In this document: in pieces, positions 1-64,000 of the stretch
Layout of the letters: every line of letters begins with the position of its first letter
How positions within the stretch are numbered: the stretch's first letter is position 1
Source: a virus
Strand: one strand, 5' to 3'
Length of the DNA: 64,000 nt
Virus record (IMG/VR): IMGVR_UViG_3300044683_000172
Coordinates: 1-64,000 of that record
Program-made: the position numbers and the translations under genes
Notes under the pieces: generated by a model
What the model was told of the DNA's origin: nothing
Seen by the model: only the letters and a program-made list of their open reading frames with translations
Database searches by the model: none

Positions 1-215
1 TTTACCGTGATGCTGGCAGAGAAATCAAGGTTCACAATCCAGTAGAATTCAGAAAAGGGAAGATTAGGATTCGCCTTTGCTTCTTCTTTGGAGAAGTTCA
101 GCTTGATTGTGATGGGCTGAAGTTGCAGATAGATGGAAATTGGAACGCCGCGAAAAATTCGCGGCAGCACTTGTCCATCCTTGATTTCATAAAAACCGCC
201 GACTCGTGCTGTCAT
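1..215 (-). CDS. hypothetical protein, N-terminal part (ORF runs off the window edge)
   Basis: ATG at 215-213 on the minus strand, open to position 1 (MTARVGGFYEIKDGQVLPRIF...). Starts 10 nt downstream of the stop of the 225..2051 gene, same orientation. Confidence 0.4.
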   Translation of the reverse strand, partial: MTARVGGFYEIKDGQVLPRIFRGVPISIYLQLQPITIKLNFSKEEAKANPNLPFSEFYWIVNLDFSASITV

Positions 216-224
216 TTTCGCCTC

Positions 225-2051
225 TTAATTTGATGCATCGCCAATCTTTGACTGACGAGTCAGCCATTGTTTGTTCCCGCCATCCCAGTAGAAATTCACT
301 TCATTTCCGCCCATGATGTCCAACGTCTTGACGTTCTTGTATCCGCTGACAGAGTCATAAATGATCGTTGAGTCCGACAAATTGACGGTGATTTTCGATC
401 CCGATTTCATCAGGGCTTGGATTGTGAAGTTGTATCCGTTTTCCAACGTCTGAATCGTGGATGCAGCAGGAACCGTAAATACGACATTGGAAGACCCGGC
501 CGTGAAGAACATGGATCCACTTCTGGTGTTGGTGGCAAGCGACCGGCTGCTGCCGTCCGTCTTGCTTGCCGGCATCGCGTCAACCCAAGCGGTGCCGCTC
601 CACCAACGTGGCTTTCCGATTGCCGTGTCAAACCACATGTATCCGACTTGCGTCGTGCCCATATTCGCGGGCGCCGTTGCACTGGCGCTGAACATCTTTT
701 GCGCGATAAACGGATATGACCTGAATGAACTAGAATCAACCACAAACTCGGCGCCTTCACCAAATGCCAACGTAATCGGACAATTCATGTTGGGTCCGAT
801 TCCGCCGCAGCCAGCGGTCGCATTGACCGTTACAGGCGTCGGCAGGTAATTGATCACCTTGAGTCGATAGCCGTTCTTCACCCCTGCCGAAGACATTTGT
901 GCGGTAGTCGGCAAGTTGATTGTGTTTGTTCCGGACCACGCGATATAAATGTCACCGTCATTGAAAGACGTGATGTTCCAAGTGGCGCCATTTGTGACGG
1001 TAACTTTACCGTTCAGATTTCCGCTGACTCGCTGTCCATACCATGCGCCTTGCGTGAACTTGAACTCATACGTATCACCTTGGTTCATGACGAACGTTTT
1101 TCCGGTCGGTTGTTGATCGGCCGGGTTCGGATAAATCGGGTCCGAAAAATTCAGCGTCAACGTGGTGGCAGGAAACGTGCGTTGCCAATTCGTAATTCGA
1201 ATGCTCGAACCGACAGGAGTGCCAGCGGAGATGATGGACGCAATCGACGGAATGTTGACTGTTTGTGATTGATTTGCATTGTACGCAAACCAGTCGCCGT
1301 TGTTGAACGATCCAAGCGTTGAAGTGGCCGAACTGTTGACCAGGAAGGCTCCGCGCTTTCCATAGTCTGCCAATTTTCCATCCGAGTATGACTTTGCGCT
1401 GGCGAGCGTTGCGGCGTCTTGGTCATCAGAGTATTCCTTATTGACGACATCCGCAAGTTGTTGCGGTTTGCCGGTGACCATTCCGTGCGTCACGTCGAAA
1501 CTTATGACGCTGGGCTTTCCGTTTGAATCGACGGAAAGATCGCCAGAACTCAAGATGCCGCCGATTGCATTCGATTTTGCAACGGGAATTGGTTGTGTGA
1601 TCGTTGCCGAGTTGTAGCGTGTGAAATTGACGACTGCGTTGCCGCCCGAGTCGGAGAATTCCTGGGTCAGAAGTCCGGTTTCTCCGAACGCCAGCGTGAT
1701 TGACGTGGACGTTTGTCCAGTCGATGTATCACGAATCGGAACGGAGCCCTTTACGGTTGTGATGGTCACAATCGGCTTTTTGGTCTCATCGCCGCTGTTT
1801 GTCAACCAGTAATATTCGGGAATCGTGCCGGAAATCGGGTCGACGTTTCCGCCCAGCAGAAGCTTGACTTCCAGAGCTTCTTGGAACGAAGTCAAAACAA
1901 TTGGCGCATTGTGGTACATCCGCGCCAAAGTTCCGTTGTTCCCGATGATGTCCTGTCCCGTGACCTGTTGGACATTCGGGTGCAGCTGCGCCCACGCCGT
2001 TGATGCAGATGCGATAACGAGCATCGCAACTAGTCTGAAAAATCTTTTCAT
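225..2051 (-). CDS. secreted fibre/adhesin-like protein with Sec signal peptide
   Basis: 608-aa ORF, ATG preceded by AAGAGGA. N-terminus MKRFFRLVAMLVIASASTAWA-QL is a classic signal peptide. Ser/Thr/Asn/Gly-rich composition and an MWFDTAIGKPRWWSGTAWVD motif of the kind seen in phage fibre proteins. Confidence 0.7.
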   Translation of the reverse strand: MKRFFRLVAMLVIASASTAWAQLHPNVQQVTGQDIIGNNGTLARMYHNAPIVLTSFQEALEVKLLLGGNVDPISGTIPEYYWLTNSGDETKKPIVTITTVKGSVPIRDTSTGQTSTSITLAFGETGLLTQEFSDSGGNAVVNFTRYNSATITQPIPVAKSNAIGGILSSGDLSVDSNGKPSVISFDVTHGMVTGKPQQLADVVNKEYSDDQDAATLASAKSYSDGKLADYGKRGAFLVNSSATSTLGSFNNGDWFAYNANQSQTVNIPSIASIISAGTPVGSSIRITNWQRTFPATTLTLNFSDPIYPNPADQQPTGKTFVMNQGDTYEFKFTQGAWYGQRVSGNLNGKVTVTNGATWNITSFNDGDIYIAWSGTNTINLPTTAQMSSAGVKNGYRLKVINYLPTPVTVNATAGCGGIGPNMNCPITLAFGEGAEFVVDSSSFRSYPFIAQKMFSASATAPANMGTTQVGYMWFDTAIGKPRWWSGTAWVDAMPASKTDGSSRSLATNTRSGSMFFTAGSSNVVFTVPAASTIQTLENGYNFTIQALMKSGSKITVNLSDSTIIYDSVSGYKNVKTLDIMGGNEVNFYWDGGNKQWLTRQSKIGDASN

Positions 2052-2060
2052 GTCGTCCTC

Positions 2061-2915
2061 TTAAATGACTGGAATTTTCCTGCAGCGACAATTTATTGCC
2101 CATCCTGGCGGCCCCAAATCGCCTTTCTTCAGATCGAATTCACCCCCGATTTGCCAAAGACGAGGGTCATTCAATTTGAATATGTGCCCATCCATTTTCT
2201 GGTGAGAATGGCGCGGTTCTTTTCCCGCCGATGAATGGGCCCATTCGAATTCTTCGACGCCATTTTCGGCCATTCGTTCGTCGCTCAAAGACGAATAAAG
2301 CTTACTTGTTTGGTCGCGCGCAATCAGTTTTACTTTATTCTTAGAGAAAGAGCCGATTTCCTTCAGTGCATTTTCTATCCCTGATTGGCCTTGTTCTTCA
2401 GGATTGGGCGACGTAAGAGAAAGCATCACCGCATTGAATACTTTTTCGTGAGTTTCTTTTTGTATGTTTGTGATGAGCGTGTGGTTGAACTCTTGCGCGG
2501 CTTGCAGCGTATTTGCGACATTCGAAGTATAGGCTGCGCGCGGCTGGTCGATTCCAGCCGTCTTCAGGCTCATCAGCGTCGCTGTTGTTGCGCCTTCATC
2601 GACTTTCTTGATGAATTCTGCAGCAGTCTTTTCTGCGAATGCATTGAAGATTCTTGCCCATCGCTTTTCCAATTTGGAAAGCGATGACGTGAGCTTATTT
2701 GTGGCTGCGGCATCTGTCGCAAAGAACTTGGCCACCGGACCAGACTTCAACGCTTCCTTGATTTGCGCGCGGTACTCTTCGATCATCAACTTGCAGATCG
2801 AATTGATTTCGCCCGCATACCATTCACGAATGGCAGCACTGGGGTTGATGGGGCGGCCGCGACCAACTGGTCGTTGATCGCGTCGTTTCCGCGATTTGGA
2901 TGCTGAGAAGGCCAT
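2061..2915 (-). CDS. head morphogenesis protein (SPP1 gp7 / Mu gpF family)
   Basis: C-terminal motifs WAHSSAGKEPRHSH...GPPGWAINCRCR are typical of the family. ATG at 2915 overlaps the upstream stop (TGATG). The ORF track's longer version starts at a TTG at 2942. Confidence 0.85.
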   Translation of the reverse strand: MAFSASKSRKRRDQRPVGRGRPINPSAAIREWYAGEINSICKLMIEEYRAQIKEALKSGPVAKFFATDAAATNKLTSSLSKLEKRWARIFNAFAEKTAAEFIKKVDEGATTATLMSLKTAGIDQPRAAYTSNVANTLQAAQEFNHTLITNIQKETHEKVFNAVMLSLTSPNPEEQGQSGIENALKEIGSFSKNKVKLIARDQTSKLYSSLSDERMAENGVEEFEWAHSSAGKEPRHSHQKMDGHIFKLNDPRLWQIGGEFDLKKGDLGPPGWAINCRCRKIPVI

Positions 2916-3316
2916 CAAAGTTCTTTGCCAGTCAAGACCCAACGCTTATTCTTCGGACCTTGTCCGGCTTCTTGATAGTTGACGGCTTCATATCGCTTGC
3001 CGTTCTTGTGAAACTCGCCAGTACTTCCGTTGCTATTTTTGATCGACAGGCCGCTGATCTTTTTGGTGCCGGCGATCTTTTCTGTTGCGGCTTCCAACTC
3101 TTTCGTTTTCGCTGCGCCCGGGCGCTGTGGAGTTCCAGAGGCGCTGAATTTGCCGGCCTGGTTCGGCTTTCCGTTGCCTTTCCTGGCACCGCTGGTATTT
3201 GCACCGCCGGAACCGAATTGTCCATTCGGTGCGCGCTTATGCTCGGACTCATTCCATTCGTCCATGGCCGAGTTTGCGGCCTTGAGTTTTGCGAGAATTT
3301 GCTTTGTGGTTACCAT
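2915..3316 (-). CDS. hypothetical protein (Gly/Lys-rich)
   Basis: 133-aa ORF in the head module, coupled to the downstream gene. No recognisable motif. Confidence 0.6.
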   Translation of the reverse strand: MVTTKQILAKLKAANSAMDEWNESEHKRAPNGQFGSGGANTSGARKGNGKPNQAGKFSASGTPQRPGAAKTKELEAATEKIAGTKKISGLSIKNSNGSTGEFHKNGKRYEAVNYQEAGQGPKNKRWVLTGKEL

Positions 3317-3324
3317 GATTGAAA

Positions 3325-3762
3325 TTACGCCCCGATGATTGTGAAGTCACAAGTGTCGCCACTCGTCCCGCTGCTCATGCCGTAAAGATCATTCAGCGGA
3401 CCAAATGGAAGCGTTAGTGATTCCCCGGCAGAGATGCTGAAATCCACTGCCCCAACAGGCTTATTGAATGACAAATACAGCGTGTGATTTTGACTGTCAA
3501 CATTCTTGATCGTCAACGAGTTCTTGTAGGTTCCTCCTGCCGCAACAAGATCACGGCCACTCGTGCCGACCTTCATCGGCTCATTGATCACGATCCCGTT
3601 GTTGCTGATGCCGGTCTGAGGGTTTCCAGGAGCGGCGCCCGACTCGGGTGCACCAAGCGATACCGGCTTGCCCGTCTTCGGGTCGAGAACGAATGTTCCT
3701 ATGGCGGCATATTCGCCGCCACCGCCCTTGATAGGGGTTGGGTCGCCAGGCTTAAAGTACAT
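3325..3762 (-). CDS. hypothetical protein
   Basis: 145-aa ORF with ATG, 3 nt downstream of the portal stop. No recognisable motif. Confidence 0.6.
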   Translation of the reverse strand: MYFKPGDPTPIKGGGGEYAAIGTFVLDPKTGKPVSLGAPESGAAPGNPQTGISNNGIVINEPMKVGTSGRDLVAAGGTYKNSLTIKNVDSQNHTLYLSFNKPVGAVDFSISAGESLTLPFGPLNDLYGMSSGTSGDTCDFTIIGA

Positions 3763-3765
3763 GTC

Positions 3766-6300
3766 TTATCCTTGATTATTGGATTCACCGTCCGCCATGT
3801 GCGGATTAACATCAGATTCTCGCCAGAATTCGTTTGTGTATGGGCCGCAGTGAGCTTTCTTTGAGTTCAACCAAGCCTTGAAGTCGTCCATCGACAACTC
3901 ATGAATGGAATCAAATCCGTCCCAACCTTCCGAGTAGGATTGGTCATATGCTTCTTTTGCTTCTTCGCGGCTGTCGAACCCGAGCATGCACTTGTGCTCG
4001 TCAAACTCGCCGTCTTTGCTGTTTTGATTGACGATGAACGCCTTTTGGGACTTCATGTTGGGTCCGACAAAGCAATCCATCTCATCGCCATCGGCGCCTT
4101 CGAATCCCTTGATGAAGCCATAGTGGTGCGGCATATTCACGCTCCACTCATCACCGTCCAGGGTGACGCCGCGACGAGTTGTCCCGCGCGGATTTTCGAT
4201 TGCCAGCGTCATGCCGTGAAGCTTGATCTTTGGAAGCTTCCAAGGCGCTTGCTCGGTCGCCACGGACAACGGCCCATGCGTCGATGCTCGGACGGACGAT
4301 GCGACGCCCGGCTTAACCGCGCGGTCTCGGCCGGGGACTTCGCCCGCTCGAATGTCCACACCTTCCGGACGAATCTCATCACTCAGACGCTCAATAACGT
4401 CCGTCATCCGACCCAGGATGTCCATGATTGCAGGCGATACGCCAGCAGCGGCCGGATCAAGCATCGTAGTTTGTTCTTGTTGTGCGCGCTTTTGTGCGGG
4501 CTCTTGGACTTCCGGAACGGCCGCGACCTTTGGAGGGACCTCGGTGGCCTCTGCGCTTTCGTTTGCGCCCATTCCAATCTTGCTGCCCTTGTTGACTTCT
4601 TCCTGGCGCGCACCTGCCGTCACGAGGGATGCCTTCGACTTCTCCTGTTGCGCGCCGGCCTTCTCCAACTCTGCCAGAACATCCGGCGACATGCCCGGCT
4701 CCGAATTCCCATCGTCGTTGCCCAGTCGGTTGTATCCGCTGTACTTGTCGTCCCGAATTCGATTGCGCTCCTCGTCCGGAGACAGCGCGCCGGATTCGAC
4801 CAAGGCAACGCCGGTTTGAGCCTTCGTCAAGTTCAGCTCAGCGCGTTGCTTGGCCGTCATCGAGTCAACAGGCTCCCAAACGTGCTGGATTTTCACCGTC
4901 AGCCCAAGCGACTTCTCCAGCAGCATGTAGTGCCGATCAAGGAGCGGCGACATGTCGTGCTTTTGAATCGATTCAAGTTCTTCGTGATAGTTGATCGTCT
5001 CAAACTCACCAGTAGAATTGAATCCCTTCGGGGACGTTCCCAGAAGCTTCGTTGCAGGAACCTTGCCAATCGCGGATACCAGCTGATACTGGTTCATGAT
5101 GACGGCGTCGAAGTCGGCCAGAGACGTGTCGAATTGCTCCATCGTCTCTTCTTTTCCCAAGACCTTCACTGCGTGATTGTCTCGGTACTTGACCCAGAAC
5201 TTGAGCTTGGCAATGAACTTGTCTTCGTTCAGAATTGCCTTTTCGGTATCGACGTGGATTGCCGTCGTTCGTTTGTTCGTAGCAAGCAGCGGCGCCTCAT
5301 TTGCCGTACGTTCGGCGGCATAGACGCGCTCATAGATGCGCTGGGTCAGCGGGATGCCGCCGAAAATGTACGTCGGCTTCAGAATGTCTGCCGGTTCCGG
5401 ACCGCGAACGATGATGAGGTGGCTTCGGTGATATTTCTTCCCGCTGATGATCCAGTATTCCGGTTCATAGAAGTGGATGGAGGAAGGATCGGCCGTTGCT
5501 TCAGCCGTCAGCATCGGCATCATCCAATACGGATCAACCTGTGAAATGCCCTTGTAGGAGCCCTTAGTAACGCCATCGATGTTGAATGGCTTCTCGTAAT
5601 AACGTTCATCGTCACTTTCCACCTCAAAGATGGCGACGCGGATGCCGAAGATGTTCTTGAATCGAACCAACTGTTTCAGGTTTTCCACCAACCTGAACTT
5701 GAGATCATAGCGCTCCAGCTCATCACGGGTTGCATCGTCCAACTCTTCATCTTCGCTGACCGCCTTGAGTGTCCAGCCGTTCCTCACGGCATCTTCCCCG
5801 GGCATAGAGCACGCCTTGTCCACAAGCCAATGCTGTGCGATAAGAGCGCACGCCTGATATCCGATGAACGACTGGGAAAGATACCAGTTCATCAGCTGCT
5901 CAGGGACTGCATACGGAGTTTGCATTGTTCCGGCCATGCTGGGATCGCACGTGCCGCAGGAATCATCCATTGCGTAAGTCTTCGCAATGGGCACGGCAGA
6001 GTCCATGACCAGGGAAGTGCCTGAGATCGTCTCCACTTTTGAATGGCTCTCATCTTCCAACTCGGCCATGGGGAATGAATCGACCCCTCGCAGAGTGAGG
6101 ATTCGCTCGCCGTCGGTTACGGTCCAACCTTCTTGGCGCCTGACGCGCTCCATCGGGTCCAACGGATCGGTGATCGGGACAAATTCCTGTTTGGCCTCGG
6201 GCGCGCGAGCCTTTCTTTTGCGACCAAACAGTCCGGTGATCTTATTGAGCATGGTGGATTCCGATGGGTGTACGCGCTCAGCCCGTAAGTTCACAGGCAT
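3766..6300 (-). CDS. portal protein (DUF1073-type) with C-terminal inorganic-pyrophosphatase-like domain
   Basis: 844 aa. The central region contains VPATKLLGTSPKGFNSTGE, typical of DUF1073 portals. A low-complexity linker follows. The last 150 aa contain HHYGFIKG...DGDEMDC, matching the family I PPase signature. Confidence 0.85.
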   Translation of the reverse strand: MPVNLRAERVHPSESTMLNKITGLFGRKRKARAPEAKQEFVPITDPLDPMERVRRQEGWTVTDGERILTLRGVDSFPMAELEDESHSKVETISGTSLVMDSAVPIAKTYAMDDSCGTCDPSMAGTMQTPYAVPEQLMNWYLSQSFIGYQACALIAQHWLVDKACSMPGEDAVRNGWTLKAVSEDEELDDATRDELERYDLKFRLVENLKQLVRFKNIFGIRVAIFEVESDDERYYEKPFNIDGVTKGSYKGISQVDPYWMMPMLTAEATADPSSIHFYEPEYWIISGKKYHRSHLIIVRGPEPADILKPTYIFGGIPLTQRIYERVYAAERTANEAPLLATNKRTTAIHVDTEKAILNEDKFIAKLKFWVKYRDNHAVKVLGKEETMEQFDTSLADFDAVIMNQYQLVSAIGKVPATKLLGTSPKGFNSTGEFETINYHEELESIQKHDMSPLLDRHYMLLEKSLGLTVKIQHVWEPVDSMTAKQRAELNLTKAQTGVALVESGALSPDEERNRIRDDKYSGYNRLGNDDGNSEPGMSPDVLAELEKAGAQQEKSKASLVTAGARQEEVNKGSKIGMGANESAEATEVPPKVAAVPEVQEPAQKRAQQEQTTMLDPAAAGVSPAIMDILGRMTDVIERLSDEIRPEGVDIRAGEVPGRDRAVKPGVASSVRASTHGPLSVATEQAPWKLPKIKLHGMTLAIENPRGTTRRGVTLDGDEWSVNMPHHYGFIKGFEGADGDEMDCFVGPNMKSQKAFIVNQNSKDGEFDEHKCMLGFDSREEAKEAYDQSYSEGWDGFDSIHELSMDDFKAWLNSKKAHCGPYTNEFWRESDVNPHMADGESNNQG

Positions 6301-6364
6301 CGCCCGTGAATGGTAGCGATTAATGTCAGTCAGAGATAGTGTTGACTTGCCTGTGCATCAGAAA

Positions 6365-6373
6365 TGGTATAAT
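6365..6373 (+). promoter_or_regulatory. extended -10 promoter element TGGTATAAT
   Basis: TGnTATAAT lies 36 nt upstream of the 6409 ATG, in the divergent gap between the portal and the plus-strand block. Confidence 0.45.
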
Positions 6374-6408
6374 CTTGTATCACATCAATCAGCTGCCTGG
6401 AGCTAACC

Positions 6409-7242
6409 ATGGATTTCGATGACCTGGAAGACGATATCAACGCAGTGAGGACCAAACAAGTCGCACCCAAGGCGACTTATCGTGATGTGTGCCTGCGTTG
6501 TGGTGGAACCGGACGCTATAACGGCTCGTCATCGCTCGGATATCAATGCTTCCTATGCAAAGGGAAAGGATATCGAGAATACAAACAGTCGCCGGAACAG
6601 AGGGCGCGCGCAAAGACAAATGCCGCCAATCGCAAGGCTAAGAAGCAAGCGCAGAATCTTGAGTTGTTCGAAGCGGCCAACCCGGACTTCAAGGCTTGGT
6701 GGACCAATTCCACGTTCGATTTCGCGATCAGCCTTCGTGAATATGTCATCAAACACGGCGATTTGTCTGACGCACAACGAGCATCTGCACTTCGCTGCAT
6801 CGAGAAGAACAAGGCTTATCGCGCAGCGAAGATGGCAGCAGCAGAGCAAGCCCAGGAAGTGGATTTGAGCGGTGTTCAGGCTGTCTTCGAGCGCGCCCGC
6901 AAGAATGGCTATCACAGCCCAAGGATTTCGATCCTGGTGGGCGAGGATGGGCGATTGGTGCTTTCTCGCGCGCCTGATCACGGAGCCAACGCCGGATCGA
7001 TCTATTTGAAGGTCGGCGACTCATACATGGGCAAGGTTACAGGCGGCAAGTTCTATCGTTCGCGCGATTGCAGCAATGACGAAGAGTCCGACATTGTCGC
7101 GGCACTGCGCGATCCACTCGGCGCCGCCATAAAGTTCGGTCAACGCACCGGCATTTGCTCCTGCTGCAGCCGCAAGCTCACCAACGGTGAATCAATCGAA
7201 CTCGGGATTGGCCCGATCTGCCGAGAAAAGTTCTTTGGATAA
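6409..7242 (+). CDS. zinc-ribbon protein with DUF6011-like C-terminus
   Basis: CLRCGGTGRY...CFLCKGKGY (Cys4) at the N-terminus. The C-terminus GICSCCSRKLTNGESIELGIGPICREKF resembles the DUF6011 motif. Confidence 0.65.
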   Translation: MDFDDLEDDINAVRTKQVAPKATYRDVCLRCGGTGRYNGSSSLGYQCFLCKGKGYREYKQSPEQRARAKTNAANRKAKKQAQNLELFEAANPDFKAWWTNSTFDFAISLREYVIKHGDLSDAQRASALRCIEKNKAYRAAKMAAAEQAQEVDLSGVQAVFERARKNGYHSPRISILVGEDGRLVLSRAPDHGANAGSIYLKVGDSYMGKVTGGKFYRSRDCSNDEESDIVAALRDPLGAAIKFGQRTGICSCCSRKLTNGESIELGIGPICREKFFG

Positions 7243-7251
7243 GGAGATGAT

Positions 7252-7536
7252 ATGACTCGTTTGCATATGACTAGGTCGGATGCCGTTGAACTTCTGACGA
7301 ATGCCGCGCCAAACGACGCCTTCCAGATCGCGATCAAGAATTTGACGCAGGATGCGCTTGGATATGATTTGGATGGCCAAGGCCGTTCTTTCGTCCTTCT
7401 TCACGTCTCGCGGAATCAAGCGATCCGTGTCGCAAATAACTACATCACGGAAGGGCAGGAAGCGGCCGGTGCGCGCGTTCCGGTTTTCATGAAGCGCGGC
7501 CAGAACGGAAAGTGTACTTATTGCGTTGGATTCTGA
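7252..7536 (+). CDS. hypothetical protein
   Basis: 94-aa ORF, AAGGAG SD 6 nt upstream of the ATG. Confidence 0.6.
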   Translation: MTRLHMTRSDAVELLTNAAPNDAFQIAIKNLTQDALGYDLDGQGRSFVLLHVSRNQAIRVANNYITEGQEAAGARVPVFMKRGQNGKCTYCVGF

Positions 7537-7572
7537 CGTATAATTCTGGAACAATCAGAAAGGAATAGAAAG

Positions 7573-8337
7573 ATGGAAGACTTGGAAAAGATCAAGGATC
7601 GCATTTCAAAGCTTCTGGCGATGGCCGATGACGCATCCAGCCCGGAAGAAGCCGCGATTGCTGCAGAGCGCGCTCGCAAGTTGATGGACAAATATCAACT
7701 GGAGCGATTCGATGTGGAAGGGCGCGTCAGCGAAGAGTTTGCATCGATGGCAGCCAGCCGCGCATTCGCGGCGGTTCCTCAATACATGGCCTTCTTGGCA
7801 ACATCCGTCGCCCGATACAACGACTGCCAGGCATTCTTTTCGTTCGATGAAGTCACATTCAAGAAAAAGAATGCGGCCTTCAAAAAGTTCGGCAAAGTCA
7901 TCTCGTTTCGCGGCTACAAGTCCGATGTTGAACTGGCTCATCAAATGTTCACAAAATTGATGAGCGTCGTTGACGGACTTTGCAAGGTATATCTCAAGGA
8001 CAAGGGCTACACCAAATATCCGGTGCGTATCGGCGGCCAGTTCAAGCTTGGCGCAATCATGGTCATCGGAAACCGAATCAACGAGATGGTGAAGGAGCGA
8101 GATGCCATCACATCCTCGTCGGGCAATGCGCTTGTCGTGATCAAGAAAACGGCGGTGGATGAACACTTCGGAAAATGTGAACCGAAGTACGTTAGCGTCA
8201 AACGTGCCGACCGAGACGAAGCAGAGGCCGACGCCCGACGCGCTGGCTACGTGGAGGGCTCCAAGGTCGAAATCGTTGGCTCGTTGGAGTCGGAAGAAGA
8301 GGGCGAGAGTCCGTCTTCGCTTCGACTTTCGGCTTAA
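7573..8337 (+). CDS. DUF2786-like protein
   Basis: N-terminus IKDRISKLLAMADDASSPEEAAIAAERARKLMDKYQL matches the DUF2786 pattern. AGAAAGGA leader. Confidence 0.65.
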   Translation: MEDLEKIKDRISKLLAMADDASSPEEAAIAAERARKLMDKYQLERFDVEGRVSEEFASMAASRAFAAVPQYMAFLATSVARYNDCQAFFSFDEVTFKKKNAAFKKFGKVISFRGYKSDVELAHQMFTKLMSVVDGLCKVYLKDKGYTKYPVRIGGQFKLGAIMVIGNRINEMVKERDAITSSSGNALVVIKKTAVDEHFGKCEPKYVSVKRADRDEAEADARRAGYVEGSKVEIVGSLESEEEGESPSSLRLSA

Positions 8338-8514
8338 AACGTGTACGTTCGGGAGCCGAAATTGCTCGGAATTATCAGAAAGGACTGGAGGCGGATTAAT
8401 AGCCTACTTTACTTCCACGAAAAGGTCGCTTGTGCCGTCTTCTTGGCGTTGATCTTCGGAGCGCCATTTGCGGTGAACATGTTCACCCGATAGACTTTCT
8501 GACGGGAGTCTGTC

Positions 8515-8778
8515 ATGAGAACATTCAATTTGTCTGCCGCAAAGCGCGGTGCGAAATTGACGACTCGCAGCGGAAAATCTGCTCGTTTCGTCGGTCACAC
8601 AGCGTGCGCTCCGTCATTCGCCAGGGTTCGAGTCTATGTGGATGGTCGTCCAATCATGGTCAACGAACATGGTCGATTCAGCAATGAGCCGTCGCCGTTT
8701 GACGTCTTCCTTCAAGGCGATCCGGCGCCTTGTGTCACCGATGTGGTGATGGCCGGATGCATTGCCGCGCAGGAGTAG
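8515..8778 (+). CDS. hypothetical protein
   Basis: 87-aa ORF, GGGAG SD. The overlapping Cys/Arg-rich alternative frame (8430..8687) looks spurious. Confidence 0.55.
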   Translation: MRTFNLSAAKRGAKLTTRSGKSARFVGHTACAPSFARVRVYVDGRPIMVNEHGRFSNEPSPFDVFLQGDPAPCVTDVVMAGCIAAQE

Positions 8779-8780
8779 TG

Positions 8781-8969
8781 ATGTTGTACCAACGCTACAA
8801 CGCATATACGCGTGATGGCAAGTTCCTCGGAGACTGCTTCGGTTATTCCGATGAAGGCGCCATCAAAATCGCTTCTGTCTTCTACGGCCACAATGAAATG
8901 GAAGTCGGAGTGGTTCCGCAGCACCTGGATAAGAGCGATGCAAGTGTGCGTTTGACGCTATTGCAGTAA
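8781..8969 (+). CDS. hypothetical protein
   Basis: Internal ATG of ORF 8730..8969 with AGGAG SD at 8771-8775. Abuts the stop of the upstream gene. Confidence 0.5.
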   Translation: MLYQRYNAYTRDGKFLGDCFGYSDEGAIKIASVFYGHNEMEVGVVPQHLDKSDASVRLTLLQ

Positions 8970-9023
8970 AGAAGTTCCGCAGGGCGTCTTCGGATGCCCT
9001 GAACCACCAGAAAGGATAGAACT

Positions 9024-9263
9024 ATGACCCAGAAGCGATATGGCTGCCATAATCGGCCGCAATTGAAGACGTCCATGTTTGCGCAGGTCGGCTATCGCCA
9101 TGAGAAGCACATCTTGGATAACGGATGTGCGCGAACGGTCATGGTGCCGGTGTTCCGTCAGATCAGAACCAACTGGAAAGACGGCTGCAACTATGACCAA
9201 AAGGCAATCGATCCGCGTTGCCTTAACTGCCACCACCAGGAGAAAGACCATGCACATTCGTGA
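9024..9263 (+). CDS. hypothetical Cys/His-rich protein
   Basis: 79-aa ORF with AGAAAGGA leader. Several Cys/His residues (CHN...C...C...CLNCHH). Confidence 0.5.
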   Translation: MTQKRYGCHNRPQLKTSMFAQVGYRHEKHILDNGCARTVMVPVFRQIRTNWKDGCNYDQKAIDPRCLNCHHQEKDHAHS

Positions 9264-9909
9264 CTTCAGCGCAGCAAACAAAGCGCGCTCCGACAAGGAA
9301 TTCCCATCATGCGCCGATTGGCCGTTGGTCAATTGGATGAATGCCGCGCATGGCGAATTGGGCGAGGCGTCCAATGTTCTAAAGAAGATGCTGCGCGGCG
9401 ACTACGGCCCGAACGGCGAGCGCTCGCCCGAGTTTCTTGCGGCATTCGGCAAGGAGCTTCACGACGCTCTGGCGTACATCGATCTGGCTGCGACATGCGC
9501 CGGTCTGTCGCTGGAAACGGTGACCATCCAGAAGTGGAACGAAGTCAGCGAGCGCATCGGCTCGTCGATGCGCATCGACGCAGATGGGTTGTTCAACATC
9601 GAACAGAAGAAGCATTCCGCACCCGCTCTGGCCAGCGGATCGATCTGGCCTCGCCGTCTGAATCCGGATGAGGTGCGAATCGGTATGCTGGTGCGCTATG
9701 CCAACGGAGAAACGGCCCTGGCCAAGATCGCGTCGCCGCACGCCGGTGGATGGCACGCCCATCAATGCATGGGTGGAATGCTCTTCGTGAGCGCCAATGG
9801 GTATGGCGGCTATCTCTATGAGCCGACCCAACAGGACATCGATACGTGGAACGAGTGCAAGAAGTGGCGCACCGACTTCGGACGGCACGCCGACCCTTCT
9901 GGCGTTTAA
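9250..9909 (+). CDS. MazG-like all-alpha NTP pyrophosphohydrolase domain protein with extra C-terminal domain
   Basis: Internal ATG at 9250. WPLVNWMNAAHGELGEASNVLKKMLRGD...ELHDALAYIDLAA...KWNEVSERI fits the MazG-like pattern. Its stop overlaps the terL stop (TTAA, 9906-9909). Confidence 0.65.
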   Translation: MHIRDFSAANKARSDKEFPSCADWPLVNWMNAAHGELGEASNVLKKMLRGDYGPNGERSPEFLAAFGKELHDALAYIDLAATCAGLSLETVTIQKWNEVSERIGSSMRIDADGLFNIEQKKHSAPALASGSIWPRRLNPDEVRIGMLVRYANGETALAKIASPHAGGWHAHQCMGGMLFVSANGYGGYLYEPTQQDIDTWNECKKWRTDFGRHADPSGV

Positions 9910-11306
9910 AGATCGAAGAATCCTGCCGGGGCGCGCTTCGGCTTGATCAAGGACATGATTACGGCGTCGGCGATGTTTGGCGATTTGATTCCGCGCTTTT
10001 CTTTCATGTCCTTCTTCGATTCCACTTTGAACTTGCCCATCCCATCAATGTCCTTTCGGGGTGCGGCAAGTTCTTGGCACATCTTGTTGAGGGTCTTTTC
10101 GCCTACCATGGCGACAATCGCGTCTTTGTCGATTGAAACGAGTTCGTCAAATGGGTGATCGACACCCAAGACGACTGCTTCATAAGTCTTTCGGAACATC
10201 GATGCAACGCGATCCCACATCTGCGCCTTGATGTTCGAAAAGTGCTCTCTGTTGAGAATCTTGACGTGAGGCAATTCCATGTACACGCCGTCCGGCTCAA
10301 GAACGCTGCCGCCTGCGTTGAACGGGTTGTAGCTCAGAATGAATCCATCATTGTTCGAGTCATTCAACTCAGCAAACTTCGATCCAACGTGCGCTCCTAC
10401 GCCGATGGAGTCGAAGTTCACTTCTGCGCCATACACCTTTGCGGCATTGTAGACGCGCGTCGAAGATTTCAGAATTTCGTTCTCCAGCCCATCCCATTCT
10501 TCAACGTGATCGATGATGTTTCCGGTGCAACCGACCAAGGCATTCTTGTCGTCTCCGTCGTCTGCAACGTCGAAACCCATCACGCGCTTGCCTTCCTTTT
10601 TCCAGCCAAGCTTCTTGTGGGCGTCGATTGCGGCAAGTACATATTCAAGACTGATGACGCTCTTGTCGCCGCCAGTCTTTGGAATCCCTCCATAGACGTG
10701 TTCGGCGTTCTTCCGATCCTTGCGGTATGCGTCGGCAATGACCTTTAGCATCGTGTCGCTGAGGAATGGATTCAGTTGCCAATTGAACAGCCGCTGGATC
10801 GAGTCTTCCGGTGGATCAACAACGAAGTATTGATACACAAAGTCCATCATCTCATCTGGGTTCCAGATGATCCAAATCTGGGAGCCTTTCTTACGAATTG
10901 TCGGCTCGATGACGTTCCATTGGTCTTGTGTCAAGTAGTGAGCTTCTTCTAGCCAGAGGATATCGACGCCTTCAGTGGACTTGATTTCGCTCAGGTTACG
11001 AGCGATACCGTAGAACAGAAACGATGAGCCGGTGCGCTTGTTGACAATCGAGTTCTTCAGAATTTGGAAGTCATTGCGCCATGGGCTATCTTCGATCTTG
11101 TCTTTCAGAAGAGTGTACACCGATTCATCAATGCGGTTCTGGAACTGACGTGCGCAAAGAATCTTCAGTGTGAAGTTGGCCGCGAGATACACTGCAATGC
11201 CGGCAGCGTCGTGGGACTTGCCGGACGCACGTCCGCCATACAGGACTTTGTAGCGCTTGCGTGCGCGCCAGAAGTCCTTCAGATAAGGGTTGAGACGGTA
11301 AGCCAT
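9906..11306 (-). CDS. terL: terminase large subunit
   Basis: 466 aa. Walker A YGGRASGKSH near the N-terminus, WLEEAH Walker B-like motif and a C-terminal nuclease-type region. Resembles the PBSX-type terminase family. Confidence 0.92.
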   Translation of the reverse strand: MAYRLNPYLKDFWRARKRYKVLYGGRASGKSHDAAGIAVYLAANFTLKILCARQFQNRIDESVYTLLKDKIEDSPWRNDFQILKNSIVNKRTGSSFLFYGIARNLSEIKSTEGVDILWLEEAHYLTQDQWNVIEPTIRKKGSQIWIIWNPDEMMDFVYQYFVVDPPEDSIQRLFNWQLNPFLSDTMLKVIADAYRKDRKNAEHVYGGIPKTGGDKSVISLEYVLAAIDAHKKLGWKKEGKRVMGFDVADDGDDKNALVGCTGNIIDHVEEWDGLENEILKSSTRVYNAAKVYGAEVNFDSIGVGAHVGSKFAELNDSNNDGFILSYNPFNAGGSVLEPDGVYMELPHVKILNREHFSNIKAQMWDRVASMFRKTYEAVVLGVDHPFDELVSIDKDAIVAMVGEKTLNKMCQELAAPRKDIDGMGKFKVESKKDMKEKRGIKSPNIADAVIMSLIKPKRAPAGFFDL

Positions 11307-11511
11307 GCAGTGTCCTCAGATGTCATACGGCCACTATTGTATGGACTGAGGTTCACCAAAGATACGTCGCACGCAATCGAATATCAGAATTCCCGACCAA
11401 ATCATAGGGATATCACAAATATGTTGCCTGCTCGTCAGAAATGGAGCAATATTCACTCATGCGATGAACGTTGTCAATCAAACGGACTACGCAGAAGTTG
11501 AAGAAATTTCT

Positions 11512-11539
11512 TTGACTTGTTTGTTCGGTGCCCTATAAT
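11512..11539 (+). promoter_or_regulatory. sigma70-type promoter TTGACT-N16-TATAAT
   Basis: Near-consensus hexamers 50 nt upstream of the 11589 ATG. A CCGCTG-GGATG-CAGCGG hairpin follows immediately downstream. Confidence 0.6.
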
Positions 11540-11588
11540 CACTCTACCGCTGGGATGCAGCGGCAACCTAGAAAGACGAGAATTGATC

Positions 11589-12287
11589 ATGAAAACCATT
11601 GCTGATATCAAGGCTGCGACCACTTCGGAACTGGTTGCGTTCTGGAACGAGCACGCAGAATCTCAGATCAAGAAGTTTTCCGATCGAAAGACCGCCGAGG
11701 CCCGCTGCATCAAGCTTCTCGAAGGTCTGATTGCTACCGGCGACATCGACGCTGGCAGCGAAAAGAAGACGGAAGACGAAGACCTGAAGGCCGCTGCTGA
11801 ATCGGCGACGAAGGCCGCCAAGGCAGCTGAAGCAGCAGCCGAATCCGCCAAGGCAGCAGCGAAAACGGTCGAAACCGTGGTCAAGCACCACGAAGAAATC
11901 GAAAAGCGCGATGCGGTCGGCGCGTCCTGGCTCCGCGAAGCCGAGGCGGCCGCGAACGCCAAGAAAGCCCAAGGCGGAACGCCCAAGGAAGTGTCCGAAG
12001 CGGCGCAAAAGGCTTCCCTGGCCCATCGGTCGGCCTCGAACGCCGCTGGCGTAGCGGCCAGCTGGCACGATCCAGAAGTGCGGGCGGCCCGCCAAAAGCG
12101 CGACGGCGTTACGGTGGAGGTTGACGGAAAGAAGACTTCGCATAAGAGTACGCGAGACGCCTTCCGCCACTATCGCCTGCCGGACTCGAAGCACATTCGC
12201 TTCCGCATGCGCCTGAAGGAGTCGCGCTCGGAAGTCTTCGAGCACAACGGCAAGAAGTACAAATTCACGATGGGGTCGGACGAGTAA
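11589..12287 (+). CDS. hypothetical Ala/Lys/Glu-rich protein
   Basis: Internal ATG (MKTIADIKAAT...) of ORF 11517..12287, downstream of the strong promoter. Confidence 0.65.
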   Translation: MKTIADIKAATTSELVAFWNEHAESQIKKFSDRKTAEARCIKLLEGLIATGDIDAGSEKKTEDEDLKAAAESATKAAKAAEAAAESAKAAAKTVETVVKHHEEIEKRDAVGASWLREAEAAANAKKAQGGTPKEVSEAAQKASLAHRSASNAAGVAASWHDPEVRAARQKRDGVTVEVDGKKTSHKSTRDAFRHYRLPDSKHIRFRMRLKESRSEVFEHNGKKYKFTMGSDE

Positions 12288-12314
12288 GAACAAGAGCGGG
12301 GAGAAGTCGGCTTG

Positions 12315-12343
12315 TGGGCGGTCCGAGGGTCGCCCATCTTTTT
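12315..12343 (+). terminator. rho-independent terminator
   Basis: TGGGCG-N10-CGCCCA followed by TCTTTTT. Confidence 0.55.
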
Positions 12344-12364
12344 GAATTCAACCGGACACAAGAT

Positions 12365-12505
12365 ATGCCGAACAATCGAAAGTTTGACCGTCGCGCTGCC
12401 AATCGGGATCGCTTCGAAGATCGTGGCCGAAAGGCGAAGGCTTATTCGCGGACCGAACGCCGCGACTCGAAGCGTGCTGCTCGAAATTGGGCGCTGGAGG
12501 GTTGA
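12365..12505 (+). CDS. small basic hypothetical protein
   Basis: 46 aa (MPNNRKFDRRAANRDRFEDRGRKAK...). Its stop overlaps the next start. Confidence 0.4.
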   Translation: MPNNRKFDRRAANRDRFEDRGRKAKAYSRTERRDSKRAARNWALEG

Positions 12506-12507
12506 TC

Positions 12508-12807
12508 ATGAACTATATCAAGCGCCAGTTCTGGGAAGAAGTCCGTCAACTCGCCACATTCTTTGTTACGCAGTGGTTTGAGCCGACGGAACCGCCCGTG
12601 CACATCGGATGGTATGAGACGGTGGCCATTCTGGATGAGAGTCGCCCGGCTCCTGCCGATACAGACGATGGATATATGGCCTTCTGGGACGGCAACGAAT
12701 GGAAAATCTTCGACCGCCAGGAATGGTTTGACGGTGATCGTTGGCACAAGGCTCGAATCGTTACCGCAAGGCACCAAACGCGATACTGGCGAGGCCATCA
12801 CAAATGA
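12508..12807 (+). CDS. hypothetical protein
   Basis: ATG at 12508 with GGAGGG SD. Trp-rich (YMAFWDGNEWKIFDRQEWFDGDRWHK). Confidence 0.55.
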   Translation: MNYIKRQFWEEVRQLATFFVTQWFEPTEPPVHIGWYETVAILDESRPAPADTDDGYMAFWDGNEWKIFDRQEWFDGDRWHKARIVTARHQTRYWRGHHK

Positions 12808-13016
12808 TCGAAGACCTGCAATTCAGCATGTTTCTGAACGTCGTCGAAGACACGCTGAAGCGCAATCGTTGCAAGGCCGATTTGAACGCTCTTGAGATCG
12901 GCCTTGCTCGAAAGGCGTACGCCAATGGTGAACCCGCATATATTGCGGCTTCGGTTATCGTCTCATATCGCCTTCACGAATTCCGTAAGATGCCTACATC
13001 GCCAACCATTCACTAG
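12804..13016 (+). CDS. hypothetical protein
   Basis: ATGA overlap with the upstream stop. 70 aa. Confidence 0.5.
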   Translation: MIEDLQFSMFLNVVEDTLKRNRCKADLNALEIGLARKAYANGEPAYIAASVIVSYRLHEFRKMPTSPTIH

Positions 13017-13025
13017 GAGAACAAG

Positions 13026-13247
13026 ATGAATTTCATGCCAACCCAAATCACCATCGCCGTCCGCACGCTGTCTGGCCGGATGTACCCTCCCATCTTGGAC
13101 GGGATCGCGTGCGAGCCGATTCGCGTTGCTTGCCGTCACCTTCGTGATGAGCGCGCCATCGCCGACGGCGAATTCACCAGGCTGAAGAAGTCTTTGGTGC
13201 TGTTTGACGAAGCAGTCAAGCAAAAGAATAAGTCGAAGGTTCACTGA
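13026..13247 (+). CDS. hypothetical protein
   Basis: 73-aa ORF, GGAG SD. Confidence 0.5.
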   Translation: MNFMPTQITIAVRTLSGRMYPPILDGIACEPIRVACRHLRDERAIADGEFTRLKKSLVLFDEAVKQKNKSKVH

Positions 13248-13582
13248 TGTTCGACCATATCATCCACGAACATCCGGACGACCGCGCACGGAGAATCGCC
13301 GCGAGTCTGGCGAGCAATCCGATCTTCAACCGACTGAATGGAGCACAACGGCCCATGTCCGAACTTCTTCCTTTCCTGAAGGACGTCACGCGTGCAGAAA
13401 AGGCGAGCGCCCAGGCCGTCTCAGAGGCCGTCGAAAACCTGGACGCGGTCCTGTTCACCGGTGACCTGTTTTTCGATGCGGAGCGCGTGAGCCAGCTGGA
13501 GAATCTTCTGAACCGCTGGCGGAATCAGGCCGTCATCTGTCGCAGAATCGCCAGCGATATCGCGGCCGGAGACGGCCAATGA
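13247..13582 (+). CDS. hypothetical protein
   Basis: 111 aa. Start overlaps the upstream stop (TGATG). Confidence 0.55.
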   Translation: MFDHIIHEHPDDRARRIAASLASNPIFNRLNGAQRPMSELLPFLKDVTRAEKASAQAVSEAVENLDAVLFTGDLFFDAERVSQLENLLNRWRNQAVICRRIASDIAAGDGQ

Positions 13583-13914
13583 CCTTTTACTACACAGGAC
13601 GCGATCCTGTGGCAGACCTGCTCAAGATGTTCGAAGGGACGACGAAAGTTCAGGATGTCGTCGCCATCGGATGGCTGGATTTGACAGGTCGCCAGATCGG
13701 ATACGGCCGCGCTCAGCAGATTCTCAGTCTTCTGAACAAGAACATGGGCATCAACTCGTCCGGACCGATGGAAGCGACGGCAATCGACAGCCTACGGACC
13801 ATCGGGAACCAGATCGGCCACCAAAAGGCGCAGCGAATCCTGCAACTGCTGTGGGCGGACTATCTCAGAAAATGCGGCCATCCAATGGAAGGCGCGTTGA
13901 GTGGAGACCTTTGA
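13579..13914 (+). CDS. hypothetical protein with duplicated helix-hairpin-helix-like motif
   Basis: ATGA overlap. Internal duplication GRQIGYGRAQQILSLL / GNQIGHQKAQRILQLL. Confidence 0.55.
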   Translation: MTFYYTGRDPVADLLKMFEGTTKVQDVVAIGWLDLTGRQIGYGRAQQILSLLNKNMGINSSGPMEATAIDSLRTIGNQIGHQKAQRILQLLWADYLRKCGHPMEGALSGDL

Positions 13915-14016
13915 CACGTCCAACTCCTTCGCAAAATGATCATCCGCATCCTGGCAGCATCCGTTATCCTTGCTTTCTTCCTCTTTTGCTCGCCAATCTT
14001 GGCGTAAGGAGTCGTC

Positions 14017-14229
14017 TTGAAAATCTTTCTCAAGTTGGCGTTGATTCTCGCCATGGTGATGCTGATCTCCTTCATGTTGGGAGTCGTCTCGCCGATCCTT
14101 ATCAACTCCGATTCGTGGATCGGCATTGCCGTGCTGCCATTCGTGTGGTTGGCCGTAATCGGCGCCAACATCGTCGTGATCAAGCTTACTTTCTTCTCAA
14201 CCCTCCAACAACAAAAGGAGAACAAATGA
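14017..14229 (+). CDS. small integral membrane protein
   Basis: 70 aa, TTG start after a TAAGGAG SD. Two to three hydrophobic spans. Overlaps the SPFH gene start. Confidence 0.5.
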   Translation: MKIFLKLALILAMVMLISFMLGVVSPILINSDSWIGIAVLPFVWLAVIGANIVVIKLTFFSTLQQQKENK

Positions 14230-15050
14230 AACGATTCCGTTCGCTCATCCTCGCGGCCTTCATCGGCTGCATGTCGCTTCTCGCTGGCTGCGACAACGTT
14301 CCGGCAGGCCACGTCGGCATCCAGGTCTCGCGCTACGGCGGCGACCGAGGCGTCAACATCGACGTGAAACAGCCGGGCCGATATTTCAACGGCTGGAACG
14401 TGGACATGTTCCTGTTCCCCACGTTCACCCAATCGCATGTCTGGGACAAGGCCGGTTCCGATGAATCGTTCACGTTCCAAACGGTCGAAGGCCTGAGCGT
14501 CAACACCGATGTCGGGATCAGCTATACCATCGCGCCCGAGAATGCTGCGAAGGTCTTCCAGAAATATCGGCGAGGTGTCGATGAGATCACGGCCGTGTAC
14601 CTTCGTGCCATGGTCCGCGATACGCTCAACCTTGCCGGCGCCCGTATGGCAATCGAAGACGTGTACGGCAAGGGCAAAGCTGATCTTCAGAAGAGCGTGG
14701 AAGACGACGTGAAGAAGCAAGCCGCGAGCGTCGGCATCACGGTCGAATCCGTGTACTTCGTGAATGAGATGCGATTGCCGCCTTCCGTCGTGAACTCGAT
14801 CAACGCGAAGATCGCCGCGACGCAAGTTGCCCAGCAGAAGGAAAACGAGCTACGCGCAGCCGAGGCGGATGCGGCCAAGGCGATTGCCCAGGCCAAGGGC
14901 GAAGCCGAAGCGACACGAATCCGTGGCGAGGCGCTACGATCCAGCCCGCAGGCGCTCCAGCAGTTGGCAATCGAGCGCTGGGACGGCAAGTTGCCTCAGT
15001 ACATCGGCGCCGGTCAGCCGGTCCCGTTTGTCGGCGCGACGGTGAAGTGA
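14226..15050 (+). CDS. SPFH/band-7 (prohibitin-like) domain lipoprotein
   Basis: ATG at 14226 after AAAGGAG. Lipobox MKRFRSLILAAFIGCMSLLAGC. Body and coiled-coil tail fit the SPFH family. The upstream in-frame extension (13671-) is rejected. Confidence 0.8.
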   Translation: MKRFRSLILAAFIGCMSLLAGCDNVPAGHVGIQVSRYGGDRGVNIDVKQPGRYFNGWNVDMFLFPTFTQSHVWDKAGSDESFTFQTVEGLSVNTDVGISYTIAPENAAKVFQKYRRGVDEITAVYLRAMVRDTLNLAGARMAIEDVYGKGKADLQKSVEDDVKKQAASVGITVESVYFVNEMRLPPSVVNSINAKIAATQVAQQKENELRAAEADAAKAIAQAKGEAEATRIRGEALRSSPQALQQLAIERWDGKLPQYIGAGQPVPFVGATVK

Positions 15051-15277
15051 TGGCCAAGATGATGTTGGACGGCGAGCGCCGTGTGATCAAACGCATCGGA
15101 TGCGATATCGACCAGGGCGGCCTGTCCATGGATGTCGTGGCGATTCGGATTGACAGCGAAACTCCATATGTCGCTCTGAAGCACGGCAACCAGGAGTTCG
15201 TCTTCACCGACTCTGAGGCATCCGAACTCGCCGCGCGGATCAAGAAGGCTTTGGCGATCCTTCCATCCAGCAAATAG
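15050..15277 (+). CDS. hypothetical protein
   Basis: ATG at 15050 (GTG at 15047 also possible) overlapping the SPFH stop. 75 aa. Confidence 0.5.
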   Translation: MAKMMLDGERRVIKRIGCDIDQGGLSMDVVAIRIDSETPYVALKHGNQEFVFTDSEASELAARIKKALAILPSSK

Positions 15278-15310
15278 CCCTTCACTTCAGTCGGATTTCT
15301 GATAGTTGTT

Positions 15311-15343
15311 GCCCGCGCCTCAAAACGCGGGCATAATTCTTTC
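15311..15343 (+). terminator. hairpin terminator immediately followed by an ATAAT box
   Basis: GCCCGCG-N8-CGCGGGC then ATAATTCTTTC. Confidence 0.5.
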
Positions 15344-15376
15344 TACGGTGATTGACCGTGCTAACCGAGAACTGAA

Positions 15377-15706
15377 ATGAACGCCAACCAAATTCTGCGT
15401 GGATTCCAAGCCCTCAACCAATCGGTACTCGGAGATAAGGTTACGGGCGACATTTTTGCTGATTGGGCAGCGGCGAGCGACGAACTCAAACGCGCGGCAA
15501 CGGAAGAGAAGAAGCGCCAGGACGCTCACGATCAATCGGAATTCGCCAAGGATGTGGCCGATGCTCAATACTACAAATCCGAAGACTTCCGACGGGACGT
15601 CATCGAAGCCCTTGTTGAAGAAGGCTGCACGGAACTTCAGGCCAACGGACGTACGCGCGATCAGTTCCACCTCTTCAAAGAGGCCCAACGGCTCGGTTTG
15701 ATGTGA
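15377..15706 (+). CDS. hypothetical acidic protein
   Basis: 109-aa ORF with ATG. Confidence 0.55.
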   Translation: MNANQILRGFQALNQSVLGDKVTGDIFADWAAASDELKRAATEEKKRQDAHDQSEFAKDVADAQYYKSEDFRRDVIEALVEEGCTELQANGRTRDQFHLFKEAQRLGLM

Positions 15707-15724
15707 ATATTTTTGATATTCTGC

Positions 15725-15753
15725 TTGCCGACTCTCAAAAATACATGCATAAT
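15725..15753 (+). promoter_or_regulatory. sigma70-type promoter TTGCCG-N17-CATAAT
   Basis: Hexamers with 17-nt spacing, 34 nt upstream of the small ORF at 15787. Confidence 0.45.
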
Positions 15754-15786
15754 CTCTTTACTGACTAACGCAACTAAGCGAACGAA

Positions 15787-15936
15787 ATGGGCAAGAAAGC
15801 AACTATCGAATGGGCGAAGAAGAATGGCGTTTCGCGCGTCTATCGCCACCGCGACGGTATTGGTCGCGTGTCGTTCTTTGCTACCAACGACGTTCGCGAA
15901 GAGTCGGCCTTCATCACCCTTGTTTGGAGCGCTTAA
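15787..15936 (+). CDS. small hypothetical protein (49 aa)
   Basis: Below the ORF-track size cut-off. MGKKATIEWAKKNGVSRVYRHRDG... Stop lies 2 nt before the next ATG. Confidence 0.4.
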   Translation: MGKKATIEWAKKNGVSRVYRHRDGIGRVSFFATNDVREESAFITLVWSA

Positions 15937-15938
15937 TC

Positions 15939-16142
15939 ATGATCCACATCGAATTTCAAGACGAAGACGGCGGCCAAGTCATCGCGTTCGCCGAGACGGA
16001 AGAGGAAGCCGTACGGATCGCGTGCGGCGCTCTGAAGTGCAACTCCGGCCCGCTCAGTCGCGCGCCTTGCAAACTGTTCTCCGTTCTCGCTGCGCGAGTG
16101 GACGATGCGTATGGCGGAGAAGCCGGTGTGGTGATGTACTAA
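15939..16142 (+). CDS. hypothetical protein
   Basis: Internal ATG (MIHIEFQDEDGGQVIAFAETEEEAV...) of ORF 15810..16142. Confidence 0.45.
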   Translation: MIHIEFQDEDGGQVIAFAETEEEAVRIACGALKCNSGPLSRAPCKLFSVLAARVDDAYGGEAGVVMY

Positions 16143-16155
16143 GTCTGAGAATATC

Positions 16156-16296
16156 ATGCTCACGTTCAAACTCAACGGCTATACTTACCGGACGAATGCC
16201 GACGCATCGACAGTGGAATATCTTCACGATGGCGTTTGGATTCGCACGACCTCTTTCCGCGTTATCTCAGCCGCCAGAACGGCGCTGGGTCTTTAA
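16156..16296 (+). CDS. small hypothetical protein (46 aa)
   Basis: ATG at 16156, TAA at 16294. MLTFKLNGYTYRTNADASTVEYLHDGVWIRTT... Confidence 0.35.
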   Translation: MLTFKLNGYTYRTNADASTVEYLHDGVWIRTTSFRVISAARTALGL

Positions 16297-16311
16297 CTCA
16301 GGAGATTTAAC

Positions 16312-16560
16312 ATGACTATTTCTGTCCGTCCTTCCCGCGCGAAGCCGCGAAACATGCTGGAGCAGATGTCGCCTATCGCCGTGCAGGCTGTCGCCGCCCT
16401 TCTCGGCTTTCACCACAACCTTCCGCAGGACCACATGGTTGGTCTGCGGAATCGCCTCAGCAACCTTCCGCCGTTGCTGGAAAAGGAAGGCGGCCACACC
16501 ATCGGCGACTACATGAGCGCTTATATCAAGTGCCTTGTGGTTGAATTCGAAGTCTATTGA
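16312..16560 (+). CDS. hypothetical protein
   Basis: 82-aa ORF, GGAG SD. Confidence 0.5.
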   Translation: MTISVRPSRAKPRNMLEQMSPIAVQAVAALLGFHHNLPQDHMVGLRNRLSNLPPLLEKEGGHTIGDYMSAYIKCLVVEFEVY

Positions 16561-16572
16561 CTAGGTCGGCCA

Positions 16573-16842
16573 ATGAAAATCCTGGTCAAAATCCGAGCCA
16601 ACATCGGAGACGGCATCGAGCGCAACTGGATCGATTGTCCTTGGGCCGATTCTCTTCAGTCTGCGTGGCCGGTCCTGTCTGCACTTGCATCAGCGCACGG
16701 TTTCATTCTCGATGAGATCGTGGACGAGAGCGGCAGATTTTTCTACGGCCGCAATGATGAATACAAGGCGTCTGTCTTACAGATGCGGATGCTGACGAGA
16801 CTTTCACGAAGGTCGAGTTGCGCGCAATATTTGGATTTGTGA
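16573..16842 (+). CDS. hypothetical protein
   Basis: 89-aa ORF. Confidence 0.5.
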   Translation: MKILVKIRANIGDGIERNWIDCPWADSLQSAWPVLSALASAHGFILDEIVDESGRFFYGRNDEYKASVLQMRMLTRLSRRSSCAQYLDL

Positions 16843-16847
16843 CACAA

Positions 16848-16955
16848 ATGACCATGCACTACACACGAATTCGCGGCGACTACTTCTGCAAACGTTGCGG
16901 CTATCTCAATCCTGCGTTTCTGAACGCGTGCTGGGTTTGCGGAACGAAGTCCTGA
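16848..16955 (+). CDS. small zinc-ribbon protein (35 aa)
   Basis: MTMHYTRIRGDYFCKRCGYLNPAFLNACWVCGTKS with CxxC-N12-CxxC. Stop overlaps the next ATG (TGATG). Confidence 0.45.
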   Translation: MTMHYTRIRGDYFCKRCGYLNPAFLNACWVCGTKS

Positions 16956-17146
16956 TGCCGTACATCTTCATCACAAGCCGCGATCCGCGCAGCGGCCGTA
17001 CTAACATCAAGTTTGTCCATCGTCGTCGCGCAGGCGCTTTGGGCCGTGGACCAGACACTGTCCTTCGTGAAGCAATTGGATTGACTGAACCTCAGTTGAT
17101 TCAGTTTCGCGATAAGATCAAGCGGGACTTTTCTTTGAAGGAGTGA
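16955..17146 (+). CDS. hypothetical protein
   Basis: Internal ATG (MPYIFITSRDPRSG...) of ORF 16895..17146. Confidence 0.45.
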   Translation: MPYIFITSRDPRSGRTNIKFVHRRRAGALGRGPDTVLREAIGLTEPQLIQFRDKIKRDFSLKE

Positions 17147-17149
17147 TCC

Positions 17150-17425
17150 ATGAACAACTGGATGATCGTTCTGCCGAATCCCAATGGCAATCACTCGGCC
17201 GCATTTGGCTCGACGCGCGAAGAGGCAGCCGCGAATCTCGTCGATCTCTATAAACGGAACAGGCGCGTTCTGGCCTCTGAGATCGCAGTGAATGGGCAAT
17301 ATCTCGGCGTCGAAGTCTTTCGAATCTCGGATGATCCATGCATCGAGAGCGTCATCACCAGCGGCGTGCGCGAAAACCTGTTTGATATCATGAAGACGAT
17401 CAATGGAACATCAAGCCTCAAGTGA
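17150..17425 (+). CDS. hypothetical protein
   Basis: 91-aa ORF, GGAG SD. Confidence 0.5.
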   Translation: MNNWMIVLPNPNGNHSAAFGSTREEAAANLVDLYKRNRRVLASEIAVNGQYLGVEVFRISDDPCIESVITSGVRENLFDIMKTINGTSSLK

Positions 17426-17675
17426 CGCTCTTCGTGAGCGCATCGACGAGTTTAACAGGAATCTCGTCCCAAAGATGATGCAGTCATTCATCCGCGAAAC
17501 ACGTCTTATGAAGAAGCCGAGCATTCGTCGTGTTCAGCTCAAACAGGGTAAGGATGCAGGCAAGTGGATCTGGGGCGCAAAGATCAGTGTTATTCACACG
17601 CCTGTGGAATTGGAACGGGCGGCGCTGGCCTTTTGCGATGAACTCAACCGGAAGGAATCCCAACATGGAACCTGA
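17403..17675 (+). CDS. hypothetical protein
   Basis: 90-aa ORF overlapping the previous gene by 23 nt. Confidence 0.45.
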   Translation: MEHQASSDALRERIDEFNRNLVPKMMQSFIRETRLMKKPSIRRVQLKQGKDAGKWIWGAKISVIHTPVELERAALAFCDELNRKESQHGT

Positions 17676-18072
17676 AATGAAGTTCATGATTCTGGCACTT
17701 CTGGTGTCGCTCTTGGTATTCTGCATCGCGCTTGTGCGTTGGTGGATCGTGGTTGGAAGGAAGCCACCCAAGGCCGGCACTTACTGGCCAATGCCGCCTG
17801 TTCCTCCAGCGAATTTGCGGCGCCCTAACGCGAACTACAAGCGCGCCATAGCAGCGGCTGATGCCAGGAATAAGCCGGTCATTTCCAAGATTGAAACAAT
17901 AGGTATGTTTCCTGAAAGTCATATTTGGGCAGTAGTATATCCAATGTTGTACGATCACCTTCGAAATGCAGATGAGGCTAAAGCGTGCGAACATCATGCT
18001 CGAAGACTCAATCTAAAATCCCGAATCGAGAAAAGGAGCCAAAATGAAAGTCATCGCAAAATACAACAATGA
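17665..18072 (+). CDS. membrane-anchored hypothetical protein
   Basis: ATG at 17665 after AAGGAA. N-terminal hydrophobic span MKFMILALLVSLLVFCIALVRWWIVV. Confidence 0.5.
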   Translation: MEPEMKFMILALLVSLLVFCIALVRWWIVVGRKPPKAGTYWPMPPVPPANLRRPNANYKRAIAAADARNKPVISKIETIGMFPESHIWAVVYPMLYDHLRNADEAKACEHHARRLNLKSRIEKRSQNESHRKIQQ

Positions 18073-18406
18073 GTTCAGACCGTTCGAATTGATGATTCGA
18101 GTCGAGCACCAAACTGAACTGGAAGCGCTTTTCCAGCTGTCTCGATTGGTGACTTCTGTTCCGGAGACGGTCATTCGCCAGATGGAGCAGATGCACAGCA
18201 ATCCGCAGCTGAATGCAAGCTTGAGTTCCATCGAGAGCGATCTCCGCGCAGCGCTCAATGATGTTCTGGGCGCGCTTTCGCCGATTCGGAGTTCGCTCGT
18301 TGGTGCTACCGTCGCTGCTTACCAGAACGAGCCCAAGATCAGGTCCAGCAATGGCGACGACAAACTCACAACCGCCGAGGCAAAAGGGCTCAGCAGTCAC
18401 GGTTAA
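18044..18406 (+). CDS. hypothetical protein
   Basis: 120-aa ORF, AAAGGAG SD. Confidence 0.5.
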   Translation: MKVIAKYNNEFRPFELMIRVEHQTELEALFQLSRLVTSVPETVIRQMEQMHSNPQLNASLSSIESDLRAALNDVLGALSPIRSSLVGATVAAYQNEPKIRSSNGDDKLTTAEAKGLSSHG

Positions 18407-18419
18407 CAAGGAGAAGAAC

Positions 18420-18782
18420 ATGGAATACATGGCAAAACGCAAGCCGGAAGAGTTCCGGCCCATCGATGTGACGTTCCGCATCCAGTCGCAAGCGGAGTTG
18501 GACAACTTACAGCGATTCCTAGCGTTTGATGGTACGGTGCCGTCCGCTGTGCGCGAATACGATGTGACGACTGGGGATGATGCTGCTCTGCGCATCCACA
18601 ATAAACGGCACGGCGGACGGCATTCGTCTGACTACGCCGTCTTCGAATACGATGATGATCTGGCTGGGTTCGTTTTTCGATTCATGGGCGGTCTGCGCAA
18701 TGCAGTGGTGGGTGCATTGGTCGATGATTGCGAACAGAACGGAGCGAGTGCCCAAATCGACGGTGCCGGCTTGCTGAAGTGA
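18420..18782 (+). CDS. hypothetical protein
   Basis: Internal ATG (MEYMAKRKPEEF...) with AAGGAGAAG SD. Last gene before the 1.07-kb non-coding gap. Confidence 0.5.
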   Translation: MEYMAKRKPEEFRPIDVTFRIQSQAELDNLQRFLAFDGTVPSAVREYDVTTGDDAALRIHNKRHGGRHSSDYAVFEYDDDLAGFVFRFMGGLRNAVVGALVDDCEQNGASAQIDGAGLLK

Positions 18783-18785
18783 ACG

Positions 18786-18814
18786 TTGATTCGTTCATCT
18801 GCGCCAACTAAGAT
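18786..18814 (+). promoter_or_regulatory. candidate sigma70 promoter TTGATT-N17-TAAGAT for the non-coding unit
   Basis: Hexamers at 18786-18791 and 18809-18814, 4 nt after the upstream stop codon. Confidence 0.4.
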
Positions 18815-18820
18815 TCGTCC

Positions 18821-19605
18821 TGTGCTGCGTTGATACCGGAGTTTGCCGCGCGACGGCTTTGAAGGTGAACCAAACGGCACGGCGCTTGTAGACCGCTTAA
18901 AGTCTACAGCCATTTATGGGCGAGTCCTTTATTGGACATCACTTGGAGACATCTAAGTGCCCATAAATGGCGGTCCCGGAAAAACGTATAGTCTGCTGCG
19001 TAGGCGTGCGCTGGTGGACGGCAGTACGGCCGTACGGGATCGCCAACCAGTTCCCAGCGTGGAGCGAACGATAACAGACCGAAAGGCGTCTATGCGCTTC
19101 TGGCGCGGTCTCAAGTCTGGTGCGCTTCATAGGCGAGGGTAGCGATGGCAGGCCGCGAGATAGTCTCCCCGTTTGGCGTCTTACGCACTTTGTGAGTGGC
19201 GCCCTTCGGTGTTCGTCTTTGAGGCGCCTTGCAGTGGCGTAACCCATTCCTCAAGGATGAACACCGAAGTCCTGTACGTCTCAGTGGTAGAGCGCGGTGC
19301 GGTATCCAATCCGTGCTGTGTGTCGTCGGTTCGATTCCGATCATGGACTTCAGCAAGCATATTCCGCTCAATCCCAGAACATCGACGGCGTGCGAGCAGG
19401 TGGCCTAGTCAGCCGCCACAACTGTTTCTCGCGGAAGCGCGTCTAAGGGGTTTGAACTACCGGACGCGGCAGAGAATCGACATGGGAAACCGCCTGAACC
19501 TGTCGGACAAGCCGGTACGTCCCGAGTGGCCGCGGTGAACGGTCAAGCAGCCGGTGAACTCACCCGAAGCCCGCGACACGTTGTGAAACGCTCGCGGGCT
19601 TCGTC
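18821..19605 (+). ncRNA. candidate large (~0.8 kb) structured non-coding RNA, class unknown
   Basis: No credible ORF on either strand. 13-bp helix 18909-18921/18959-18971. 21-bp helix 19204-19224/19248-19268 with two G-U pairs valid only for plus-strand RNA. Further helices, an embedded tRNA-like module and a terminator at the 3' end. Confidence 0.45.
19266..19351 (+). ncRNA. tRNA-like element (non-canonical cloverleaf; possibly a degenerate tRNA)
   Basis: T arm GTCGG-TTCGATT-CCGAT, D loop AGTGGTA flanked by CTC/GAG. Acceptor-like stem GAAGTCCTG/CA(T)GGACTTC. 7-bp anticodon-like stem with 8-nt loop TATCCAAT. No encoded CCA. Confidence 0.5.
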
Positions 19606-19610
19606 ATTTC
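19566..19610 (+). terminator. rho-independent-like terminator closing the non-coding unit
   Basis: GAAGCCCGCGA (19566-19576) pairs with TCGCGGGCTTC (19592-19602), followed by GTCATTTC. Confidence 0.5.
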
Positions 19611-19854
19611 TACGCCAGAAACAATCCCATCGTGAGGCGAGCGTATCGACCAAGAAAATGGCGTTCAAATTCGCGTAATACCCATTACGTTAAATTGCCG
19701 TTCGCTTATCGCACGCCAGAATAGCCTCATTGTTTGAGGTTGCGAAACAATCTCTCATCTCACTTCGGCCCTCAACCATTTGGATGAGTTGCCAATGTGC
19801 ATCTCGTCAGGCATGATTGAGTCACCTAAACGAATCTCATACGGAGATACCGAA

Positions 19855-20370
19855 ATGCGCTACTTCAAGATCGACGGCCACTTCAACGTTGTTGCAATCG
19901 CCGAGTCGATGGACGAAGTCAAGGCCGATCTGGACAACGGCGGCCAATGGGCATTCAGCTGGCAAGGTCAGAAGATGGAGATTCGCAATCTGAAGCCGGA
20001 AGGTGGATGGATGTGCCGTAACGACATCGAATCTTGGGAAGAAGCCCAGGCCATCGCAAGTGCGGCAAACGCCTTCTGCGGATCGCCGGATGCCTGGATT
20101 GCCACCGACGCCGGTGAATGGGTCAGCCCGCGCTACGATGTGATCGAAGCGCCTAAAGTCGGTCAGTTCGTCTCGAAGGGCTTCAATGGCGATTACTACC
20201 CGCTGGGCACGATTACGAAGATCAGCCACGACTTCAAGCGCGTTACGGTCGAAAATGAGAACGGCACCAAATACGTCTTCTATCGCAAGAAGATGAGCGG
20301 TGTTTGGTTGCTGAATCGTATGTGGGGACTGGTATGCGGTAGCGTCAACGAGCGCAACCCGCATCTCTAA
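19855..20370 (+). CDS. hypothetical protein
   Basis: Internal ATG (MRYFKIDGHFNV...) with GGAGA SD, in ORF 19780..20370. Confidence 0.6.
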   Translation: MRYFKIDGHFNVVAIAESMDEVKADLDNGGQWAFSWQGQKMEIRNLKPEGGWMCRNDIESWEEAQAIASAANAFCGSPDAWIATDAGEWVSPRYDVIEAPKVGQFVSKGFNGDYYPLGTITKISHDFKRVTVENENGTKYVFYRKKMSGVWLLNRMWGLVCGSVNERNPHL

Positions 20371-20390
20371 TTTCTGACCGATTTAAACAA

Positions 20391-20430
20391 AACGCCCGGC
20401 TCCTGAGTGGAGTTCCGGGCGTTTTCAATT
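20391..20430 (+). terminator. rho-independent terminator (A-tract upstream, so possibly bidirectional)
   Basis: AACGCCCGG-N15-CCGGGCGTT followed by TTCAATTTC. Confidence 0.65.
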
Positions 20431-20448
20431 TCGGTGTTCTAGCCAATC

Positions 20449-20486
20449 AATAAGGCCGACCTAGGCAACGGGTCATCGGCCTTATT
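20449..20486. terminator. hairpin at the end of the convergent minus-strand gene
   Basis: AATAAGGCCGA-N16-TCGGCCTTATT. One arm overlaps the stop codon of 20482..21063. Confidence 0.4.
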
Positions 20487-21063
20487 TCTTTGTGTTCTTG
20501 GCACCATCGGACACATATTCGGGCGCGTCTTCGGTCGATTCCTCGTCGCCTTCCGCGATACCGGCAGCCTGCAACGCATCAGAACGGGCCGCTGCCGTCT
20601 CTTCGTCCATCTCAGGGATGGATTCATAGAATGCGTTGAGGTTCTTCACGGCACGTGTTTTTCCGTTCTCATCCACAAAAGTGATGTTAGCCAGAACATT
20701 CAACTCCTTGATAGCCGCGAGTTGAGTGGAGCACTTGACAAATGGATTGTGCACCATTTGCAGAAGCGAATTGATGGACTTCTTTTGGTTCCACAGCTTA
20801 TCCATCGGCATTTCTGCGAGTCGCTGTTGGAATGTGTTTTGGAACCACGGATTCTGCTCGATCTGCTCGGCGTACATCGAAACGTCTTCAGCACGGTAGC
20901 CAGGGCCAAATGCGCGTCGGAATGCGGTGTACGGCGTAAAGCCATCGATGCGATTCTTCACGTATGACTCATATTGAGGCAAGTTTGCGAGAGCCATACG
21001 CTCTTCAGCAAACATCCTCGGGTCATACGGATCGTGCTCGAATTCGCCTGTCGCTTTGCTCAT
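20482..21063 (-). CDS. possible terminase small subunit (otherwise hypothetical, acidic C-terminal tail)
   Basis: 193 aa. HTH-like FTPYTAFRRAFGPGYRAEDV, then a QLAAIKELNVLANI segment and an acidic tail, loosely like Terminase_2-type small subunits. Weak call. Confidence 0.35.
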   Translation of the reverse strand: MSKATGEFEHDPYDPRMFAEERMALANLPQYESYVKNRIDGFTPYTAFRRAFGPGYRAEDVSMYAEQIEQNPWFQNTFQQRLAEMPMDKLWNQKKSINSLLQMVHNPFVKCSTQLAAIKELNVLANITFVDENGKTRAVKNLNAFYESIPEMDEETAAARSDALQAAGIAEGDEESTEDAPEYVSDGAKNTKK

Positions 21064-21198
21064 GATTTTGGTGATGCCGCGTGTTCGGTTGATGCTCGCG
21101 ATTGTATGTGAACGTGTTCGTCAGAGATAGGAGGTGCTTTGGCTGTCTGTTTTGTGTTAGTTGGGATGCTGTGTACGTGCCGATTGTGGTAGTGCTTG

Positions 21199-21501
21199 GG
21201 TTTGCCGCCCGATAAATCAGAACCACTTGCCTTAATTGTCGGACGGTTTGCCGCGCCCAACTATTGGTCGTTCATTGCAACGCCGCGCGGGCATTGGGTT
21301 TGCCGCGAGTCTGTTTCTTCTTAGTTGTATTAATTGTAATAGTTGTATAAGAAAGAAATACGTATAGGCCCGTACATGTACGATCCCGTAAGAGTCTGAC
21401 GACCCACCCAATTATCCAACTTTCGCAACTATTGGACCTAAGTCCTTGATTCGAAAGAAGAAAGATAGTTGGGCGCGGCACAACTATTAGTTGCAACTAT
21501 C
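21199..21501. repeat. iteron cluster with AT-rich core (candidate origin of replication or pac/regulatory region)
   Basis: GGTTTGCCGC at 21199, 21245 and 21297. CAACTAT(T/C) in both orientations at 21258, 21338(-), 21426, 21464(-), 21481 and 21494. Palindromes CGTACATGTACG (21371) and TAGTTGCAACTA (21488). AT-rich 21313-21362. Confidence 0.6.
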
Positions 21502-21552
21502 TCGCGGCAAGTGTCCGCCACAACAATACATACCGCATCGCGAAACGCACAA

Positions 21553-21578
21553 CAACCAAGAAAAGCGCCCGAAGGCGC
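21553..21578 (-). terminator. rho-independent terminator after the helicase gene
   Basis: Minus strand reads GCGCC-TTCG-GGCGC followed by TTTTCTTGG, 10 nt after the stop at 21588. Confidence 0.7.
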
Positions 21579-21587
21579 ATTCTTCAC

Positions 21588-23348
21588 TCAAAACCCGCCA
21601 TTGGCAGACGATTTATCATCCTCAGCGGCTTCACCCTTGGCATCAGAATAATCACCTTCCTCATCAGCATCACCAATCTTGGACAAAATCCCCTTGTGCG
21701 GGTCTTCAAATTCCTCAACCGACGACCAATCATAAAAGCGATAAATCTTTCGAGCACCAGTGCCGATCACCGATTTCGCCCCCAAAGAAGCGAAGAAAGA
21801 ATCAACGTGGGACGGAATTGCATCTCGCTTTGATATGGCCAAAAGTCTTTGGTGGAACTCAACAGGCTTAATATCGACCGCAAACCGACCATGATTTTCC
21901 TTGCGGCCGCGCCACAAGTGCTTCTGGCACTTCAACAATGCCGTCACACCATAGGTCGCCAGCATCGAATCTTCCACCGCGCCAGACCCTCGATCCATCT
22001 CGTTCTGAGAGAATTTTTGCACCTCATTCGCCACCTGTCCGACCTCGTGATCGAACGCAGCAACGCCATTTTCCTCAATCCAACGAGCGGCCTCGGCCAA
22101 GCACAGCCACATGTACTCTTCGAAGCGACGATCTTGCGAAACAATCATCTCGCATTGATAAGGCGCTGGCTTCCAAGTTTTCTTGCCGTTCTTATCCGGC
22201 AACTGGCCGCAAAACACAGGATAAAAACGTCGGTTGCCCGTGTCATCTCGCTGAAGCCCCTCATACTTATTACCGTCCATCAAGATGATCCAACGCCGCA
22301 GCATCGTCTGCGATCCTTCGAACTTGAAATCAAAGGTATCTGACGAGTTGGTAACGAACGCCTTGACTCGATTCAAGTCGGCGCGCGTAAAGCCTGTCAT
22401 TTCTGGAATTGCCGCGACTACGCTATTGCCGGTGATCGTTCGAAGAAAGTCGATTCGCCCACCGCTCAGGTCCAGCGGCGTGGGAAACATCTTCTCGTCA
22501 CCCATAATCTCGCGCGTGATTCGAGTTCCGAAATGCGACTTCCCGCAGTTCTGGGCGCCAAATAACGACAAGACGATCCCAGCATTGTGGCCGCCATACA
22601 TCACACGCACGTAAAGCGATGTCCAAAAGTACCATCCCATTCGGCGATTCAGCGGCGTATCGAAGCACTCGAACAAATCCATCATGGACGTTTCGAGACG
22701 ATTCTTGCCGTCCCACTCCGGCAGCAACTTCGATAAACGCTCCTTCAATGGGTCGCGCCGAACGCTAAGCGCCCATTCAGCGAACGCATTTCGAACCGTC
22801 TCAGCGTTCTGTCCAAGCAAGTTCAATTCGCCCATCGCTTGGACTAAAGGCTCAATCGAATATTGCTTGTTGATTGTTTCGCCGTTCTCGTCGTTTCGAT
22901 AGCCGGTGAACTCATTATAGAAAGGTCGATGAGGCGAATCCTTATCCTCACCGAACAATAGCTCAAACGCTTTCCACCGATTGCGGTCGCTGGACATGTT
23001 TATCGTCGTCGGCTTTCCAGCGACGATCTTTTCGGTGTACTCTGGGAACTCGTTCAACCCGCTTTGTCGAATGGCTTTGGCGCGGGCAACCAAGTCCGGA
23101 ATCTCACGGATTTCAGCGAGACGACGTTTTGCTTCATCGCTGGAACGAGCCAACGTAATAACATTTAGCCGCGCTGCGTGTCGCGCTTTTTCTTCTCCGT
23201 CGGCGTCGGCGATTGAATCTGGCGCATCTGTCCAATCATCCGGCGAACTTCTTTCACCATCAGCCAGATCGCTTGGCTCCCAAGGCAGATCAGGAGTATC
23301 GTCACCAGGACTGTCAGGAATGTTGTCATTTTGCTTCTTCTTGGTCAT
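21588..23348 (-). CDS. VirE-family / SF3-type replicative helicase
   Basis: 586 aa. Walker A LFGAQNCGKSH, then DDTGNRRFYPV and PEWDGKNRLE motifs characteristic of virulence-associated protein E / D5-like helicases. Confidence 0.85.
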   Translation of the reverse strand: MTKKKQNDNIPDSPGDDTPDLPWEPSDLADGERSSPDDWTDAPDSIADADGEEKARHAARLNVITLARSSDEAKRRLAEIREIPDLVARAKAIRQSGLNEFPEYTEKIVAGKPTTINMSSDRNRWKAFELLFGEDKDSPHRPFYNEFTGYRNDENGETINKQYSIEPLVQAMGELNLLGQNAETVRNAFAEWALSVRRDPLKERLSKLLPEWDGKNRLETSMMDLFECFDTPLNRRMGWYFWTSLYVRVMYGGHNAGIVLSLFGAQNCGKSHFGTRITREIMGDEKMFPTPLDLSGGRIDFLRTITGNSVVAAIPEMTGFTRADLNRVKAFVTNSSDTFDFKFEGSQTMLRRWIILMDGNKYEGLQRDDTGNRRFYPVFCGQLPDKNGKKTWKPAPYQCEMIVSQDRRFEEYMWLCLAEAARWIEENGVAAFDHEVGQVANEVQKFSQNEMDRGSGAVEDSMLATYGVTALLKCQKHLWRGRKENHGRFAVDIKPVEFHQRLLAISKRDAIPSHVDSFFASLGAKSVIGTGARKIYRFYDWSSVEEFEDPHKGILSKIGDADEEGDYSDAKGEAAEDDKSSANGGF

Positions 23349-23375
23349 TGCGATACCTGCTAAGTGATTCGATTA

Positions 23376-23879
23376 TCAAACTTTCGACATGAAGGCGACG
23401 TATTCCACCACCTCATTGGTCAGTTGATCGAAATCACGGAGCAGATGCCCTTTACTGCCAGCGCCCGATTCCAAGACGCTCCGGCGTTGGGCTGCGGCTT
23501 CTCGGTAGAGTTCCGCTTCAATCTTCTCGCGGAAGTACTGAGGATGGGCGCGAAGGATTCCTACTGTGCAAAGATAAGTCAAGCAAGCGAGCGCGACCAT
23601 TGCCTTGAGTTCCTTCGGAAGCTTCACTTTGGGCATCGCGACGCCATTCAGGCCCGTTCCCATGTCGCCCGATCCGTCGAACAGGATGCACACCAGCAAC
23701 TTCGCTCGATATTCATCGGCGAATTCGATGGTGATGTGTGAGATGTTGACGCCGGAATTCCTGCCGACGTGCACGCGTATGGATCCTGCGATTTTGTCCG
23801 GATCGAATGAGAAATTCGGATCGAGATCAGCGCCTGTGGCGATGCGGAATAGTTGGCCATACAATACAGCTGCATTCAT
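23376..23879 (-). CDS. hypothetical protein
   Basis: 167-aa ORF between the primase and helicase genes. Confidence 0.6.
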   Translation of the reverse strand: MNAAVLYGQLFRIATGADLDPNFSFDPDKIAGSIRVHVGRNSGVNISHITIEFADEYRAKLLVCILFDGSGDMGTGLNGVAMPKVKLPKELKAMVALACLTYLCTVGILRAHPQYFREKIEAELYREAAAQRRSVLESGAGSKGHLLRDFDQLTNEVVEYVAFMSKV

Positions 23880-23903
23880 TGCTTATTCTCCTTGTGAGAA
23901 TGG

Positions 23904-25007
23904 TTATGGTTTGATGAATGGCGGAACGCCGCGTGATGCGTAAAACTCATTGATCTTTTTCAAGTCATCCTCCACGACTGGCAAGACAATCTCGTCCACG
24001 AAGTGGCCCCAAGTCTTCTTGTTGGTCTTCCGGTGGACATCGTGCGCGCAGCCGAAGACGAATTCGATTTCTGCGCCAGGGATGGGACCTCGGAAGTAAG
24101 CGCCGCTCGGATCGCCGTTTCCGTGCTCGTGACCCCAGGGACAAATGATGCGGACCTTCCCAGAACCGTTCTCGCGCACTTCGCCGCCGTTCTCGCCCAT
24201 AGATGCACCAGACAGAATCTTCACCGCCATGTTGTATTGAACTTTCTCGGCGATGTACGAATCCTCGTCGATTGCTCGTTGGACGATGGGCGGAACTGTG
24301 AACGAAAATCCGAACGCGCGGCAGATGCGGTCGATGCTGTAGCGTCGTTCGTAGTCGTGGTCCCGCAACGTAACGCTCCAGGGCTTTCCTGTGTGTTCGT
24401 CCGGGTACTTCAGCGCCGCGCCCGGCTCCGACGATACGCGCTTATTGTTGAAGCCGATGGGCATGCGGCCGAAGCGGCTCACGTCCTTAATCGTGTTGTC
24501 GCCGCCCGCTTTCAGGACGCTGTTGACGAAGGCTTGTAAGAAGTATTTGAACCGGCGCATATCGGGCTCGGGCGCATCGAGAAAGTACCAAGCCTGATAG
24601 TTGCGCGGCGAAGTCTCCACGACTGCGGTGGGAACCAATCTTTCATAGAGCCATCGAAGGCTGAGGCCGCCTTTGGAGCCTTTGCCGTCTCCGATGTCGT
24701 CCACCATGAGCGCCATGCCGTGGCCGAAGGACGATTCGCCGCGCCAGTAGCGCATGACGCCGGATTTGGGGTGAGGGGTTTTAATGCTGGATGAGATGCA
24801 AACGTATGCGTTCGCATTCACATTGATGTACTTGCCGGGCTTGTAGGGTACGGGCCACCATCCGGCGTGCTTAACTTGGCCATTTTCGTCGCGTTGCAGC
24901 GTTGCTTCTTCTGCGTAACCGACCATGACCCGTTCATCTTCTGGAATTCCTCTTTGCAATTGAGTCAGGAATTCCTCTGCGATGTTATATCGCTCTTTCG
25001 GTGTCAT
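23904..25007 (-). CDS. DNA primase, archaeo-eukaryotic primase superfamily (RepB'-like) with C-terminal zinc-binding region
   Basis: MALMVDDIGDG (acidic motif), VVETSPRNYQAWYFL (RepB'-type motif), then CPWGHEHGNGDPSGAYF...FGCAHDVH. Lies upstream of the VirE helicase. Confidence 0.6.
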   Translation of the reverse strand: MTPKERYNIAEEFLTQLQRGIPEDERVMVGYAEEATLQRDENGQVKHAGWWPVPYKPGKYINVNANAYVCISSSIKTPHPKSGVMRYWRGESSFGHGMALMVDDIGDGKGSKGGLSLRWLYERLVPTAVVETSPRNYQAWYFLDAPEPDMRRFKYFLQAFVNSVLKAGGDNTIKDVSRFGRMPIGFNNKRVSSEPGAALKYPDEHTGKPWSVTLRDHDYERRYSIDRICRAFGFSFTVPPIVQRAIDEDSYIAEKVQYNMAVKILSGASMGENGGEVRENGSGKVRIICPWGHEHGNGDPSGAYFRGPIPGAEIEFVFGCAHDVHRKTNKKTWGHFVDEIVLPVVEDDLKKINEFYASRGVPPFIKP

Positions 25008-25106
25008 CGCTGTGATGCTCCTGGTGCTGATTGTGGTTGAAACGGGCCGCTAGTATAAGTGGCGCCAGGTGTATCGGGCAATTGGACTAGTCCATGCACG
25101 AGATGT

Positions 25107-25135
25107 TTGATGTGCGTTTGATAGACGCTTATACT
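25107..25135 (+). promoter_or_regulatory. sigma70-type promoter TTGATG-N17-TATACT
   Basis: In the divergent gap between the primase (-) and the 25166 (+) gene. Confidence 0.5.
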
Positions 25136-25165
25136 ACGCAGACCGATTGACCCAGAAAGGACAGA

Positions 25166-26305
25166 ATGATGAGCGAAGAATATTGCAGCAAGTGTGGCGG
25201 TGAAGGCGTGCCGCCGCCAAAGTACGTCTATAGCGCTGACGGAAAGATTGTCGCTCTGACGAATCCTCTAGACCGCCTGAAATATGAGGCCGATCAGAAA
25301 CAGAACGAGCAAACTGAATCTTCTGGTCTGTCATTCAACGACGCGATTAAGTGGATTGAGAAGCGCGCTGGCGAATATCTCGTTCAGCACTCCTATATTG
25401 ACCCAGACACAGGAGCCGTCGAGTTCGGGACAGGGCGTCATGCCCAAGCCAAACGTGAATACGTTAGCGAGCTGGAAGAGATCATCGAAGGTTTGCGCGC
25501 GCTTGCTCGCACCCATGCTGCGGATGGCAAGAAGATGGGCAATCGGAGTTGCCAAGGTACCGCAGACACGTGCCCGAACGAATGCTCGTCACCGTGCCAA
25601 CCGCAAGCCGCCCAACAGCAAGCCGAGCCGACCACGGGCGAAGAAATCCAAGTCAACGTGTCTGGTGGCGACGTTTACACACTACCGCTTCAGGCGAGTG
25701 GCATGGACAAGCCTCGATTTGTGGTGCATGTGCCGCGCCAACAGCAGGACGAGCCGAAGTGCAAATCCTGCGGCGGTAACAATGCCGACATGCCATGCGC
25801 GTATCCGGAAGGCGGCCAGCCGCATTGCTTGAAGCAGGCCGAGCCGGTTGCGGAAATTCGCCACAGAAACGGCCATCCCTATGCGGCCATGCGCAAAGCC
25901 TATGATGCCAACGGCAACACTCTGGCAGAAGGAACATTGCTTTATCCGGGTGCCCAGCAGGACGAGCCGGGGGCGGATGAGCGCGCGGCGTTTGAGCACG
26001 CAGCGCAGCGCTGGGGCTTCGACTTGTCAGTCTGTAATGGCGTCTACACGGAAAGCAAAACGCACCATGCTTGGTGCATGTGGCAAGTTGCCGCCCAGTC
26101 CGATCACAAAAACGCCCAGAACAACGCCGTCCTTGATCGAATCGCCGGAGCCATCCAAGACGCATTCAAGCGTACCGTCGCCGGCCAGAAGCCTCGTCTT
26201 GCGGACATTTGCTTCAACGACGGCCTCAAATTGGCGCTCAATATCGTTCGCGCCGAATTCAAATCGCAGGAAATCAACGACGCCATGTGCAAGGAGAAGA
26301 AATGA
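25166..26305 (+). CDS. hypothetical protein with Cys clusters
   Basis: 379 aa. CSKCGGEG and KCKSCGG motifs, repeated QQDEP segments. Confidence 0.65.
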   Translation: MMSEEYCSKCGGEGVPPPKYVYSADGKIVALTNPLDRLKYEADQKQNEQTESSGLSFNDAIKWIEKRAGEYLVQHSYIDPDTGAVEFGTGRHAQAKREYVSELEEIIEGLRALARTHAADGKKMGNRSCQGTADTCPNECSSPCQPQAAQQQAEPTTGEEIQVNVSGGDVYTLPLQASGMDKPRFVVHVPRQQQDEPKCKSCGGNNADMPCAYPEGGQPHCLKQAEPVAEIRHRNGHPYAAMRKAYDANGNTLAEGTLLYPGAQQDEPGADERAAFEHAAQRWGFDLSVCNGVYTESKTHHAWCMWQVAAQSDHKNAQNNAVLDRIAGAIQDAFKRTVAGQKPRLADICFNDGLKLALNIVRAEFKSQEINDAMCKEKK

Positions 26306-26607
26306 TCAGCCACAAGCAGCCTCGGACGAAGGAAGTCGGTCCGTTTCCTCCAGAGATCAAGCCCGTTCACGTCGGCGTCTATCGAATCTCCAAAGTTGTG
26401 ACATCATCGTCCACGGTGATCCATAAGAAGAATAAACCGGCATTCCGTTGGTGGGACGGCAAAAACTGGGGATGGTCGGCAGCCACTCCGTATGACGCGA
26501 TGCAAAGGTCCGGAAGCGCATCCCATTACCAAGCCGTCGAATGGTACGGTCTCGCGCAAGCACGCGGCGAAGTCAAGAAAATTGCAAAAGGAGCAACAAC
26601 GCTGTGA
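26302..26607 (+). CDS. hypothetical protein
   Basis: ATGA overlap with the upstream stop. MISHKQPRTKEVGPFPPEIKPVHVGVYR... Confidence 0.55.
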   Translation: MISHKQPRTKEVGPFPPEIKPVHVGVYRISKVVTSSSTVIHKKNKPAFRWWDGKNWGWSAATPYDAMQRSGSASHYQAVEWYGLAQARGEVKKIAKGATTL

Positions 26608-26870
26608 CCTATTCTCTCGCTTACACCATCGCCATCTTCCTGATTCTCTTCGTGGCCTTCGCGGTCTATTCATTCGAAGACGAGTGGACGGACGCAAAAT
26701 TCTGGCGACAAGTCGATCCTGATCTCAGTTACTTCAGAGCGCTCATCAACGCTGCCTGCAAGTCGTCTGCCAGCGCGGCAATTGTGTCGACATGCATTTG
26801 CGCGGTAGGGTGGATTGCTATCGGGGCTTTCTTTCTGGTTTTGGCAGCAATTCGAACAATTTGGAGTTGA
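26604..26870 (+). CDS. small membrane protein
   Basis: GTG at 26604 overlapping the upstream stop. Two hydrophobic spans (VTYSLAYTIAIFLILFVAFAVY...; WIAIGAFFLVLAAI). The alternative ATG at 26541 would overlap by 66 nt. Confidence 0.45.
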   Translation: MTYSLAYTIAIFLILFVAFAVYSFEDEWTDAKFWRQVDPDLSYFRALINAACKSSASAAIVSTCICAVGWIAIGAFFLVLAAIRTIWS

Positions 26871-26872
26871 TT

Positions 26873-27010
26873 ATGATCAAAAGAAATGGCACATCGATCA
26901 TCTTTGCTTTCTTCGCGCTGATGTCGATCTTTGGTGGTGAAAAGGGCGCTGCGCTCGCATTCTTCTTCTTTTGCGGATTGACTTTGGATTTGAAGAGAGG
27001 GTGTGAGTGA
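26873..27010 (+). CDS. small membrane protein (45 aa)
   Basis: ATG at 26873 after GGAG. MIKRNGTSIIFAFFALMSIFGGEKGAALAFFFFCGL. Confidence 0.4.
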   Translation: MIKRNGTSIIFAFFALMSIFGGEKGAALAFFFFCGLTLDLKRGCE

Positions 27011-27852
27011 AACGAGAAGAGAATGAAATGTTGGACCAAATCAAATTCACTTCCGAGCACGAATTGCCTGTGCAATCCCTAAAGAGATCAGGGATTTACC
27101 GCATCGTATCGCCAAGCGGAAATTTCTATGTAGGAAGTGCTGTTGAAATTCGAAAACGATGGCGCAATCACAAGCGTCAACTTATCTCTGGCGTTCACCA
27201 CAACAAACCGCTGCAAGCTGCTGCCAAAAAGTACGGTTTGGAAAGCCTGCGATTCGAGATCATCGAGCACTGCGATTCTGATGTGCTCATTAACAGGGAA
27301 CAGTTTTACATCGACGCGCTGCGCCCTAAGTACAACACGTGTTTGGTGGCCGGAAGCCCACGCGGCGTGAAGCGTTCCGAAGAGACGAAGGCGAAGGTGC
27401 GCGCCGCGAATGTCGGCAGGAAGCACTCCGAAGAGACGAAGGCAAAACTGAGTGCCGCGAAGATCGGTAAGAGGCTTTCTGAGGACCACAAAGCGAAGTT
27501 GAGCGCGGCACGAATCGGCAAGATCGGCAAGAAGCATTCCGAAGAGACAAAGGCGAAGATGAGTGCGGCACACACCGGTAAGAAGTTTTCTGAGGAGCAC
27601 AAGGCGAAGATGAGCGCCGCGAATATCGGCAAGAAGCATTCCGAAGAGGCAAAGGCAAAAATGAGCGCGACACGAACCGGTAAGAGGCTTTCTGAGGAGC
27701 ACAAGGCAAATATGAGCGCCGCGCTTACCGGCAGGAAGCTTTCTGAGGAGCACAAGGCGAAGCTGCGCGCAGCGCGTCTGGCCTATTTGTCAAGGCGCAA
27801 CGGCGAGATTGGCACTTCGCTCGGATTTTCTTTCCCTGCTGATTCACTTTGA
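27007..27852 (+). CDS. free-standing GIY-YIG homing endonuclease with eight NUMOD3 repeats
   Basis: GIYRIVSPSGNFYVGSAVEIRKRWRNH (GIY-YIG), then 8 tandem SEE(T/H)KAK(L/M)SAAxxGKK units. GTG at 27007 or ATG at 27028. Confidence 0.9.
   Translation: MKREENEMLDQIKFTSEHELPVQSLKRSGIYRIVSPSGNFYVGSAVEIRKRWRNHKRQLISGVHHNKPLQAAAKKYGLESLRFEIIEHCDSDVLINREQFYIDALRPKYNTCLVAGSPRGVKRSEETKAKVRAANVGRKHSEETKAKLSAAKIGKRLSEDHKAKLSAARIGKIGKKHSEETKAKMSAAHTGKKFSEEHKAKMSAANIGKKHSEEAKAKMSATRTGKRLSEEHKANMSAALTGRKLSEEHKAKLRAARLAYLSRRNGEIGTSLGFSFPADSL
27376..27792 (+). repeat. 51-nt tandem coding repeats (NUMOD3 units)
   Basis: Eight 17-aa units (one of 20 aa) inside the endonuclease gene. These generate the spurious antisense ORFs 27088..27755. 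Confidence 0.85.
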
Positions 27853-27891
27853 AGCGCTAATATCAACTCTTTCTAACCTGGAGCCGTCTAC

Positions 27892-29040
27892 ATGACCGAC
27901 ATCCATTTCGAGCAATTCAACCCCCAACAAAAACGTGCCGTGGAATTGGCCGTCAGTTGGTACAAAGGCTGGGCTGACCGCAGCCATCGCAAGCAAATCT
28001 TTCGCCTCGGCGGTTATGCGGGCACTGGCAAAACGACCGTCGCACGAGTGATCGCTGAGTTGTGCGGCGGACAGCGCAAGGTCGTGTTCATTGCGCCGAC
28101 CGGAAAGGCCGCGAGTCGCCTGCGCCAAAAGGGTTGTGCCTACGCAAAGACCATGCACAGTTTCATCTACAACGTGCGCGGCGAAGACGAAGAAGGCGAA
28201 CCCATATTCAGCGCAAAAGGCGCGTTGGATGAGCGCCCGGTGCTTGTGATCATGGACGAGGCATCGATGGTCGGCGAGTATGACCGAAAGAACTTGCTGA
28301 TGCACGGCATCCCAATCCTGGAAATCGGCGACCCTGGCCAAATTCCACCGGTGAAAGACAAGCAAGTATTCACGCTCGATTCGCTGGACTTCGTTCTGGA
28401 AGACATCGAGCGCAACGCCGGCAATATCGTCAAGGCATCCATGTTTATTCGCCAAGGCAAGCGCCTTCCTGTCCGCGAGTATGACGATGCGCGCGTTCGC
28501 GAAGGGAAGCCGGACGATGCGACGATGCGCGAACATCTGGGCGAGGATGCCGTAATTCTGTGCGCATTCAACTCCAGCCGCGAGTGGATGAACGAACGGG
28601 CGCGACGACTGCTTGGCTTCTCCGGAGACATCCCGCAAGTTGGCGAGAAGGTTGTATGCACCTTCAACCAGCACGGCTATGGCTGGATGAACGGAGAACA
28701 GGGAATCATCATCAATTACTATGACATTCCTGACGAAGAGAAGGACGACGAAAACGAAGACTGCATGTTTGCAACGATCAAGTCCCTGACGGACGGAAAA
28801 GAGCGTCGCATCATGTTTAATCCGCTTTCGTTCTCGCCGGACGGCGAACAGAAGAAAGCCGCACAGCGCTCGATTGGCGGCGTGGACTACGGCTACTGCC
28901 TCACTGTCCACAAGTCGCAGGGGAGTGAGTGGCCGCGCGTGATGATTATCGAAGAAACATTGCGCGGTGTCCCATACGAGCAAATGATGTATACTGCTGT
29001 GACGCGCGCCATCGACCAATTCACGCTGTACCGACAATAG
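27892..29040 (+). CDS. RecD/Dda-like SF1 DNA helicase
   Basis: GGYAGTGKTT Walker A, VIMDEASMV, IGDPGQIPPV, and YGYCLTVHKSQGSEW at the C-terminus. Confidence 0.9.
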   Translation: MTDIHFEQFNPQQKRAVELAVSWYKGWADRSHRKQIFRLGGYAGTGKTTVARVIAELCGGQRKVVFIAPTGKAASRLRQKGCAYAKTMHSFIYNVRGEDEEGEPIFSAKGALDERPVLVIMDEASMVGEYDRKNLLMHGIPILEIGDPGQIPPVKDKQVFTLDSLDFVLEDIERNAGNIVKASMFIRQGKRLPVREYDDARVREGKPDDATMREHLGEDAVILCAFNSSREWMNERARRLLGFSGDIPQVGEKVVCTFNQHGYGWMNGEQGIIINYYDIPDEEKDDENEDCMFATIKSLTDGKERRIMFNPLSFSPDGEQKKAAQRSIGGVDYGYCLTVHKSQGSEWPRVMIIEETLRGVPYEQMMYTAVTRAIDQFTLYRQ

Positions 29041-29088
29041 TGAATGTTTTAAAGTTCCGATAGGACACTGATTTAAAGTGTACTTTAA

Positions 29089-29142
29089 AGGAAGCGGAGC
29101 CCATATGAAATTTATTTGGGAGTCGCTTCCTTTTTCGTTTTT
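29089..29142 (+). terminator. rho-independent terminator
   Basis: AGGAAGCG...CGCTTCCT stem followed by TTTTTCGTTTTT. Confidence 0.6.
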
Positions 29143-29210
29143 CTGGAGGCATAATAACTACACCTCAGCGGAAACGCTTAATTCGATCTAACCAAATTTC
29201 GGAGAACATT

Positions 29211-29975
29211 ATGTCGCAAAACGAAGAACAAGCCAAGGCAGCACGGGACGAAGCAAAGGCCGCCAAGAAGGCCCAGCGCGAAGCCGAGAAGCAGCGCAAG
29301 GCCGAGGAAAAGGCCGCGAAGGACGCCGAGAAGCAAGCGCAGCGCGAAGCCGAACTGAAGAAGAAGGAAGAAGAGCGCGCCGCCAAGGCTGCCGAAAAGC
29401 AGGCCGAACGCGAAGCGAAGAACCGCGAAATGGCCGAGAAGCGCGAACAGGAAAAGGCCGCCAAGGCTGCTGAACGCGAAGCCGCGAAGGCCGAGGCCGC
29501 TGCGAAGAAGGAAGCCGACAAGGCCGCGAAGAAGGAAGCGCGCGAAGCCGAGAAGGCTGCTGCGAAGGCCCAGAAGGAAGCCGACAAGGAAGCGAAGAAG
29601 GCTGCCCGTCTGGCCGAAATCGAAGAGCGCAAGCAGGCTCGCAAGGCGGAAGCCAAGGCGCGTGCCGAGGCTGTGGCGGCCCGCAAGGCCGAAACCAAGG
29701 GCGACGGTCGGCGCGCGAAGGCAACGCACATCGTGTACAACGGCCATGGCCTGAGCAACCCGCAAGCAATGTCGGTGCGCGGCAATGTGCTGGCGAAGAT
29801 CAAGGAAAACTGCCCGGTCGGCGAACAAGTCAGCATCGAGCAAGTGGCCGCGTTCTGCAAGCCCGTTCTGTACGGCGCGAACGTTCGAAGCTTCCTGGCC
29901 AAACTCGAAGAGATGGGCCATCTGGATTTCGTGACCGTGTCCAGCGAGCCGGCTGCGGAACCTGAAGCCGCGTGA
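29211..29975 (+). CDS. Lys/Ala/Glu-rich coiled-coil protein with globular C-terminal domain
   Basis: About 160 aa of AKKAQREAEKQRKAEEKAAK-type low complexity, then about 90 aa of ordinary sequence (HIVYNGHGLSNPQAMSVRGNVLAKIKENCP...). Confidence 0.7.
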   Translation: MSQNEEQAKAARDEAKAAKKAQREAEKQRKAEEKAAKDAEKQAQREAELKKKEEERAAKAAEKQAEREAKNREMAEKREQEKAAKAAEREAAKAEAAAKKEADKAAKKEAREAEKAAAKAQKEADKEAKKAARLAEIEERKQARKAEAKARAEAVAARKAETKGDGRRAKATHIVYNGHGLSNPQAMSVRGNVLAKIKENCPVGEQVSIEQVAAFCKPVLYGANVRSFLAKLEEMGHLDFVTVSSEPAAEPEAA

Positions 29976-30034
29976 CGCTCTCTAAGTAACTCCCCCACTC
30001 ACTGGTTACACCCACGGCCAGTGATTTTGTGCAG

Positions 30035-30095
30035 ACCCGCTTAGATGTCAGAGACTCCCCGGAATCTGACGTATAATCTAAGCGGGTTCTTTTTC
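30035..30095 (+). terminator. 12-bp hairpin plus T-run that encloses a promoter -10 box
   Basis: ACCCGCTTAGAT (30035-30046) pairs with ATCTAAGCGGGT (30076-30087), then TCTTTTTCG. The loop carries GGAATCTGACGTATAAT. Confidence 0.55.
30065..30077 (+). promoter_or_regulatory. conserved promoter-like box TCTGACGTATAAT (second copy at 7532-7544)
   Basis: Identical 13-mer (17-mer GGAWTCTGACGTATAAT) at two sites, each 30-45 nt upstream of an AGAAAGGA-led gene. No good -35. Confidence 0.4.
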
Positions 30096-30123
30096 GTCTA
30101 AAGAATGAACAGAAAGGATAATC

Positions 30124-31107
30124 ATGGCTAAATACAATCGCATTATCGGCGCAGGCTTGGCTGGTCTGATCGCGGCGTGTCACTTCAAGGATGCCGAGAT
30201 TTACGAGGCCGGTCCACGGCAAGACAACCACAAGGCTCTTTTGCGATTTCGCGACGAGTCGGTGTCCAATCTGACTGGCATCCCGTTCAAACCGGTCACC
30301 GTCGATAAGGCGATCTACTTGGATGGCTGTTCGCCGGGATCGCGTGAGCGCGGCCTGTATGGCGCCTGTACCATCCAGATGGCCAATTGGTATGCCACGA
30401 AGACGACCGGACACGTTGCCGGCCGCAGCATCTGGAACCTGGAGCGGGCGACTCGCTATATCGCGCCGGAAGATTTCCATCAACGTCTCGTGGACAAGGC
30501 TGGATTCCTGGTCAACTACGAAAAGCCGATTGATACGATCCACTCGTGGGACAAACATCATTACAACACCATCAGCACCGCACCTTTGCCGGTCATGTTG
30601 AAGGCAGCTGGAATCGAGTTGCCGCATCTTCAAACGGAAAAGGCGCCGATCAAGGTTCAGCGTTTCCGCATTCCGAAGTGCGATGTTTACCAAACGATTT
30701 ATTTCCCTGAGATGGAATTGCGAGTGTTCCGAGCTTCCATAACCGGAGATATGTTGATCATCGAATCGGTGATGGAAAAGCACAATTCGGTGTTCGATTG
30801 GTGGTACATGCCAGATGCCGAATTGGATGTGGTTCTCACCGCGTTTGGTCTGAACCATCTACTGATGGACATCGAGCACCTGGAAGATGTTGAGCAGAAG
30901 TATGGCAAGATCGTGCCGATATCTTCCGAGCAGCGTCACGCGGTTCTCTATGAGCTCACCGAGCGATTCGGCGTCTATTCGCTGGGGCGATTCGCGACGT
31001 GGCGGAACATCCTTCTGGACGATGTGGTGAAGGACATCGCCGTGATCGACCGACTCATCAAGGCGTCCGACTATGGGCGCCTCCACATGACTTCGGAGAT
31101 GGTATGA
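30124..31107 (+). CDS. FAD/NAD(P)-binding Rossmann protein, UDP-galactopyranose mutase / amine-oxidase-like
   Basis: N-terminal IIGAGLAGLIAACHF dinucleotide-binding motif, ISTAPLPVM, and C-terminal SLGRFATWRNILLDDVV resembling the GRxxxYxYxxMD end of Glf-type flavoenzymes. Confidence 0.65.
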   Translation: MAKYNRIIGAGLAGLIAACHFKDAEIYEAGPRQDNHKALLRFRDESVSNLTGIPFKPVTVDKAIYLDGCSPGSRERGLYGACTIQMANWYATKTTGHVAGRSIWNLERATRYIAPEDFHQRLVDKAGFLVNYEKPIDTIHSWDKHHYNTISTAPLPVMLKAAGIELPHLQTEKAPIKVQRFRIPKCDVYQTIYFPEMELRVFRASITGDMLIIESVMEKHNSVFDWWYMPDAELDVVLTAFGLNHLLMDIEHLEDVEQKYGKIVPISSEQRHAVLYELTERFGVYSLGRFATWRNILLDDVVKDIAVIDRLIKASDYGRLHMTSEMV

Positions 31108-31463
31108 TCAGCAAGCTTGATAAGGCTCAAATGGCTGAATACGGCAACGCCAGCGTCGTGTGCACCGCTCCTGGTCCGTTGAACGGAAAGATGGCGTTGG
31201 CGCGGCCGCATCCGACTCAGCCGGACATGTTCTTGGTCCAGTTCAACGATCTGAATTCGCGTTGGCCTAACACTACGTTTGATGATTTCAACTACGAGTG
31301 GCAGCCGCGCAACTGCCTTGGCTTCGGGTGGACGGTCTTCCAATCCAAATTCTTCAAGTCGATGACGAAAGAGGATTTGGACAAGCGCGTGAAATTCCGA
31401 TGCTTGCCGTCTGGGTTGCCCGTTGGGCGACTCATATCTGTGACCACCAAATTCCCAGATTGA
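31104..31463 (+). CDS. hypothetical protein
   Basis: ATGA overlap with the upstream stop. 119 aa. Confidence 0.55.
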   Translation: MISKLDKAQMAEYGNASVVCTAPGPLNGKMALARPHPTQPDMFLVQFNDLNSRWPNTTFDDFNYEWQPRNCLGFGWTVFQSKFFKSMTKEDLDKRVKFRCLPSGLPVGRLISVTTKFPD

Positions 31464-31510
31464 CGTGAACATCAGCGATGAGGCATAATAACCTCATCGC
31501 TTTTGCGTTT
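31460..31510 (+). promoter_or_regulatory. promoter TTGACG-N18-CATAAT nested in a terminator hairpin
   Basis: AGCGATGAGG (31474-31483) pairs with CCTCATCGCT (31492-31501), then TTTTGCGTTTC. The 8-nt loop is CATAATAA, i.e. the -10 box. Confidence 0.5.
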
Positions 31511-31529
31511 CTCAGAAAGGAATAGAACT

Positions 31530-31715
31530 ATGAAGGCCGTACTTGCTTCCATCCGACAGTTGGCTTCCATCGCCGTTCAAGAGGCCGTCGCTCGCATCAA
31601 GGATCGTTCTGTCAGCGAGCCGCCGACGTTCTACTGCCAGGAGTTGGATTCGTTTACCGGAGATGACGGCCTTCAGTATGTTGTTGAAATCACTGTACGT
31701 CTGAAGGAGGATTGA
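31530..31715 (+). CDS. hypothetical protein (61 aa)
   Basis: ATG after a TCAGAAAGGAATAGAACT leader. Confidence 0.45.
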   Translation: MKAVLASIRQLASIAVQEAVARIKDRSVSEPPTFYCQELDSFTGDDGLQYVVEITVRLKED

Positions 31716-31889
31716 ATGTACAAGGTTCTGGTCACGACGATTTATATCGGTTGCGGCTCGGGAGCAGCCGTCCATACGTCTACTATCGAATTCGATAGCC
31801 ACGCGCTCGCTACCGCTGCCGTTCGTATCATCAACGAAAACCACTGCGACAATAACTACAGCCAGAAAGCCCTGGCCCTCTTCCAATGA
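31716..31889 (+). CDS. hypothetical protein (57 aa)
   Basis: GAAGGAGG SD. MYKVLVTTIYIGCGSGAAVHTS... Stop overlaps the thyX start (ATGA). Confidence 0.4.
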   Translation: MYKVLVTTIYIGCGSGAAVHTSTIEFDSHALATAAVRIINENHCDNNYSQKALALFQ

Positions 31890-32716
31890 AAGTCACCCTC
31901 ATATCCCACACCCAAAACGCTCTGGAGCTTCTGGTTGATACGAAGCACACGCGTATGCGCGGCAAGACGGCCGATCAGATGACTGAAGCCGAACGATATG
32001 AGCACTTCCAGTACATGCTTGATACGATCCGCTCGCCGTTCGAGTTCGTTGATTACATCTTCCAGATCGAAGGCGTGTCCAAGAACTTCACGCATCAACT
32101 GGTTCGCACACGTACGGGCGCGTATCAGCAGGAAACCAGTCGCGCGCTGGAAATATCGGCCTTCGATACGATCAAGCCGAAGGCATTCGATGGAAACGGA
32201 CAGATAGATACGCCCTTGAATGAAGTTTGGGCGGACGCAATCGCCGATGCAGACGCCAACTACAAACAGTTGATTGCAATGGGCGCCGACCTTCAAGACG
32301 CCCGCGCCATCCTTCCGTCCAACATGGCCACCAAGATCATGGCCAAGTTTAATCTCCGGACGCTTTCTGATATGGCCAAGAACCGCCTGTGCGCACGTAC
32401 ACAAGGTGAGTATCAGGAAGTCTTTCGGGCAATGCGCGCGGCGGTGTTGGAAGTTCATCCCTGGTCCGACCCGCTCTTGCAGGTGGCGTGCGTTGCGACA
32501 GGGCAATGCGCCTTTCCGCGTTGGGGATCGAAGGTTATCGAGACGACGGCAAACGTACTGGGCCGCGATACCGTCATCGGTCAGAAGTATCAGTGTCCGC
32601 ACTATCGGCCTTGGATGGACCTGTCCGCTCAGAAGGAAGCATTGCGCGTATCCTTCTGGTCCAAGGAAGAAATCGCGCAAGCCAACCCCGTCGCCAAGAA
32701 TGGCGTTTCCATGTAA
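31886..32716 (+). CDS. thyX: ThyX-family (flavin-dependent thymidylate synthase-like) protein with variant signature motif
   Basis: FQIEGVSKNFTHQLVRTRTGAYQQETSRAL aligns with the ThyX RHRxxxxxxxS motif but reads RTR. Downstream ARAILPSNMATKIMAKFNLRTL...RLCARTQGEYQ fits the family. Confidence 0.8.
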   Translation: MKVTLISHTQNALELLVDTKHTRMRGKTADQMTEAERYEHFQYMLDTIRSPFEFVDYIFQIEGVSKNFTHQLVRTRTGAYQQETSRALEISAFDTIKPKAFDGNGQIDTPLNEVWADAIADADANYKQLIAMGADLQDARAILPSNMATKIMAKFNLRTLSDMAKNRLCARTQGEYQEVFRAMRAAVLEVHPWSDPLLQVACVATGQCAFPRWGSKVIETTANVLGRDTVIGQKYQCPHYRPWMDLSAQKEALRVSFWSKEEIAQANPVAKNGVSM

Positions 32717-32724
32717 GGAACTTC

Positions 32725-33858
32725 ATGAACATCATCAACGAAACTCCCAAGCGACCGCTCTACATCTTCGACCTGGATGGCACCGTTTCATCGGACGGCT
32801 GGCGCAAGCATCTTCTGCCGAAACACCCGGACGGCCAGCCGCGTGCGGAGAATGATGGAACGATTCCCCACGATGCGTACGACAAGTACCATTCCCTGCT
32901 GGGCGGCGATATGCCCATGTACGCTGGATTCAAGTGCCTGAAGCGTGCCATTGCTTTGGGCGCCTTCATCGTTTTCTTCACGGCACGGCCGACGTCTTAT
33001 CACGAAAAGACTGTTGAATGGCTGGAAAAGTTTCTCGGCAACTTCGATTACTGGCTTTACATGCGTGACGATGATGATCTTCGCGGCTCCGTTGAGCTCA
33101 AGTTGGATATGTTGAGCCGTCTCAAAGAAACGCTGAAGTTGAGCGCCCATTGGCACTTGGAAACCATCGCCATCTACGATGACCGAGCCGATGTTCTTGG
33201 AGCAATCGGCAGCACCGGCATCAACGCCTTCCGTATCACCGAGAACAATGAAGTTGTGATGGTCTCGTATCACAACGGACATAAATTCCCGAAGGAGATG
33301 TCTGCTCTTCACGAACAGATCAACGCCGGAGCCGCCGGGAATTGCGACCCCAACAAAAAACAAGACGCGAACGTCAAGGCCATCGAAGAAACGAAAACCA
33401 TTGGCGATATCTCGATCAAGACGCGAACCGAATTCGTCGCGCCTGCCAATCACGTCAGCGGATTCGTTGATAAACCCGAATCCCTGGCCAAAGCCATTGG
33501 AAATGCATGGGAGGCTGTGATGGGCCTTACCGGGAAGCCCGTTCGAGAAACGAGCGCGGCCGACCTGCTGGACGAAATGGCCGCGACGTTCCGAGAGCGC
33601 AACAAGGTGTACGGCAACAACGAGAAGCTGGTTGGCGACGTGATGTCCGCGATGTTTCCGAATGGCGTGACGCTCCGGACGGCAGCAGACTTTCGCATGT
33701 GGCACCTGTTTGAATTGAAGGTGGTGAAGTTGACACGTTTCGCTGTCTCCGGCCTGCAGCACCAAGACTCCATCCACGACGACGGCGTTTATAGCGCCAT
33801 GTGTGAACGTCTGGTTGGTACCCACAACATTCAAATCAACCAGGACGAATCGGAGTGA
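32725..33858 (+). CDS. fusion of a HAD-superfamily phosphatase (T4 Pnk-phosphatase-like) and a C-terminal all-alpha NTP-pyrophosphohydrolase-like domain
   Basis: LYIFDLDGTV (motif I), FFTARP (II), IYDDRADV (IV). The C-terminal FRERNKVYGNNE...WHLFELKVVKLTRF...HQDSIHDDGVYSAM resembles DUF1599/DUF6378-type domains. Confidence 0.7.
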   Translation: MNIINETPKRPLYIFDLDGTVSSDGWRKHLLPKHPDGQPRAENDGTIPHDAYDKYHSLLGGDMPMYAGFKCLKRAIALGAFIVFFTARPTSYHEKTVEWLEKFLGNFDYWLYMRDDDDLRGSVELKLDMLSRLKETLKLSAHWHLETIAIYDDRADVLGAIGSTGINAFRITENNEVVMVSYHNGHKFPKEMSALHEQINAGAAGNCDPNKKQDANVKAIEETKTIGDISIKTRTEFVAPANHVSGFVDKPESLAKAIGNAWEAVMGLTGKPVRETSAADLLDEMAATFRERNKVYGNNEKLVGDVMSAMFPNGVTLRTAADFRMWHLFELKVVKLTRFAVSGLQHQDSIHDDGVYSAMCERLVGTHNIQINQDESE

Positions 33859-33860
33859 CC

Positions 33861-34268
33861 ATGGAAGACAAATTCTCTGAAGACAATCCGAAATACGGAA
33901 TGCCACCGTTGAATGATTATGACCGCCGAAAGGAGTTGCAGGAAGCCGATTTGTTGCCTGCTTACAGTCACTTCTCCCAGCTGAATCCGGCCGAGCAAGA
34001 GCGGCTGACGCTTTTGTACGAAGAGGCCAGCGAAGTCATCAAGGAAGTGGCCAAGATTCAGCGACACGGCTTTGAGTCGCGCAATCCGGATAATCCGATG
34101 GCGAACACCAACCGGCAGAATTTGGCCATCGAAATCGGTCAACTTCAGTTTATCATCAACGTTCTGAAAGAGCGCGGCGATGTGGACGGAAAATTGGTTG
34201 ATCACGTCGCCAAGGAGCGCCATCTTTCCATCAACCGTTACCTCCACCACAACAAATTTCGAGCATGA
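33861..34268 (+). CDS. MazG-like NTP pyrophosphohydrolase
   Basis: LTLLYEEASEVIKEVAKIQRHG...NLAIEIGQLQFIINVL fits the EExxE/ExxD all-alpha NTP-PPase pattern. GTG at 33855 is an alternative start. Confidence 0.7.
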   Translation: MEDKFSEDNPKYGMPPLNDYDRRKELQEADLLPAYSHFSQLNPAEQERLTLLYEEASEVIKEVAKIQRHGFESRNPDNPMANTNRQNLAIEIGQLQFIINVLKERGDVDGKLVDHVAKERHLSINRYLHHNKFRA

Positions 34269-34984
34269 ACTCCTTTGTGAACAAAACGTCTGACAACCGA
34301 CTCGCCGGCAAATCCTTCATCGTCACCGGCGCTGGCGCTGGTCTGGGCGCGGCGATCTGCCGACGCCTGAATGAATCCGGAGCGCGTACGTACGGCATCG
34401 ACATCAAGTGGGGAAGCGATGTGCGTGACCCGGCCATCTGGGATGCTTACAAGGGATGGGATATCGACGGCCTGATCAACTGCGCTGGCATCAACGCCAA
34501 CGACTGGTTTGAGGATGTTAGCCCTTTCCAGTTGCAGAACGTTATGGAAGTGAACGCATTCTCGATGGTGTACGCCGTGCAAGGTTTGCTGCCGCAGCTG
34601 CACAAATCGTCGGGCGTCGTCGTCAACATCGTATCCAACGCCGCTAGTATGCCGATGACCTCGTCTCTGGCCTACAACATGTCCAAGGCGGCAGCGCTGA
34701 TGGCCACGAAGCAGATGGCGCACGAGCTTACGAAGAAATACGGGATCACCGTCTTCAGCGTCTCGCCGAACAAGCTGAAAGGCACCGAGATGTCCAAGCA
34801 GATCGAGGCCGACGTGCAACGCGTTCGCGGCTGGACGCCCGAATTCGCCGCCGACTATCAGGCCAAGTCGCTTATGCACGGGCTGGAGACGCCGCCGGAA
34901 ATGGTCGCTGAGGTCATCGTCAATGCTCTAGAAACCGGCGCGTGGAAGTATATGAGCGGGACTGACATTCCGGTCGGCAAGTAA
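34265..34984 (+). CDS. short-chain dehydrogenase/reductase (SDR)
   Basis: TGAGAGLGAAI cofactor motif, NCAG, and catalytic YNMSKAA. Confidence 0.9.
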   Translation: MNSFVNKTSDNRLAGKSFIVTGAGAGLGAAICRRLNESGARTYGIDIKWGSDVRDPAIWDAYKGWDIDGLINCAGINANDWFEDVSPFQLQNVMEVNAFSMVYAVQGLLPQLHKSSGVVVNIVSNAASMPMTSSLAYNMSKAAALMATKQMAHELTKKYGITVFSVSPNKLKGTEMSKQIEADVQRVRGWTPEFAADYQAKSLMHGLETPPEMVAEVIVNALETGAWKYMSGTDIPVGK

Positions 34985-35022
34985 GCGCGTATCATCAACT
35001 TTCTCAACTTCAAGGATTCACC

Positions 35023-35691
35023 ATGACCCAACTGAAATTCCGCATCGAACAAATCGCCCTGGCTCCTGCCAACACCGGCCGCGCCATCAAGCTTCTTTCC
35101 GACCTCGGCCTCACCGACTGGTTCAAGGACAACGTGGTGGCCAGCGGGCATGTGTACGGCGTTCCTGGCCAGAACAGCGCCCTTTTGCAGTTCAACTACC
35201 AAGCCGGCAACGGCAACGATCCGGCCGGCAAGCCGTTGGAGTTGGAAGTGCTGAAGTACGTGGACGGCAACAACTGGCTGAACTATCGCCCGGACAACAC
35301 CACGTCGCATCTGGGCATGCACGTCACGAGCGAAGAACTGTACGCCTTCCAGAAGTATTTCGAGCGCGAAGGCATCCCCGTTGCCCAGGCCGTTTGGACG
35401 GATGCGCACACAAATCCCGCCATCGCCGGCAAGCGTTTCTACAACTACGTCATCTTCGATACACACCAGATCATCGGCGTCGATCTGAAGTTCATCGTGC
35501 GCCATGACGTCACGCAAGTGGAGCAGAAAGAATCGCGCTTGCATCGCAATGGCGAAATCACGAGCAATGTCAAGGTCGAAATCGATACGAAGGACATCGA
35601 CCGTGCCGTCAAGCGCGCTCTGTCCGCCAAGAAGACTGTCGCCAAGCCTGCCAAGCCGGTCGGGCGCAAAACCGCTGTGCGCTCGAAATAA
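35023..35691 (+). CDS. VOC (glyoxalase/dioxygenase-fold)-like protein with basic tail
   Basis: IEQIALAPANTGRAIKLLSDLG..., LELEVLKY, SHLGMHVTSEEL are typical paired beta-alpha-beta-beta-beta module strings. Lys-rich C-terminus. Confidence 0.5.
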   Translation: MTQLKFRIEQIALAPANTGRAIKLLSDLGLTDWFKDNVVASGHVYGVPGQNSALLQFNYQAGNGNDPAGKPLELEVLKYVDGNNWLNYRPDNTTSHLGMHVTSEELYAFQKYFEREGIPVAQAVWTDAHTNPAIAGKRFYNYVIFDTHQIIGVDLKFIVRHDVTQVEQKESRLHRNGEITSNVKVEIDTKDIDRAVKRALSAKKTVAKPAKPVGRKTAVRSK

Positions 35692-35718
35692 GACGCCGAC
35701 CTTATAATCGGCCCGCAA

Positions 35719-35754
35719 GGCCGGGAAGCTGCAAGGCTTTCCGGCCTTTTACTT
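35719..35754 (+). terminator. rho-independent terminator
   Basis: GGCCGGGAAGC-TGCAAG-GCTTTCCGGCC (one G-U pair) followed by TTTTACTT. Confidence 0.7.
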
Positions 35755-35778
35755 AGAGCCAATAGAAAGGAGAATTTC

Positions 35779-36342
35779 ATGATATTCGCAGTAGCGGATA
35801 CGGAAACTACTGGCCTGCCATTCCATCGCGCGGCGCGACTCGATCAGCAGCCGCGCATCATCGAAATCGCAGGCGTCATAACGGACGGTGTTGATGTTCT
35901 GGACAAGTTCGAGTGCATCGTCAACCCCGGCGTGGCAATCGAACAGATCATCACCGACATCACCGGGTTGACGAATGCCGATTTGGCCGATAAGCCGGCA
36001 TTCAAGGACGTCATTCCGCAGGTTGCCGAGTTCTTCGGTAAAGCAGACGCCTGCATCTTCCACAACGCATCATTCGACCGATCCATGTTTGCCTATGATC
36101 TCCAACGCATCGGCTTGGAGTTGGACGCGATCAACTGGCCTGAGCTCACCATCTGTACCGTTGAAGAGACGATGCCGCGATATGGGCGCCGCATGAAGCT
36201 GGAAGAGCTTTACAACCTTCACTGCGGCGAATATGTCCAGAAGCACAGAGCATTGGACGACGTTTTGCTGCTTCATCAGGTCTGCATCAGGACAGGCGTT
36301 TACAGCGCATACAAGCAAACAGAAGAGATGAGGGCGCTATGA
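35779..36342 (+). CDS. dnaQ: DnaQ-like (DEDDh) 3'-5' exonuclease
   Basis: ExoI FAVADTETTGL, ExoII HNASFDRSMF, ExoIII HRALDDVLLL. Confidence 0.9.
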   Translation: MIFAVADTETTGLPFHRAARLDQQPRIIEIAGVITDGVDVLDKFECIVNPGVAIEQIITDITGLTNADLADKPAFKDVIPQVAEFFGKADACIFHNASFDRSMFAYDLQRIGLELDAINWPELTICTVEETMPRYGRRMKLEELYNLHCGEYVQKHRALDDVLLLHQVCIRTGVYSAYKQTEEMRAL

Positions 36343-36500
36343 ATTGTGACATCTGCAAAAAGCCGTTGAGCGAAGACCCGAAGAAGGACAATTACAACTG
36401 CGGCGGTACATGCATGCGCTGCATGGCGTCGTTTGATGATCCTGAGTGCAAGAAGGCCATCGCTGAAATCGACGGTATTGAGTTGGAGGATGAGCAATGA
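36339..36500 (+). CDS. small zinc-ribbon protein (53 aa) coupled between dnaQ and dnaE
   Basis: MNCDICKKPL...CGGTCMRCMASFDDPEC. ATGA overlaps at both ends. Confidence 0.45.
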   Translation: MNCDICKKPLSEDPKKDNYNCGGTCMRCMASFDDPECKKAIAEIDGIELEDEQ

Positions 36501-39349
36501 ATCTACCACAACTGCGAGTCCGCACCGGCTATTCTTTCCGCAATGCCTATGGGAGAATGGAAGAAGTCTTCGCGCGACTGAAAGAAATCGAATCTCCGTC
36601 AGCCGCTATCGTTGACTGGGGCACATGGGGGCATGTACGTTTCGAGAAGGAAGCGAAAAAGACCGGCATTAAGCCTATGTTTGGGATGGAAGTTCCGATC
36701 ATCCAAACCATGGAAGACGGCGAGAAATCTAAGTTCAAACCTGTCGCATGGATGCTGGCTGCCGATACGCGCGCCTTCTATCGCGGAACGACGAAGGCCT
36801 GGGCCGAACGAGGGTTGTCGCCGGCCGAGTTCGCAGCGCTGCCCGGTGTCGTACGCTTCGCGGGCGCAGCATCCCGGGTCTTGACCCCAGACCAGTACGA
36901 TTTCATCGACGTCAACCCGGCATCGATTTCCGAAGCGGCACGAGGCGTGTGGATCGCGCGCGAAACTGGCAAGCCTCTGGTCATCACCTGTTACAACGAC
37001 ATGCCGAAGCCGGATCACATGGACTTCGCGTATGCGTGGGAAGTTCGGGATTCGGTCGGCCATCGCTTCTTGGACGGCATCGATGAGCTTTGGAAGCGAC
37101 TTCAGCGCGTGATGTCGTGGAGCGAATTCCAAGCCGCAATCGACAACACCGTGGAAATTGCCGACAAGCTTGCTGGCAAGGAACTGCCCAAGGCACCTCT
37201 GATTCACCTGGAAGGCGATCTGGTTGCCCTGATCCGAGAAGGGCAGCAATCGCGCTTGCAGCGAGGTCACATCGCGGAATGGACCCAGGAATATGAGGAT
37301 CGTGTTCAAGAAGAGATCAAGCAAATTCAGCTGAAGAACTTCGACAGCTACTTTCTTGTTGTTGCTGATCTCGTCCGATTTGCAAAACAGCACATGCTGG
37401 TCGGACCCGCTCGCGGCTCGGCGGCAGGTTCATTGGTCTGCTATCTTCTCGGCATCACAGAAGTCGATCCTATTCCCCACGACCTTCTGTTCCAGCGGTT
37501 CATCGACATCAGCCGCGCTGACCTTCCGGATATCGACATCGACTTTGCCGACAACAAGCGTCATATGGTGTTCACGTACTTGCAAGAAAAGTACGGAACG
37601 CAGAACGTCGCCAAGCTTGGGAATATCAACACGCTGAAGGCCAACTCTGTGATGGCGCAAGTCGGCAAGCGTTTCGGCATTTCTTTCGGCGAAACTTCCC
37701 AAGTCAAAAATGCGCTCATTGAATACTCTTCTGGCGATGCTCGATACGGAAAAGGTTTGGAAGATACCTTCTCCACCACCGGACCCGGACAGGAATTCAC
37801 CCAGAAGCATCCGGACGCCGCGCGATGCATGGGCGACCTCGAAATCCATCCAAGTCATACAGGCGTACACGCTGCGGGCATCCTCGTCTGTAATGATCCA
37901 ATCAGCGATTACTGCACGGTCACCGAAGAAGGCGTGGCACAAATCGATAAGCCGGATTCTGAGTATCTGAACCTGCTGAAGATCGACGCGCTTGGCTTGC
38001 GTACTCTGGGCATCATCGATGATACGGGCGTCGTCACGGCCGAAGAACTCTACAGTCTGCGACTTGACGATCCCGCCGTGTTCGAAATCCTCAATGAGGA
38101 CAAGGTGAGTGGCATCTTCCAGTTTGAAGGGGATGCCGTTCGATCTGTGACGCGCTCTGTTAACGTGGATCGGTTCTCGAAAATCGACAACTTGACAGCT
38201 CTGGCGCGGCCCGGCCCGCTCGCGTCCGGTATGGCCCAAAAGTACATCGCCCGCGCCAACGGATCGGAGCCTGTTACGTACGATGTTCCGCAGCTGGAGA
38301 AGTACCTAAAGGACACGTACGGCGTTTTCCTTTACCAAGAGCAGATCATGTCCGTGGTGAAGGAAATTGGCTTGTTCGACTGGGTGAAGACTTCTGCTGT
38401 CCGAAAGGCCATGTCTGGTCGAAAGGGCGAAGAATACTTCAACCAGATGGGTGCCGACTTTGTTGCAGGCGCGACTTCGCAAGGAGTGCCGGAAGATCAG
38501 GCCAAGAAGATTTGGAACGAGATGGTGACGTTCGGCTCTTGGGGCTTCAATAAATCGCACTCGGTCTCATATGCCGTCGTGACGTATTGGACTTGCTGGC
38601 TCAAGCGTTATCATCCACTGGAGTTTGCCGCAGCCTGTCTGCGCGCGGCGAAAGACGATGATCAAGTAATCGCAATTCTTCGAGAATTGGCCAAGGAAGG
38701 AATCCATTACACGCCAATCGATCCGTCGTTCAGCGATATGAATTGGAAGGTGGCCGATGGCCGACTGATCGGCGGCATCATGAATGCCAAGGGTTTTGGA
38801 CCGGCCAAGGCGATGAAGTACATCCAGGATCGCGAGAAATGGAAGAGGCTTCGCGACTTGGGGCCGCTGACGAAGAAGGATACGGCGCTGTACCTGAAGC
38901 ACGTCGAATCGCTCGCCAAGGCTGAGGTCCAATACTCCGACTTGAATGAAGCGCACACCAAGTGGGGCCACTTCTATCGGAACCCGGAACTGGCCGGCGT
39001 TACGTCCGGCAACCCTATCGTCAACATGAAGTCGGTGAAGGACAAAGACGATGGTCTGATCATCGCCAAGCTGACCAAGAAGGTTTTGGCCGACGAGAAC
39101 GAAGCCATTCGGATCAAAAAGCGCGGCGGGAAAGTCATGACCGGCCAGACGCAGTTCATCGACTTGATGATGGTGGACGATTCCGCCGACTCGCCGATGC
39201 GTTTCCGTATCCGCCCTAACAAGTTCCTTGACCTAGGCAAGCCCATCGCGGAAACCGCTCCGATCAATTCTTGGTTTCTGATCAAAGCATGGAAGATCGA
39301 AGGAATTGATATGTTCATCGTTAAGAACATAAAGAGGATCGACCAATGA
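36497..39349 (+). CDS. dnaE: DNA polymerase III alpha subunit (DnaE-type replicative polymerase)
   Basis: 950 aa. GPARGSAAGSLVCYLLGITEVDP, PDIDIDF, and fingers/beta-binding region FNKSHSVSYA. The N-terminal PHP motif is degenerate (LRVRTGYS). Confidence 0.95.
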   Translation: MNLPQLRVRTGYSFRNAYGRMEEVFARLKEIESPSAAIVDWGTWGHVRFEKEAKKTGIKPMFGMEVPIIQTMEDGEKSKFKPVAWMLAADTRAFYRGTTKAWAERGLSPAEFAALPGVVRFAGAASRVLTPDQYDFIDVNPASISEAARGVWIARETGKPLVITCYNDMPKPDHMDFAYAWEVRDSVGHRFLDGIDELWKRLQRVMSWSEFQAAIDNTVEIADKLAGKELPKAPLIHLEGDLVALIREGQQSRLQRGHIAEWTQEYEDRVQEEIKQIQLKNFDSYFLVVADLVRFAKQHMLVGPARGSAAGSLVCYLLGITEVDPIPHDLLFQRFIDISRADLPDIDIDFADNKRHMVFTYLQEKYGTQNVAKLGNINTLKANSVMAQVGKRFGISFGETSQVKNALIEYSSGDARYGKGLEDTFSTTGPGQEFTQKHPDAARCMGDLEIHPSHTGVHAAGILVCNDPISDYCTVTEEGVAQIDKPDSEYLNLLKIDALGLRTLGIIDDTGVVTAEELYSLRLDDPAVFEILNEDKVSGIFQFEGDAVRSVTRSVNVDRFSKIDNLTALARPGPLASGMAQKYIARANGSEPVTYDVPQLEKYLKDTYGVFLYQEQIMSVVKEIGLFDWVKTSAVRKAMSGRKGEEYFNQMGADFVAGATSQGVPEDQAKKIWNEMVTFGSWGFNKSHSVSYAVVTYWTCWLKRYHPLEFAAACLRAAKDDDQVIAILRELAKEGIHYTPIDPSFSDMNWKVADGRLIGGIMNAKGFGPAKAMKYIQDREKWKRLRDLGPLTKKDTALYLKHVESLAKAEVQYSDLNEAHTKWGHFYRNPELAGVTSGNPIVNMKSVKDKDDGLIIAKLTKKVLADENEAIRIKKRGGKVMTGQTQFIDLMMVDDSADSPMRFRIRPNKFLDLGKPIAETAPINSWFLIKAWKIEGIDMFIVKNIKRIDQ

Positions 39350-39438
39350 AGTTCATTGATTTCATCATGTTGTGCGTGGCTCTTCTGTTGGCCGCGCACG
39401 TCGCCATTCAACAAAGCCTAGGAGTTATGTGGGCATGA
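39346..39438 (+). CDS. possible 30-aa hydrophobic peptide
   Basis: MKFIDFIMLCVALLLAAHVAIQQSLGVMWA. ATGA overlaps with the dnaE stop and the next start. Confidence 0.3.
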   Translation: MKFIDFIMLCVALLLAAHVAIQQSLGVMWA

Positions 39439-39878
39439 GCCGACTGAAAGAGCAACGCGAATGGGATGTCTTCAGCAAGCATGCTGCAGGCCGTCTTCTT
39501 TTGCATCGGGTGGAAAACTCGGTGCGCGAATCGATGCCGGATGTGATCGGCGAAAACCGCGATGGGAAGGCATTCTGGCTGGAACTCAAGGCACTATATG
39601 AATGGCCGAAGCGCGCGACTACGAAGCCATTGCGCGGCGCATTCGAAAAGGGCCAGATTCCATTCGGCAAAGAGTGGATCATGTGGGGCGGCAATGCGTA
39701 CGTGCTGTTGCGAGTCGGACAAGATGAATGGTTTTTGCTCTCTTGCAAGCCGCGAATCATCGGAATGACTTGGCCGGAGAACAGCATCGATCTGGCAGAT
39801 ATGACGCGAGATCAAATCAACTCATCGGCCGTTGCAATCGGACTTGAACCAATCATCGAATTCTTGGAGCAACTATGA
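39435..39878 (+). CDS. VRR-NUC / PD-(D/E)xK nuclease
   Basis: Internal ATG. MPDVIGENRDGKAFWLELK gives the D...ExK motif. Confidence 0.65.
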   Translation: MSRLKEQREWDVFSKHAAGRLLLHRVENSVRESMPDVIGENRDGKAFWLELKALYEWPKRATTKPLRGAFEKGQIPFGKEWIMWGGNAYVLLRVGQDEWFLLSCKPRIIGMTWPENSIDLADMTRDQINSSAVAIGLEPIIEFLEQL

Positions 39879-41341
39879 AGACAAAAGGAATGATCCACCA
39901 GTTGATCGGCCTCAATCGAATGGAAGGAAAGCGCAACTTCGCGCTTCTGATGGAGCAGGGGACAGGCAAGACGTGGGTCAGCATGGCTGATGCCGAGCGC
40001 TGCTTCATCGCCGACAAGATCGATGCGCTGCTGGTCTTCGCTCCGAATGGCGTGCACATCAACTGGACGCGCCGCGAGATTCCGACGCACATGGAAGTCC
40101 CGACGGTCACGTATGCATGGAAAGGCAAACCGACCAGCAAGCGTGCGATTGCCGCTCACGAAAAGCTGTATGCCACTCATTTCGCGCAGCCGACTCTTCG
40201 CGTGTTCACAATCAACTTCGAAGCCGTCAACACCGCTGCTGGCTATGAAGCCGTGGAGCGGTTCCTTGGCACGTTCCGAGTCATGTGCGTGGTCGATGAA
40301 TCGACGCGCATCAAGAATCCGTCGGCGAAGCGGACAAAGAAGATCGTGAAGCTGGGGCGAATGGCGACTGCTCGACGAATCCTCAGCGGCACGCCTCTGA
40401 CCAAAGCACCAACGGACCTTTACAGTCAATTCGACTTCCTGAAGTCAGGGTTGCTCGGGACCACATCTTATCGCGCTTTCGTTGCGGAGCACGCAGTGCT
40501 GCTCACTGAAGACGATCCGAAGATGAAGGCCATCATGCGCAAGCTTGCTGGAAAGACTTTCGGCATGCCTCAAGTTGTCGCAGAGGACGAGAACGGAAAC
40601 AAGCAGTGGCGAAATCTTGAACGTCTTCGCGACATGATTGCGCCCCATTCGTATCGTGTCAGAAAAGAGGATTGCTTGGACCTTCCGCCGAAGGTCTACA
40701 AGCGCGTTTACTTTGAGTTGGACGCAAAGCAGCGCCGAGTCTATGATTTGCTGAAGGAAGACTACCACTACGTCCACTTGGATTCGGAAGATATGTCATT
40801 CCAGGCAATCGCCGCGCGGACAAAGTTGAAGCAAGTGGTGTCTGGATTCATCAACATCCACGGCGAGCCGTTCCTGATCGACCCGAAGGAAAACCCGCGA
40901 ATGTCGGTGTTCAAGGAGTTGATCGAAGGGATCGAAGGACAGTTCATCGTCTGGGCGATGTTTGAAGAAGAAATCAAACAGATCATGGACGCCCTTTCAG
41001 ATGCCGGGATCAGCGCGGCTGCATACTATGGAGCCACGCCGAAAGAAGAGCGCGAACAGATCATCGACGACTTCCAGAGCGGTCGGTTGACCGTATTTGT
41101 CGGCCACGCTGCAGCGGCAGGGATCGGCATTACGCTGACGGCCGCGCAGACTGCCATTTATTATTCGTGCTCATTCGACAATGAGCTTCGGCTCCAGTCG
41201 GAAGATCGATGCCACCGGATCGGGACGAAGGGCACCGTGGTCTATTACGACATCATCGCAGAAGACACGATTGATGAAGATGTCGTGCGGTCTTTGGCCA
41301 TCAAATCGCATCTGGCCGATGTGGTGATCGACGGTAAGTGA
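39875..41341 (+). CDS. SNF2-family helicase/ATPase
   Basis: MEQGTGKT (motif I), VVDESTRIKN (II), LSGTPLTKAP (III), and C-terminal QSEDRCHRIG. Confidence 0.9.
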   Translation: MKTKGMIHQLIGLNRMEGKRNFALLMEQGTGKTWVSMADAERCFIADKIDALLVFAPNGVHINWTRREIPTHMEVPTVTYAWKGKPTSKRAIAAHEKLYATHFAQPTLRVFTINFEAVNTAAGYEAVERFLGTFRVMCVVDESTRIKNPSAKRTKKIVKLGRMATARRILSGTPLTKAPTDLYSQFDFLKSGLLGTTSYRAFVAEHAVLLTEDDPKMKAIMRKLAGKTFGMPQVVAEDENGNKQWRNLERLRDMIAPHSYRVRKEDCLDLPPKVYKRVYFELDAKQRRVYDLLKEDYHYVHLDSEDMSFQAIAARTKLKQVVSGFINIHGEPFLIDPKENPRMSVFKELIEGIEGQFIVWAMFEEEIKQIMDALSDAGISAAAYYGATPKEEREQIIDDFQSGRLTVFVGHAAAAGIGITLTAAQTAIYYSCSFDNELRLQSEDRCHRIGTKGTVVYYDIIAEDTIDEDVVRSLAIKSHLADVVIDGK

Positions 41342-41405
41342 TGGTTGCCGGGGCCATGCGACTCCGGCAAAATAGCGCCAACTAGAACCACGAGAAAGGA
41401 ACCAA

Positions 41406-41738
41406 ATGGCACGAGTATTCATCCCACAGGTAGTCACGCGATTCAATCCCGTCTCGAAGACAAAAGAGCCGGTTTTTGACTTCAGCGCCGCCGCGCAGCA
41501 TGGGACTCTGATCAACGTGCTGAGTGAAGAGGACAATCCCCTGTTTCTGGCCCATCTTGCTCCAAAGATTCGAAAGGCTTTGGATGATTTCAAGGAAGAG
41601 GATCGGTTGCTGGCCGTTGGCGACCCCTCTGTGATCGCCATTTGCAGCGGCATCATCCTGCGGCGACAACGAGTCCTCAACATGCTTAAGTGGGATCGCA
41701 AGCTGCAAGTTTACATCAATGTGGAGGTAAGACCATGA
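41406..41738 (+). CDS. hypothetical protein
   Basis: 110-aa ORF, GAAAGGAA SD. Confidence 0.55.
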   Translation: MARVFIPQVVTRFNPVSKTKEPVFDFSAAAQHGTLINVLSEEDNPLFLAHLAPKIRKALDDFKEEDRLLAVGDPSVIAICSGIILRRQRVLNMLKWDRKLQVYINVEVRP

Positions 41739-42376
41739 GTGACGAACCGATTCAACAGAATCTTGTTACAGACGGATTTGACGATCCGGAAAGCAACGGC
41801 AGCATTCCGACATCCGCCTACTTCGAAGACACAGGTCCGGTCAGCAATGAAGAGCCTGCGACTTTGGAGGCTCTGAGCTTGATGGCCCGGAAGAGTGGCG
41901 AGTTGGAGGCCGAAATCATGGCGCTGGAAGTTCAACTGGCCGAGAAGACGGACCAACTGAACATCATCAAGCGCAAGAGCATGCCCGACATCATGGAGCG
42001 TCTGGGCTTTGAATCGTTCAAGATGGAAGATGGCCGAACCATTGAGATCGAGAAGAAGATCAATGCATCCATCAGCGCCGAGAACAAGCCGCTGGCATTC
42101 GCTTGGCTCCGCGAGCACAACTGTGACGGCATCATCAAGATGAAGGTCGGCACCGACTTCGGCAAGGGCGAAAGCGACTTGGCTGAAAAGGCAATCAAAG
42201 CGCTGCGCGAAGCCGGTTTCGATCCGAACGTTGACGAGAACGTTCACCCGGCCACGCTCAAGGCATTCGTCCGCGAGCAACTGGAAGAAGGCACCGATAT
42301 TCCAATCGATGTCTTCGGCATCTTCGAATTCAAAGAGGCAAAAATCAAATTGCCTCGGACATCGAAGCGCAAGTAA
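41735..42376 (+). CDS. hypothetical protein (coiled-coil; possibly Gp157-like)
   Basis: ATGA overlap. Acidic N-terminus, coiled coil, AFAWLREHNCDGIIKMKV segment. Weak family resemblance only. Confidence 0.55.
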   Translation: MSDEPIQQNLVTDGFDDPESNGSIPTSAYFEDTGPVSNEEPATLEALSLMARKSGELEAEIMALEVQLAEKTDQLNIIKRKSMPDIMERLGFESFKMEDGRTIEIEKKINASISAENKPLAFAWLREHNCDGIIKMKVGTDFGKGESDLAEKAIKALREAGFDPNVDENVHPATLKAFVREQLEEGTDIPIDVFGIFEFKEAKIKLPRTSKRK

Positions 42377-42432
42377 TCTAGCGCTTCCTCAACCGAGTAG
42401 TTTCAATTCAGTTTCAACAAGGAGCATCAAAT

Positions 42433-43287
42433 ATGGCAAAGAAAGAAGAGAATGCAGTGGTGGAAGTGAAGGCTGGCGCGCTGGCCACGGTTCCGGAATT
42501 CATGGACGTCGCCGACTTCGGCGCGGGCTTCGAAGGCACCGACAAGGACTCCTATGCGATCCCGTTCCTTCAAGTCCTGCAGAAGATGTCGCCGCTGGTC
42601 GATGAAGACAGTCCCAAGTACATCGAAGGCGCCAAGGCCGGCATGTTCTTCAATACCGTCACTGGTCGCCTGTACGATGGCAAAAACGGCCTGACCGTCA
42701 TCCCGTGCGCCTACAAGCGTTCCTTCATCCAGTGGGGTGCACGCGAGGCTGGCGGCGGCTTCAAGGGCGAGTTCACGCCTGAGCACGCCGAGCAGATGGT
42801 GGCTGAAGGCAAGTGGCTGCAGATCGAGAACCGCATCTACGTTCCGGACGAAAACGGCAAGGTCGATCCGAAGAAGCAGGACTACGTTGCCGACACGCGA
42901 TCCCACTTCATCGTCGGCATCGATCCCGAAACCAACGAAACGTTCCGCGCGATCCTCTCGCTGGCTTCCTCGCAGATCAAGGCCAGCCGCAACCTGATGA
43001 CGTCGCTGAGCCAGAAGAAAGTCACGCTGCCGGACGGCTCGAAGCGCACGCCGCCGACGTTTGCCAACCTGGTCCAACTGACGACCGTCGGCCAGACGAA
43101 CGATCAGGGCTCCTGGTCCGGCGTCGTCTTCAAACTGGACGGCACGATCACTGACAAGGCGCTGTTCGAAGAGGCCAAGGACTTCCACAAGTCCATCGCG
43201 GCCGGCGAAGTGAAGGTGGACTACAGCAAGGCGGCAGACGATGGCACCAGCGCCAGCGACAAGCCGCAAGAAGCCGAAGGGTTCTAA
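42433..43287 (+). CDS. hypothetical protein; possible ssDNA-binding/recombination protein
   Basis: 284 aa. Acidic C-terminal tail ending EAEGF, like SSB-type interaction tails. Lies in the replication/recombination neighbourhood. Function not established. Confidence 0.5.
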   Translation: MAKKEENAVVEVKAGALATVPEFMDVADFGAGFEGTDKDSYAIPFLQVLQKMSPLVDEDSPKYIEGAKAGMFFNTVTGRLYDGKNGLTVIPCAYKRSFIQWGAREAGGGFKGEFTPEHAEQMVAEGKWLQIENRIYVPDENGKVDPKKQDYVADTRSHFIVGIDPETNETFRAILSLASSQIKASRNLMTSLSQKKVTLPDGSKRTPPTFANLVQLTTVGQTNDQGSWSGVVFKLDGTITDKALFEEAKDFHKSIAAGEVKVDYSKAADDGTSASDKPQEAEGF

Positions 43288-43311
43288 GCAGAGCCAGCAC
43301 AAAAGGGTAAG

Positions 43312-43345
43312 ATAAGGGCCGGGCGATCCGGCCCTTATTCTACTC
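43312..43345 (+). terminator. hairpin terminator (weak T-run)
   Basis: ATAAGGGCCGG-GCGAT-CCGGCCCTTAT. Confidence 0.45.
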
Positions 43346-43356
43346 AGGAGCAAATC

Positions 43357-43680
43357 ATGTTTAACAAAGGCATCTTGGCGGCAATTGGCGCTGCACTTCT
43401 GGCTGTTTTGTACGCAATCAAGCGGCTGTTCGATTCGAAGCAGGAAAAGGATCAACGCGCGGAAGTTGCGAATGCCGCCAATTCGGTTGCAGAAAAGGCA
43501 AATGGCAATGCAAAAACGGCATCCGAAATCGCCAATATGACGGCCGAAGATATGGCCAAGGAGTTGTCCAATGTACAAGTCCAAACTGATGCTGATCGTG
43601 GCGCCGTTGCTTCTGGCGGCCTGCGCGACGGTTCCGACGCCCTCAACGCCGCAATTGATCGCGCCAACGGTCGCGTGTAA
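43357..43680 (+). CDS. i-spanin (Rz-like)
   Basis: N-terminal TM MFNKGILAAIGAALLAVLYAI plus a charged helical periplasmic part. Its 3' end contains the start of an out-of-frame lipoprotein gene. Confidence 0.55.
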   Translation: MFNKGILAAIGAALLAVLYAIKRLFDSKQEKDQRAEVANAANSVAEKANGNAKTASEIANMTAEDMAKELSNVQVQTDADRGAVASGGLRDGSDALNAAIDRANGRV

Positions 43681-43879
43681 CGAGAACGCGGCGCCCGCTC
43701 TGCTCCCCAAGTATCCGACCGCCCCCGAGGTCGAAGACGCCATTTCGCTGAAGGCTTACAGCAAGCAACAGCAGGCGTGGGCAGTGGAAGCAATCGGCGC
43801 CTATTCGCAGGAGCGTGCAAAGCGTCGCGCAACTGCGGAATGCCTCAACAAACTCCGCCAACGAGGAATTATCAACTAA
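43571..43879 (+). CDS. o-spanin (Rz1-like outer-membrane lipoprotein)
   Basis: Lipobox LLLAAC, Pro-rich mature N-terminus. Starts inside the i-spanin gene in another frame (overlapped architecture). AGGAG SD. Confidence 0.6.
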   Translation: MYKSKLMLIVAPLLLAACATVPTPSTPQLIAPTVACNENAAPALLPKYPTAPEVEDAISLKAYSKQQQAWAVEAIGAYSQERAKRRATAECLNKLRQRGIIN

Positions 43880-43889
43880 GGAGAAGTGA

Positions 43890-44453
43890 ATGACTGAATA
43901 CAACATTTCCATCCAAGACCTTTTCGCTGCCGTCGTTGCCTGGGCGAAAGCGCGCAATCTCATCGCAGGCAGCGATCCGAAGACGCAAACGCTCAAGACC
44001 GTCAGCGAATTCGCCGAGATCGGCGCTGGCATCTTCAAAGAAGACATCGACGAAATCAAGGACGGATTGGGCGACACCCTTGTCACCGTGATCATCGTCG
44101 CGGCGCAGCTTGGCAAGGACGCATATGATGCATTCGAAACGAAAATCAGCCTGGAAAGCGAGCTTGGCGAAGATTTCGAAATGTACAACTACGAACTGGC
44201 AAGCGCAACGCTGGGGCTGATGGCCGACAACGTCATCAAGGGGCAAGTCAACGACTACATGATCAATCTCGCCGTGTTCATCCAGCTGCTTGCCGATATC
44301 GCCGAATCCCGCAGTTGCAGCCTTCACGACTGTCTGGCCGCTGCCTACGATGAGATCAAGGACCGCAAGGGCGTGATGTACCACGGCGCCTTCATCAAGG
44401 ATTCGGACCCGCGCTATGCAGGCGCCTGCGCCGAACTTGGCCTGGAGGCTTAA
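43890..44453 (+). CDS. MazG-like NTP pyrophosphohydrolase
   Basis: TQTLKTVSEFAEIGAGIFKEDIDEIKDGLGDTLVTVIIVAAQLG and C-terminal AYDEIKDRKG fit the MazG/dimeric dUTPase-like pattern. Confidence 0.7.
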   Translation: MTEYNISIQDLFAAVVAWAKARNLIAGSDPKTQTLKTVSEFAEIGAGIFKEDIDEIKDGLGDTLVTVIIVAAQLGKDAYDAFETKISLESELGEDFEMYNYELASATLGLMADNVIKGQVNDYMINLAVFIQLLADIAESRSCSLHDCLAAAYDEIKDRKGVMYHGAFIKDSDPRYAGACAELGLEA

Positions 44454-44454
44454 C

Positions 44455-44664
44455 ATGCCGCGACGCCCTGGCCAATCCATCTGGTACATCGACGCCCACG
44501 GCAACGTCCAAGTCGGGTCATTCATCAACGAGCGCGACGGCAACGTGACGCTCGGTGTGGCCGGCGCTGGAACGATTACGGTGCGAGACATCAACACGTT
44601 CAACACCGAAGTCGCGGCGAACCGCGCCCAGGTCAATCGATGGTCGGCCAAATCTGGCCATTGA
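44455..44664 (+). CDS. hypothetical protein
   Basis: ATG 1 nt after the upstream stop. 69 aa. Confidence 0.5.
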   Translation: MPRRPGQSIWYIDAHGNVQVGSFINERDGNVTLGVAGAGTITVRDINTFNTEVAANRAQVNRWSAKSGH

Positions 44665-44744
44665 TGGACTGCTGATCTAGACCTATCATAAAGGCTCTGA
44701 CGATTCAGGGCCTTTATCACATTCAACAAGAAAGGAAAGAACTC

Positions 44745-45668
44745 ATGACCGACATCAAGAAGCCGATGCTTGCCCCGAATGATGAATTCGATGCTGACAC
44801 CTGCAAATTCCCCAAGCAGTGCTCGCCCAAGATCGATGGATTCCGCGCCTTCAACCAAGACGGCGTGATGTACACCCGCAGCGGCAAGCCGATTGCCAAT
44901 GAATTCACGCAGTCGCTGTTTTCACGAATCGAGTTCAGCGGCCTGGATGGTGAACTGGTTGTTGGCGAGCCGAACCATCCTGATGTCTTCAATAACAGCC
45001 AAGGTCCGCTGCGTCGGAAAGAAGGTGATCCTGGCGCTCGATGGTTTATCTTCGATGATCGAACTGATCCGACGCTGCCGTTTGAAGAGCGCATCCAGAT
45101 CGCCCATGCGCGCGTCTTTCAAATGCAACGGGAAGGAGTTCCGGGCTGCGATCGACTTGTGGCGCTGCCGCACATCATGATCCACGACAAGGATCATCTT
45201 GATCAATGCAAGTCCGACAACCTCAAAGACGGCTACGAAGGGACCATGCTGCGCGACCCGCAGGGCGTCTACAAGTTCGGCCGAGCCACGTACAAAGAGC
45301 AATTGCTGCTGAAGGTTAAGGACTTGGTTCACGAAGAAGGAACTATTCTCTATCTGGAAGAACAGATGATCAATGAGAATGAAGCTTTCAAGGACGAACT
45401 CGGTCGCACGAAGCGCTCTCAGCACTCCGAAAACATGGTTCCATCCGGCATGGCTGGCGCAGTGTGGATGAAGAACGATAAGTGGCCCGAACCTTTCAAG
45501 ATTTCCCTGGGCTCTGTGACGCACGAAGAGAAGAAGCGGATGTGGGCCTGCCGCGACCACTTCGTCGGGTGCATCGGAGCCTACAAGTACTTCGGCTACG
45601 GCTCAATCAACGCGCCGCGCCAAGGCGTTTGGAAGGGGTTGCGCTCGCCGGACGATATGGGCGAATAA
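44745..45668 (+). CDS. ATP-dependent DNA ligase
   Basis: Adenylation motif SPKIDGFRAF (KxDG), EGTMLRD, FGRATYKEQLLLKVK. Confidence 0.9.
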   Translation: MTDIKKPMLAPNDEFDADTCKFPKQCSPKIDGFRAFNQDGVMYTRSGKPIANEFTQSLFSRIEFSGLDGELVVGEPNHPDVFNNSQGPLRRKEGDPGARWFIFDDRTDPTLPFEERIQIAHARVFQMQREGVPGCDRLVALPHIMIHDKDHLDQCKSDNLKDGYEGTMLRDPQGVYKFGRATYKEQLLLKVKDLVHEEGTILYLEEQMINENEAFKDELGRTKRSQHSENMVPSGMAGAVWMKNDKWPEPFKISLGSVTHEEKKRMWACRDHFVGCIGAYKYFGYGSINAPRQGVWKGLRSPDDMGE

Positions 45669-45836
45669 TCGCCGTTTTCGTGGGCCGAAAGTCGCGGCCA
45701 GACGGTCGCGACGACCTAAACTTTCGCCTTATTTTGTGTACGTTCGGGAGCCAATTTTAAGTCAGAATCGAGTAGTAACGTTCATTTGTATCATATATGC
45801 TTTAATCATCACAGAAAGATTAGAAAGGATCAAAAC

Positions 45837-46220
45837 ATGGACCATACTATCACGCTCAACCGAAACGGCGCAACAAGGACGATTCCGGTTGGCTTCAGCT
45901 GGACAACGCTTTTCTTTGCCATCGCGCCTTCGATCATCCGCAATCACTGGTCGTTCGTTTGGTATTGGTGCTTTGCGAACTTTCTGTCCATTCTTGCGGT
46001 CTTAGCCTGTGTCAATCTCGCTGAGGCGTATCCGGAAGCCGCGAGCAACTTCAGCATTCTCAGCGTCTTCGCCCTGTTCTTCGGGCACGTTTGGTGCGCC
46101 GTCTACCGAAACGAAATGCTGCTGAAGCACCTGATCAAGGATGGCTGGCAACTCGGATTCATTCAGCCGGTTAAAGTGAAGGCGGCTGTAGAGCTAAACG
46201 GCGAATCGGCCAATCAATAA
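45837..46220 (+). CDS. multi-pass membrane protein (DUF2628-like; holin candidate)
   Basis: ATG after an AGAAAGGATCAAAAC leader. Hydrophobic spans FSWTTLFFAIAP..., FVWYWCFANFLSILAVLACV, ILSVFALFFGHVWCAV. Confidence 0.55.
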   Translation: MDHTITLNRNGATRTIPVGFSWTTLFFAIAPSIIRNHWSFVWYWCFANFLSILAVLACVNLAEAYPEAASNFSILSVFALFFGHVWCAVYRNEMLLKHLIKDGWQLGFIQPVKVKAAVELNGESANQ

Positions 46221-46230
46221 GGAGGGCATC

Positions 46231-46926
46231 ATGCTCAAGCGTATTTCCAAGTTCAAACTCAATGGATGGTTCGTTCTCGGCCTGTTCATCGCGGCCATCC
46301 TCTTGGCCAACGTCGCAGCCCAGCGCGGCAAAGACGCCCAAAAATCGGCCGGCAATATCATTGCTTCTCTGCCCGTTTCGGATGCAAAGATTGTTGACGG
46401 AACGATCCAAAAGAAGCTCAAGGTGACCGTCGATCCCAAGAATGGCCAGCAGATGTATGGATCGACAAACTATCTGGCTTGGCGTGACGAAATCACAGGC
46501 GGCAAATATTGGAATTTGATGACGTTCAGTTCCGATCAAACGCAGGCCATTTCCATCGTCCAGAACCCCAGCGGGCGCGGCGCGGTTTTCGTGTTTCCGA
46601 GGTGGCTCGCCGCCGACATGGATGGCAACGTCATCGTTCAAGCGCGCTTCACAATGCGCGATGGAACGGCCGTCGTTCGGGAGTACCGGGCGCGCCTGTC
46701 TGTCGTCCGCGAGACGATGAATCAGGCCGTGTTGCTGACGAAAGAAGCGTCCAATGACCTGGCAGCCCTCATGACGACATCCGTCCACGTCGCGGCCCGA
46801 GCGCCAGCCGCCAATGGCGAAGACACATTCATCCGGCTGCAGATCGACCCGGTTGATTGGATGGCGTCGATTCGAAATGAGCGGATTGTGCCGCTGGATG
46901 AAACGATAAACGGGAAGCAATCATGA
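46231..46926 (+). CDS. membrane-anchored hypothetical protein
   Basis: 231 aa with N-terminal anchor WFVLGLFIAAILLANVAA. Confidence 0.6.
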   Translation: MLKRISKFKLNGWFVLGLFIAAILLANVAAQRGKDAQKSAGNIIASLPVSDAKIVDGTIQKKLKVTVDPKNGQQMYGSTNYLAWRDEITGGKYWNLMTFSSDQTQAISIVQNPSGRGAVFVFPRWLAADMDGNVIVQARFTMRDGTAVVREYRARLSVVRETMNQAVLLTKEASNDLAALMTTSVHVAARAPAANGEDTFIRLQIDPVDWMASIRNERIVPLDETINGKQS

Positions 46927-47090
46927 GGATTGCCCTGGTTTTTGTTCTTCTAGTGTTAACGGGATGTAGTACAATTCAGGAGCGCTATTCTCGCGCCTAT
47001 GAACGCCATCCCTGCGGCAACATCTGGGACTACTGCCCAGGAGATAACGAGTTCATTGACCAACTCAATAAGATTCTCCAGGGGAAATAG
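46923..47090 (+). CDS. small lipoprotein (55 aa)
   Basis: MRIALVFVLLVLTGCS lipobox. ATGA overlap with the upstream stop. Confidence 0.5.
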   Translation: MRIALVFVLLVLTGCSTIQERYSRAYERHPCGNIWDYCPGDNEFIDQLNKILQGK

Positions 47091-47092
47091 TG

Positions 47093-47329
47093 ATGTTCCG
47101 TCGATTCAGAAAGCCGCGCGCAGTTGAAGGGTCGGTATTCTCGCCAGCCAGCAAGGAAACTACCGACCAATTGACCATCGTCTTGATCAAGTTGATCGGC
47201 GAGACGGTCCACGGGAAGCTTCTGAGGGCGGCCCTGGTCGGCGCGGTTTCGGCGGGAACGTACTATGCCACGGACACAGGGCAAACGCCCAATCCAACGC
47301 ATCAAGTCGCCGTCAAACCGGCGCAATAA
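47093..47329 (+). CDS. hypothetical protein
   Basis: ATG at 47093 (GTG at 47090). 78 aa. Confidence 0.45.
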   Translation: MFRRFRKPRAVEGSVFSPASKETTDQLTIVLIKLIGETVHGKLLRAALVGAVSAGTYYATDTGQTPNPTHQVAVKPAQ

Positions 47330-47356
47330 AAAGGGCTCCAATCGGAGCCCTTTTCT
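47329..47356. terminator. bidirectional rho-independent terminator between convergent genes
   Basis: AAAAGGGCTCC-AATC-GGAGCCCTTTT lies exactly between stop codons at 47327 and 47357. Confidence 0.75.
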
Positions 47357-47809
47357 TTACTTGATCCATCCCGGCATATAACCCGTGCCGGTCTTGATGG
47401 TCAGAAGTTGCCGTCGTGGCTTCTGGCCTGCAGGAGCAAGACCGATGTGGACCCAACGACCGAATTCATGGATGAGTTGATCAAACTCGATTCCGGCGCG
47501 TTGGATTGCGAGTCCGAATTCATACGGCGTCATGCCCGGCTGGTTGATGTCCGCAGCGAGACCTAGAACATGGGCGCTGTTCGCGGCGCCGCCAACGGCC
47601 TTGTTGAGCTCAGGGCAACGGTAGCCGCTGGTGACGATGATCGGCTTGTTGCCGGCTGCCTTGGAGCGTACTTCTTCCAGCGTCTGCGCCGTCCGAAGAA
47701 GATTGGCCAGGGCGAAGTCCGACGGCGTGTTGTCGATTCCGCGACGCGCGGCTGTATCGCTGGCCGTGAGCTCTGCCAGGGTGAAGTGCGTAGTCAGTTG
47801 ATTGTTCAT
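47357..47809 (-). CDS. endolysin, peptidase M15 family
   Basis: HFTLAELTASDTAARRGIDNTP and VTSGYRCPELNKAVGGAANSAHVLGLAADI. ATG at 47809 has a GGAG SD and an ATGA overlap with the upstream gene. The ORF track start is 47827. Confidence 0.9.
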   Translation of the reverse strand: MNNQLTTHFTLAELTASDTAARRGIDNTPSDFALANLLRTAQTLEEVRSKAAGNKPIIVTSGYRCPELNKAVGGAANSAHVLGLAADINQPGMTPYEFGLAIQRAGIEFDQLIHEFGRWVHIGLAPAGQKPRRQLLTIKTGTGYMPGWIK

Positions 47810-48216
47810 TTCGGCATCTCCGGCCATTGGATGTTTTGCGGGAAACCTTCTTGCAACGGAAGATCGCGAAGGGCCTGTCTCACGGCGCCAATTTCCTTCA
47901 TGGCTTCCTGGTCGCCAGATTCCAGGGCCTTCATGAATGGGCCGTCCGTCTTGGCCAATAGAGTGTCGCGCTGGGCGCGCGCGATATAGGACGCCACCGC
48001 GCTTTTCGCCTCGTCACCGTATTTTTGGACAAGTTCCTTCAACTCGTCTTCGCTCGGTTGAGGAATGTCTTCCCGGAACCAGAAATAGATCGCGGCTTCC
48101 TTCCCCTGCTGGTTCGTTTCTGGGTCGATCTCAGCGCCAACAAGGAAGTCAACGCCCTGCTTCAGATTCGGATACTTCTTCTGAATACAATAAGTCAATT
48201 CGTCATGAGTTACCAT
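47806..48216 (-). CDS. tail fibre assembly protein / chaperone
   Basis: 136 aa directly downstream of the fibre gene. C-terminal RQALRDLPLQEGFPQNIQWPEMP is typical of tail fibre assembly proteins. Confidence 0.7.
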   Translation of the reverse strand: MVTHDELTYCIQKKYPNLKQGVDFLVGAEIDPETNQQGKEAAIYFWFREDIPQPSEDELKELVQKYGDEAKSAVASYIARAQRDTLLAKTDGPFMKALESGDQEAMKEIGAVRQALRDLPLQEGFPQNIQWPEMPK

Positions 48217-48225
48217 TTGAACCTC

Positions 48226-49944
48226 TTATGATTGAATCACCACTGCGCCGCGAAGCCAAACGATGGTGGTGTTTCCCTGGTTGCGCATGCCGCACATGAA
48301 GTACGGAGTCGGGATATCATACGTTTGGTCGCCGCCTGCCGAGATGTTGATTGCGCCGAATTCCACGACGCCGCCTCGTGCTGCGGTCGCGCCATTGATT
48401 GCAACGGCGCCAACTCCGCTGACTTGCGGCCTCTGCTCGAAAGTGGCGATCCCTGTAGCGCGAGAAATCAGGAGCGCGTTATTCAGATAGGTGCCATTGT
48501 CCGAGTATCTTGCCAGAACAAAGCTGCTGCCTGCATTGCCACCGGTTTCACCATCACCAGCACCGCCCATGAACCAACGTTGGATATTGTTGGTCAATGC
48601 GAACATTCCTCTGAGCGTGCCTGCTCCGGAGCTGACGTTCACTTGGCTGTTGTTTCCAAGCGCTCCGTTTGTGACGCTCAAGATGCCGTCAAAAGATATC
48701 GTCCCGAGTCGTCTGTTTATGATCATCGGAACATTGATGATCGATCCATCGTCTGCGTATCGCTCAATTCTGAAGTTGCTTCCGTTGTTGCTGCCGCTCT
48801 CGCCGTCCGCAGAGGATGCAATAACCCACCTAGCATTGTTGTTCGTTGAGAACAGAACGTACTTAGGTTGATTCAAAATCCCGTTGACGACCAAAGTCGC
48901 AGCCCCATTCAGCGGTGAAATCCCCAGATTGCCAGTCAGCGTTCCGCCAGTAAGAGGGAGATATTTACTGGGATCAAAATTGCCGCTATCCCACGGAGTC
49001 TTACCGGCCCACTTTGGCTGATATTTGAAATTGAATACACCATCAGCCCGACCGACAACGACAACATCATCAATATAACTTCCATTGTCTGCGTACCGGC
49101 TGATGGCATAGCTGGACCCTGCATTGGCCCCAGTCTCTGCATCCGATCCACGGCCGACTTGCCAACGCATCGACCCGTTCGTCAGGTATTTGTTGAATGC
49201 GCCGTTGGCTGCTGCAGTGCTGATGCTGATGTTGCCGCTGAACGTATCGCCTGCCAAATTCGCCGCGACAATCCAGTTGGACCATGCACCATTGGTCGCG
49301 CCGCGAACCATGATTCGACCGGTTCTCGCCGAGTATCGCTGGATGACGTTCGTGTTGGAGCCATCCTTCCAGGTCTTGACTTCGAGCATGCCGCTGACGA
49401 CAGTGCCCAAGTTGGCGCAGCCTGCGGCGACGGCGTCATTCTGGATTTCGTAAGTCGCATTCGCCGTGAGCGTGTTGAGATCGACAGGAGCGCCGATGAC
49501 TTCCGCTGACGGCGTGCCGGCGCCAGAAGGCATCGGGACATACGGAATGATGTCACTGACCTGCTGCACATAGGACCACTTGTCAGGGTTGCCAGTCGGG
49601 TCCGAAACGTTGTTTTGGACCAAGGACCGGTAGGGGCGCCACACGCCGTCTGCGCCTTGACGCATCACGAATGCGTTTTGGGCGTAGCCGTTAGGCATGT
49701 TGGAGAACCATGGCGAAAAACCGAACTGCTGCCAAACTTGGACGTTCGAAGTCAGCAAGTTGAACAGATAGTTCTGAACGCCGCGCTCCACCGCCTTGGC
49801 CTGCGGGTCGCCACTCGAAAGGCTGATTTCATAATACTTCGTATAGCCTTCGGTATTGTTGACGAATCCGTTCGGATCGGTATCCGGAGTGGCAGTTTTG
49901 TCGCCTTGGTCGGCAAACGGAATTTTGATCAGATCAGCGGACAT
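48226..49944 (-). CDS. tail fibre protein
   Basis: 572 aa. N-terminus KIPFADQGDKTATPDTDPNGFVNNTEGYTKYYE is typical of the baseplate-attachment region. Repetitive Gly/Asn/Ser-rich shaft. Confidence 0.8.
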   Translation of the reverse strand: MSADLIKIPFADQGDKTATPDTDPNGFVNNTEGYTKYYEISLSSGDPQAKAVERGVQNYLFNLLTSNVQVWQQFGFSPWFSNMPNGYAQNAFVMRQGADGVWRPYRSLVQNNVSDPTGNPDKWSYVQQVSDIIPYVPMPSGAGTPSAEVIGAPVDLNTLTANATYEIQNDAVAAGCANLGTVVSGMLEVKTWKDGSNTNVIQRYSARTGRIMVRGATNGAWSNWIVAANLAGDTFSGNISISTAAANGAFNKYLTNGSMRWQVGRGSDAETGANAGSSYAISRYADNGSYIDDVVVVGRADGVFNFKYQPKWAGKTPWDSGNFDPSKYLPLTGGTLTGNLGISPLNGAATLVVNGILNQPKYVLFSTNNNARWVIASSADGESGSNNGSNFRIERYADDGSIINVPMIINRRLGTISFDGILSVTNGALGNNSQVNVSSGAGTLRGMFALTNNIQRWFMGGAGDGETGGNAGSSFVLARYSDNGTYLNNALLISRATGIATFEQRPQVSGVGAVAINGATAARGGVVEFGAINISAGGDQTYDIPTPYFMCGMRNQGNTTIVWLRGAVVIQS

Positions 49945-50624
49945 TATGGCACCAAAGTGACTGTGATTTTACTTCCTGCAAATTGCGGCAGGATTCCGTA
50001 TTCAGTTTCTTGCAGAAGGTTCGTGAATTGCGCCGAAAGATTCAAGCCCGAGCCGAAGAGATATTCAATTTGGAACGGCCCTTGAGCGCCAGACACGTGA
50101 GTTACATCACGAACCACGGCAAACTTTTTCGCCGTGTAGTCATATGCAGCGTCTGGAGAAAAAATGTTCTTCAACATCCGGTTGACGAATTCGATTCGAC
50201 CATTGCTCACCAGCGCGGCATATCGCAGAAGTAGGGCATATCTGACTTCCGTAAGACTCGTCAAGGTCGTTCGGCCACCACCATAGAAGTTACCGCCAAT
50301 GGTATTTGGATTCTGCAACCCAGGGCTCAGGCTCGGGTCCCATTTGAAGTTTTGACGGTTCTTTCCGTATGCCCATGCATTGGAAGTTCCTTGAAGGCCG
50401 AACAGCTGAGAAGGAACCCCAAGAATCACACACCACACCATCAGGCCGAAAGTGTTGGCCGTCTTCAAGTTGAAGACGTTCGTTTGCCATGCATCCCAGA
50501 ATGCTTTGTTATTCAGATCGTACCATTTGGCCTTTGCCTGAATGATAGATTGAATTCTGGGAGCGTTCGACTGGAGCCACTTCAGCGCTTGCTGAATGTC
50601 TCCATTCCAAATGGGCATGCTCAT
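49944..50624 (-). CDS. baseplate wedge protein (DUF2612-like)
   Basis: MPIWNGDIQQALKWLQSNAPRIQSII...FGLMVWCVILGVP fits the DUF2612 pattern. Lies between the baseplate J and fibre genes. Confidence 0.65.
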   Translation of the reverse strand: MSMPIWNGDIQQALKWLQSNAPRIQSIIQAKAKWYDLNNKAFWDAWQTNVFNLKTANTFGLMVWCVILGVPSQLFGLQGTSNAWAYGKNRQNFKWDPSLSPGLQNPNTIGGNFYGGGRTTLTSLTEVRYALLLRYAALVSNGRIEFVNRMLKNIFSPDAAYDYTAKKFAVVRDVTHVSGAQGPFQIEYLFGSGLNLSAQFTNLLQETEYGILPQFAGSKITVTLVP

Positions 50625-51877
50625 TGGACCACCACGATGATTCGGCCGCGATCTGCGATGCCTTGTTCGAAGGGCTTCAGCGGATACTCATACACATAGT
50701 CGGCCGGATAGCTCGGCGGCGACGCGCCGTGGGGAACGACCGCCACGCGGCACTCCTTCACGTACATCCCAGGAAGCTCTCGGCTTACAGCGCCTGCAAT
50801 CTCCCAAGACGACACCGAGGTGCCAACGGTCAGACCGTCTTCGCCAGCCAGCTGGCCGGTTGCATAATCCATGACGGCGTTGCGAATGGCCGGCTCGGGA
50901 TCGGCCACCGATTGGGTCTGCGACACAATGAAGTGCACATATACGTCATACAGAACCGGGGTTGTGAACTGGACGTAATATTGCTGCTGCGTGCTTTGGT
51001 CCACAACGGTGATGCCATTGGGAGGGCTGACTGCCACGCCAGAATTCGATCCGTAGTCCCATGGGCATCCGCCTTGGTGCGCGGCATACAGCGCATTGGC
51101 CACATCCTGAAGGTTGGGAGTTCCGGCGACGCAAACCCACATGGCATTCGGCTTTGTGAAGGTCACGCCATTCACGACGCCGGCCGTGCCTGTGTTGTTT
51201 TCGACGACTTGGCACGACGTAACGTTGGCTACGTCCAAGACCGCCGCGCGGATTGCAGCGGACGAGCCGAGTCCTTGAGCAGCCAATCTCTGGTTCCGAA
51301 GGTTCTTCAACTTCGGATCGTTTACTGCGGTTGTTCCGGGCGTGACAGTCGTCGTCGGCAGCACTTGAATGGAGCCCCATCCGATAATACCATCAAGGAT
51401 CGTCATCGATCCAACAGGAAGATCAACGCTGCCATACTGTTGAGAAGCGACGACTGCCGTATCGATGGTTCCGGCCGCAGGAATGGTGATGTCTCCGACC
51501 GTCACAAATACATCGCCAGCGCCCGTTTGGACGCGCGATCCGTCAGGAACAACCGTGTTGAGGTTGCCTGTGACACGAAGGTTCCGGCCGACGGTGGATT
51601 GGTTCTTGCCGCGATCAACACCGAGAAGCGCGGCCAGCGCGTCCAGGAAAACGCCATAGGCTTCGTTCGGATTGATCTGATTTGCCAGCTCTGCGTTGTT
51701 CCGCATCACAGCGGAACGGGCGATGACTTCCGCCGCGATGATCGTGCCTTGGGGCGTTGAAGCATCCAGATCGAGATTGTTTCCGAATGCATCTTTCCAT
51801 TCGTTTTGGACCTCGGTCAGGATGTCTTGCGTATCGGCGACGATTACGCCGGTATCCATCAAATATTGATATGGCAT
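50621..51877 (-). CDS. baseplate J-like protein
   Basis: 418 aa. N-terminus DTQDILTEVQNEWKDAFGNNLDLDASTPQGTIIAAE is typical of the Baseplate_J family. Confidence 0.8.
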   Translation of the reverse strand: MPYQYLMDTGVIVADTQDILTEVQNEWKDAFGNNLDLDASTPQGTIIAAEVIARSAVMRNNAELANQINPNEAYGVFLDALAALLGVDRGKNQSTVGRNLRVTGNLNTVVPDGSRVQTGAGDVFVTVGDITIPAAGTIDTAVVASQQYGSVDLPVGSMTILDGIIGWGSIQVLPTTTVTPGTTAVNDPKLKNLRNQRLAAQGLGSSAAIRAAVLDVANVTSCQVVENNTGTAGVVNGVTFTKPNAMWVCVAGTPNLQDVANALYAAHQGGCPWDYGSNSGVAVSPPNGITVVDQSTQQQYYVQFTTPVLYDVYVHFIVSQTQSVADPEPAIRNAVMDYATGQLAGEDGLTVGTSVSSWEIAGAVSRELPGMYVKECRVAVVPHGASPPSYPADYVYEYPLKPFEQGIADRGRIIVVVQ

Positions 51878-51879
51878 GA

Positions 51880-52641
51880 TCAGAATTGATTCGTGTTGGC
51901 GTTGCCGGGCTGAACGCCGCCGTGGACGTGGTGGTCAACTCGTTTGCCGGCCACCGTCGTTTCCGTCGGAAGATCGCAAGGCTTCCCAGAGGCCGCGCCA
52001 AATCCGCCGTTCGCAGCCGTAGGCCCTTGCAGAGTCGTCGATTGCTCAACAGTAAGGTTGCCGTCGATTTTCACATCCTTTGAGAACTCTGCCAAAGGAA
52101 CGTCCACAAGCACTTTCGAAGGTGCTGTGATTTTTATGTTGTCTGACCGAATGGAAATTCGAGTCGCGCCGTCTGTCGATTGAATGACCATGGCGTCCGA
52201 ATCTTCGGCGTTCATCACGTACTTACTAAACACATCTGGAACAAACAGGCCGTCCGCGAATTTGTGGAATCGATCAGTCGGCGGGTATTGCTCAGTTAGA
52301 GTTTGCTTCCACAGAGAAATATCTCTGTCGGATGCATAAATCCAACCATTAGACCCTGGCTTGAGCGGAAAGGAGATGTGGTAGCCGCCGCCGCCCAACG
52401 ACAATACGCAGATGTCAATCAGTTCATTTCTTGGAATTAGCTGATCGCGCTGACCAACAAACATGATCTGCGGCTTGACCCTGGCGACATTTCTCGTTCG
52501 GTCGAAGGAGACGACCACGGCCGGGATCATGACTTCAAAATCGATTGCGAATCGCTCAAGGATGTACCTGAACGCCGCAGTATCACTCGTGGTGTCTGAC
52601 GGCTTTTGCGCTAAAATCGGATTTTGCTGACTTTCGGCCAT
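51880..52641 (-). CDS. baseplate central spike / gpV-Gp138-like protein
   Basis: PAVVVSFDRTRNVARVKPQI OB-fold N-terminal pattern. Position upstream of baseplate J. Confidence 0.6.
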   Translation of the reverse strand: MAESQQNPILAQKPSDTTSDTAAFRYILERFAIDFEVMIPAVVVSFDRTRNVARVKPQIMFVGQRDQLIPRNELIDICVLSLGGGGYHISFPLKPGSNGWIYASDRDISLWKQTLTEQYPPTDRFHKFADGLFVPDVFSKYVMNAEDSDAMVIQSTDGATRISIRSDNIKITAPSKVLVDVPLAEFSKDVKIDGNLTVEQSTTLQGPTAANGGFGAASGKPCDLPTETTVAGKRVDHHVHGGVQPGNANTNQF

Positions 52642-52694
52642 TGAGCATCCTTTTTGTCGCCATATTATAGGATGTACTCATGGCCATGTAAATC

Positions 52695-53261
52695 TCATCG
52701 CTTCTTGGTTTTGGCTTCCTTTTCGGCTGCTTCATAAGCGAGTGCTTTATTGATGCCTTGAACGACAAGAACATCGAACATCTTGAAGGCATCCTCAAGC
52801 GAGTAATACTCTTCCAATTCTTTAAGGGTCGCCGCGCCCTCTTGAATGAGATGGGAAAGCATCGGGTCCAAAGCTTCGCTGCGAACAGCGTCAACTCCGC
52901 TGACAAATCGAGCAGGAACTTTGGCGCTTTTCCAATTCTTCAGGAATCCGAATGAGTGATCCGAAACCAATGCGCAGACGCCATTCAAAGCAAGCTTGGG
53001 CATCATCATTCCGGTGATATCGCCAACTTTCTTGTTTATGACGTCTCGATCATTGAGCTTCAGCCAATTGTCTCCGTCCAGGAGTTCAGTGTCGCAAAGA
53101 ATTTCCAAGGGACTCATATCTGTGGCTCTGTTCAGATATTCCATCGCCTTGGTTGCGGAGAACTGTTTCGTTCGATACTTCTTTCCGAATGCATCGAACA
53201 CAAGAATCTGTCTCATTGAATCTCTCTGCTGATGGTTCCTGCGGGCGGCGATCCAAGGCAC
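52695..53261 (-). CDS. hypothetical tail-module protein
   Basis: 188-aa ORF overlapping the upstream gene by 49 nt. Confidence 0.55.
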   Translation of the reverse strand: MPWIAARRNHQQRDSMRQILVFDAFGKKYRTKQFSATKAMEYLNRATDMSPLEILCDTELLDGDNWLKLNDRDVINKKVGDITGMMMPKLALNGVCALVSDHSFGFLKNWKSAKVPARFVSGVDAVRSEALDPMLSHLIQEGAATLKELEEYYSLEDAFKMFDVLVVQGINKALAYEAAEKEAKTKKR

Positions 53262-54133
53262 TGCATGTAGAACGCGGTATCCCGGCTGCTGAGATCGTAT
53301 TGTATCGCGTAGATCAAATAATCGATGTTGTTGACCAGCGGATTCATCTTGGACTGCAAACGCGCGGCATTGGTCAGACGCATGTTCGGATCAAACATTG
53401 TCTTGAAAGTGACGCCCCAATCTTGCCAAACCGGAGTTCCGATGAATTCCGACAGCGTCATTTTTGCATCGGGATTCACCAGTTTATCTCGGTCTTTCAC
53501 GTATAGGAAATCATCATCAATGAATGCTGAGACATCCGCAGAGTAATAACCCTGGATTTCGATCAAAAGCGCGGATACAACCGCAACGCCGCGCATGGCG
53601 TTCGGTATGATCTCATCATTGTGGCTTGTGTCACAAACGAATCTATCGTCAAACTGCATTTGTTTCGCGGCCCACGCGACCAATTCTTTGAATGTGGCAT
53701 TCTCAGGCGGCGCTCCTGAGATGTTCTTGGTCTTGTCAGACTGCCGCGTGAAGCATTGAATCGTCATCACCAAGTTTGGTGGCGGAGAAGATATATCCAC
53801 CGTCACGATCTGGCCTTGGTACACCACAGATTTGGTCTCAACGCCATTGGACGAATATCCGGCTTCAATTTGAATATTCGCCCAATATTGAACATCGCCG
53901 CCGCGATCAATCTTTCTCTTGTCCCACGCCGTGAAGTTGGACAGCAGAAGTTCTCGCAGAGAAGTAGACATCCCGCCGATATCGATGGTGGCCATGTTCT
54001 GGATGGCCAAAGCCGCCTTGTTTATTCGGGCTCTGAGCATCAATGATTCATCCAGGACGACACGAGTCATCGTGCCGTCCGTTCCCACAGGGATGTCAAT
54101 TGTGAATCGAAGGATTCTCTTTTTCAGAGGCAT
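53213..54133 (-). CDS. probable baseplate hub / tail protein
   Basis: 306 aa, start overlapping the tape-measure stop. Call is by position only. Confidence 0.45.
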   Translation of the reverse strand: MPLKKRILRFTIDIPVGTDGTMTRVVLDESLMLRARINKAALAIQNMATIDIGGMSTSLRELLLSNFTAWDKRKIDRGGDVQYWANIQIEAGYSSNGVETKSVVYQGQIVTVDISSPPPNLVMTIQCFTRQSDKTKNISGAPPENATFKELVAWAAKQMQFDDRFVCDTSHNDEIIPNAMRGVAVVSALLIEIQGYYSADVSAFIDDDFLYVKDRDKLVNPDAKMTLSEFIGTPVWQDWGVTFKTMFDPNMRLTNAARLQSKMNPLVNNIDYLIYAIQYDLSSRDTAFYMQCLGSPPAGTISREIQ

Positions 54134-56385
54134 TATCGTTTGATCGAATTCGATTGTTGGTTGACCAATGCGGTGTTTTCGGTCTTCTTGTAGAATTCTT
54201 CTTTGACCGCGCGAGCCGTGGCGAATGGGTTATCGGAGCCGTTGACGCTGATGATCACGGAATTCGCGCCAAACGTGATGTTTCTGCCTCCTTCAGCGCC
54301 CAGGCCGACGACTTCGCCGCCAACCTTCTTCATCGTCTCCAAGTTCTTCTGGGCGTCTTGCAATTCCCGTTTCAACTTGGCCACTTCCGTCGCAGGAAGG
54401 CCAATGCCTTCCAACCGCGTCTTAATGGAGTTGATGTGGTTGATTTGACCGTTGTACATCTCGCCCATGACCTTGGACATATCGCCCTTGGACAGGCCGC
54501 CCTGCTTGATCTGAGCGAAAGGCACTCCAGTGGCGGCTTCGATGTTCCTGATCACGTCGTCGCGCGCCATCGTTGACGGGGAAGGCGCCTCGAATCGTGC
54601 GCCCTTGTAGAACGGTCGAGCAGGAGCGACTTCAGCGCTTGCGGCTTGTCCGATGTTCTGCCCAAGAATGTACGAAGGGTAAGCATTCGTGTATCGTCCC
54701 CATTTCGCCTGATTCGGGCCGCCATGGTACATCTTGAGAGCCATCTCAACATTACCGCCAGTCGCCTTGAGGTTTTCGGCGAGAAGGCGCGTACCGCCCA
54801 TGATGTTGGATGCAGGATCATAAGCGTTCGCAATCCCGTACGCCTTTTGAATTTCCGGCATCAACTGCATCAACCCCATCGCGCCCTTTGGACTGGTGAT
54901 ATTAGGATCGAATTTGCTTTCGCCAGAAATGACCTTTTTGATGAGATCGAACGGGACGCCGTATTTTTTTGATGCCTCTGCAATCAAAGAGTCATAATTG
55001 TTGTTGATGCCGTTCGGAGCAAGCTTGATGCCCGCAACGATATCGCCAGGAGATGCGGCCGCGCCACGAGACAGGCCAGCGCCGGCCACCGGCGTTTCTC
55101 CGAAGCGAGGATGGGGTGGAGCGATGTTCCCCGATGGGCCTTGGTCGTTCCGAAGGCCCGAGGCTGCCCCGGCCAGTCCGGCCCAAGCGGCCCACGCCTC
55201 GCGCTCGTCGATGGCGTTGGCGAAGGACATCACGGCATTCGAGAACAAATTGGCGGCGCGCTCATATTGAATGATGTTCTGTCGCTCCAACTCTGCGCCC
55301 TTATTCGCCTCTTTGACCACTTTCTCTGTGGCCTTTTGCTGCCTTTCATCCGATTGGCCAATTGTGTCCTCGAAGGTCTTCGAGACTGCAGAACCCAGCG
55401 CGCCTGCGATCCCTTCTTCACCCGGATTCAAAAGCGCATTCTTCAAATTCTTCCAAAGATTAACGTGGAAGTCCTTGAATATATTCCATCCCTCAACGGC
55501 GCCCTTGGCACCTTCTTTCAGGCCCTTTGTAACAGTTTCTGCAACTTGTCCGAACGCCTCCAAAGCCGGAGTCAAGGAATCGGCCAGGGTCTGACGCGCT
55601 TCTCGAAGTTGCTCATCCGCCGCGCCCATAGAACGGCGGAAGGCTTCCATTGATGCGTTTGCTTTTTGACGCGCTTGGAATTCACCATTCGTGAGAGTTG
55701 ACGAGCGGCCTTGTTCGATGGCATATTCGCGAAGCGCCTTAGCTTGATCGATGGTAAGCCCGTTGACGGTGCCCATTGCAACTGCAACTTGCTCGGACGA
55801 AACCGCCATCTTGTCCATCATCTGCTTGATGGCTTCGGTTGTGCTTGTCAACTCGCCTTGCGGACCACGAACCGAAACACCGGCCATGCGCAAGGCGATG
55901 GACGCACGATTGTTCATGTTCGGATCGGTCTGAGCGGCCCGCAATTTGTCCGCGATTGTCTCGATGGCGTTTCGCGCGGCTTCGGGACCCACTCGGCCGC
56001 CAGAGCCTCTTGCGAATTGCCGTTGGAAATCTTCGACTTGAATCGGACTCATCCCAGCGCGCTGCGCCGTCGCTCTCTGTGCATCGTACTCGCGCATGTT
56101 GTAGGTGATGAGTTTAATGGCGCCCGCCACGGCCAGAAGCGCCGCGACTGCGCCATAGGCGGCTGGAGGAATCTTGGACAAGAGAACGCCCATGCGCTCA
56201 ATGCCGCCCAGCTTCGCGCCAATTTCGGGCATGACTCTGTTGGTCAACTCCTTGAACTTGTCGATGACCTTATCCTGCTCTGACGCGGTCTTTCGGACTT
56301 TGTCTTGCAGCTGCTCCAGACGCTTGATTGAGTCCTTTAGCTCAACCGTGTACTGGAGAACGAATTTGTCCAAAGAGTCGGCCAT
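54133..56385 (-). CDS. tape measure protein with lytic transglycosylase (SLT) domain
   Basis: 750 aa, helical N-terminal half. SLT motif ESKFDPNITSPKGAMGLMQLMP with catalytic Glu. Confidence 0.85.
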   Translation of the reverse strand: MADSLDKFVLQYTVELKDSIKRLEQLQDKVRKTASEQDKVIDKFKELTNRVMPEIGAKLGGIERMGVLLSKIPPAAYGAVAALLAVAGAIKLITYNMREYDAQRATAQRAGMSPIQVEDFQRQFARGSGGRVGPEAARNAIETIADKLRAAQTDPNMNNRASIALRMAGVSVRGPQGELTSTTEAIKQMMDKMAVSSEQVAVAMGTVNGLTIDQAKALREYAIEQGRSSTLTNGEFQARQKANASMEAFRRSMGAADEQLREARQTLADSLTPALEAFGQVAETVTKGLKEGAKGAVEGWNIFKDFHVNLWKNLKNALLNPGEEGIAGALGSAVSKTFEDTIGQSDERQQKATEKVVKEANKGAELERQNIIQYERAANLFSNAVMSFANAIDEREAWAAWAGLAGAASGLRNDQGPSGNIAPPHPRFGETPVAGAGLSRGAAASPGDIVAGIKLAPNGINNNYDSLIAEASKKYGVPFDLIKKVISGESKFDPNITSPKGAMGLMQLMPEIQKAYGIANAYDPASNIMGGTRLLAENLKATGGNVEMALKMYHGGPNQAKWGRYTNAYPSYILGQNIGQAASAEVAPARPFYKGARFEAPSPSTMARDDVIRNIEAATGVPFAQIKQGGLSKGDMSKVMGEMYNGQINHINSIKTRLEGIGLPATEVAKLKRELQDAQKNLETMKKVGGEVVGLGAEGGRNITFGANSVIISVNGSDNPFATARAVKEEFYKKTENTALVNQQSNSIKR

Positions 56386-56391
56386 GGATTA

Positions 56392-56832
56392 TTACCCTTG
56401 AGATTCTTGATCTTTGATCGTTTGCTCCATCGCCGGCCCCATCAACTTGACCACATTGGTGATGAATGCGACGGCCATGTCGCCGCCAACTTGCTCCCAG
56501 TAGCCAGGGCGATCAGCGTGCGTGTCCGGGTTGATGCCGTTGCGCTCCAGGATAGTCCGGAACACGATGTTGATCGCTTCCCACGAGCGAAGATGGTTCT
56601 CGACCACGGCGACGGTGTTGATTGGAATGCGGGTATCGTTGACGATGATTGCCGCATGGCTGAGAACTTCCAGCGTGTAAGCGCGTCGCAGGTCTTTGTC
56701 CGAGGTCGATACAAATTCGAGATAGCGGTGCTGGATGTCCCAGCCGTCCATGGCAGGGAATTTCCCGATGGCGATTGCTCGCGATTCACCATTCTCCAAT
56801 TCGATTGTCAGGATGTGATCGATTTCATTCAT
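56392..56832 (-). CDS. probable tail assembly chaperone
   Basis: 146-aa acidic protein immediately upstream of the tape measure gene. Confidence 0.5.
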   Translation of the reverse strand: MNEIDHILTIELENGESRAIAIGKFPAMDGWDIQHRYLEFVSTSDKDLRRAYTLEVLSHAAIIVNDTRIPINTVAVVENHLRSWEAINIVFRTILERNGINPDTHADRPGYWEQVGGDMAVAFITNVVKLMGPAMEQTIKDQESQG

Positions 56833-57404
56833 GGTAAGATTCCGATGGTTTTGGCCACCTTATTATACAGGTCACCGACTTGTTTTGTGATGCTCACCGG
56901 AGATTGGAGACGAACGCCGCGAGTCGGTTGGTCAGCAGGTTGCGCGGCGACGAAGTTGTCCGGCTTCGCAGAGCCAATTGCTTGCTCCAATTCCATGGTG
57001 AGCAATGATGCCGTGATATTCTCGGGCGTCTGCTCAATCTCAAGGGAAATGATCACCATCGAATCGGATATCATCGATTTGGAAGTGACTTGCAACGTCG
57101 CTTCCTGATCAAGAAAGGACTGAATCACAGAATTCGTTGTCGATATATCGGGCGACCAAAATGCGACTTTAATTCGATGAGGCCGAATTATCTTGCCTGT
57201 TTGCAGGTCTGCTTCAAGAAGCTTTTTATATTCGCCTTGCGCGTTGATCTGAATCGCGGACAAGGGCATGTAAGTGTTCTCTGATTCCGCTGCAATTTCA
57301 ACCGAGCGCACCTTTATGTTTTGCCAACGAATGGTATTGGTCCGTTCATCGATAATTTTGATGGACGGCTTGCTTAGAAGAGATGTGACCAAAGAGGCGG
57401 GCAT
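56829..57404 (-). CDS. tail-module protein, paralogue of 57407..57946
   Basis: MPASLVTSLLSKPSIKII...EQTPENITASL parallels MPVSFVSSLLSPTPLKVM...SQTPENLSSI. Confidence 0.6.
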   Translation of the reverse strand: MPASLVTSLLSKPSIKIIDERTNTIRWQNIKVRSVEIAAESENTYMPLSAIQINAQGEYKKLLEADLQTGKIIRPHRIKVAFWSPDISTTNSVIQSFLDQEATLQVTSKSMISDSMVIISLEIEQTPENITASLLTMELEQAIGSAKPDNFVAAQPADQPTRGVRLQSPVSITKQVGDLYNKVAKTIGILP

Positions 57405-57406
57405 GC

Positions 57407-57946
57407 TTATACCCCCAAGACCTTTCCGACCTGTTCTCTGGCGCGGCTGAACAAATCCTGTGCGGTCTGCGCGGCATTATTCAGCGCCGCGATGCCGCGA
57501 TCTACAATCGATGCATCCCCTGGTTGTGCCGTGATCTTTTGCTGCGTTCCTTCCAGGAGGATTTGTTGGAACATGATCCTTGTTGGAATAGACGAAAGAT
57601 TCTCAGGCGTCTGACTGATGCCATCGTGCATGAGCATCATGTTATCGAAAATCAGCCCTTTGCTAGTGATCTGATATAGCGAAGAGCGATCTTCAAAGAC
57701 GCCCATGACTTGCCCTGCGACATTTAAATCCGGGCAGATGAATTCAATCTCAAGACTGCAGGGAAGTATGATTCTGGTGTCTATGATCGAATTGCCGTCT
57801 TCCAGCATATGTCGCATGGCAGCGGCCGACAGATACGCCTTGGTGCGCAGCACCTTTACTTGGCGCATCACCTGAAAGCCGCGCGTGACATTCATCACCT
57901 TCAGAGGCGTCGGGCTCAGAAGGCTGGATACAAAGGAAACGGGCAT
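57407..57946 (-). CDS. tail-module protein, paralogue of 56829..57404
   Basis: See paralogue. 179 aa. Confidence 0.6.
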   Translation of the reverse strand: MPVSFVSSLLSPTPLKVMNVTRGFQVMRQVKVLRTKAYLSAAAMRHMLEDGNSIIDTRIILPCSLEIEFICPDLNVAGQVMGVFEDRSSLYQITSKGLIFDNMMLMHDGISQTPENLSSIPTRIMFQQILLEGTQQKITAQPGDASIVDRGIAALNNAAQTAQDLFSRAREQVGKVLGV

Positions 57947-58443
57947 TACAATAGCCCCAGGAGATTCTGACCAATCGTCGCCGCGACTTGAAGACCGCTT
58001 TGGAGGCCGGCGAACGATCCGAAGGCAAATGTGTACGTGTTGGCCTTCTTTCGGCCCGTTTGGATGATGCTGTCTGCGAGTGGCCCTTTGACAATCGTTC
58101 CATTCGTCAACATCACCATCCCATTGTTTGGATACTGAATGGACATCGATGTCACATCTTCAATCGGCAAAATCGATGGACCGCTCTTTTTATTGGAAAG
58201 CAGAATGCGAAGATTCATGTCATCTTCGCTTCCTGGAATCACGGATACGTGCGCCAATACAGGAGCCGCACTTTCGAAGGAGTACAATCCGCCATCGTAC
58301 ATCATTTCATACCCGACGGGTTGGACTTCTTCGAAAATGATAGGGTCAACATCATCAGCGAATTCGGACAAGGTGAATCCCATAGGGAAGGTCTGGAGGG
58401 CCAGAACCGTAACCTTGGCTCCAAATCCGCTGATGTTTTGCAT
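57946..58443 (-). CDS. tail tube-like protein (second paralogue)
   Basis: MQNISGFGAKVTVLALQTFPMGFTLSEFADDVDP parallels the tube protein at 59359..59823. Confidence 0.6.
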   Translation of the reverse strand: MQNISGFGAKVTVLALQTFPMGFTLSEFADDVDPIIFEEVQPVGYEMMYDGGLYSFESAAPVLAHVSVIPGSEDDMNLRILLSNKKSGPSILPIEDVTSMSIQYPNNGMVMLTNGTIVKGPLADSIIQTGRKKANTYTFAFGSFAGLQSGLQVAATIGQNLLGLL

Positions 58444-58466
58444 GTCCTATTTCCTGGTAAGTCGCC

Positions 58467-58676
58467 TTACTTGGCCGTCGTCGTCTTGGCGTCGGACGGC
58501 TTGGCTTGCTCGGCCTTCTTGGTGGCAGGCGCTTGCTCCGACTCGCCGTTGGCCGAGCTTGCGTCTTCGGAGGCTTGCTTTGCCGAGTCGGCCTTGACGT
58601 CTTGGTTGGGCGTGAAGGTGTTGTCGCCGGTCGCGTGATCGATGCGGAGAACGCCGTTGCTGAATTGGATGGTCAT
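58467..58676 (-). CDS. hypothetical protein
   Basis: 69 aa with a Lys/Ala/Ser-rich tail. Confidence 0.5.
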   Translation of the reverse strand: MTIQFSNGVLRIDHATGDNTFTPNQDVKADSAKQASEDASSANGESEQAPATKKAEQAKPSDAKTTTAK

Positions 58677-59029
58677 GATTGGTTGCTCACAGTCAATTGG
58701 CCGTAGATCGTTAGGATTTGGGCCGTGAAAAAGAAACCATCGCCACGGATATCAATGCTGAGTGACTCAACGCTCAAAACGTCAGGCACGCTCAGTATCG
58801 CATCCGTCAGCGACTTCCGCGCGGCGTCCACATCTCTATGTGCCGTGAAGATGGTTCCGAGGTAATCGACACCATTTAGCACGTTGTAGATGTCTTCAGT
58901 TGTGCGCATCAAAGTCTTATGCAGCACGTTCTGGGCGCACGCCGCAGCGCCGGTGATGATTGCCAGGTTCCGTCCGTCGGGCAAGAACAGATCATTGTTG
59001 GAGTCAGTCTGGATGGTCGCTGTGGCCAT
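58673..59029 (-). CDS. hypothetical tail-module protein
   Basis: 118-aa ORF with overlapping start/stop couplings. Confidence 0.6.
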   Translation of the reverse strand: MATATIQTDSNNDLFLPDGRNLAIITGAAACAQNVLHKTLMRTTEDIYNVLNGVDYLGTIFTAHRDVDAARKSLTDAILSVPDVLSVESLSIDIRGDGFFFTAQILTIYGQLTVSNQS

Positions 59030-59358
59030 TACACACTTCCTCGCTTCAACATCGCTGAATATGCCGCGAATTCGGTCTTGTTCAAATACATCAGCGAAAC
59101 TGCTTGGTCAAAGTTGGTCCAGTCAGGTTCGCCATCAAAAACGAAGTTCCCGAAATCCGGAGCGTACATATAACTGTACGGCATCAGAGGTTCGCCGCTT
59201 ACGCAGCGAATGCCCCGGATTATGTCCTGGCCATTTCGTCGGATATCAGCGCACATATGCGTGATCGCCTGGAAGATTCGAACTTGCCAGAAGGCGCCGT
59301 CAACGTTGAAGGAGACGGCTTGGTTCGGGATCGCGGCCAGCGGAACCTGATACATCAC
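59029..59358 (-). CDS. hypothetical tail-module protein
   Basis: 109-aa ORF adjacent to the tube gene. Confidence 0.6.
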   Translation of the reverse strand: MMYQVPLAAIPNQAVSFNVDGAFWQVRIFQAITHMCADIRRNGQDIIRGIRCVSGEPLMPYSYMYAPDFGNFVFDGEPDWTNFDQAVSLMYLNKTEFAAYSAMLKRGSV

Positions 59359-59823
59359 TTACGCCTGTTGCGCGTTCGGGTTGGTGCGCGAGATGTTTTC
59401 AAAACGGAAGCGGTATGCATTCGTTTTGAACCGACCCGAGCTTGCAACTCGATTGATGAACGGACCGGTGACGACGGCGCCGGAGTTCAGGTTTGCGATT
59501 TCACCCGTCGGATAGTTGATCGTCATGTCAACCACGTCACGAGCGCCGCGCTTCTTGAAACCGACGCGGTTCGCTTCCACAAGCGCTTTCAGGTTCACGT
59601 CCGCGTCGCTGTTCGGAATCACCGCGATGGTGATTTCCAGACCTTGCGGCCGCGACCAGATGACCATGTTGCCGTTGAGACCAAAGGCGGTGTCTGCCAG
59701 GTCCAGGTCCGGGCTGTCCAGCGGGTCGGCGTCGTCAGCGAATTCGGTGATGGAGAAGCCGGTCGGGAAGCTGTTGGAGGCCACCAGGCTCGCGCTCAAG
59801 CCGTAGCCGGAAATGTTTTGCAT
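59359..59823 (-). CDS. tail tube protein
   Basis: 154 aa directly downstream of the sheath gene. MQNISGYGLSASLVASNSFPTGFSITEFADDADP (DUF3277-like pattern). Confidence 0.7.
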   Translation of the reverse strand: MQNISGYGLSASLVASNSFPTGFSITEFADDADPLDSPDLDLADTAFGLNGNMVIWSRPQGLEITIAVIPNSDADVNLKALVEANRVGFKKRGARDVVDMTINYPTGEIANLNSGAVVTGPFINRVASSGRFKTNAYRFRFENISRTNPNAQQA

Positions 59824-59895
59824 GTCTAACTCCTGTTGCTCGGGATTATACGAGGCAGCGCCCTATCAGAACTACTGAAAGGGCGCTGGTCACGT

Positions 59896-61413
59896 TTAGA
59901 TCAGAACGTCGCTGCCTTCCACGTAACGGATAACGTCATCCTTGGAGTAGATCAGCTGGTAGACCGCTTTGTACTCCTTCAACTTGGTGTTGTTGTTCAC
60001 ATAATCGGTGAACGTGAGGTCGATCCAGTAGCCGATGTTTTGGACTTGCCGCCAAGCCATCGCATCGCCGCTGACGCGCGTGATGTACTGCTTCTGGAGT
60101 TCGGTCAGCGTCTTCCCGGCGCTGATGACGCCGTTGTTGCGGGCCTTGGTGATGATCGATTGGATGATTGCCAGGAGCATGGCTTGGCCGATTTCGTTGG
60201 CCGGCACTTCAGGCGAATTCAAGAACAGCGCCAGAACTTGTGCCGAGATTGCCGACTTCAGCCACATCTCGTTGGCGTACGTGTTCATGTCCAGCGCAGC
60301 CTGAGAGCCGCCCATCAGCAAGCCGCGCTGATAGAAGGAGAACAGTTGGCCGGCCGATTGCGTCACGCCGATATAGTTCGCGCGCAGGGCGTCCATCTGG
60401 TCGGCCATCGCATCGGTGGAGACCGTTGCAGGACGCGCCGGGAACTGGTAGAACATGTAGTTCTGGGTTGCATTCACCGTGTTGTAGTTGGTCGCCGCGA
60501 GAATTTCGCAGGGCGATTGCTCAATGAACTCGTTCGCGGTGCCGGCCATGATGTTGAGTGCGCAACCGCTGTACGGCAGAAGCAACGGCGACAGCGTAGT
60601 GGCATCCGCAGGCAGCGCGGCCAGGGAGTACATGTACATGTTGTTCTGCGCGTCGTTCCATGCGGCAATGGCGACGATTTCATCGTTCGTCAGAGCGACG
60701 GACGGCGTGCAGAAGATGAACGAGCCGAAGTTGTTGCTGATGTCCGACGACTTTGCAACGGCCTGATCCGGGGTATCAGCGGCTTGGCCGGAGACGGCGA
60801 CCGCGTTGCCGGTGGACCAACCCAGCGCCACGGACATGTCCTGGGGATCGTTCGTTGCAATGCACTTGATGGAGCCGCTGCCCGTGACGCTGCCGGTGAG
60901 CACAAATTGATTCGTGTTGCTGTTGTACGTCACCGTCGCGTTGGTAAGCTGAGCTTCGGTGCTGGTGCGAATCTTCGCTTGCACTGCCGCAGCAACCTGC
61001 GTGAGATCGGTCGATCCGCTGGTGTTGATGGCGTCGATGGAGACCGGCGAATTGCCGACCATCAAGCTGAGCTTGCCAGCGTTGAATTGGGCGAAAGTCG
61101 AAATGTCCTTCGGCAAGGAATCGCCGACGATCATCGGAGCAATGGCGGCATTGACCCAGCGCGCGAAACTGATCAGCGTCGGCGATTGGATCGACTTGCT
61201 GACAAAGGTGAAGTATGCGAGAGCGCGCCGGTACTCTTCCGAGTTCGTGCCAAAGTATGCACCGACTGCATCGGAAGTGCCGAATTCAGCGACGATGCCA
61301 GGCGGCAGAACGCTGTTTTGAGTCATCGCCCGCATGATGAGTTGGCGTTCGGCAACCGCCACGCCAGCTCCCACACCGGAAACGATACGGATATAACGCC
61401 GTTGATTGATCAT
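59896..61413 (-). CDS. tail sheath protein (DUF3383-type)
   Basis: 505 aa. N-terminus MINQRRYIRIVSGVGAGVAVAERQLIMR is typical of DUF3383. Followed by the tube gene. Confidence 0.8.
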   Translation of the reverse strand: MINQRRYIRIVSGVGAGVAVAERQLIMRAMTQNSVLPPGIVAEFGTSDAVGAYFGTNSEEYRRALAYFTFVSKSIQSPTLISFARWVNAAIAPMIVGDSLPKDISTFAQFNAGKLSLMVGNSPVSIDAINTSGSTDLTQVAAAVQAKIRTSTEAQLTNATVTYNSNTNQFVLTGSVTGSGSIKCIATNDPQDMSVALGWSTGNAVAVSGQAADTPDQAVAKSSDISNNFGSFIFCTPSVALTNDEIVAIAAWNDAQNNMYMYSLAALPADATTLSPLLLPYSGCALNIMAGTANEFIEQSPCEILAATNYNTVNATQNYMFYQFPARPATVSTDAMADQMDALRANYIGVTQSAGQLFSFYQRGLLMGGSQAALDMNTYANEMWLKSAISAQVLALFLNSPEVPANEIGQAMLLAIIQSIITKARNNGVISAGKTLTELQKQYITRVSGDAMAWRQVQNIGYWIDLTFTDYVNNNTKLKEYKAVYQLIYSKDDVIRYVEGSDVLI

Positions 61414-61421
61414 TGCTTACC

Positions 61422-61898
61422 TCAAACGATTTTGCTGTTGACGGTTTTCCACATGTGGGCCGAATCAATCAGCGGTTTATCAAAGCCCTTCTTTTTCACC
61501 GTGGATGGTGCATTCTTCTCCCATCCGCCATTTCTGATGCTACGTACAATAGTAGCCACCAAAAAATCTCCAATTTGCGCCAAAGCTTGTTCTTGTGTTA
61601 TTTCGCCTGCAACAACCTTCTTCGCCAATTTAACTTGCACTTCAACCCGACGTTGGTTAAAGTCGCTCCAAGCCTTTCGCATAAACGGACGAGCCGGGAT
61701 AACTATCTTGTGTCCGTCTCGCTCGATAGTCGCTCCAAACTCTTGGATTCGCGCGACCGCCGCGACTGGTATGCCGACACTCTTGCCTTTCGCTGCTGGA
61801 TACCGGTCTGATTCGAACCATCCCGCTTCAACGGTCTTGTGTTCGATTCCTTTGAGAGCCTTCAAATGCCTCTCGATAAGTTCAGACTTGGCTTTCAC
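61422..61898 (-). CDS. HK97 gp10-like neck/tail completion protein
   Basis: VAAVARIQEFGATIERDGHKIVIPARPFMRKAW matches the gp10-family core. Confidence 0.6.
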   Translation of the reverse strand: MKAKSELIERHLKALKGIEHKTVEAGWFESDRYPAAKGKSVGIPVAAVARIQEFGATIERDGHKIVIPARPFMRKAWSDFNQRRVEVQVKLAKKVVAGEITQEQALAQIGDFLVATIVRSIRNGGWEKNAPSTVKKKGFDKPLIDSAHMWKTVNSKIV

Positions 61899-62488
61899 GG
61901 AACAGGATAAACTTCAATTTCAGCACTTCGAACAACTCCGATGTCATTTTCAATCGATCTGATGTGAGTCAGAACAATATCAAAACTCGGATAAGCCTCA
62001 AATCGAAGCTTATCATCTTCAAAGTACGGGTTTCGAACTTCCGTGACCCGATACATGCCAACATTCGCGATCTTCAATTTCCGAACGGTTGCGCGACTGC
62101 CAATCAGCATTCGAAGTCTCTCGGTGATGTCTGCGGCAGTCGGAAGCGTTATGTCTTTTGGATCTTCCTGAATGAAAGAACTGATTTGGAAAGTCGTTTG
62201 AAACCATTGACTTTCCTTTTCTTTGAAAACATCTTCGGCAGGAACGTACGAATAATCTGATTTTGCAAATCCGTACTGAGTGCTGAAAAGTTTTTCAAAA
62301 AAGACTGATGGACCTTCCGGCATGCCTTCTTGATGCGGCTGGTTTTTCTGGATGACCGGATATGTCCACCCTGATGCCGCGACTGCTTCTTCAAGCAGAC
62401 CGGCCACCAGGATTTTCAGTTCATTGTCAGTCACTTGGATCGCCTTTGAATACGCCAACATCAACGGCCAAGCAACTTGCCCAGCCAT
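61895..62488 (-). CDS. hypothetical head-tail joining protein
   Basis: 197-aa ORF. The start may lie downstream of 62488, because it overlaps the upstream gene by 62 nt. Confidence 0.55.
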   Translation of the reverse strand: MAGQVAWPLMLAYSKAIQVTDNELKILVAGLLEEAVAASGWTYPVIQKNQPHQEGMPEGPSVFFEKLFSTQYGFAKSDYSYVPAEDVFKEKESQWFQTTFQISSFIQEDPKDITLPTAADITERLRMLIGSRATVRKLKIANVGMYRVTEVRNPYFEDDKLRFEAYPSFDIVLTHIRSIENDIGVVRSAEIEVYPVP

Positions 62489-62816
62489 CTTGAATAAACC
62501 AATCAGTTTGGCTATTCAGTTGATACAAATGTCCATTCCAAACAAATTTGTCTCCTGACGTATCCCTTGAAAGATCGAAGAAATCGACAGGAGCAAAGAT
62601 TTTGATATACTGCTTTTGAAGGTCCAGACCAAGTTGTTGGTAGACGTTTCGAGAAACTGCCTGGACGGAAGCTTTAATCACAATCGGATCGGCATATGCC
62701 GAAATCCATTGCTTAACTGGATTAAGCGTTCGTCCAAGCCACTTGTAATAAGTGATATTCGTTGGCTTGATTAGTCGGATTGCCTGTTTAAACAGGTTGG
62801 AGCCGGGAGTACTCAC
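62427..62816 (-). CDS. probable head-tail adaptor / head closure protein
   Basis: 129 aa. Call is by position within the connector block only. Confidence 0.45.
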   Translation of the reverse strand: MSTPGSNLFKQAIRLIKPTNITYYKWLGRTLNPVKQWISAYADPIVIKASVQAVSRNVYQQLGLDLQKQYIKIFAPVDFFDLSRDTSGDKFVWNGHLYQLNSQTDWFIQDGWASCLAVDVGVFKGDPSD

Positions 62817-63280
62817 AGGAATACGCCCCCAATTTTACGGAAGCCTGTACGCTCGGGCAAGCCGCCGATGGCCAATCCGCCAACGGCCAGCAACGATACA
62901 AGCGCCCAAATTTGTTGGCCATATGGCGTTTGAGCGAGCCAGAATTGCCATCCATCAGCGGCTGGCGGCGTCATACGCGCGACGCTGATTTCACCAATGT
63001 GCGACGATGTTTCATATCCGCCTGCGGCCGGGATCGAAGCGCCACCGGCTTGGCCGGACGTGTCACCGTCGGCCTGAGAAGACAGCGCCAAAAGATGCGC
63101 CGTCATGAGGTTCAGAATTGCGGTCCTCTGTTTGCCGCTGATCGATCCGCAAGGACATCCTTGCGTACCAATGAAGGCCGTCGCCAAATCCCAGTACATC
63201 TCCAGCATTGCATCTGGATATTTCTGGGTGTCTTTGAATTCCGGGAACATCTCCCGGAATTTTGCCGGATCGAATTCCAT
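62813..63280 (-). CDS. DUF4054-like head-tail connector protein
   Basis: MEFDPAKFREMFPEFKDTQKYPDAMLEMYWDLATAFI matches the DUF4054 N-terminal pattern. Confidence 0.65.
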   Translation of the reverse strand: MEFDPAKFREMFPEFKDTQKYPDAMLEMYWDLATAFIGTQGCPCGSISGKQRTAILNLMTAHLLALSSQADGDTSGQAGGASIPAAGGYETSSHIGEISVARMTPPAADGWQFWLAQTPYGQQIWALVSLLAVGGLAIGGLPERTGFRKIGGVFL

Positions 63281-63296
63281 GGCGACGGCCTTTTGG

Positions 63297-63734
63297 TTAA
63301 ATGCGGAACTGGGTTTCTTGTTCGAGTTCCAGAGGCGTCTTGACCTTCACTTTGGTCTTGAACGTCTCAGGCGTCAGCTGCGCAAAGTCGTCGCGCTGAT
63401 TCATGTCTCGGACGATTTCTTTCACAGCCTTGTGATTGCCGGAGATGTCGCTGTTGAGGACTTTGACCCAGCCGCCTTCGAGATGTTGCTTGAAAAGCCA
63501 GTGGTCTTTGAGCCTGTCATATTGCTCTTCGGTGATGCTTGTGACGATGCCCTTGGCCGTCCAAATCGGCATTCCTTCTTTGTCCTGTGTCTGGTCCCCG
63601 AAGCCAGATCGAATCGACGGAAGGCCCGCGCCGCCGTGGATCAGAACGCCGTGCTTCTTGCGCGGAAGGTCGCCAATCGTCTCATACCAGTTGTATGAAA
63701 TCGAATTGGTCATGGTGCTGAGGATATATTTCAT
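63297..63734 (-). CDS. hypothetical head-module protein
   Basis: 145-aa ORF just downstream of the capsid-gene terminator. Confidence 0.6.
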   Translation of the reverse strand: MKYILSTMTNSISYNWYETIGDLPRKKHGVLIHGGAGLPSIRSGFGDQTQDKEGMPIWTAKGIVTSITEEQYDRLKDHWLFKQHLEGGWVKVLNSDISGNHKAVKEIVRDMNQRDDFAQLTPETFKTKVKVKTPLELEQETQFRI

Positions 63735-63793
63735 GATGCGTAGTCCTTGTAGTTACGCCGATTTCAGCCCCTACAGCCTCATCGGTCGGGTGA

Positions 63794-63823
63794 AAGTAAG
63801 GCCGCGCGATGGCGGCCTTACTT
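63794..63823 (-). terminator. 12-bp hairpin after the capsid gene
   Basis: AAGTAAGGCCGC-N6-GCGGCCTTACTT, 20 nt beyond the stop at 63844. Weak T-run on the minus strand. Confidence 0.45.
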
Positions 63824-63843
63824 GTGTTCAGGCCGAAGCCCGA

Positions 63844-64000
63844 TTAGATGCCGGCCATACGGACGACTGCCCACGGACGCTTGCAGAGGACACCGGCCGT
63901 TGCGTTGGCGTAGTCTTCCACGTAGGACTTGGCGCGCTTCTCCACGCCCAGCGTCATGAACTTGGTCTGCACCAGCTGTGCGAACGTTTCGCCGCCATCG
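63844..64000 (-). CDS. probable major capsid protein, C-terminal fragment (runs off the window)
   Basis: Open frame ...[51 protein letters not shown]. Lies upstream of the connector genes and is followed by a hairpin. Confidence 0.45.

Follow-up and report, generated by a model that had tools for sequence, protein, structure and literature searches.

A candidate modular non-coding RNA unit with a conserved 3′ domain in the early-gene block of a BcepF1/PB1-like myovirus

Introduction

GOLLD and ROOL are large structured phage RNAs of unknown function that occur mostly in Gram-positive hosts. GOLLD, reportedly described by Weinberg et al. in 2009, is found mainly in Lactobacillales, Mycobacterium and environmental sequences, and OLE, another large RNA, belongs to Bacillota and is accompanied by Oap proteins. 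ROOL, likewise large and structured, occurs in phages and prophages, often near tRNA islands, and its 5′ and 3′ parts are interwoven and evolve together (PMC12286853). In GOLLD, for which a cryo-EM structure is available, the 3′ region is universally conserved and the 5′ region less so, with tRNAs adjacent to the RNA or sometimes present in the linker, and the conserved domain comprises ~410 nt and stems P13-P27 (PMC12286853).

Here, we describe a locus in a 64,000-nt stretch of viral DNA (the window; positions 1 to 64,000 of IMG/VR virus record IMGVR_UViG_3300044683_000172) that belongs to an uncultured BcepF1/PB1-like myovirus with a probable host in the Burkholderiaceae. The early-gene block of this phage contains a gap at 18783-19854 that we tentatively interpret as a modular non-coding transcription unit on the + strand with a variable 5′ part and a conserved 3′ domain. 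The last ~160-200 nt of this RNA-like unit appear to form a previously undescribed conserved RNA domain.

Similarly to GOLLD, the unit is phage-encoded, measures ~0.8 kb and has a conserved 3′ region joined by a tRNA-like linker to a variable 5′ region, a likeness that concerns architecture only. Unlike GOLLD, its conserved domain is less than half as large and is built from other helices, the window has no bona fide tRNA genes and its "tRNA" is degenerate, two lineages are known to carry the element, and the probable host is neither a Firmicute nor an Actinobacterium; nothing in our analysis of the window points to an assembly resembling the multimers or cages of GOLLD. In contrast to ROOL, there is no conservation in the 5′ part, and the ROOL covariance model gives no match. 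Searches with Rfam models returned no family over the whole window at the gathering score, only chance matches and no GOLLD, ROOL or OLE in 18500-20000 at E <= 10 with permissive filters, and only chance matches in the related phage L015. The GOLLD/ROOL resemblance raised in the original prediction is one of layout, to GOLLD, and not of identity, and the other families that it named for checking (tmRNA, introns, Y RNA/YrlA, RNase P), as well as known riboswitches and ribozymes, likewise gave no match. The GOLLD-type architecture (PMC12286853), the phage setting and the ~0.8-kb length would fit a divergent GOLLD, ROOL or other known large RNA that the Rfam models missed; given that 1.5 kb yielded no match even under the permissive settings, that the conserved domain is ~160-200 nt rather than ~410 nt, and that the host clade, Proteobacteria, differs from that of GOLLD, we regard this as extremely unlikely.

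Results

A gene-free gap in the early region

The 1072-bp gap extends from a TGA stop codon at 18780-82 to an ATG at 19855, exactly as predicted, and it is empty in independent gene calls on an identical contig (L003), in which no other gap is as large over the 20 kb covered. All 13 ORFs within it score between -0.31 and +0.01 per codon, against a mean of +0.195 and a minimum of +0.002 for real genes of the same phage, and the eight longest gave no credible match to Pfam or PHROG, in agreement with their earlier description as junk-like. A pseudogene or missed gene was rejected on these grounds. In the alignment of the window with L015, an indel within the conserved 3′ block shifts the reading frame; the two gaps have no common reading frame, and the window gap contains no remnant of a 37-aa ORF that the L015 gap carries. 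The gap is non-coding.

Phages that carry the element

The L015 lineage has a VapE primase that is 62% identical to that of the window phage and a ~1-kb gap at the matching place. Common to both gaps are the promoter region, a 13-mer, the 3′ block 19459-19571, and a P4-type GNRA-capped stem with its tail. The genes that flank the two gaps are unrelated (the downstream gene encodes 171 aa in the window, and that of L015 is an ORF of 48 aa), and the window's called early proteins have no homologue in the L015-lineage DNA examined. Among loci L004-L026, which were reached via VapE, a 193-aa protein and Band_7, the element is present in L015/L016 only; it is absent from four other relatives (two of them sampled in part only), BcepF1 and WTB lack it, and the one locus returned by a JGI metagenome scan does not contain it. 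DNA-similarity searches found no homologues in phage or plasmid collections, four patterns gave 0 matches in IMG/VR, the seven matches of a pattern scan of GTDB genomes were all due to chance according to the covariance model, and searches of IMG/VR with neighbouring proteins found no relatives of this phage clade. From this distribution, the element appears to be accessory and modular.

A conserved domain at the 3′ end

By blastn, block 19459-19571 aligns with L015 3159-3054 at 68% identity over 116 nt (E = 1e-6). The conserved core of the 3′ domain occupies 19466..19565 on the + strand. Without prior input, RNAalifold predicts from the two sequences the helices P2 (19478-82/19501-05), P3 (19511-16/19550-55) and P3a (19524, 19527-30/19542-45, 19548), of which P3 and P3a make up a two-tier helix with conserved internal-loop bases. 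P2 closes a conserved 18-nt loop (19483-19500, UGGGAAACCGCCUGAACC) that is almost invariant, (A)UGG(G)AAACCG..UGAAC.

All 16 pairs of P2, P3 and P3a form in both phages and none is broken; seven pairs vary, five by changes on both sides and two by a one-sided G-U change. Slid controls were paired to at most 47%, against 100% for the core helices, and 14 of 500 column shuffles attained the observed pairing values. Judged from this alignment, compensatory changes keep the three helices of the 3′ block, and this covariation evidence is thin because only two independent lineages carry the element. Comparison with a related phage, which had been proposed as a check on the helices first noticed, supports P2, P3 and P3a, but the 5′ hairpins that had been singled out are not conserved. 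The covariance model (R1) scores 110 bits for both sequences and found no other match, nor any second copy in the window or the loci. In the window, the comparative core fold has an energy of -12.1 kcal/mol, or -24.1 when completed under constraint, with an unconstrained minimum of -31.5, and the core at 19466-19565 shows no local fold excess (z -0.2).

A conserved segment upstream of the core, (U)UCUCGCGGA at 19423..19435 on the + strand (L015: UCUCACGGA), would provide the 5′ strand of a closing helix. It can pair with GAGAA at 19472-76 (L015 equivalent UUGAUCUC / GAGAUUGG) or, alternatively, with AGAAACA at 19617-23; because the two candidate pairings are mutually exclusive in the window, the closing helix is ambiguous. 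On the other side, P4 (19565..19603, + strand) is a 12-bp perfect stem (arms 19565-19576/19592-19603) with an inner 4-bp stem and a GNRA tetraloop, GUGA, and so contains the GC-rich hairpin predicted at 19566-19576/19592-19602 plus one base pair. L015 has two P4-like hairpins after P3, of which the second (2864-2812) resembles P4 most closely in its flanks and is capped by GAAA. That both phages have a GNRA cap (window, GUGA; L015, GAAA) is a hint that the domain may adopt a tertiary fold.

The domain ends with a conserved tail, UCAUUUCUACGCCAGAAACA (19604..19623, + strand; GUCAUUCUAGUGCAAAGACU after the second hairpin of L015). The original prediction had placed a terminator here. The hairpin 19565-19603 is strong, with a 15-nt loop and a tail, UCAUUUCU, that has 5 U in 8, and it was not reported by the terminator scan, in which the + strand of the gap is empty. 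With its weak U-tract it is not a canonical terminator, and the conservation of the tail in L015 suggests that the tail is part of the conserved domain and has a structural role rather than being a simple terminator.

The P2 loop and the 3′ four-helix-junction region of OLE (P12.2-P15) are identical over a split stretch of 18 nt, GGGAAACCGC ... CUGAACCU, and both RNAs have a GUGA-capped hairpin near a multi-helix junction (PMC7936274). Unlike in a homologue of OLE, there is no covariance-model match, the order of elements differs and a whole-domain alignment scores at shuffle level; homology was rejected, since only this short split motif, noticed post hoc and possibly due to chance, connects the two. 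No site complementary to the invariant P2 loop exists in the window, and no antisense target for this loop or the 5′ region was found within the phage. A function as CsrA/RsmA sponge was also rejected, GGA motifs being not enriched and mostly paired.

By sequence comparison, the 3′ domain is the only part of the unit under visible selection, and a single large RNA of ~0.8 kb, as initially proposed, is not supported, conservation being limited to ~160-200 nt at the 3′ end in one lineage. The gap might instead be evolutionary debris, that is, decayed gene(s), a pseudo-tRNA and leftover hairpins next to a 3′ block kept by common ancestry or recombination, as could be argued from the 600 nt of non-conserved 5′ sequence, the failure of the tRNA-like element with all tRNA callers, the relatives that dispense with the element and its restriction to two carrier lineages. 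We consider this improbable: the block is 68% identical amid surroundings without any similarity, 7 of 7 variable pairs still pair, neither an ORF remnant nor a protein-family trace was found and, as these genomes are tightly packed, the retention of 1 kb of junk in two lineages would be unusual.

Promoter region and lineage-specific 5′ part

A sigma-70-like promoter, TTGATT-N17-TAAGAT, is located at 18786..18814 on the + strand, 3 nt past the upstream stop codon, where it had been predicted. It matches 8 of 12 consensus positions, falls under the threshold of the promoter scan and has no further exact copy in the window. Its L015 counterpart, TTGATT-N17-TAGTCT at 3733-3705, overlaps the upstream stop codon of L015, and TTGATTnGTTCA of the promoter region matches between window and L015 at 11 of 12 positions. 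A 13-mer, GCGCCAACTAAGA (18801..18813, + strand), is identical to L015 3335-3323, just 3′ of the 37-aa ORF; the chance expectation for such a 13-mer between two 1-kb stretches is ~0.016.

The ~600 nt that follow (18815..19422, + strand) are lineage-specific, with negative codon scores, a Smith-Waterman score against the L015 gap that is not significant (39, shuffle mean 43) and no match in phage, plasmid or IMG/VR collections. Because L015 lacks the tRNA-like element and has the 37-aa ORF in its gap, the 5′ modules are not essential to the 3′ domain.

Long hairpins and strand bias of folding

The first long hairpin in the 5′ part, found by repeat search at 18906-18921/18959-18974 on the + strand, has a 16-nt stem that is 94% complementary, including the 13 perfect base pairs noted earlier (18909-18921/18959-18971), and a 37-nt structured loop; the local z for 18906-18974 is -4.8 on the + strand and -2.6 on the - strand. 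The second, a 21-bp hairpin at 19204-19224/19249-19269 (+ strand), was correctly predicted with both of its wobbles, the 3′ arm being displaced by 1 nt in that prediction. Its only non-Watson-Crick positions, G19215-T19258 and T19218-G19255, are G-U pairs on the + strand and C-A on the - strand, the local z for 19204-19269 is -7.15 (+) and -3.0 (-), 0 matches to the 21-mer arm are expected by shuffling, and the hairpin runs with its last 4 nt into the acceptor stem of the tRNA-like module. A bulged hairpin of 7 bp + 4 bp with a T19089-G19133 wobble (19087-97/19122-35, + strand) reads directly from the sequence as claimed and is part of the minimum-free-energy fold; by itself, the local folding of 19087-19135 is not significant. 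The proposed long-range pairing 19153-60/19427-34 is an exact 8-bp complement, but a sequence of 800 nt should contain ~5 such 8-mers by chance, and L015 has no counterpart of it.

For the fold of the whole region, z is -5.07 (+ strand) and -2.99 (- strand), and the L015 gap shows the same strand bias (-5.42 versus -2.33). In scans of 150-nt windows, the signal is found at 18875-19024 (z -4.8), 19175-19324 (z -7.2) and 19475-19699 (z about -3), and z is near 0 in the remainder of the gap. The excess folding energy stems from three long hairpins and not from the whole 0.8 kb. The claim that the helices exceed chance holds for the 21-mer arm and for the z of the region on the + strand. A MITE/REP-like repeat family as the origin of these hairpins was rejected, as each arm occurs only once.

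The + strand is the sense strand of the gap element. A different reading places the function at the level of DNA: the palindromes would act in double-stranded or cruciform form, in an origin of replication, a packaging site or a cluster of operators, for example. Long palindromes are indeed present, and primase/helicase genes and a terminase-small-like gene lie nearby; yet folding is unequal between the strands in both phages, the G-U pairs of the 21-bp stem and of the conserved helices (G46-U90, U51-G85 and G64-U78 in alignment columns) become C-A mismatches if read on the other strand, iterons or an AT-rich tract are lacking, and the neighbouring spacer of 524 nt (21064-21587), which contains repeated motifs, is a better origin candidate; we regard this reading as very improbable.

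RNase III sites in phage early transcripts, such as those of T7 and lambda, are typically long perfect duplexes. The 21-bp hairpin is a candidate duplex of this type: like the RNase III hairpins of the T7 early region and the lambda N leader, it is a near-perfect duplex of ~20 bp in an early polycistronic region, and its pairing is specific to the RNA strand. T7-type sites, unlike this one, usually have an internal loop. The hairpin is not conserved in L015.

A degenerate tRNA-derived cloverleaf

The tRNA-like module predicted at 19266-19351 (+ strand) has the appropriate motifs but fails the ARAGORN and Rfam thresholds. Read directly, it comprises a 7-bp acceptor stem (GAAGTCC / GGACTTC), a perfect T-loop (GGTTCGATTCC; T-arm GUCGG-UUCGAUU-CCGAU), a canonical D-loop (AGTGGTAGAGC, in RNA AGUGGUAGAGC) and an 8-nt anticodon-like loop (UAUCCAAU), and its acceptor junctions contain insertions of 4 and 3 nt; folded alone, it forms a four-way junction of -33.1 kcal/mol. 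GGTTCGANTCC occurs exactly only once in the window, together with one GGTTCAAGTCC on the - strand. tRNA-Sec is the best of the Rfam tRNA clan at a low 15.6 bits (E = 8.8; gathering score 47), and ARAGORN reports 0 tRNAs in the window by default, inconsistent junk at relaxed thresholds and no tmRNA. The T-loop, D-loop, acceptor stem and junction resemble those of phage tRNA genes and tRNA-like structures; unlike phage tRNAs, the element has an 8-nt anticodon loop and junction insertions and lacks an encoded CCA. It is absent from all relatives, including L015, in which ARAGORN found 0 tRNAs. Identity of the gap as tRNA or tmRNA was rejected, there being no ARAGORN call by default, as was a remnant attP, since the integration site of a temperate relative, tRNA-Val, bears no relation to this element.

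Discussion

In our model, a sigma-70-type promoter directly after the upstream stop codon would start a transcript that runs through the ~600-nt lineage-specific 5′ part, with its long RNA-type hairpins and degenerate tRNA-derived cloverleaf, and into the ~160-200-nt 3′ domain (about 19423-19623) made up of P2, P3/P3a, the GNRA-capped P4 and the conserved tail. We infer the ends, processing and stability of this transcript as follows. The 21-bp duplex and the cloverleaf may serve as processing and stability handles for RNase III, RNase P and RNase Z, and cleavage at these handles would free the 3′ domain from the early transcript. The 3′ domain would then be the functional part of a stable early non-coding RNA, in which the invariant loop and junction bases might bind a protein or other host or phage factor, so that the RNA acts as scaffold or decoy.

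The new conserved 3′ domain without Rfam match agrees with the earlier suggestion of a possible new class, but it is found in two lineages only. It is tempting to speculate, though we think it unlikely, that these are the first representatives of a new RNA class parallel to GOLLD, consisting of modular non-coding RNAs in lytic phages that infect Proteobacteria. Such RNAs would be made from an early promoter and have a 5′ region free to take up tRNA-derived or hairpin modules or a mini-ORF, while the 3′ domain, compact and multi-helical with an invariant loop and a GNRA-capped arm, and possibly self-assembling or protein-sequestering, would be active in host takeover or counter-defence. Being small and tractable, with clear predicted helices and an invariant loop, a domain of ~160-200 nt from the early (host-takeover/anti-defence) region of lytic phages of the Burkholderia type would be a convenient starting point. 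What was noticed first, the long hairpins and the tRNA-like signal, belongs to the non-conserved parts of the unit, and the evolutionary signal lies in a thermodynamically unremarkable 3′ block.

Rather than a free-standing RNA, the element could act in cis on the early operon, by directing the processing or stability of the RNA, by terminating or attenuating transcription, or as a put-like antitermination signal for the long early transcript. Its position within a co-directional early-gene block without a canonical + strand terminator, the weakly U-rich tail after the P4 hairpin, the long perfect duplexes typical of RNase III sites and the conserved promoter all make such a role possible, if fairly unlikely: a multi-helix domain with an invariant 18-nt loop, GNRA caps and compensatory changes is more complex than processing or termination would require, the element is missing from four related phages whose operon layout is the same, and the downstream genes differ between the window and L015. 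Antitermination would have little to act on, because only one gene follows the element in the window before a convergent terminator. Nor does the element keep a consistent position upstream of homologous or related genes, as a cis-regulatory leader or riboswitch would; since the downstream genes differ and that of the window has its own promoter-like site, the non-coding unit that we favour is unlikely to be a cis-regulator of a single gene.

That gene, with its ATG at 19855, encodes 171 aa (phrog_9742) and has a GGAG 9 nt before the ATG. The promoter scan places its separate promoter-like site, TTGCCA-17-CATGAT, at 19789..19817 on the + strand, outside the RNA and 165 nt past the 3′ domain, from where it would serve the 171-aa gene.

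A candidate modular non-coding unit shared by two phage lineages

The best-supported reading of the gap is a modular early non-coding unit that combines a shared promoter, a variable 5' region and a compact conserved 3' domain. As judged from sequence comparison, the latter is a conserved and previously undescribed RNA domain of ~160-200 nt, found in two lineages of uncultured Burkholderia-type phages. The gap lies between an upstream stop codon at 18780-82 and the next ATG at 19855, and its 1072 bp, left empty exactly by independent gene calls on an identical Logan contig, are the longest gene-free stretch within the 20 kb of gene calls examined. All 13 ORFs in the gap have codon-usage scores between -0.31 and +0.01 per codon, against a mean of +0.195 for the phage's called genes, and none of the eight ORFs scanned gave a credible Pfam or PHROG match. 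Gene calls and the negative or near-zero codon-usage scores thus bear out the ORF-free gap of the original prediction. A second, smaller stretch without a called gene (17676-18043, 368 nt; coding score <=0) lacks excess folding on both strands.

Relatives of the window phage clade were not found in IMG/VR, where four pattern scans gave no matches to the element; blastn against phage and plasmid collections gave none either, and one pattern scan of GTDB genomes returned chance matches only. Using VapE, a 193-aa terminase-small-like protein and cluster members, we reached five lineages with 57-65% VapE identity. In the P0004 lineage (62% VapE identity), the corresponding position holds a gap of 1015 bp (contig L015, 2715-3729; RNA sense on the minus strand), which folds with z = -5.42 in sense versus -2.33 in antisense, and no homologues of the window's called early proteins were found in the sampled DNA of this lineage. 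There is no such gap in the P0005 lineage, whose entire early block is tightly packed, in Burkholderia phage WTB, tightly packed over the ~7 kb examined, or in the 2-3 kb of early block covered by contigs of the P0003 and P0002 lineages, and BcepF1 lacks the element.

The two gaps share a promoter region, TTGATTcGTTCA...TAAGAT in the window and TTGATTaGTTCA...TAGTCT in L015, which overlaps or immediately follows the stop codon of the gene upstream, and an exact 13-mer, GCGCCAACTAAGA (window 18801-13, L015 3335-23; ~0.016 chance matches expected). They further share a block with 68% identity over 116 nt (window 19459-19571, L015 3159-3054; blastn E = 1e-6) and a long hairpin whose flanks and tail are similar in both (window UCACCCGAAGCC...GGCUUCGUCAUUUCUACGCCAGAAAC; L015 UCUCCCGCAAGCC...GGCUUGCGUCAUUCUAGUGCAAAGAC). 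The window's 650 nt from promoter to block have no significant L015 counterpart (Smith-Waterman score below the shuffle mean); the L015 gap instead holds about 165 nt of other hairpins and a 37-aa GTG-start ORF (3487-3374, minus strand) whose product has two CxxC motifs (VEDSGYEECICCGEMEYDSCEDICYACGYQEEPDEAE); this ORF has a GAGG ribosome-binding site, is a gene in one assembly's calls and has no remnant in the window. L015 also has ~190 nt inserted between helix P3 and the GNRA-capped hairpin P4, including a second P4-like hairpin.

Structure of the conserved 3' domain

RNAalifold predicted three plus-strand helices without prior input, which were then fixed on a two-sequence alignment: P2 (19478-82 / 19501-05), P3 (19511-16 / 19550-55) and P3a (19524, 19527-30 / 19542-45, 19548). 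In this comparison of related phages, proposed earlier as a check for covariation, all 16 base pairs are formed in both phages; seven differ and none is broken, with compensatory changes on both sides in five (three of them in the 5-bp P2) and changes to or from G-U in two. Sliding the partners by 1-3 columns lowered pairing to 13-47%, and 14 of 500 column shuffles reached the observed values, covariation statistics being weak with only two sequences. P2 closes an 18-nt loop that is almost invariant (UGGGAAACCGCCUGAACC in the window, AUGGAAACCGUUGAACGU in L015), and the internal-loop bases ACAA, ACGU, GAG and AGCAGC are kept in both phages. Because an indel within the P2 loop shifts every reading frame, conservation of the block does not stem from coding. 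Several conserved pairs are G-U on the plus strand, and the sense strand is therefore fixed; we consider it very unlikely that the gap acts as an element at the DNA level. Debris, a reading that the unmatched 650 nt would fit but the preserved pairs would not, is unlikely.

P4 ends in a GNRA tetraloop in both phages (GUGA in the window, GAAA in L015), a cap that RNAs with tertiary contacts typically have. A covariance model of the conserved core scored 110 bits on both sequences and had no further match in the window, 33 loci or BcepF1. For the window, the minimum-energy fold (-31.5 kcal/mol) is not the comparative one, which reaches -12.1, or -24.1 once completed under constraint. A candidate closing helix, UCUC / GAGA, is present in both phages, and a candidate 7-bp outer helix (19423-29 / 19617-23), part of the minimum-energy fold of the window, has L015 counterparts. 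The long-range helix proposed earlier (19153-60 / 19427-34) is an exact 8-bp complement in the window but lacks an equivalent in L015; in the window these three helices are mutually exclusive.

The 5' region and known RNA families

The predicted promoter-like TTGATT-N17-TAAGAT, found by sequence reading at 18786-18814 on the plus strand, agrees with 8 of 12 consensus positions and falls under the promoter-scan threshold. An inverted-repeat search recovered the predicted plus-strand hairpins, with two arm ranges shifted by 1 nt, at 18906-21 / 18959-74, 19204-24 / 19249-69 (a 21-bp stem) and 19565-76 / 19592-603. The sole non-Watson-Crick positions of the 21-bp stem are the expected wobbles G19215-T19258 and T19218-G19255, G-U on the plus strand only. 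The 801 nt at 18815-19615 fold with z = -5.07 on the plus versus -2.99 on the minus strand, and a 150-nt window scan placed the excess at 18875-19024 (z -4.8), 19175-19324 (z -7.2) and 19475-19699 (z about -3), the remainder of the gap being near zero. Because the excess is confined to these three local regions, the gap is hairpin-rich on the plus strand, and one continuous ornate fold is not demonstrated by thermodynamics alone. The original prediction of a large ornate RNA is only partly supported: the gap and its hairpin-rich plus strand are borne out, the predicted extent less so, the fold excess being local and the conserved domain only ~160-200 nt.

Rfam release 15 gave no match at gathering score in the whole window and, at E <= 10, four chance-level matches in the 1.5 kb around the gap, among which GOLLD, ROOL, OLE, tmRNA, RNase P, introns and Y RNA were absent; the suggested resemblance to GOLLD and ROOL does not amount to membership, as this covariance-model search matched neither. 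In GOLLD RNAs, conservation is universal in the 3' region and lower in the 5' region, and the linker sometimes holds tRNAs (PMC12286853); the window unit parallels GOLLD in layout only, and the search does not place it in that family. The P2 loop (19483-19500) has a split 18-mer match in the 3' region of Clostridium acetobutylicum OLE RNA (GGGAAACCGC ... 36 nt ... CUGAACCU), and both RNAs carry a GUGA-capped hairpin near a multi-helix junction. The order of elements differs, there was no covariance-model match to OLE and whole-domain alignment with the 3' domain stayed at shuffle level; the likeness may be coincidental or reflect a small motif common to the two RNAs. A divergent member of a known family is highly improbable.

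The most relevant Rfam match was tRNA-Sec (15.6 bits, chance-level), at exactly 19266-19351, where a tRNA-like module had been proposed. The module is present and clearly derives from a tRNA: its acceptor stem has 7 bp, its D-loop (AGTGGTAGAGC) is canonical, its T-loop (GGTTCGATTCC) is perfect, and on its own it folds into a four-way junction (-33.1 kcal/mol). The acceptor junctions carry insertions of 4 nt and 3 nt, the anticodon-like loop (UAUCCAAU) is 8 nt long, and CCA is not encoded. ARAGORN called no tRNA or tmRNA in the window, and relaxed thresholds yielded inconsistent calls only. The tRNA-like element starts with the 4 nt in which the 21-bp stem ends, and the two structures therefore compete. 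A relative at 57% VapE identity (L021, 14098-15462) is temperate, with a tyrosine integrase adjoining a tRNA-Val gene at the contig end; this tRNA-Val was rejected as kin of the tRNA-like element, to which it is unrelated.

In our model of a modular unit, the 5' region would be freely variable, having acquired long RNA duplexes and a tRNA-derived cloverleaf in the window, and the compact 3' domain would be the selected part. This domain might give a stable RNA its function by binding a factor of the host or the phage. RNase III might use the 21-bp duplex as a handle, and RNase P/Z the tRNA-like element. No antisense targets were found within the phage, and a CsrA sponge was rejected, GGA motifs not being enriched.

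Phage, host and early-gene neighbourhood

The window phage (contig ~69 kb) encodes Terminase_3, VapE-type primase-helicase, RepB-type primase, Thy1, RNase T, DNA polymerase III alpha subunit and SNF2 helicase; among cultured phages, its nearest relatives are BcepF1, Maja and WTB of Burkholderia and the PB1-like phages of Pseudomonas (36-40% protein identity). A Band_7/SPFH (prohibitin-like) gene in the early block (14226-15050) is 74% identical to Burkholderia prophage genes, e.g. phiE125 gp43, and this resemblance points to a Burkholderiaceae host; the gene shares 77% identity with that of the RNA-bearing relative. Among close relatives (57-65% VapE identity; regions seen), Band_7 was seen only in the two RNA-bearing phages. 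In gene tables of the P0004-lineage early block, an Acb2/Tad1-like protein (PF24729, an anti-CBASS/Thoeris sponge family) adjoins Band_7, which makes it likely that this early region is a neighbourhood of anti-defence genes.

Small early genes form a co-directional block, and the gap sits close to its end, immediately ahead of the last gene (171 aa) and of a convergent terminator. A processing or termination element that acts in cis, a reading that this position and the P4 hairpin would fit better than the multi-helix domain with its almost invariant P2 loop, is less likely. Between the convergent 171-aa and 193-aa genes, 20375-20524 folds strongly on both strands (z -4.5 and -3.8) and a terminator scan gave a site at 20470-82; this stretch is most likely a bidirectional terminator. 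A 524-nt minus-strand spacer (21064-21587) flanked by VapE (21588-23348) and the 193-aa terminase-small-like gene (20482-21063) has as its counterpart a gene-poor 620-690-nt spacer in related lineages, with conservation limited to short blocks. It carries at least five copies of AATAGTTG / CAACTATT in both orientations and three of GCGGCAAACC, and could function as an origin, in packaging or as a late-promoter region. Finally, the replication module has a GIY-YIG/NUMOD3 homing-endonuclease-type gene (27007-27852) directly upstream of its helicase gene.

Follow-up and report, generated by a model that had tools for sequence, protein, structure and literature searches.

A probable degenerate tRNA gene, most likely of Trp(CCA) type, in a non-coding early region of a PB1-like myophage

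Introduction

Pseudo-tRNAs or sub-threshold tRNA-like sequences are already known from phages, and the element described here is one more instance. In other systems, tRNA-like folds act as processing signals for RNase P/Z, and phage tRNAs have been proposed as a counter to defences that target tRNAs. In YrlA RNAs the tRNA-like module has a closed acceptor end and an anticodon end that opens into a Ro-binding stem, and it adjoins rsr. With respect to tryptophan tRNAs, G73 is an identity element for bacterial TrpRS. A longer anticodon arm and a bulged acceptor disturb the anticodon-to-acceptor geometry that is needed for decoding.

Natural tRNAs with 8-nt anticodon loops or longer acceptor stems exist, and yeast mitochondrial tRNA-Thr(UAG) has a natural anticodon loop of 8 nt (PMC7609411). 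The tRNA-Sec family (RF01852) is defined by a UCA anticodon, a long variable arm and a 13-bp acceptor/T stack (PMC7609411). The allo-tRNAs (8/4 or 9/3) have a 12-bp acceptor/T branch with a longer acceptor, a shorter T stem and a long variable arm (PMC5389517, PMC7609411). Here we analyse a tRNA-derived element with unusual stems and an 8-nt loop in a 64-kb stretch of viral DNA (64,000 nt; hereafter, the window), and compare it with these systems and with the tRNA genes of phages.

Results

Genomic setting

The window belongs to a PB1-like (Pbunavirus-related) myophage, whose host is probably a proteobacterium. Its primase shares ~60% identity with the primases of PB1 and its relatives. Among its products are a portal-pyrophosphatase fusion, a large terminase, a RepB-type primase and a VapE-type helicase, together with Pol III alpha, an SNF2 helicase and a lytic transglycosylase. 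The element lies in an ORF-poor gap (Table 1) flanked by genes at 18258/18420-18782 and 19780/19855-20370, both on the same strand (+) as the element. None of the small ORFs in the gap appeared protein-like, and the six that were compared with PHROG had no significant match. Over 8.6 kb the window matches an independent Logan assembly (L029) at 100% identity, so that an artefact of assembly can be ruled out; L029 has no called gene in the gap. No sigma-70-like promoter or intrinsic terminator was found bracketing the element.

The gap also contains further strongly structured hairpins. A non-coding, hairpin-rich early region of ~1 kb is unusual and notable in its own right. A Pfam scan of 10 small early ORFs revealed no link of the region to tRNA biology or defence. 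Elsewhere, the phage encodes a weakly PNKP-like protein that scores below the Pfam cutoff.

Table 1 Coordinates of the element, its parts and its surroundings in the window.
Feature	Coordinates	Strand	Description
tRNA-derived element	19269..19352	+	ends set by the phage tRNA-Trp and tRNA-Gly covariance models
Alternative delimitation (first-pass annotation)	19266..19351	+	acceptor-like stem of 9 bp, T19344 bulging out; tRNA-Sec aligns over the same span
Model numbering			position 1 = G19269; position 72 = C19348; discriminator = U19349; UCA at 19350-19352 where CCA is expected
D arm	19277..19294	+	stem CG(T)CTC/GAGCG with canonical D loop AGTGGTA; A14, G18 and G19 present
GCGGTGCGGT	19294..19303	+	GCGGT, the 5' strand of the anticodon stem in the closest phage tRNA-Trp, duplicated in tandem
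8-nt loop TATCCAAT	19303..19310	+	T19305 = U33; CCA at 19306-19308 = Trp anticodon; A19309 = A37
Anticodon-stem 3' strand and variable region CCGTGCTGTGTGTC	19311..19324	+	TG-rich, ~6 inserted bases
T arm GTCGG-TTCGATT-CCGAT	19325..19341	+	canonical T loop: T54, T55, C56, A58, G53-C61
Acceptor 3' strand	19342..19348	+	T19344 without partner in the covariance models
ORF-poor gap holding the element	18783..19779	+	~1 kb; codon-usage score negative in all six frames
Upstream hairpin	19204..19269	+	21-nt arms, 90% complementary; in the predicted fold, a competitor of the first-pass acceptor, whose GAAG it overlaps

The tRNA signature and its detection

The first-pass annotation, made from the letters of the sequence, had described a tRNA-like module that breaks the cloverleaf rules in several places. 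Its fold was checked computationally, and all 26 of the base pairs that it had proposed are present; the D loop, the T arm, the 8-nt loop, the variable region of 7 nt and the AGCA just 3' of the element are also as it had described them. The combined D-loop and T-loop pattern, AGTGGTAGAG-N(25-50)-GGTTCGANTCC, has a single occurrence in the 64-kb window and none in 100 dinucleotide shuffles; chance can therefore be dismissed as the source of the tRNA signature. By itself, GGTTCGANTCC has one exact match in the window.

All of the universal tertiary bases have been kept, i.e., T19275 (U8), A19283 (A14), G19286-87, G19329, TTC 19330-32, A19334 and C19337. The T arm is canonical, as is the point where it joins the acceptor. 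Departures from the canonical form are T19344, which has no partner in the acceptor, an anticodon stem of 6-7 bp and a loop of 8 nt. In the first-pass fold, nine acceptor pairs join 19266-19274 to 19342-19351. The D stem is formed by five pairs between 19277-78 plus 19280-82 and 19290-94, with T19279 bulged, and the anticodon-like stem by seven pairs (19296-19302 with 19311-19317), three of them G-U. Four G-U pairs tie the fold to the + strand, on which the flanking genes also lie.

Standard detectors do not recognize the element as a tRNA. ARAGORN with default settings reported 0 tRNAs in the 64-kb window, and thus no other tRNA in the window either. Only when relaxed to 80% of its threshold (-ps80) did ARAGORN make a call, a poor "tRNA-Ile" spanning 19278-19349 in which the D loop goes unused. 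There was no match in Rfam at gathering thresholds, and the general tRNA model gave nothing for the element even in a relaxed scan of 1 kb.

The sole match in the relaxed Rfam scan of this 1 kb was tRNA-Sec (15.6 bits, E = 5.9), which aligned end to end with the element. The acceptor, D and anticodon stems all exceed the canonical length, as they do in the long-stem group (PMC7609411), and one could therefore read the element as a tRNA-Sec, a selC-like RNA or a member of the allo-tRNA group. We consider the probability of this to be close to negligible. The score is far from the gathering score of 47 bits, and the ordinary tRNA-Trp and tRNA-Gly models described below fit better (34 and 32 bits, respectively). 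The element has a CCA in place of the UCA anticodon, a 7-nt variable region in place of a long variable arm, and a D loop of 7 nt rather than 4. Its acceptor/T stack would be 9/5 (14 bp) and not 8/5, 9/4, 8/4 or 9/3, and a T stem of 5 bp without a long variable arm is also at odds with the allo-tRNAs.

Mimicry of the YrlA/Y-RNA type, which the first-pass annotation had put forward among its readings, was not borne out, as tRNA-Sec was the only family matched in Rfam and the topology of the element differs. Rfam Y-RNA families had no match in the 1-kb region at E ≤ 10, and no Ro/TROVE protein was detected among those ORFs of the window that were annotated or scanned.

Folding of the isolated 86-mer gave z = −2.4. 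The cloverleaf of the first-pass annotation has a predicted energy of −25.9 kcal/mol, compared with −31.4 kcal/mol for the minimum free energy (MFE) structure. The MFE fold keeps the acceptor and the T arm, and its anticodon hairpin grows to 13 pairs, to which the D stem is lost. When 281 nt of context were folded, the upstream hairpin captured the first four acceptor bases.

Kinship to phage tRNA genes

IMG/VR was scanned with the three loop motifs of the element as the query, leaving the stems free. Of the 97 matches, ARAGORN assigned 60 to tRNA-Trp(CCA) and 34 to tRNA-Gly(UCC). The spacing of the loop motifs was the canonical 47-49 nt in every one of the 97, versus 56 nt in the element. The best local alignments were to canonical phage tRNA-Trp(CCA) genes (L053, L061 and L098), with which the element has the blocks CTCAGTGGTAGAGCG, GCGGT, TCCAA and GTCGGTTCGATTCCG in common; local alignment to phage tRNAs scored 65, against a maximum of 34 with a shuffled query. 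The loop AUCCAAU is also found in another canonical phage tRNA-Trp, L047. By blastn, the 95-nt element showed only generic tRNA similarity to the phage collection, the best match being a Vibrio phage tRNA-Gly (75.8% identity over 66 nt).

Covariance models built from phage tRNA-Trp(CCA) and tRNA-Gly(UCC) genes each had the element as their only significant match in 64 kb (34.3 and 31.9 bits, respectively; both E ~1e-7), scores that are partly circular in that the training tRNAs were chosen for sharing its loop motifs. The independent part of this evidence lies in the stems, the spacing and the ends. On the Trp model, 34.3 bits compares with 80-88 bits for the members of the family, 45-70 bits for most other genuine class I tRNAs and 63.8 bits for an unrelated tRNA-Val. 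In the reverse direction, a covariance model made from the element itself matched the genuine tRNA-Val of a related phage (L012) at 26.5 bits, with deletions exactly at the extra bases of the element. Judged by these alignments, Gly(UCC) ancestry appears nearly as good a match as Trp(CCA).

The CCA in the loop follows U33 and precedes a purine (position 37), as in tRNA-Trp(CCA). The discriminator differs from G73, being U19349 in the model alignment or A19352 in the first-pass fold. G73 is present in nearly all of the compared phage tRNA-Trp genes and an encoded CCA in most of them, and the element has neither. The missing 3' CCA had been noted in the first-pass annotation, and this stands; the models further place UCA at the CCA position.

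A working decoding tRNA of unusual build, either a Trp (UGG) reader or one that reads quadruplets or shifts frame through its 8-nt loop, would fit the U33-CCA-A37 loop and the lack of any other tRNA called by ARAGORN in the 64-kb window, and natural precedents for 8-nt anticodon loops and longer acceptors are known (PMC7609411). We nevertheless find it very unlikely, given a U or A discriminator in place of the G73 of the compared tRNA-Trp genes, the lack of an encoded CCA, an anticodon stem of 6-7 bp instead of 5 and a bulged acceptor base, which alter the geometry, a score of 34 bits versus 45-88 for genuine class I tRNAs, the failure in both ARAGORN and Rfam, and the lack of conservation described below.

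Small indels behind the unusual stems and loop

Aligned to the Trp and Gly models, the element has a normal acceptor minus one base of the 5' strand, and an enlarged anticodon arm. The base missing from GTCC-TG (19269-19274) leaves T19344 unpaired. The D stem contains two extra bases relative to phage tRNAs (GU, 19278-19279), and four more extra bases follow it. In the anticodon stem there is a tandem duplication of 4-5 bases, GCGGTGCGGT, where the closest tRNA-Trp (L053) reads GAGCG-GCGGT-CTCCAAA. Approximately six TG-rich bases have been gained on the 3' side of the anticodon arm and in the variable region, and the bases of CCGTGCTGTGTGTC supply the G-U pairs of the lengthened anticodon stem.

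The structural oddities listed in the first-pass annotation are present as pairs and loops, but are accounted for by small indels when the element is set against ordinary phage tRNA-Trp(CCA). The bulged 9-bp acceptor resolves into a seven-position acceptor lacking one base, plus three leader pairs (G19266-C19351, A19267-T19350 and A19268-T19349) in which the 5' leader GAA meets positions 73-75 (U73-U74-C75). The 7-bp anticodon stem is the duplication GCGGTGCGGT paired through G-U to the TG-rich insert, and the 8-nt loop is a normal AUCCAAU loop plus an orphaned T31. In TATCCAAT, T19303 is a former stem base that is now unpaired, and the loop has 8 nt because base 31 lost its partner.

Both the tandem repeat GCGGTGCGGT and the TG run look mutational, of the kind that slippage would produce. 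Two of the "new" anticodon-stem pairs are G-U wobbles with the TG-rich insert, and we estimate that such pairing would arise by chance with a probability of ~0.14.

Search for counterparts in relatives and databases

Relatives were gathered through the flanking 196-aa ORF (in IMG/VR and JGI metagenomes), the helicase and a 193-aa ORF. The closest phages found have 57-65% helicase identity, and non-conservation therefore relates to phages at or below 65% helicase identity. The element was absent from all related loci, whether searched with ARAGORN, blastn, nhmmer or a covariance model of the element, and no phage-borne tRNA genes were detected in the scanned loci of the relatives. When the 900-nt gap was compared with 50,697 phage genomes by blastn, nothing matched.

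Of the relatives whose DNA was available, the nearest (L025) has a positionally analogous gap of ~1 kb. Comparison of the two gaps gave a best blastn E value of 0.34, which is not significant, and no tRNA-like match. A collinear similarity between them near 19470-19610, noticed by eye, was without statistical support and was dropped. In another relative (L004), a weak T-arm-like match lies inside a 588-aa ORF and was taken as chance. We also asked whether the element had arrived together with the 196-aa gene beside it from T4-like phages, which are rich in tRNAs; the homologues of this gene in those phages do not adjoin tRNA genes, and the idea was rejected.

The genome of a temperate relative (L012/L013, 57% helicase identity) encodes an integrase that abuts a host tRNA-Val at a topologically equivalent place. 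This raises the prospect that the element is an attP or a recombination scar from a host tRNA gene, remaining after the integration module was lost, and the first-pass annotation had allowed for an att-site or recombination remnant with near-identity to the 3' part of a host tRNA. Neither a near-identical cellular tRNA 3' part nor an integrase remnant was found. Exact 24-mer and 21-mer searches with the 3' half of the element (21-nt query, GGTTCGATTCCGATCATGGAC) yielded no match in IMG/VR or in 185,579 species, each represented by one genome, and a pattern search of the same species genomes found the combination of D arm, TCCAA and T arm in no cellular tRNA. The search of the gap for an integrase remnant by tblastn was likewise negative. 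Moreover, the element contains both tRNA halves and not the 3' part alone, and beyond general tRNA features it is unrelated to the L012 tRNA-Val. We regard an attachment-site origin as highly improbable.

Possible roles as a non-decoding RNA

The elbow and the acceptor/T minihelix of the element are intact, its stems have no mismatches and its G-U pairs are strand-specific. It shares its strand with the early genes on either side and lies within a long non-coding, hairpin-rich region, and the phage carries the PNKP-like protein (below the Pfam cutoff). These observations would be consistent with a functional tRNA-like RNA that does not decode. As a processing handle, it could allow RNase P and 3' enzymes to cleave the early polycistronic RNA at the tRNA-like fold; as a decoy or mimic, it could titrate a host factor that binds tRNA, a possible target being an anticodon nuclease directed at tRNA-Trp. 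Taken together, we rate such a function as unlikely. No homologue was found in related phages or IMG/VR, and there is thus no sign of selection; a duplication accounts for the extra pairs, along with G-U wobbles to the TG-rich stretch, at the chance level estimated above. The 5' acceptor bases are also predicted to be captured by the upstream hairpin, and a bracketing promoter or terminator is lacking.

A more elaborate form of this idea is that the phage keeps a deliberately stretched tRNA mimic that is processed by RNase P and serves as a decoy for a tRNA-Trp anticodon nuclease or another tRNA-binding defence factor, or as a punctuation signal on which the stability of the early mRNA downstream depends. 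The longer stems and the 8-nt loop would then bar the RNA from translation and recognition of the elbow and acceptor would be preserved. We consider this unlikely. Should the RNA prove to be processed and stable, it would count among the rare candidates for tRNA mimics of phages or for RNA punctuation signals in a DNA phage.

Discussion

We conclude, with a probability of roughly 0.6, that the element is a degenerate tRNA gene (pseudo-tRNA) of a PB1-like myophage, most likely of the class I Trp(CCA) type. It combines homology to tRNAs with a sub-threshold score, indels in the stems and absence from relatives. Since the odd features are small indels, G73 and CCA are missing and the element is not conserved, a pseudo-tRNA is the most economical reading. 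Among the four readings offered by the first-pass annotation (a decoy or mimic, an expanded-loop decoding tRNA, a processing handle and a decayed tRNA-Trp gene), the last is thus favoured, and our results do not support a distinct non-canonical module or an expanded-loop decoder.

The proposed course of events would start from an ordinary class I tRNA, of which the D loop, the T arm and the acceptor pairing have been retained. One base of the acceptor 5' strand would have been lost and two D-stem bases gained, along with the anticodon-stem duplication and the gain of TG-rich bases; base 31 would have lost its partner, U would have come to stand for G73, and UCA for an encoded CCA. With a longer anticodon arm, a bulged acceptor and missing identity elements, the product is predicted to be unfit for aminoacylation and decoding. 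Cutting by RNase P or 3' enzymes within a polycistronic transcript may persist, given that neither the elbow nor the acceptor/T minihelix is damaged and that the element runs in the direction of the early genes around it. If it is still cut, its sole activity would be that of an incidental processing site.

Three points argue against pure decay. The tertiary bases are all intact and 0 of 26 pairs are mismatched, which is more order than random decay usually leaves. A compact phage of lytic type rarely retains ~1 kb of useless, hairpin-rich DNA. Finally, the G-U pairs form only in the RNA of one strand, the one in the direction of transcription.

As a pseudo-tRNA, the element is of little importance in itself. 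It suggests that the lineage apparently once acquired a Trp(CCA)-type tRNA gene; the scanned loci of its relatives are without phage-borne tRNA genes. It also illustrates that slippage-type duplications can yield folds that seem deliberately non-canonical. For genome scans this is a caution, i.e., long and well-paired odd stems may come from tandem duplication and G-U wobble.

Comparison with known tRNAs and tRNA-like RNAs

The element has in common with YrlA and bacterial Y RNAs that it is tRNA-like, with D-loop and T-loop features, and not an ordinary tRNA. It differs from YrlA in having an open acceptor and a closed anticodon arm, which is the ordinary tRNA topology. As in tRNA-Sec and the allo-tRNAs (Mukai et al. 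2017, PMC5389517; PMC7609411), the acceptor, D and anticodon stems exceed the canonical length. Yeast mitochondrial tRNA-Thr(UAG), which also has 8 nt in its anticodon loop, is otherwise canonical, conserved and demonstrably charged, whereas the element carries several other indels and shows no conservation.

The likeness to phage tRNA-Gly(UCC) genes is seen in the T stem and the discriminator: L080 has the CCGAT strand of the element and L087 its GTCGG strand, and the element has the U73 of tRNA-Gly. Reading UCC as the anticodon would, however, place an A at position 33 of the element, and its acceptor does not begin with the GCG/CGC that all of the compared tRNA-Gly genes have. The same indels are seen against tRNA-Gly as against tRNA-Trp.

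Relative to the phage tRNA-Trp(CCA) genes, the element is ~10 nt longer between the D loop and the T loop, with a duplicated stem strand, TG-rich insertions, a missing acceptor 5' base, U73 rather than G73 and UCA rather than CCA. The D arm block, GCGGT, U33-CCA-A37, the T arm block and the cloverleaf order of these genes (L053, L061, L098 and L047) are all matched.

A hairpin-rich gap surrounds the tRNA-like element

The tRNA-like element lies within the early-gene operon in a stretch of ~1 kb (18783-19779) where coding signal was absent and several strong hairpins were present, one of them terminator-like (Table). Windowed folding of the + strand gave z-scores down to -4.8, and the gap may represent a phage non-coding RNA region that has not been previously characterised. 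A 12-nt perfect long-range complement (18769-18780, GCTTGCTGAAGT; 19347-19358, ACTTCAGCAAGC) would allow the end of the upstream ORF to pair with the element's 3' acceptor strand and trailer; the probability of such a match arising by chance in the region was roughly estimated as 0.04-0.1. The analogous gap of L025, the nearest relative with available DNA, contains a 37-aa ORF (about 3373-3486, - strand) with two CxxC pairs (VEDSGYEECICCGEMEYDSCEDICYACGYQEEPDEAE); only a single assembly has this ORF annotated as a gene.

Searching the window with covariance models of phage tRNA-Trp(CCA) and tRNA-Gly(UCC) genes returned a weak T-arm-like match (~10 bits, E ~1) at 36570-36612 (-), within the Pol III alpha gene, which we judged to be due to chance.

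A second gap between the VapE helicase region and a conserved ~190-aa ORF also lacks ORFs (0.5-1 kb). Its position was constant in all relatives examined, including PB1, and the gap may mark a conserved region with a regulatory or origin function.

Coordinates of hairpins, second ORF-free gap and integrase regions in the window and loci of related phages
Feature	Sequence	Position	Description
Hairpin	Window	18906-18974	In gap 18783-19779
Hairpin	Window	19204-19269	In gap 18783-19779; 21-nt arms
Hairpin	Window	19565-19603	In gap 18783-19779; 12 perfect pairs, then TCATTTCT; terminator-like
Second ORF-free gap	Window	21064-21587	
Second ORF-free gap	L014	7376-8001	
Second ORF-free gap	L017	1542-2164	
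Second ORF-free gap	L012	9812-10503	
Second ORF-free gap	PB1 record	58540-59511	
Tyrosine integrase / tRNA-Val(CAC)	L012	12098-13462	
Tyrosine integrase / tRNA-Val(CAC)	L013	4587-5905	

Gene content of the window and its relatives

The portal protein (3766-6300, -) carries a C-terminally fused inorganic pyrophosphatase domain (PF06381 + PF18823), and a homing endonuclease gene (27007-27852, +) with GIY-YIG (Pfam E=8e-28) and NUMOD3 (1.5e-10) domains is located amid replication genes. In the temperate relative represented by L012 and L013 (57% helicase identity), a tyrosine integrase abuts tRNA-Val(CAC) at the contig end, and the otherwise lytic-looking PB1-like group therefore has integrating members. 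Directly 3' of the hairpin-rich gap is a phrog_9742 gene (19780-20370, +). Its nearest database relatives, at 35-54% identity, come from T4-like jumbo phages of Aeromonas and Vibrio rather than from PB1-like phages, a pattern that suggests horizontal acquisition.

Follow-up and report, generated by a model that had tools for sequence, protein, structure and literature searches.

A conserved repeat-rich interval between the VapE helicase and small terminase genes of a metagenomic phage is a candidate packaging-start region and putative replication origin

The pac region of phage SPP1, a headful site composed of pacL, pacC and pacR, lies upstream of gene 1 and extends into it, the pac site of P1 carries hexamer repeats that flank an IHF site, and cosB of lambda consists of R sites and I1. 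IHF sites are used at lambda cos as well as at P1 pac, and an absence of detectable DNA binding in vitro is common for small terminases (TerS) of the pac type. The iterons of IncQ origins are direct repeats of about 20–22 bp bound by RepC. Among the phages most often chosen for therapy against Pseudomonas and Burkholderia are PB1-like and BcepF1-like myoviruses. In SaPI origins, 6–12 short iterons lie directly 3′ of rep around a central AT-rich region (PMC9371898). Each side carries at least two iterons, oriented oppositely to those of the other side, and the winged-helix C-terminal domain (CTD) of Rep recognises the iterons (PMC9371898). For phage JG024, 36 of the 161 nanopore reads longer than 30 kb begin at position 59,376 ± 5, which was suggested to be a pac site (Ipoutcha et al., 2024; PMC10913387), and the record of phage Ab27 (Essoh et al., 2015) begins at the same nucleotide as the JG024 end. 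These two papers give the coordinate only and no repeat architecture. For the Myosmarvirus phages MTx and MyoSmar, PhageTerm predicted direct terminal repeats of 3.56 kb and not pac (PMC6588376, PMC6753285). The Pbunavirus termini are disputed, since Banzai was reported without a PhageTerm peak (PMC12390725) and an older report claimed other ends.

The DNA analysed here (the window, 64,000 nt) makes up most of a 68.9-kb metagenomic phage contig. A gap of 524 nt (21064–21587) in this window was found to be non-coding and flanked by two minus-strand genes, which encode a VapE helicase and a small terminase. The features of the gap and its neighbours are listed below from the helicase to the terminase side; G motif stands for the class GCGGC(A/G) and T motif for CAACTAT and its variants.

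21588..23348, minus strand: VapE-family SF3 helicase of 586 aa that, by its structural model, ends in a winged-helix-like C-terminal domain and is a candidate for a self-loading initiator of replication
21555..21578, minus strand: terminator-like hairpin of the intrinsic type, GCGCCTTCGGGCGC plus a T-run (hairpin 21565–21578), closing the primase–VapE operon
21453..21510, no strand assigned: VapE-side repeat arm with two inverted G motifs (TTGCCGC, 21504–21510; TGCCGCG, 21474–21480), four T motifs (ATAGTTG/CAACTA, 21465–21500), the palindrome TAGTTGCAACTA among them, and the polypyrimidine run CTTTCTTCTTTC
21438..21450, minus strand: IHF-consensus site ATCAAGGACTTAG, the only exact copy in the window
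21371..21432, no strand assigned: spacer between converging T motifs, with GCGAAAG and the palindrome CGTACATGTACG (21371–21382)
21313..21362, no strand assigned: AT-rich core, 39/50 A+T, with two CAACTA motifs and the polypurine run AAGAAGAAA
21199..21310, no strand assigned: terS-side repeat arm with three direct G motifs CGCGGCAAACC (on the plus strand GGTTTGCCGC at 21199, 21245 and 21297) and one T motif (21258–21264)
21064..21123, minus strand: terS promoter-like block and 5′ UTR, with TGACGAACAC (21114–21123), TACAAT (21101–21106) and a G motif, GCGGCA (21075–21080)
20482..21063, minus strand: small terminase of the E217 type, 193 aa (phmmer 7UXE_A, E 5.3e-30; phrog_4783)
about 20440–20482: bidirectional terminator after terS

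The initial annotation had placed the gap between a helicase and a possible small terminase on the same strand, and both gene calls were borne out. The helicase carries the Pfam VapE-like domain (E 1.9e-25) and matched SaPI1 Rep (7PDS) in phmmer with an E value of 1.8e-9. The best PDB matches of its AF2 model (pLDDT 84) were six chains of the SaPI1 Rep/dsDNA complex (7PDS; E 4e-16 to about 1e-15, about 490 columns), followed by NrS-1, SaPI5 PriRep and the SF3 helicases of poxvirus and ASFV. Taken together, the likeness of VapE to SaPI1 Rep and of the 193-aa protein to E217 TerS places the gap between the gene of a Rep-like initiator and terS. The helicase gene closes a minus-strand operon that also contains a RepB-type primase (23904–25007; PF16793) and a 167-aa protein. 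VapE is 36–39% identical to the VapE proteins of Bcepfunavirus, Pbunavirus, Carpasinavirus and Myosmarvirus, and the phage is a distant relative of the PB1-like and BcepF1-like myoviruses. TerL is encoded 10 kb from terS (9906–11306, minus strand); the terS gene of E217 is known to sit far from terL (PMC9611059).

The repeats described in the initial annotation were confirmed. The three copies of GGTTTGCCGC are exact, are spaced 46 and 52 nt apart and are the only exact copies in the 64 kb. CAACTAT occurs six times in the gap (21258+, 21339−, 21426+, 21465−, 21481+ and 21494+), where about 0.02 copies are expected for 524 nt, and 15 times in the whole window (2.6 expected; 15 reached in none of 100 shuffles). 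Both palindromes are perfect and lie where they had been described, the second of them (TAGTTGCAACTA) at 21488–21499. The AT-rich block proved to be the most AT-rich 50-nt stretch of the window, and only one other block (45753–45839) reaches 36/50 A+T. When all 400-nt windows were ranked by repeated 7-mers, the gap came third after two coding tandem repeats and first among non-coding DNA; it is the sole AT-rich, iteron-bearing non-coding region within the 64 kb. Moreover, a perfect 16-nt inverted repeat, TGCCGCGCCCAACTAT (21249–21264 and 21465–21480), joins the two repeat arms. As a single strand the gap folds much better than shuffled sequences (z = −4.3), which is due to this long-range dyad. 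No ORF within the gap is conserved in relatives, no Rfam family was matched (gathering score for the whole window, E ≤ 1 for 20300–21800), and no tRNAs were found.

One further claim did not hold. A fourth copy of the G-type repeat at 18841–18850 had been taken as a hint of a shared DNA-binding regulator. The window has 12 copies of the underlying 8-mer TTGCCGCG where 6.5 are expected, and because this count was reached in 3 of 100 shuffles the isolated copy is unremarkable; it looks like chance and the idea of a shared regulator is unsupported. The G motif was also considered as a general promoter element of the phage and rejected, since no link of the 12 copies of the 8-mer to gene starts was evident.

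Relatives of the locus were found only by protein homologue searches and an alignment-based scan. A megablast search with 19500–24000 against the phage collection gave no match, and nothing was returned when viral contigs were scanned with VapE and TerS as single proteins or when the metagenome and viral collections were searched for exact copies of a conserved 26-mer, GGCGGCAAACCCAAGCNCTACCACAA. With the protein-based approach, the order VapE, non-coding interval of 0.5–1 kb and E217-type terS was found to recur in Bcepfunavirus, Pbunavirus, Myosmarvirus and six metagenomic lineages. It is carried by BcepF1 (in which terS is unannotated), BCSR52, Pbunavirus R12, BrSP1, JG024 and Ab27, Myosmarvirus MTx and MyoSmar, an integrase-bearing element (L009/L041) and metagenomic lineages including L016, L025 and L034. 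The nucleotide identity of the intervals is low between lineages and the flanking proteins are only 30–60% identical, while the anatomy is kept: a terminator, a short-repeat arm, an AT-rich core, a second arm and a promoter-like block form the common layout of 14 related lineages. Hairpins equivalent to the terminator of the gap also follow the upstream gene in L028 and BCSR52. Equivalents of the AT core (36–44/50 A+T) were present in all 14 compared lineages, often with a polypurine/polypyrimidine run and tandem lineage-specific repeats.

Conservation of the motifs in related phages, which the initial annotation had proposed as a check, was observed for the G motif and the architecture, whereas the T motif turned out to be lineage-specific. 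The G motif is a nearly universal class with a strict orientation. In 11 lineages taken together, the terS side of the AT core has 41 direct copies and no inverted one, and the VapE side has 2 direct and 12 inverted copies (Fisher p = 2e-10); inverted copies are absent from 4 of these 11 lineages. The T motif has the form CAACTAT in this phage, TAACTA(T/A) in L028, BcepF1 and BCSR52, AAGTTA in L009, TAATTTGG in Pbunavirus and GTACTTAAG/CGTACTAAA in Pluto. The 13-mer of the IHF-consensus site is identical in MATE2 and has 1–2 mismatches in L034, Carpasina, BcepF1, L025 and L028. Across 10.1 kb of intervals, the strict IHF consensus had 8 matches where 0.31 would be expected (about 26-fold enrichment). 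The last G motif of the terS-side arm lies within a block (21180–21213) conserved with L009, with which the window has the 26-mer in common.

The part of the gap next to terS very probably contains the terS promoter, its activity being judged from the alignment of promoter elements. TACAATCGCGAGCAT aligns with TATAATCGCGAGCAT in the consensus promoter TTGACT-17-TATAAT of MTx, and the promoter-like block, TA(C/T)AATCGCG, also aligns with blocks in L028, BcepF1, BCSR52 and JG024. No Shine-Dalgarno sequence precedes the terS ATG at 21063.

The neighbours of the interval differ between lineages. terS adjoins it in 12 of the 14 lineages, the exceptions being Pluto and Carpasinavirus (MATE2 and Carpasina). 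In these, the long interval with AT core and repeats stays directly behind VapE, and terS lies further on (3.3 kb in Pluto, 2.4 kb in Carpasinavirus), past eight small genes and with an upstream gap of its own of just 141–224 nt. The reverse arrangement was observed in a genome represented by two contigs, L006 and L028, whose overlap is 100% identical. Nothing but a terminator and a promoter comes after its full-length VapE, and the interval is located 8 kb downstream, beside terS. There the gene directly before it encodes a protein of 289 aa, in which the last 160 residues form a paralogue of the VapE CTD. It follows from both arrangements that the one neighbour the interval keeps in all 14 lineages is a gene with a VapE-type CTD at its end.

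The positions of mapped DNA ends in relatives bear on the function of the interval. Position 59,376 of JG024 lies 369 nt past the VapE stop and 601 nt ahead of the terS ATG, and one boundary of the terminal repeat lies 368 nt (MTx) and 376 nt (MyoSmar) after the VapE stop. Thus, the fixed virion DNA ends of JG024, Ab27, MTx and MyoSmar all fall inside the syntenic interval, between VapE and the AT core and 20–50 nt away from the core. In MTx a small hairpin, TAGTGTGCGTACACTA, which contains CGTACAC, borders directly on the end, and the palindrome CGTACATGTACG of the window occupies the equivalent place. A counterpart of the second terminal-repeat boundary, about 3.5 kb downstream in MTx, was not recognisable near 17.8–18.9 kb of the window. 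The JG024/Ab27 interval also has the same order of parts as the gap: an inverted G motif, an AT core with tandem lineage-specific repeats, direct CGCGGCA copies, TACAATCGCG and terS. It differs in its length of 969 nt, in an annotated ORF and in its lineage repeat, which takes the place of CAACTAT.

We therefore favour, on the strength of sequence comparison, the reading that the gap is a packaging-start region (pac or terminus) together with the terS promoter, which probably doubles as an origin. That the packaging start itself resides in the gap is rather probable by analogy with the four relatives. The locus may be viewed as a cis-acting DNA-processing region of three parts. The first would be the terminator of the primase–helicase operon. 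The second would be a nucleoprotein assembly site of about 320 nt, in which two repeat families are arranged in dyad symmetry around the IHF-like site, the palindrome and the AT-rich core, and the third the terS promoter with the leader that follows it. The assembly site is most likely where genome packaging starts. The first terminase cut, or the fixed genome end, would be made close to the AT core, on its helicase side, at a predicted position of about 21385–21425, and packaging would proceed from there in the direction of terS and of falling window coordinates. Of the functions put forward in the initial annotation, a pac or small-terminase array is the only one with experimental backing, namely the fixed ends in four relatives, and is predicted for this phage by its likeness to them.

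Several observations speak against a packaging start here. In VapE and TerS this phage shares just 36–39% identity with the phages whose ends are mapped. The dispute over the Pbunavirus termini, with the missing Banzai peak, and the 3.56-kb direct terminal repeats reported for Myosmarvirus weigh in the same direction. Since the interval stays behind VapE in Pluto and Carpasinavirus, an element linked to the helicase fits better than one linked to terS. Finally, appreciable binding of E217 TerS to DNA was not seen in vitro (PMC9611059).

Compared with the pac regions of SPP1 and P1 and with lambda cosB, the gap likewise lies beside terS (the terS homologue starts at 21063) and overlaps its promoter region, with short repeats flanking the predicted cut and a site for a host bending protein. 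As expected of headful pac, one fixed end is found in a fraction of the molecules in JG024 (22% of long reads). However, the motifs and the TerS fold (the E217 decamer) are unrelated to those of SPP1, P1 and lambda. Furthermore, in contrast to headful pac, the Myosmarvirus relatives are reported with the direct terminal repeat and not permuted ends, and the interval is separable from terS.

An origin of the SaPI type is compatible with the packaging-start reading, and by analogy the chances that the gap has any origin function at all are close to evenly balanced. According to this model, VapE hexamers would bind the repeats via the winged-helix CTD, load on both sides of the AT core in opposite orientation and melt the core, after which the RepB-like primase would prime synthesis. 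The locus resembles the rep-ori of SaPI/PICI elements of S. aureus (SaPI1 Rep1, 7PDS) in an SF3 self-loading helicase with a winged-helix CTD, a cis site 3′ of its gene, a primase gene upstream and 6–12 short (5–8 nt) repeats in opposite orientations split by an AT-rich centre. The array starts less than 80 nt from the VapE stop (21588). It contains the two inverted G motifs on the VapE side and the three direct ones of the terS-side arm, with more GCGGC(A/G) copies nearer terS, as well as 9–10 T motifs in both orientations and the AT core. VapE is the closest structural match to SaPI1 Rep, by its model over about 490 columns including the CTD. Binding of the iterons by the CTD and melting of the AT core without ATP, as for SaPI Rep, are putative here. 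The differences from SaPI are that the host of the array is a virulent-type myovirus of 65–70 kb and not a satellite, that there are two motif families and not one, and that the array is longer (about 320 nt), bears an IHF-like site and a palindrome and is directly followed by terS. In addition, the homologous array of relatives harbours mapped virion DNA ends, and Rep binding and origin activity are putative at this locus.

The gene arrangements in relatives also argue for an origin, as the interval remains behind VapE where terS has moved (Pluto, MATE2 and Carpasina) and, in the L006/L028 genome, follows the CTD paralogue and not the full-length VapE. The constant position behind a VapE-CTD gene, together with the layout of the SaPI-type origin, suggests that the assembly site is probably also the loading site of the VapE helicase. 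The authors of the Banzai study have already named the Pbunavirus orthologue of VapE as a candidate replication initiator (PMC12390725). The VapE of L009 has an exchanged CTD (20% identity, compared with 60–66% in the rest of the protein); the G block is retained there, and the T motif is a different one. This CTD swap is the only case that fits a covariation of the T motif with the identity of the VapE CTD or TerS. Such covariation is not demonstrable, because the window and Bcepfunavirus share the T motif (C/T)AACTA despite CTDs that are 22–26% and TerS proteins that are 30–34% identical.

Against an origin stands the fact that none has been mapped in relatives. The cumulative GC-skew minima of Pbunavirus, at 42.3 and 52.4 kb, lie away from the interval (PMC12390725), if the coordinates are JG024-like as the position of VapE as gene 077 in both suggests. 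A skew regression corrected for gene orientation revealed a replication signal nowhere in the window, and a replication term at any origin position lowered the RSS only from 147.4 to 145.1. GC skew is uninformative for an origin in this phage because it is dominated by gene orientation and because ORF strand calls are noisy in a GC-rich genome. The suggestion of an origin in the initial annotation is supported by analogy, in the layout of iterons and AT element, and by synteny.

That the packaging start and an origin are both located in the gap is a tentative proposition. A more specific version, in which one element does both jobs in mechanical coupling, is rather unlikely. In that version VapE would open the AT core and the DNA end of the first headful would arise at the same opened site; the Myosmarvirus counterpart of this event would be the duplication of the terminal repeat. 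Coupling would explain why terS lies beside rep, why the array keeps to the gene with the helicase CTD when terS moves and why E217-type TerS shows no specific DNA binding. Packaging specificity would then come from the origin complex and not from sequence-specific binding by TerS, an unusual arrangement for a tailed phage. An origin alone, with pac elsewhere, is unlikely. It would draw on the same evidence from VapE and the array, but the mapped DNA ends within the interval require a packaging explanation anyway.

The gap might also serve solely as a transcriptional control region, in which the replication operon stops at the terminator and a phage regulator, or TerS itself, uses the repeats as operators to time terS expression. 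This fits the terminator and the conserved promoter-like block that bound the gap, the G motif present in the terS 5′ UTR of most lineages and the G motif beside TATAAT ahead of the relocated terS in Pluto. However, the repeat arms and the AT core lie 130–450 nt upstream of the promoter block and remain behind VapE when terS is 2.4–3.3 kb away, fixed DNA ends fall inside the array in four relatives, and the strict inverted orientation of the G motifs around the AT core is atypical of operators. As a full account of the gap it is quite improbable; the operator set considered in the initial annotation finds support in the last 110 nt or so, with the conserved promoter-like block and the motif copy in the 5′ UTR, and not in the rest. 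A chance or decaying spacer with functionless repeats, for instance a recombination scar between gene modules, would suit the non-coding DNA that often gathers at phage module boundaries and the low nucleotide identity between lineages, but it is effectively refuted by the conservation of architecture and motif orientation over 11–14 lineages with flanking proteins 30–60% identical, and it is at odds with the motif enrichment far above shuffles and the perfect 16-nt inverted repeat.

An IncQ-type oriV (RSF1010, with RepB′ primase) was considered in view of the RepB-type primase in the same operon and of a similar combination of repeats, GC-rich and AT-rich segments and inverted elements on both strands. 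It was rejected, as the repeats of the gap are 7–11 nt long, with motifs of 7–8 nt, and occur in both orientations and no RepC-like protein was found in the operon. Hairpins of the ssiA/ssiB type were not identified in the gap, and its folding reflects pairing of the long-range dyad, not discrete ssi hairpins.

What emerges is an element of 320 nt that is conserved, delimited and described by its motifs. Scattered published coordinates fall together on it: position 59,376 of JG024, nt 1 of Ab27 and the repeat boundary of Myosmarvirus are one and the same place. Neither the conserved architecture nor this convergence of published terminus coordinates is described in the literature consulted. 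In practice, the element may be of use for the prediction of transduction risk, the choice of safe insertion sites in engineered phages and a consistent re-opening of database records.

Contig ends, a weak and anecdotal proxy for genome ends, were also inspected. The metagenomic contig L004 ends 35 nt after VapE, the contigs L029 and L031 begin inside the interval, and both contigs of the phage studied here read through it.

A homologue of the E217-type small terminase was found in BcepF1 at positions 7251-7790 (+) of the segment L001 (about 19986-20525 on the minus strand of NC_009015.1), where the gene carries no annotation. It encodes 179 aa with 34% identity to the protein of the window, and the NC_009015.1 record has three short ORFs (BcepF1.059-.061) annotated over it on the opposite strand. 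In the window, no recognisable Shine-Dalgarno sequence precedes the ATG of the small terminase gene (21061-21075), and the same was observed at the homologous starts of BCSR52, JG024 and the relative's contig L028. The 5' UTR contains a GCGGC(A/G) motif. These features of the start region hint at an unusual mode of translation initiation or at autoregulation.

The following ORFs have been annotated within the interval between the VapE and small terminase genes of Pbunavirus and Myosmarvirus:

JG024, 59205-59786 (PJG24_078)
R12 (contig L011), 5276-5857
MyoSmar, gp007
MTx, gp103

Both the AT core and the mapped DNA end are spanned by these ORFs, and a Pfam search with the ORF of R12, the sole one tested, gave no match. 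These ORFs may have been annotated in error. Several metagenomic assemblies were broken at or inside the interval, and other assemblies of the same phage read through it: one relative's contig (L004) ends 35 nt past the VapE stop codon and two others (L029 and L031) start within the interval. These breaks, which are anecdotal, are compatible with a coverage step or a physical end.

The contigs L006 (4001-5554 and 9269-9554) and L028 (1-270 and 2047-2916), which derive from different assemblies, overlap with 100% identity and are parts of one phage genome. This genome encodes a full VapE as well as a separate protein of 289 aa, whose C-terminal ~160 residues are a paralogue of the C-terminal domain of VapE and whose N-terminal half has no recognised homologue. 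The 289-aa protein could represent an origin-binding protein that acts on its own, or else a remnant. On another contig (L041; JGI Ga0137937_1000254, 16.2 kb), the module of VapE, interval and small terminase gene (10001-15249) adjoins a tyrosine integrase at the contig end, and the module is therefore also carried by an element that appears to be temperate or integrative. A 762-aa SLT-domain protein is encoded upstream of this module.

Besides the AT core of the interval, the sole comparable AT-rich block of the window (37/50) was located at 45753-45839, just 5' of the ATG of the ORF 45786-46220, and it resembles a promoter or a leader. The apparently non-coding stretch of ~390 nt at 18783-19170, which is flanked by plus-strand genes and was tied to a predicted ncRNA promoter in the initial annotation, showed no similarity to the MTx terminal-repeat boundary and matched no Rfam family. 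Coding tandem repeats in the following gene make it one of the two places in the window where repeats are densest:

27007-27852, plus strand, homing endonuclease of the GIY-YIG type in which Pfam recognises five NUMOD3 repeats

Repeat density over 400 nt is highest at 29100-29500, where long ORFs without any Pfam match overlap on both strands and the AT skew is strong (+0.385 over 29001-30000); this spot is probably a low-complexity coding repeat.
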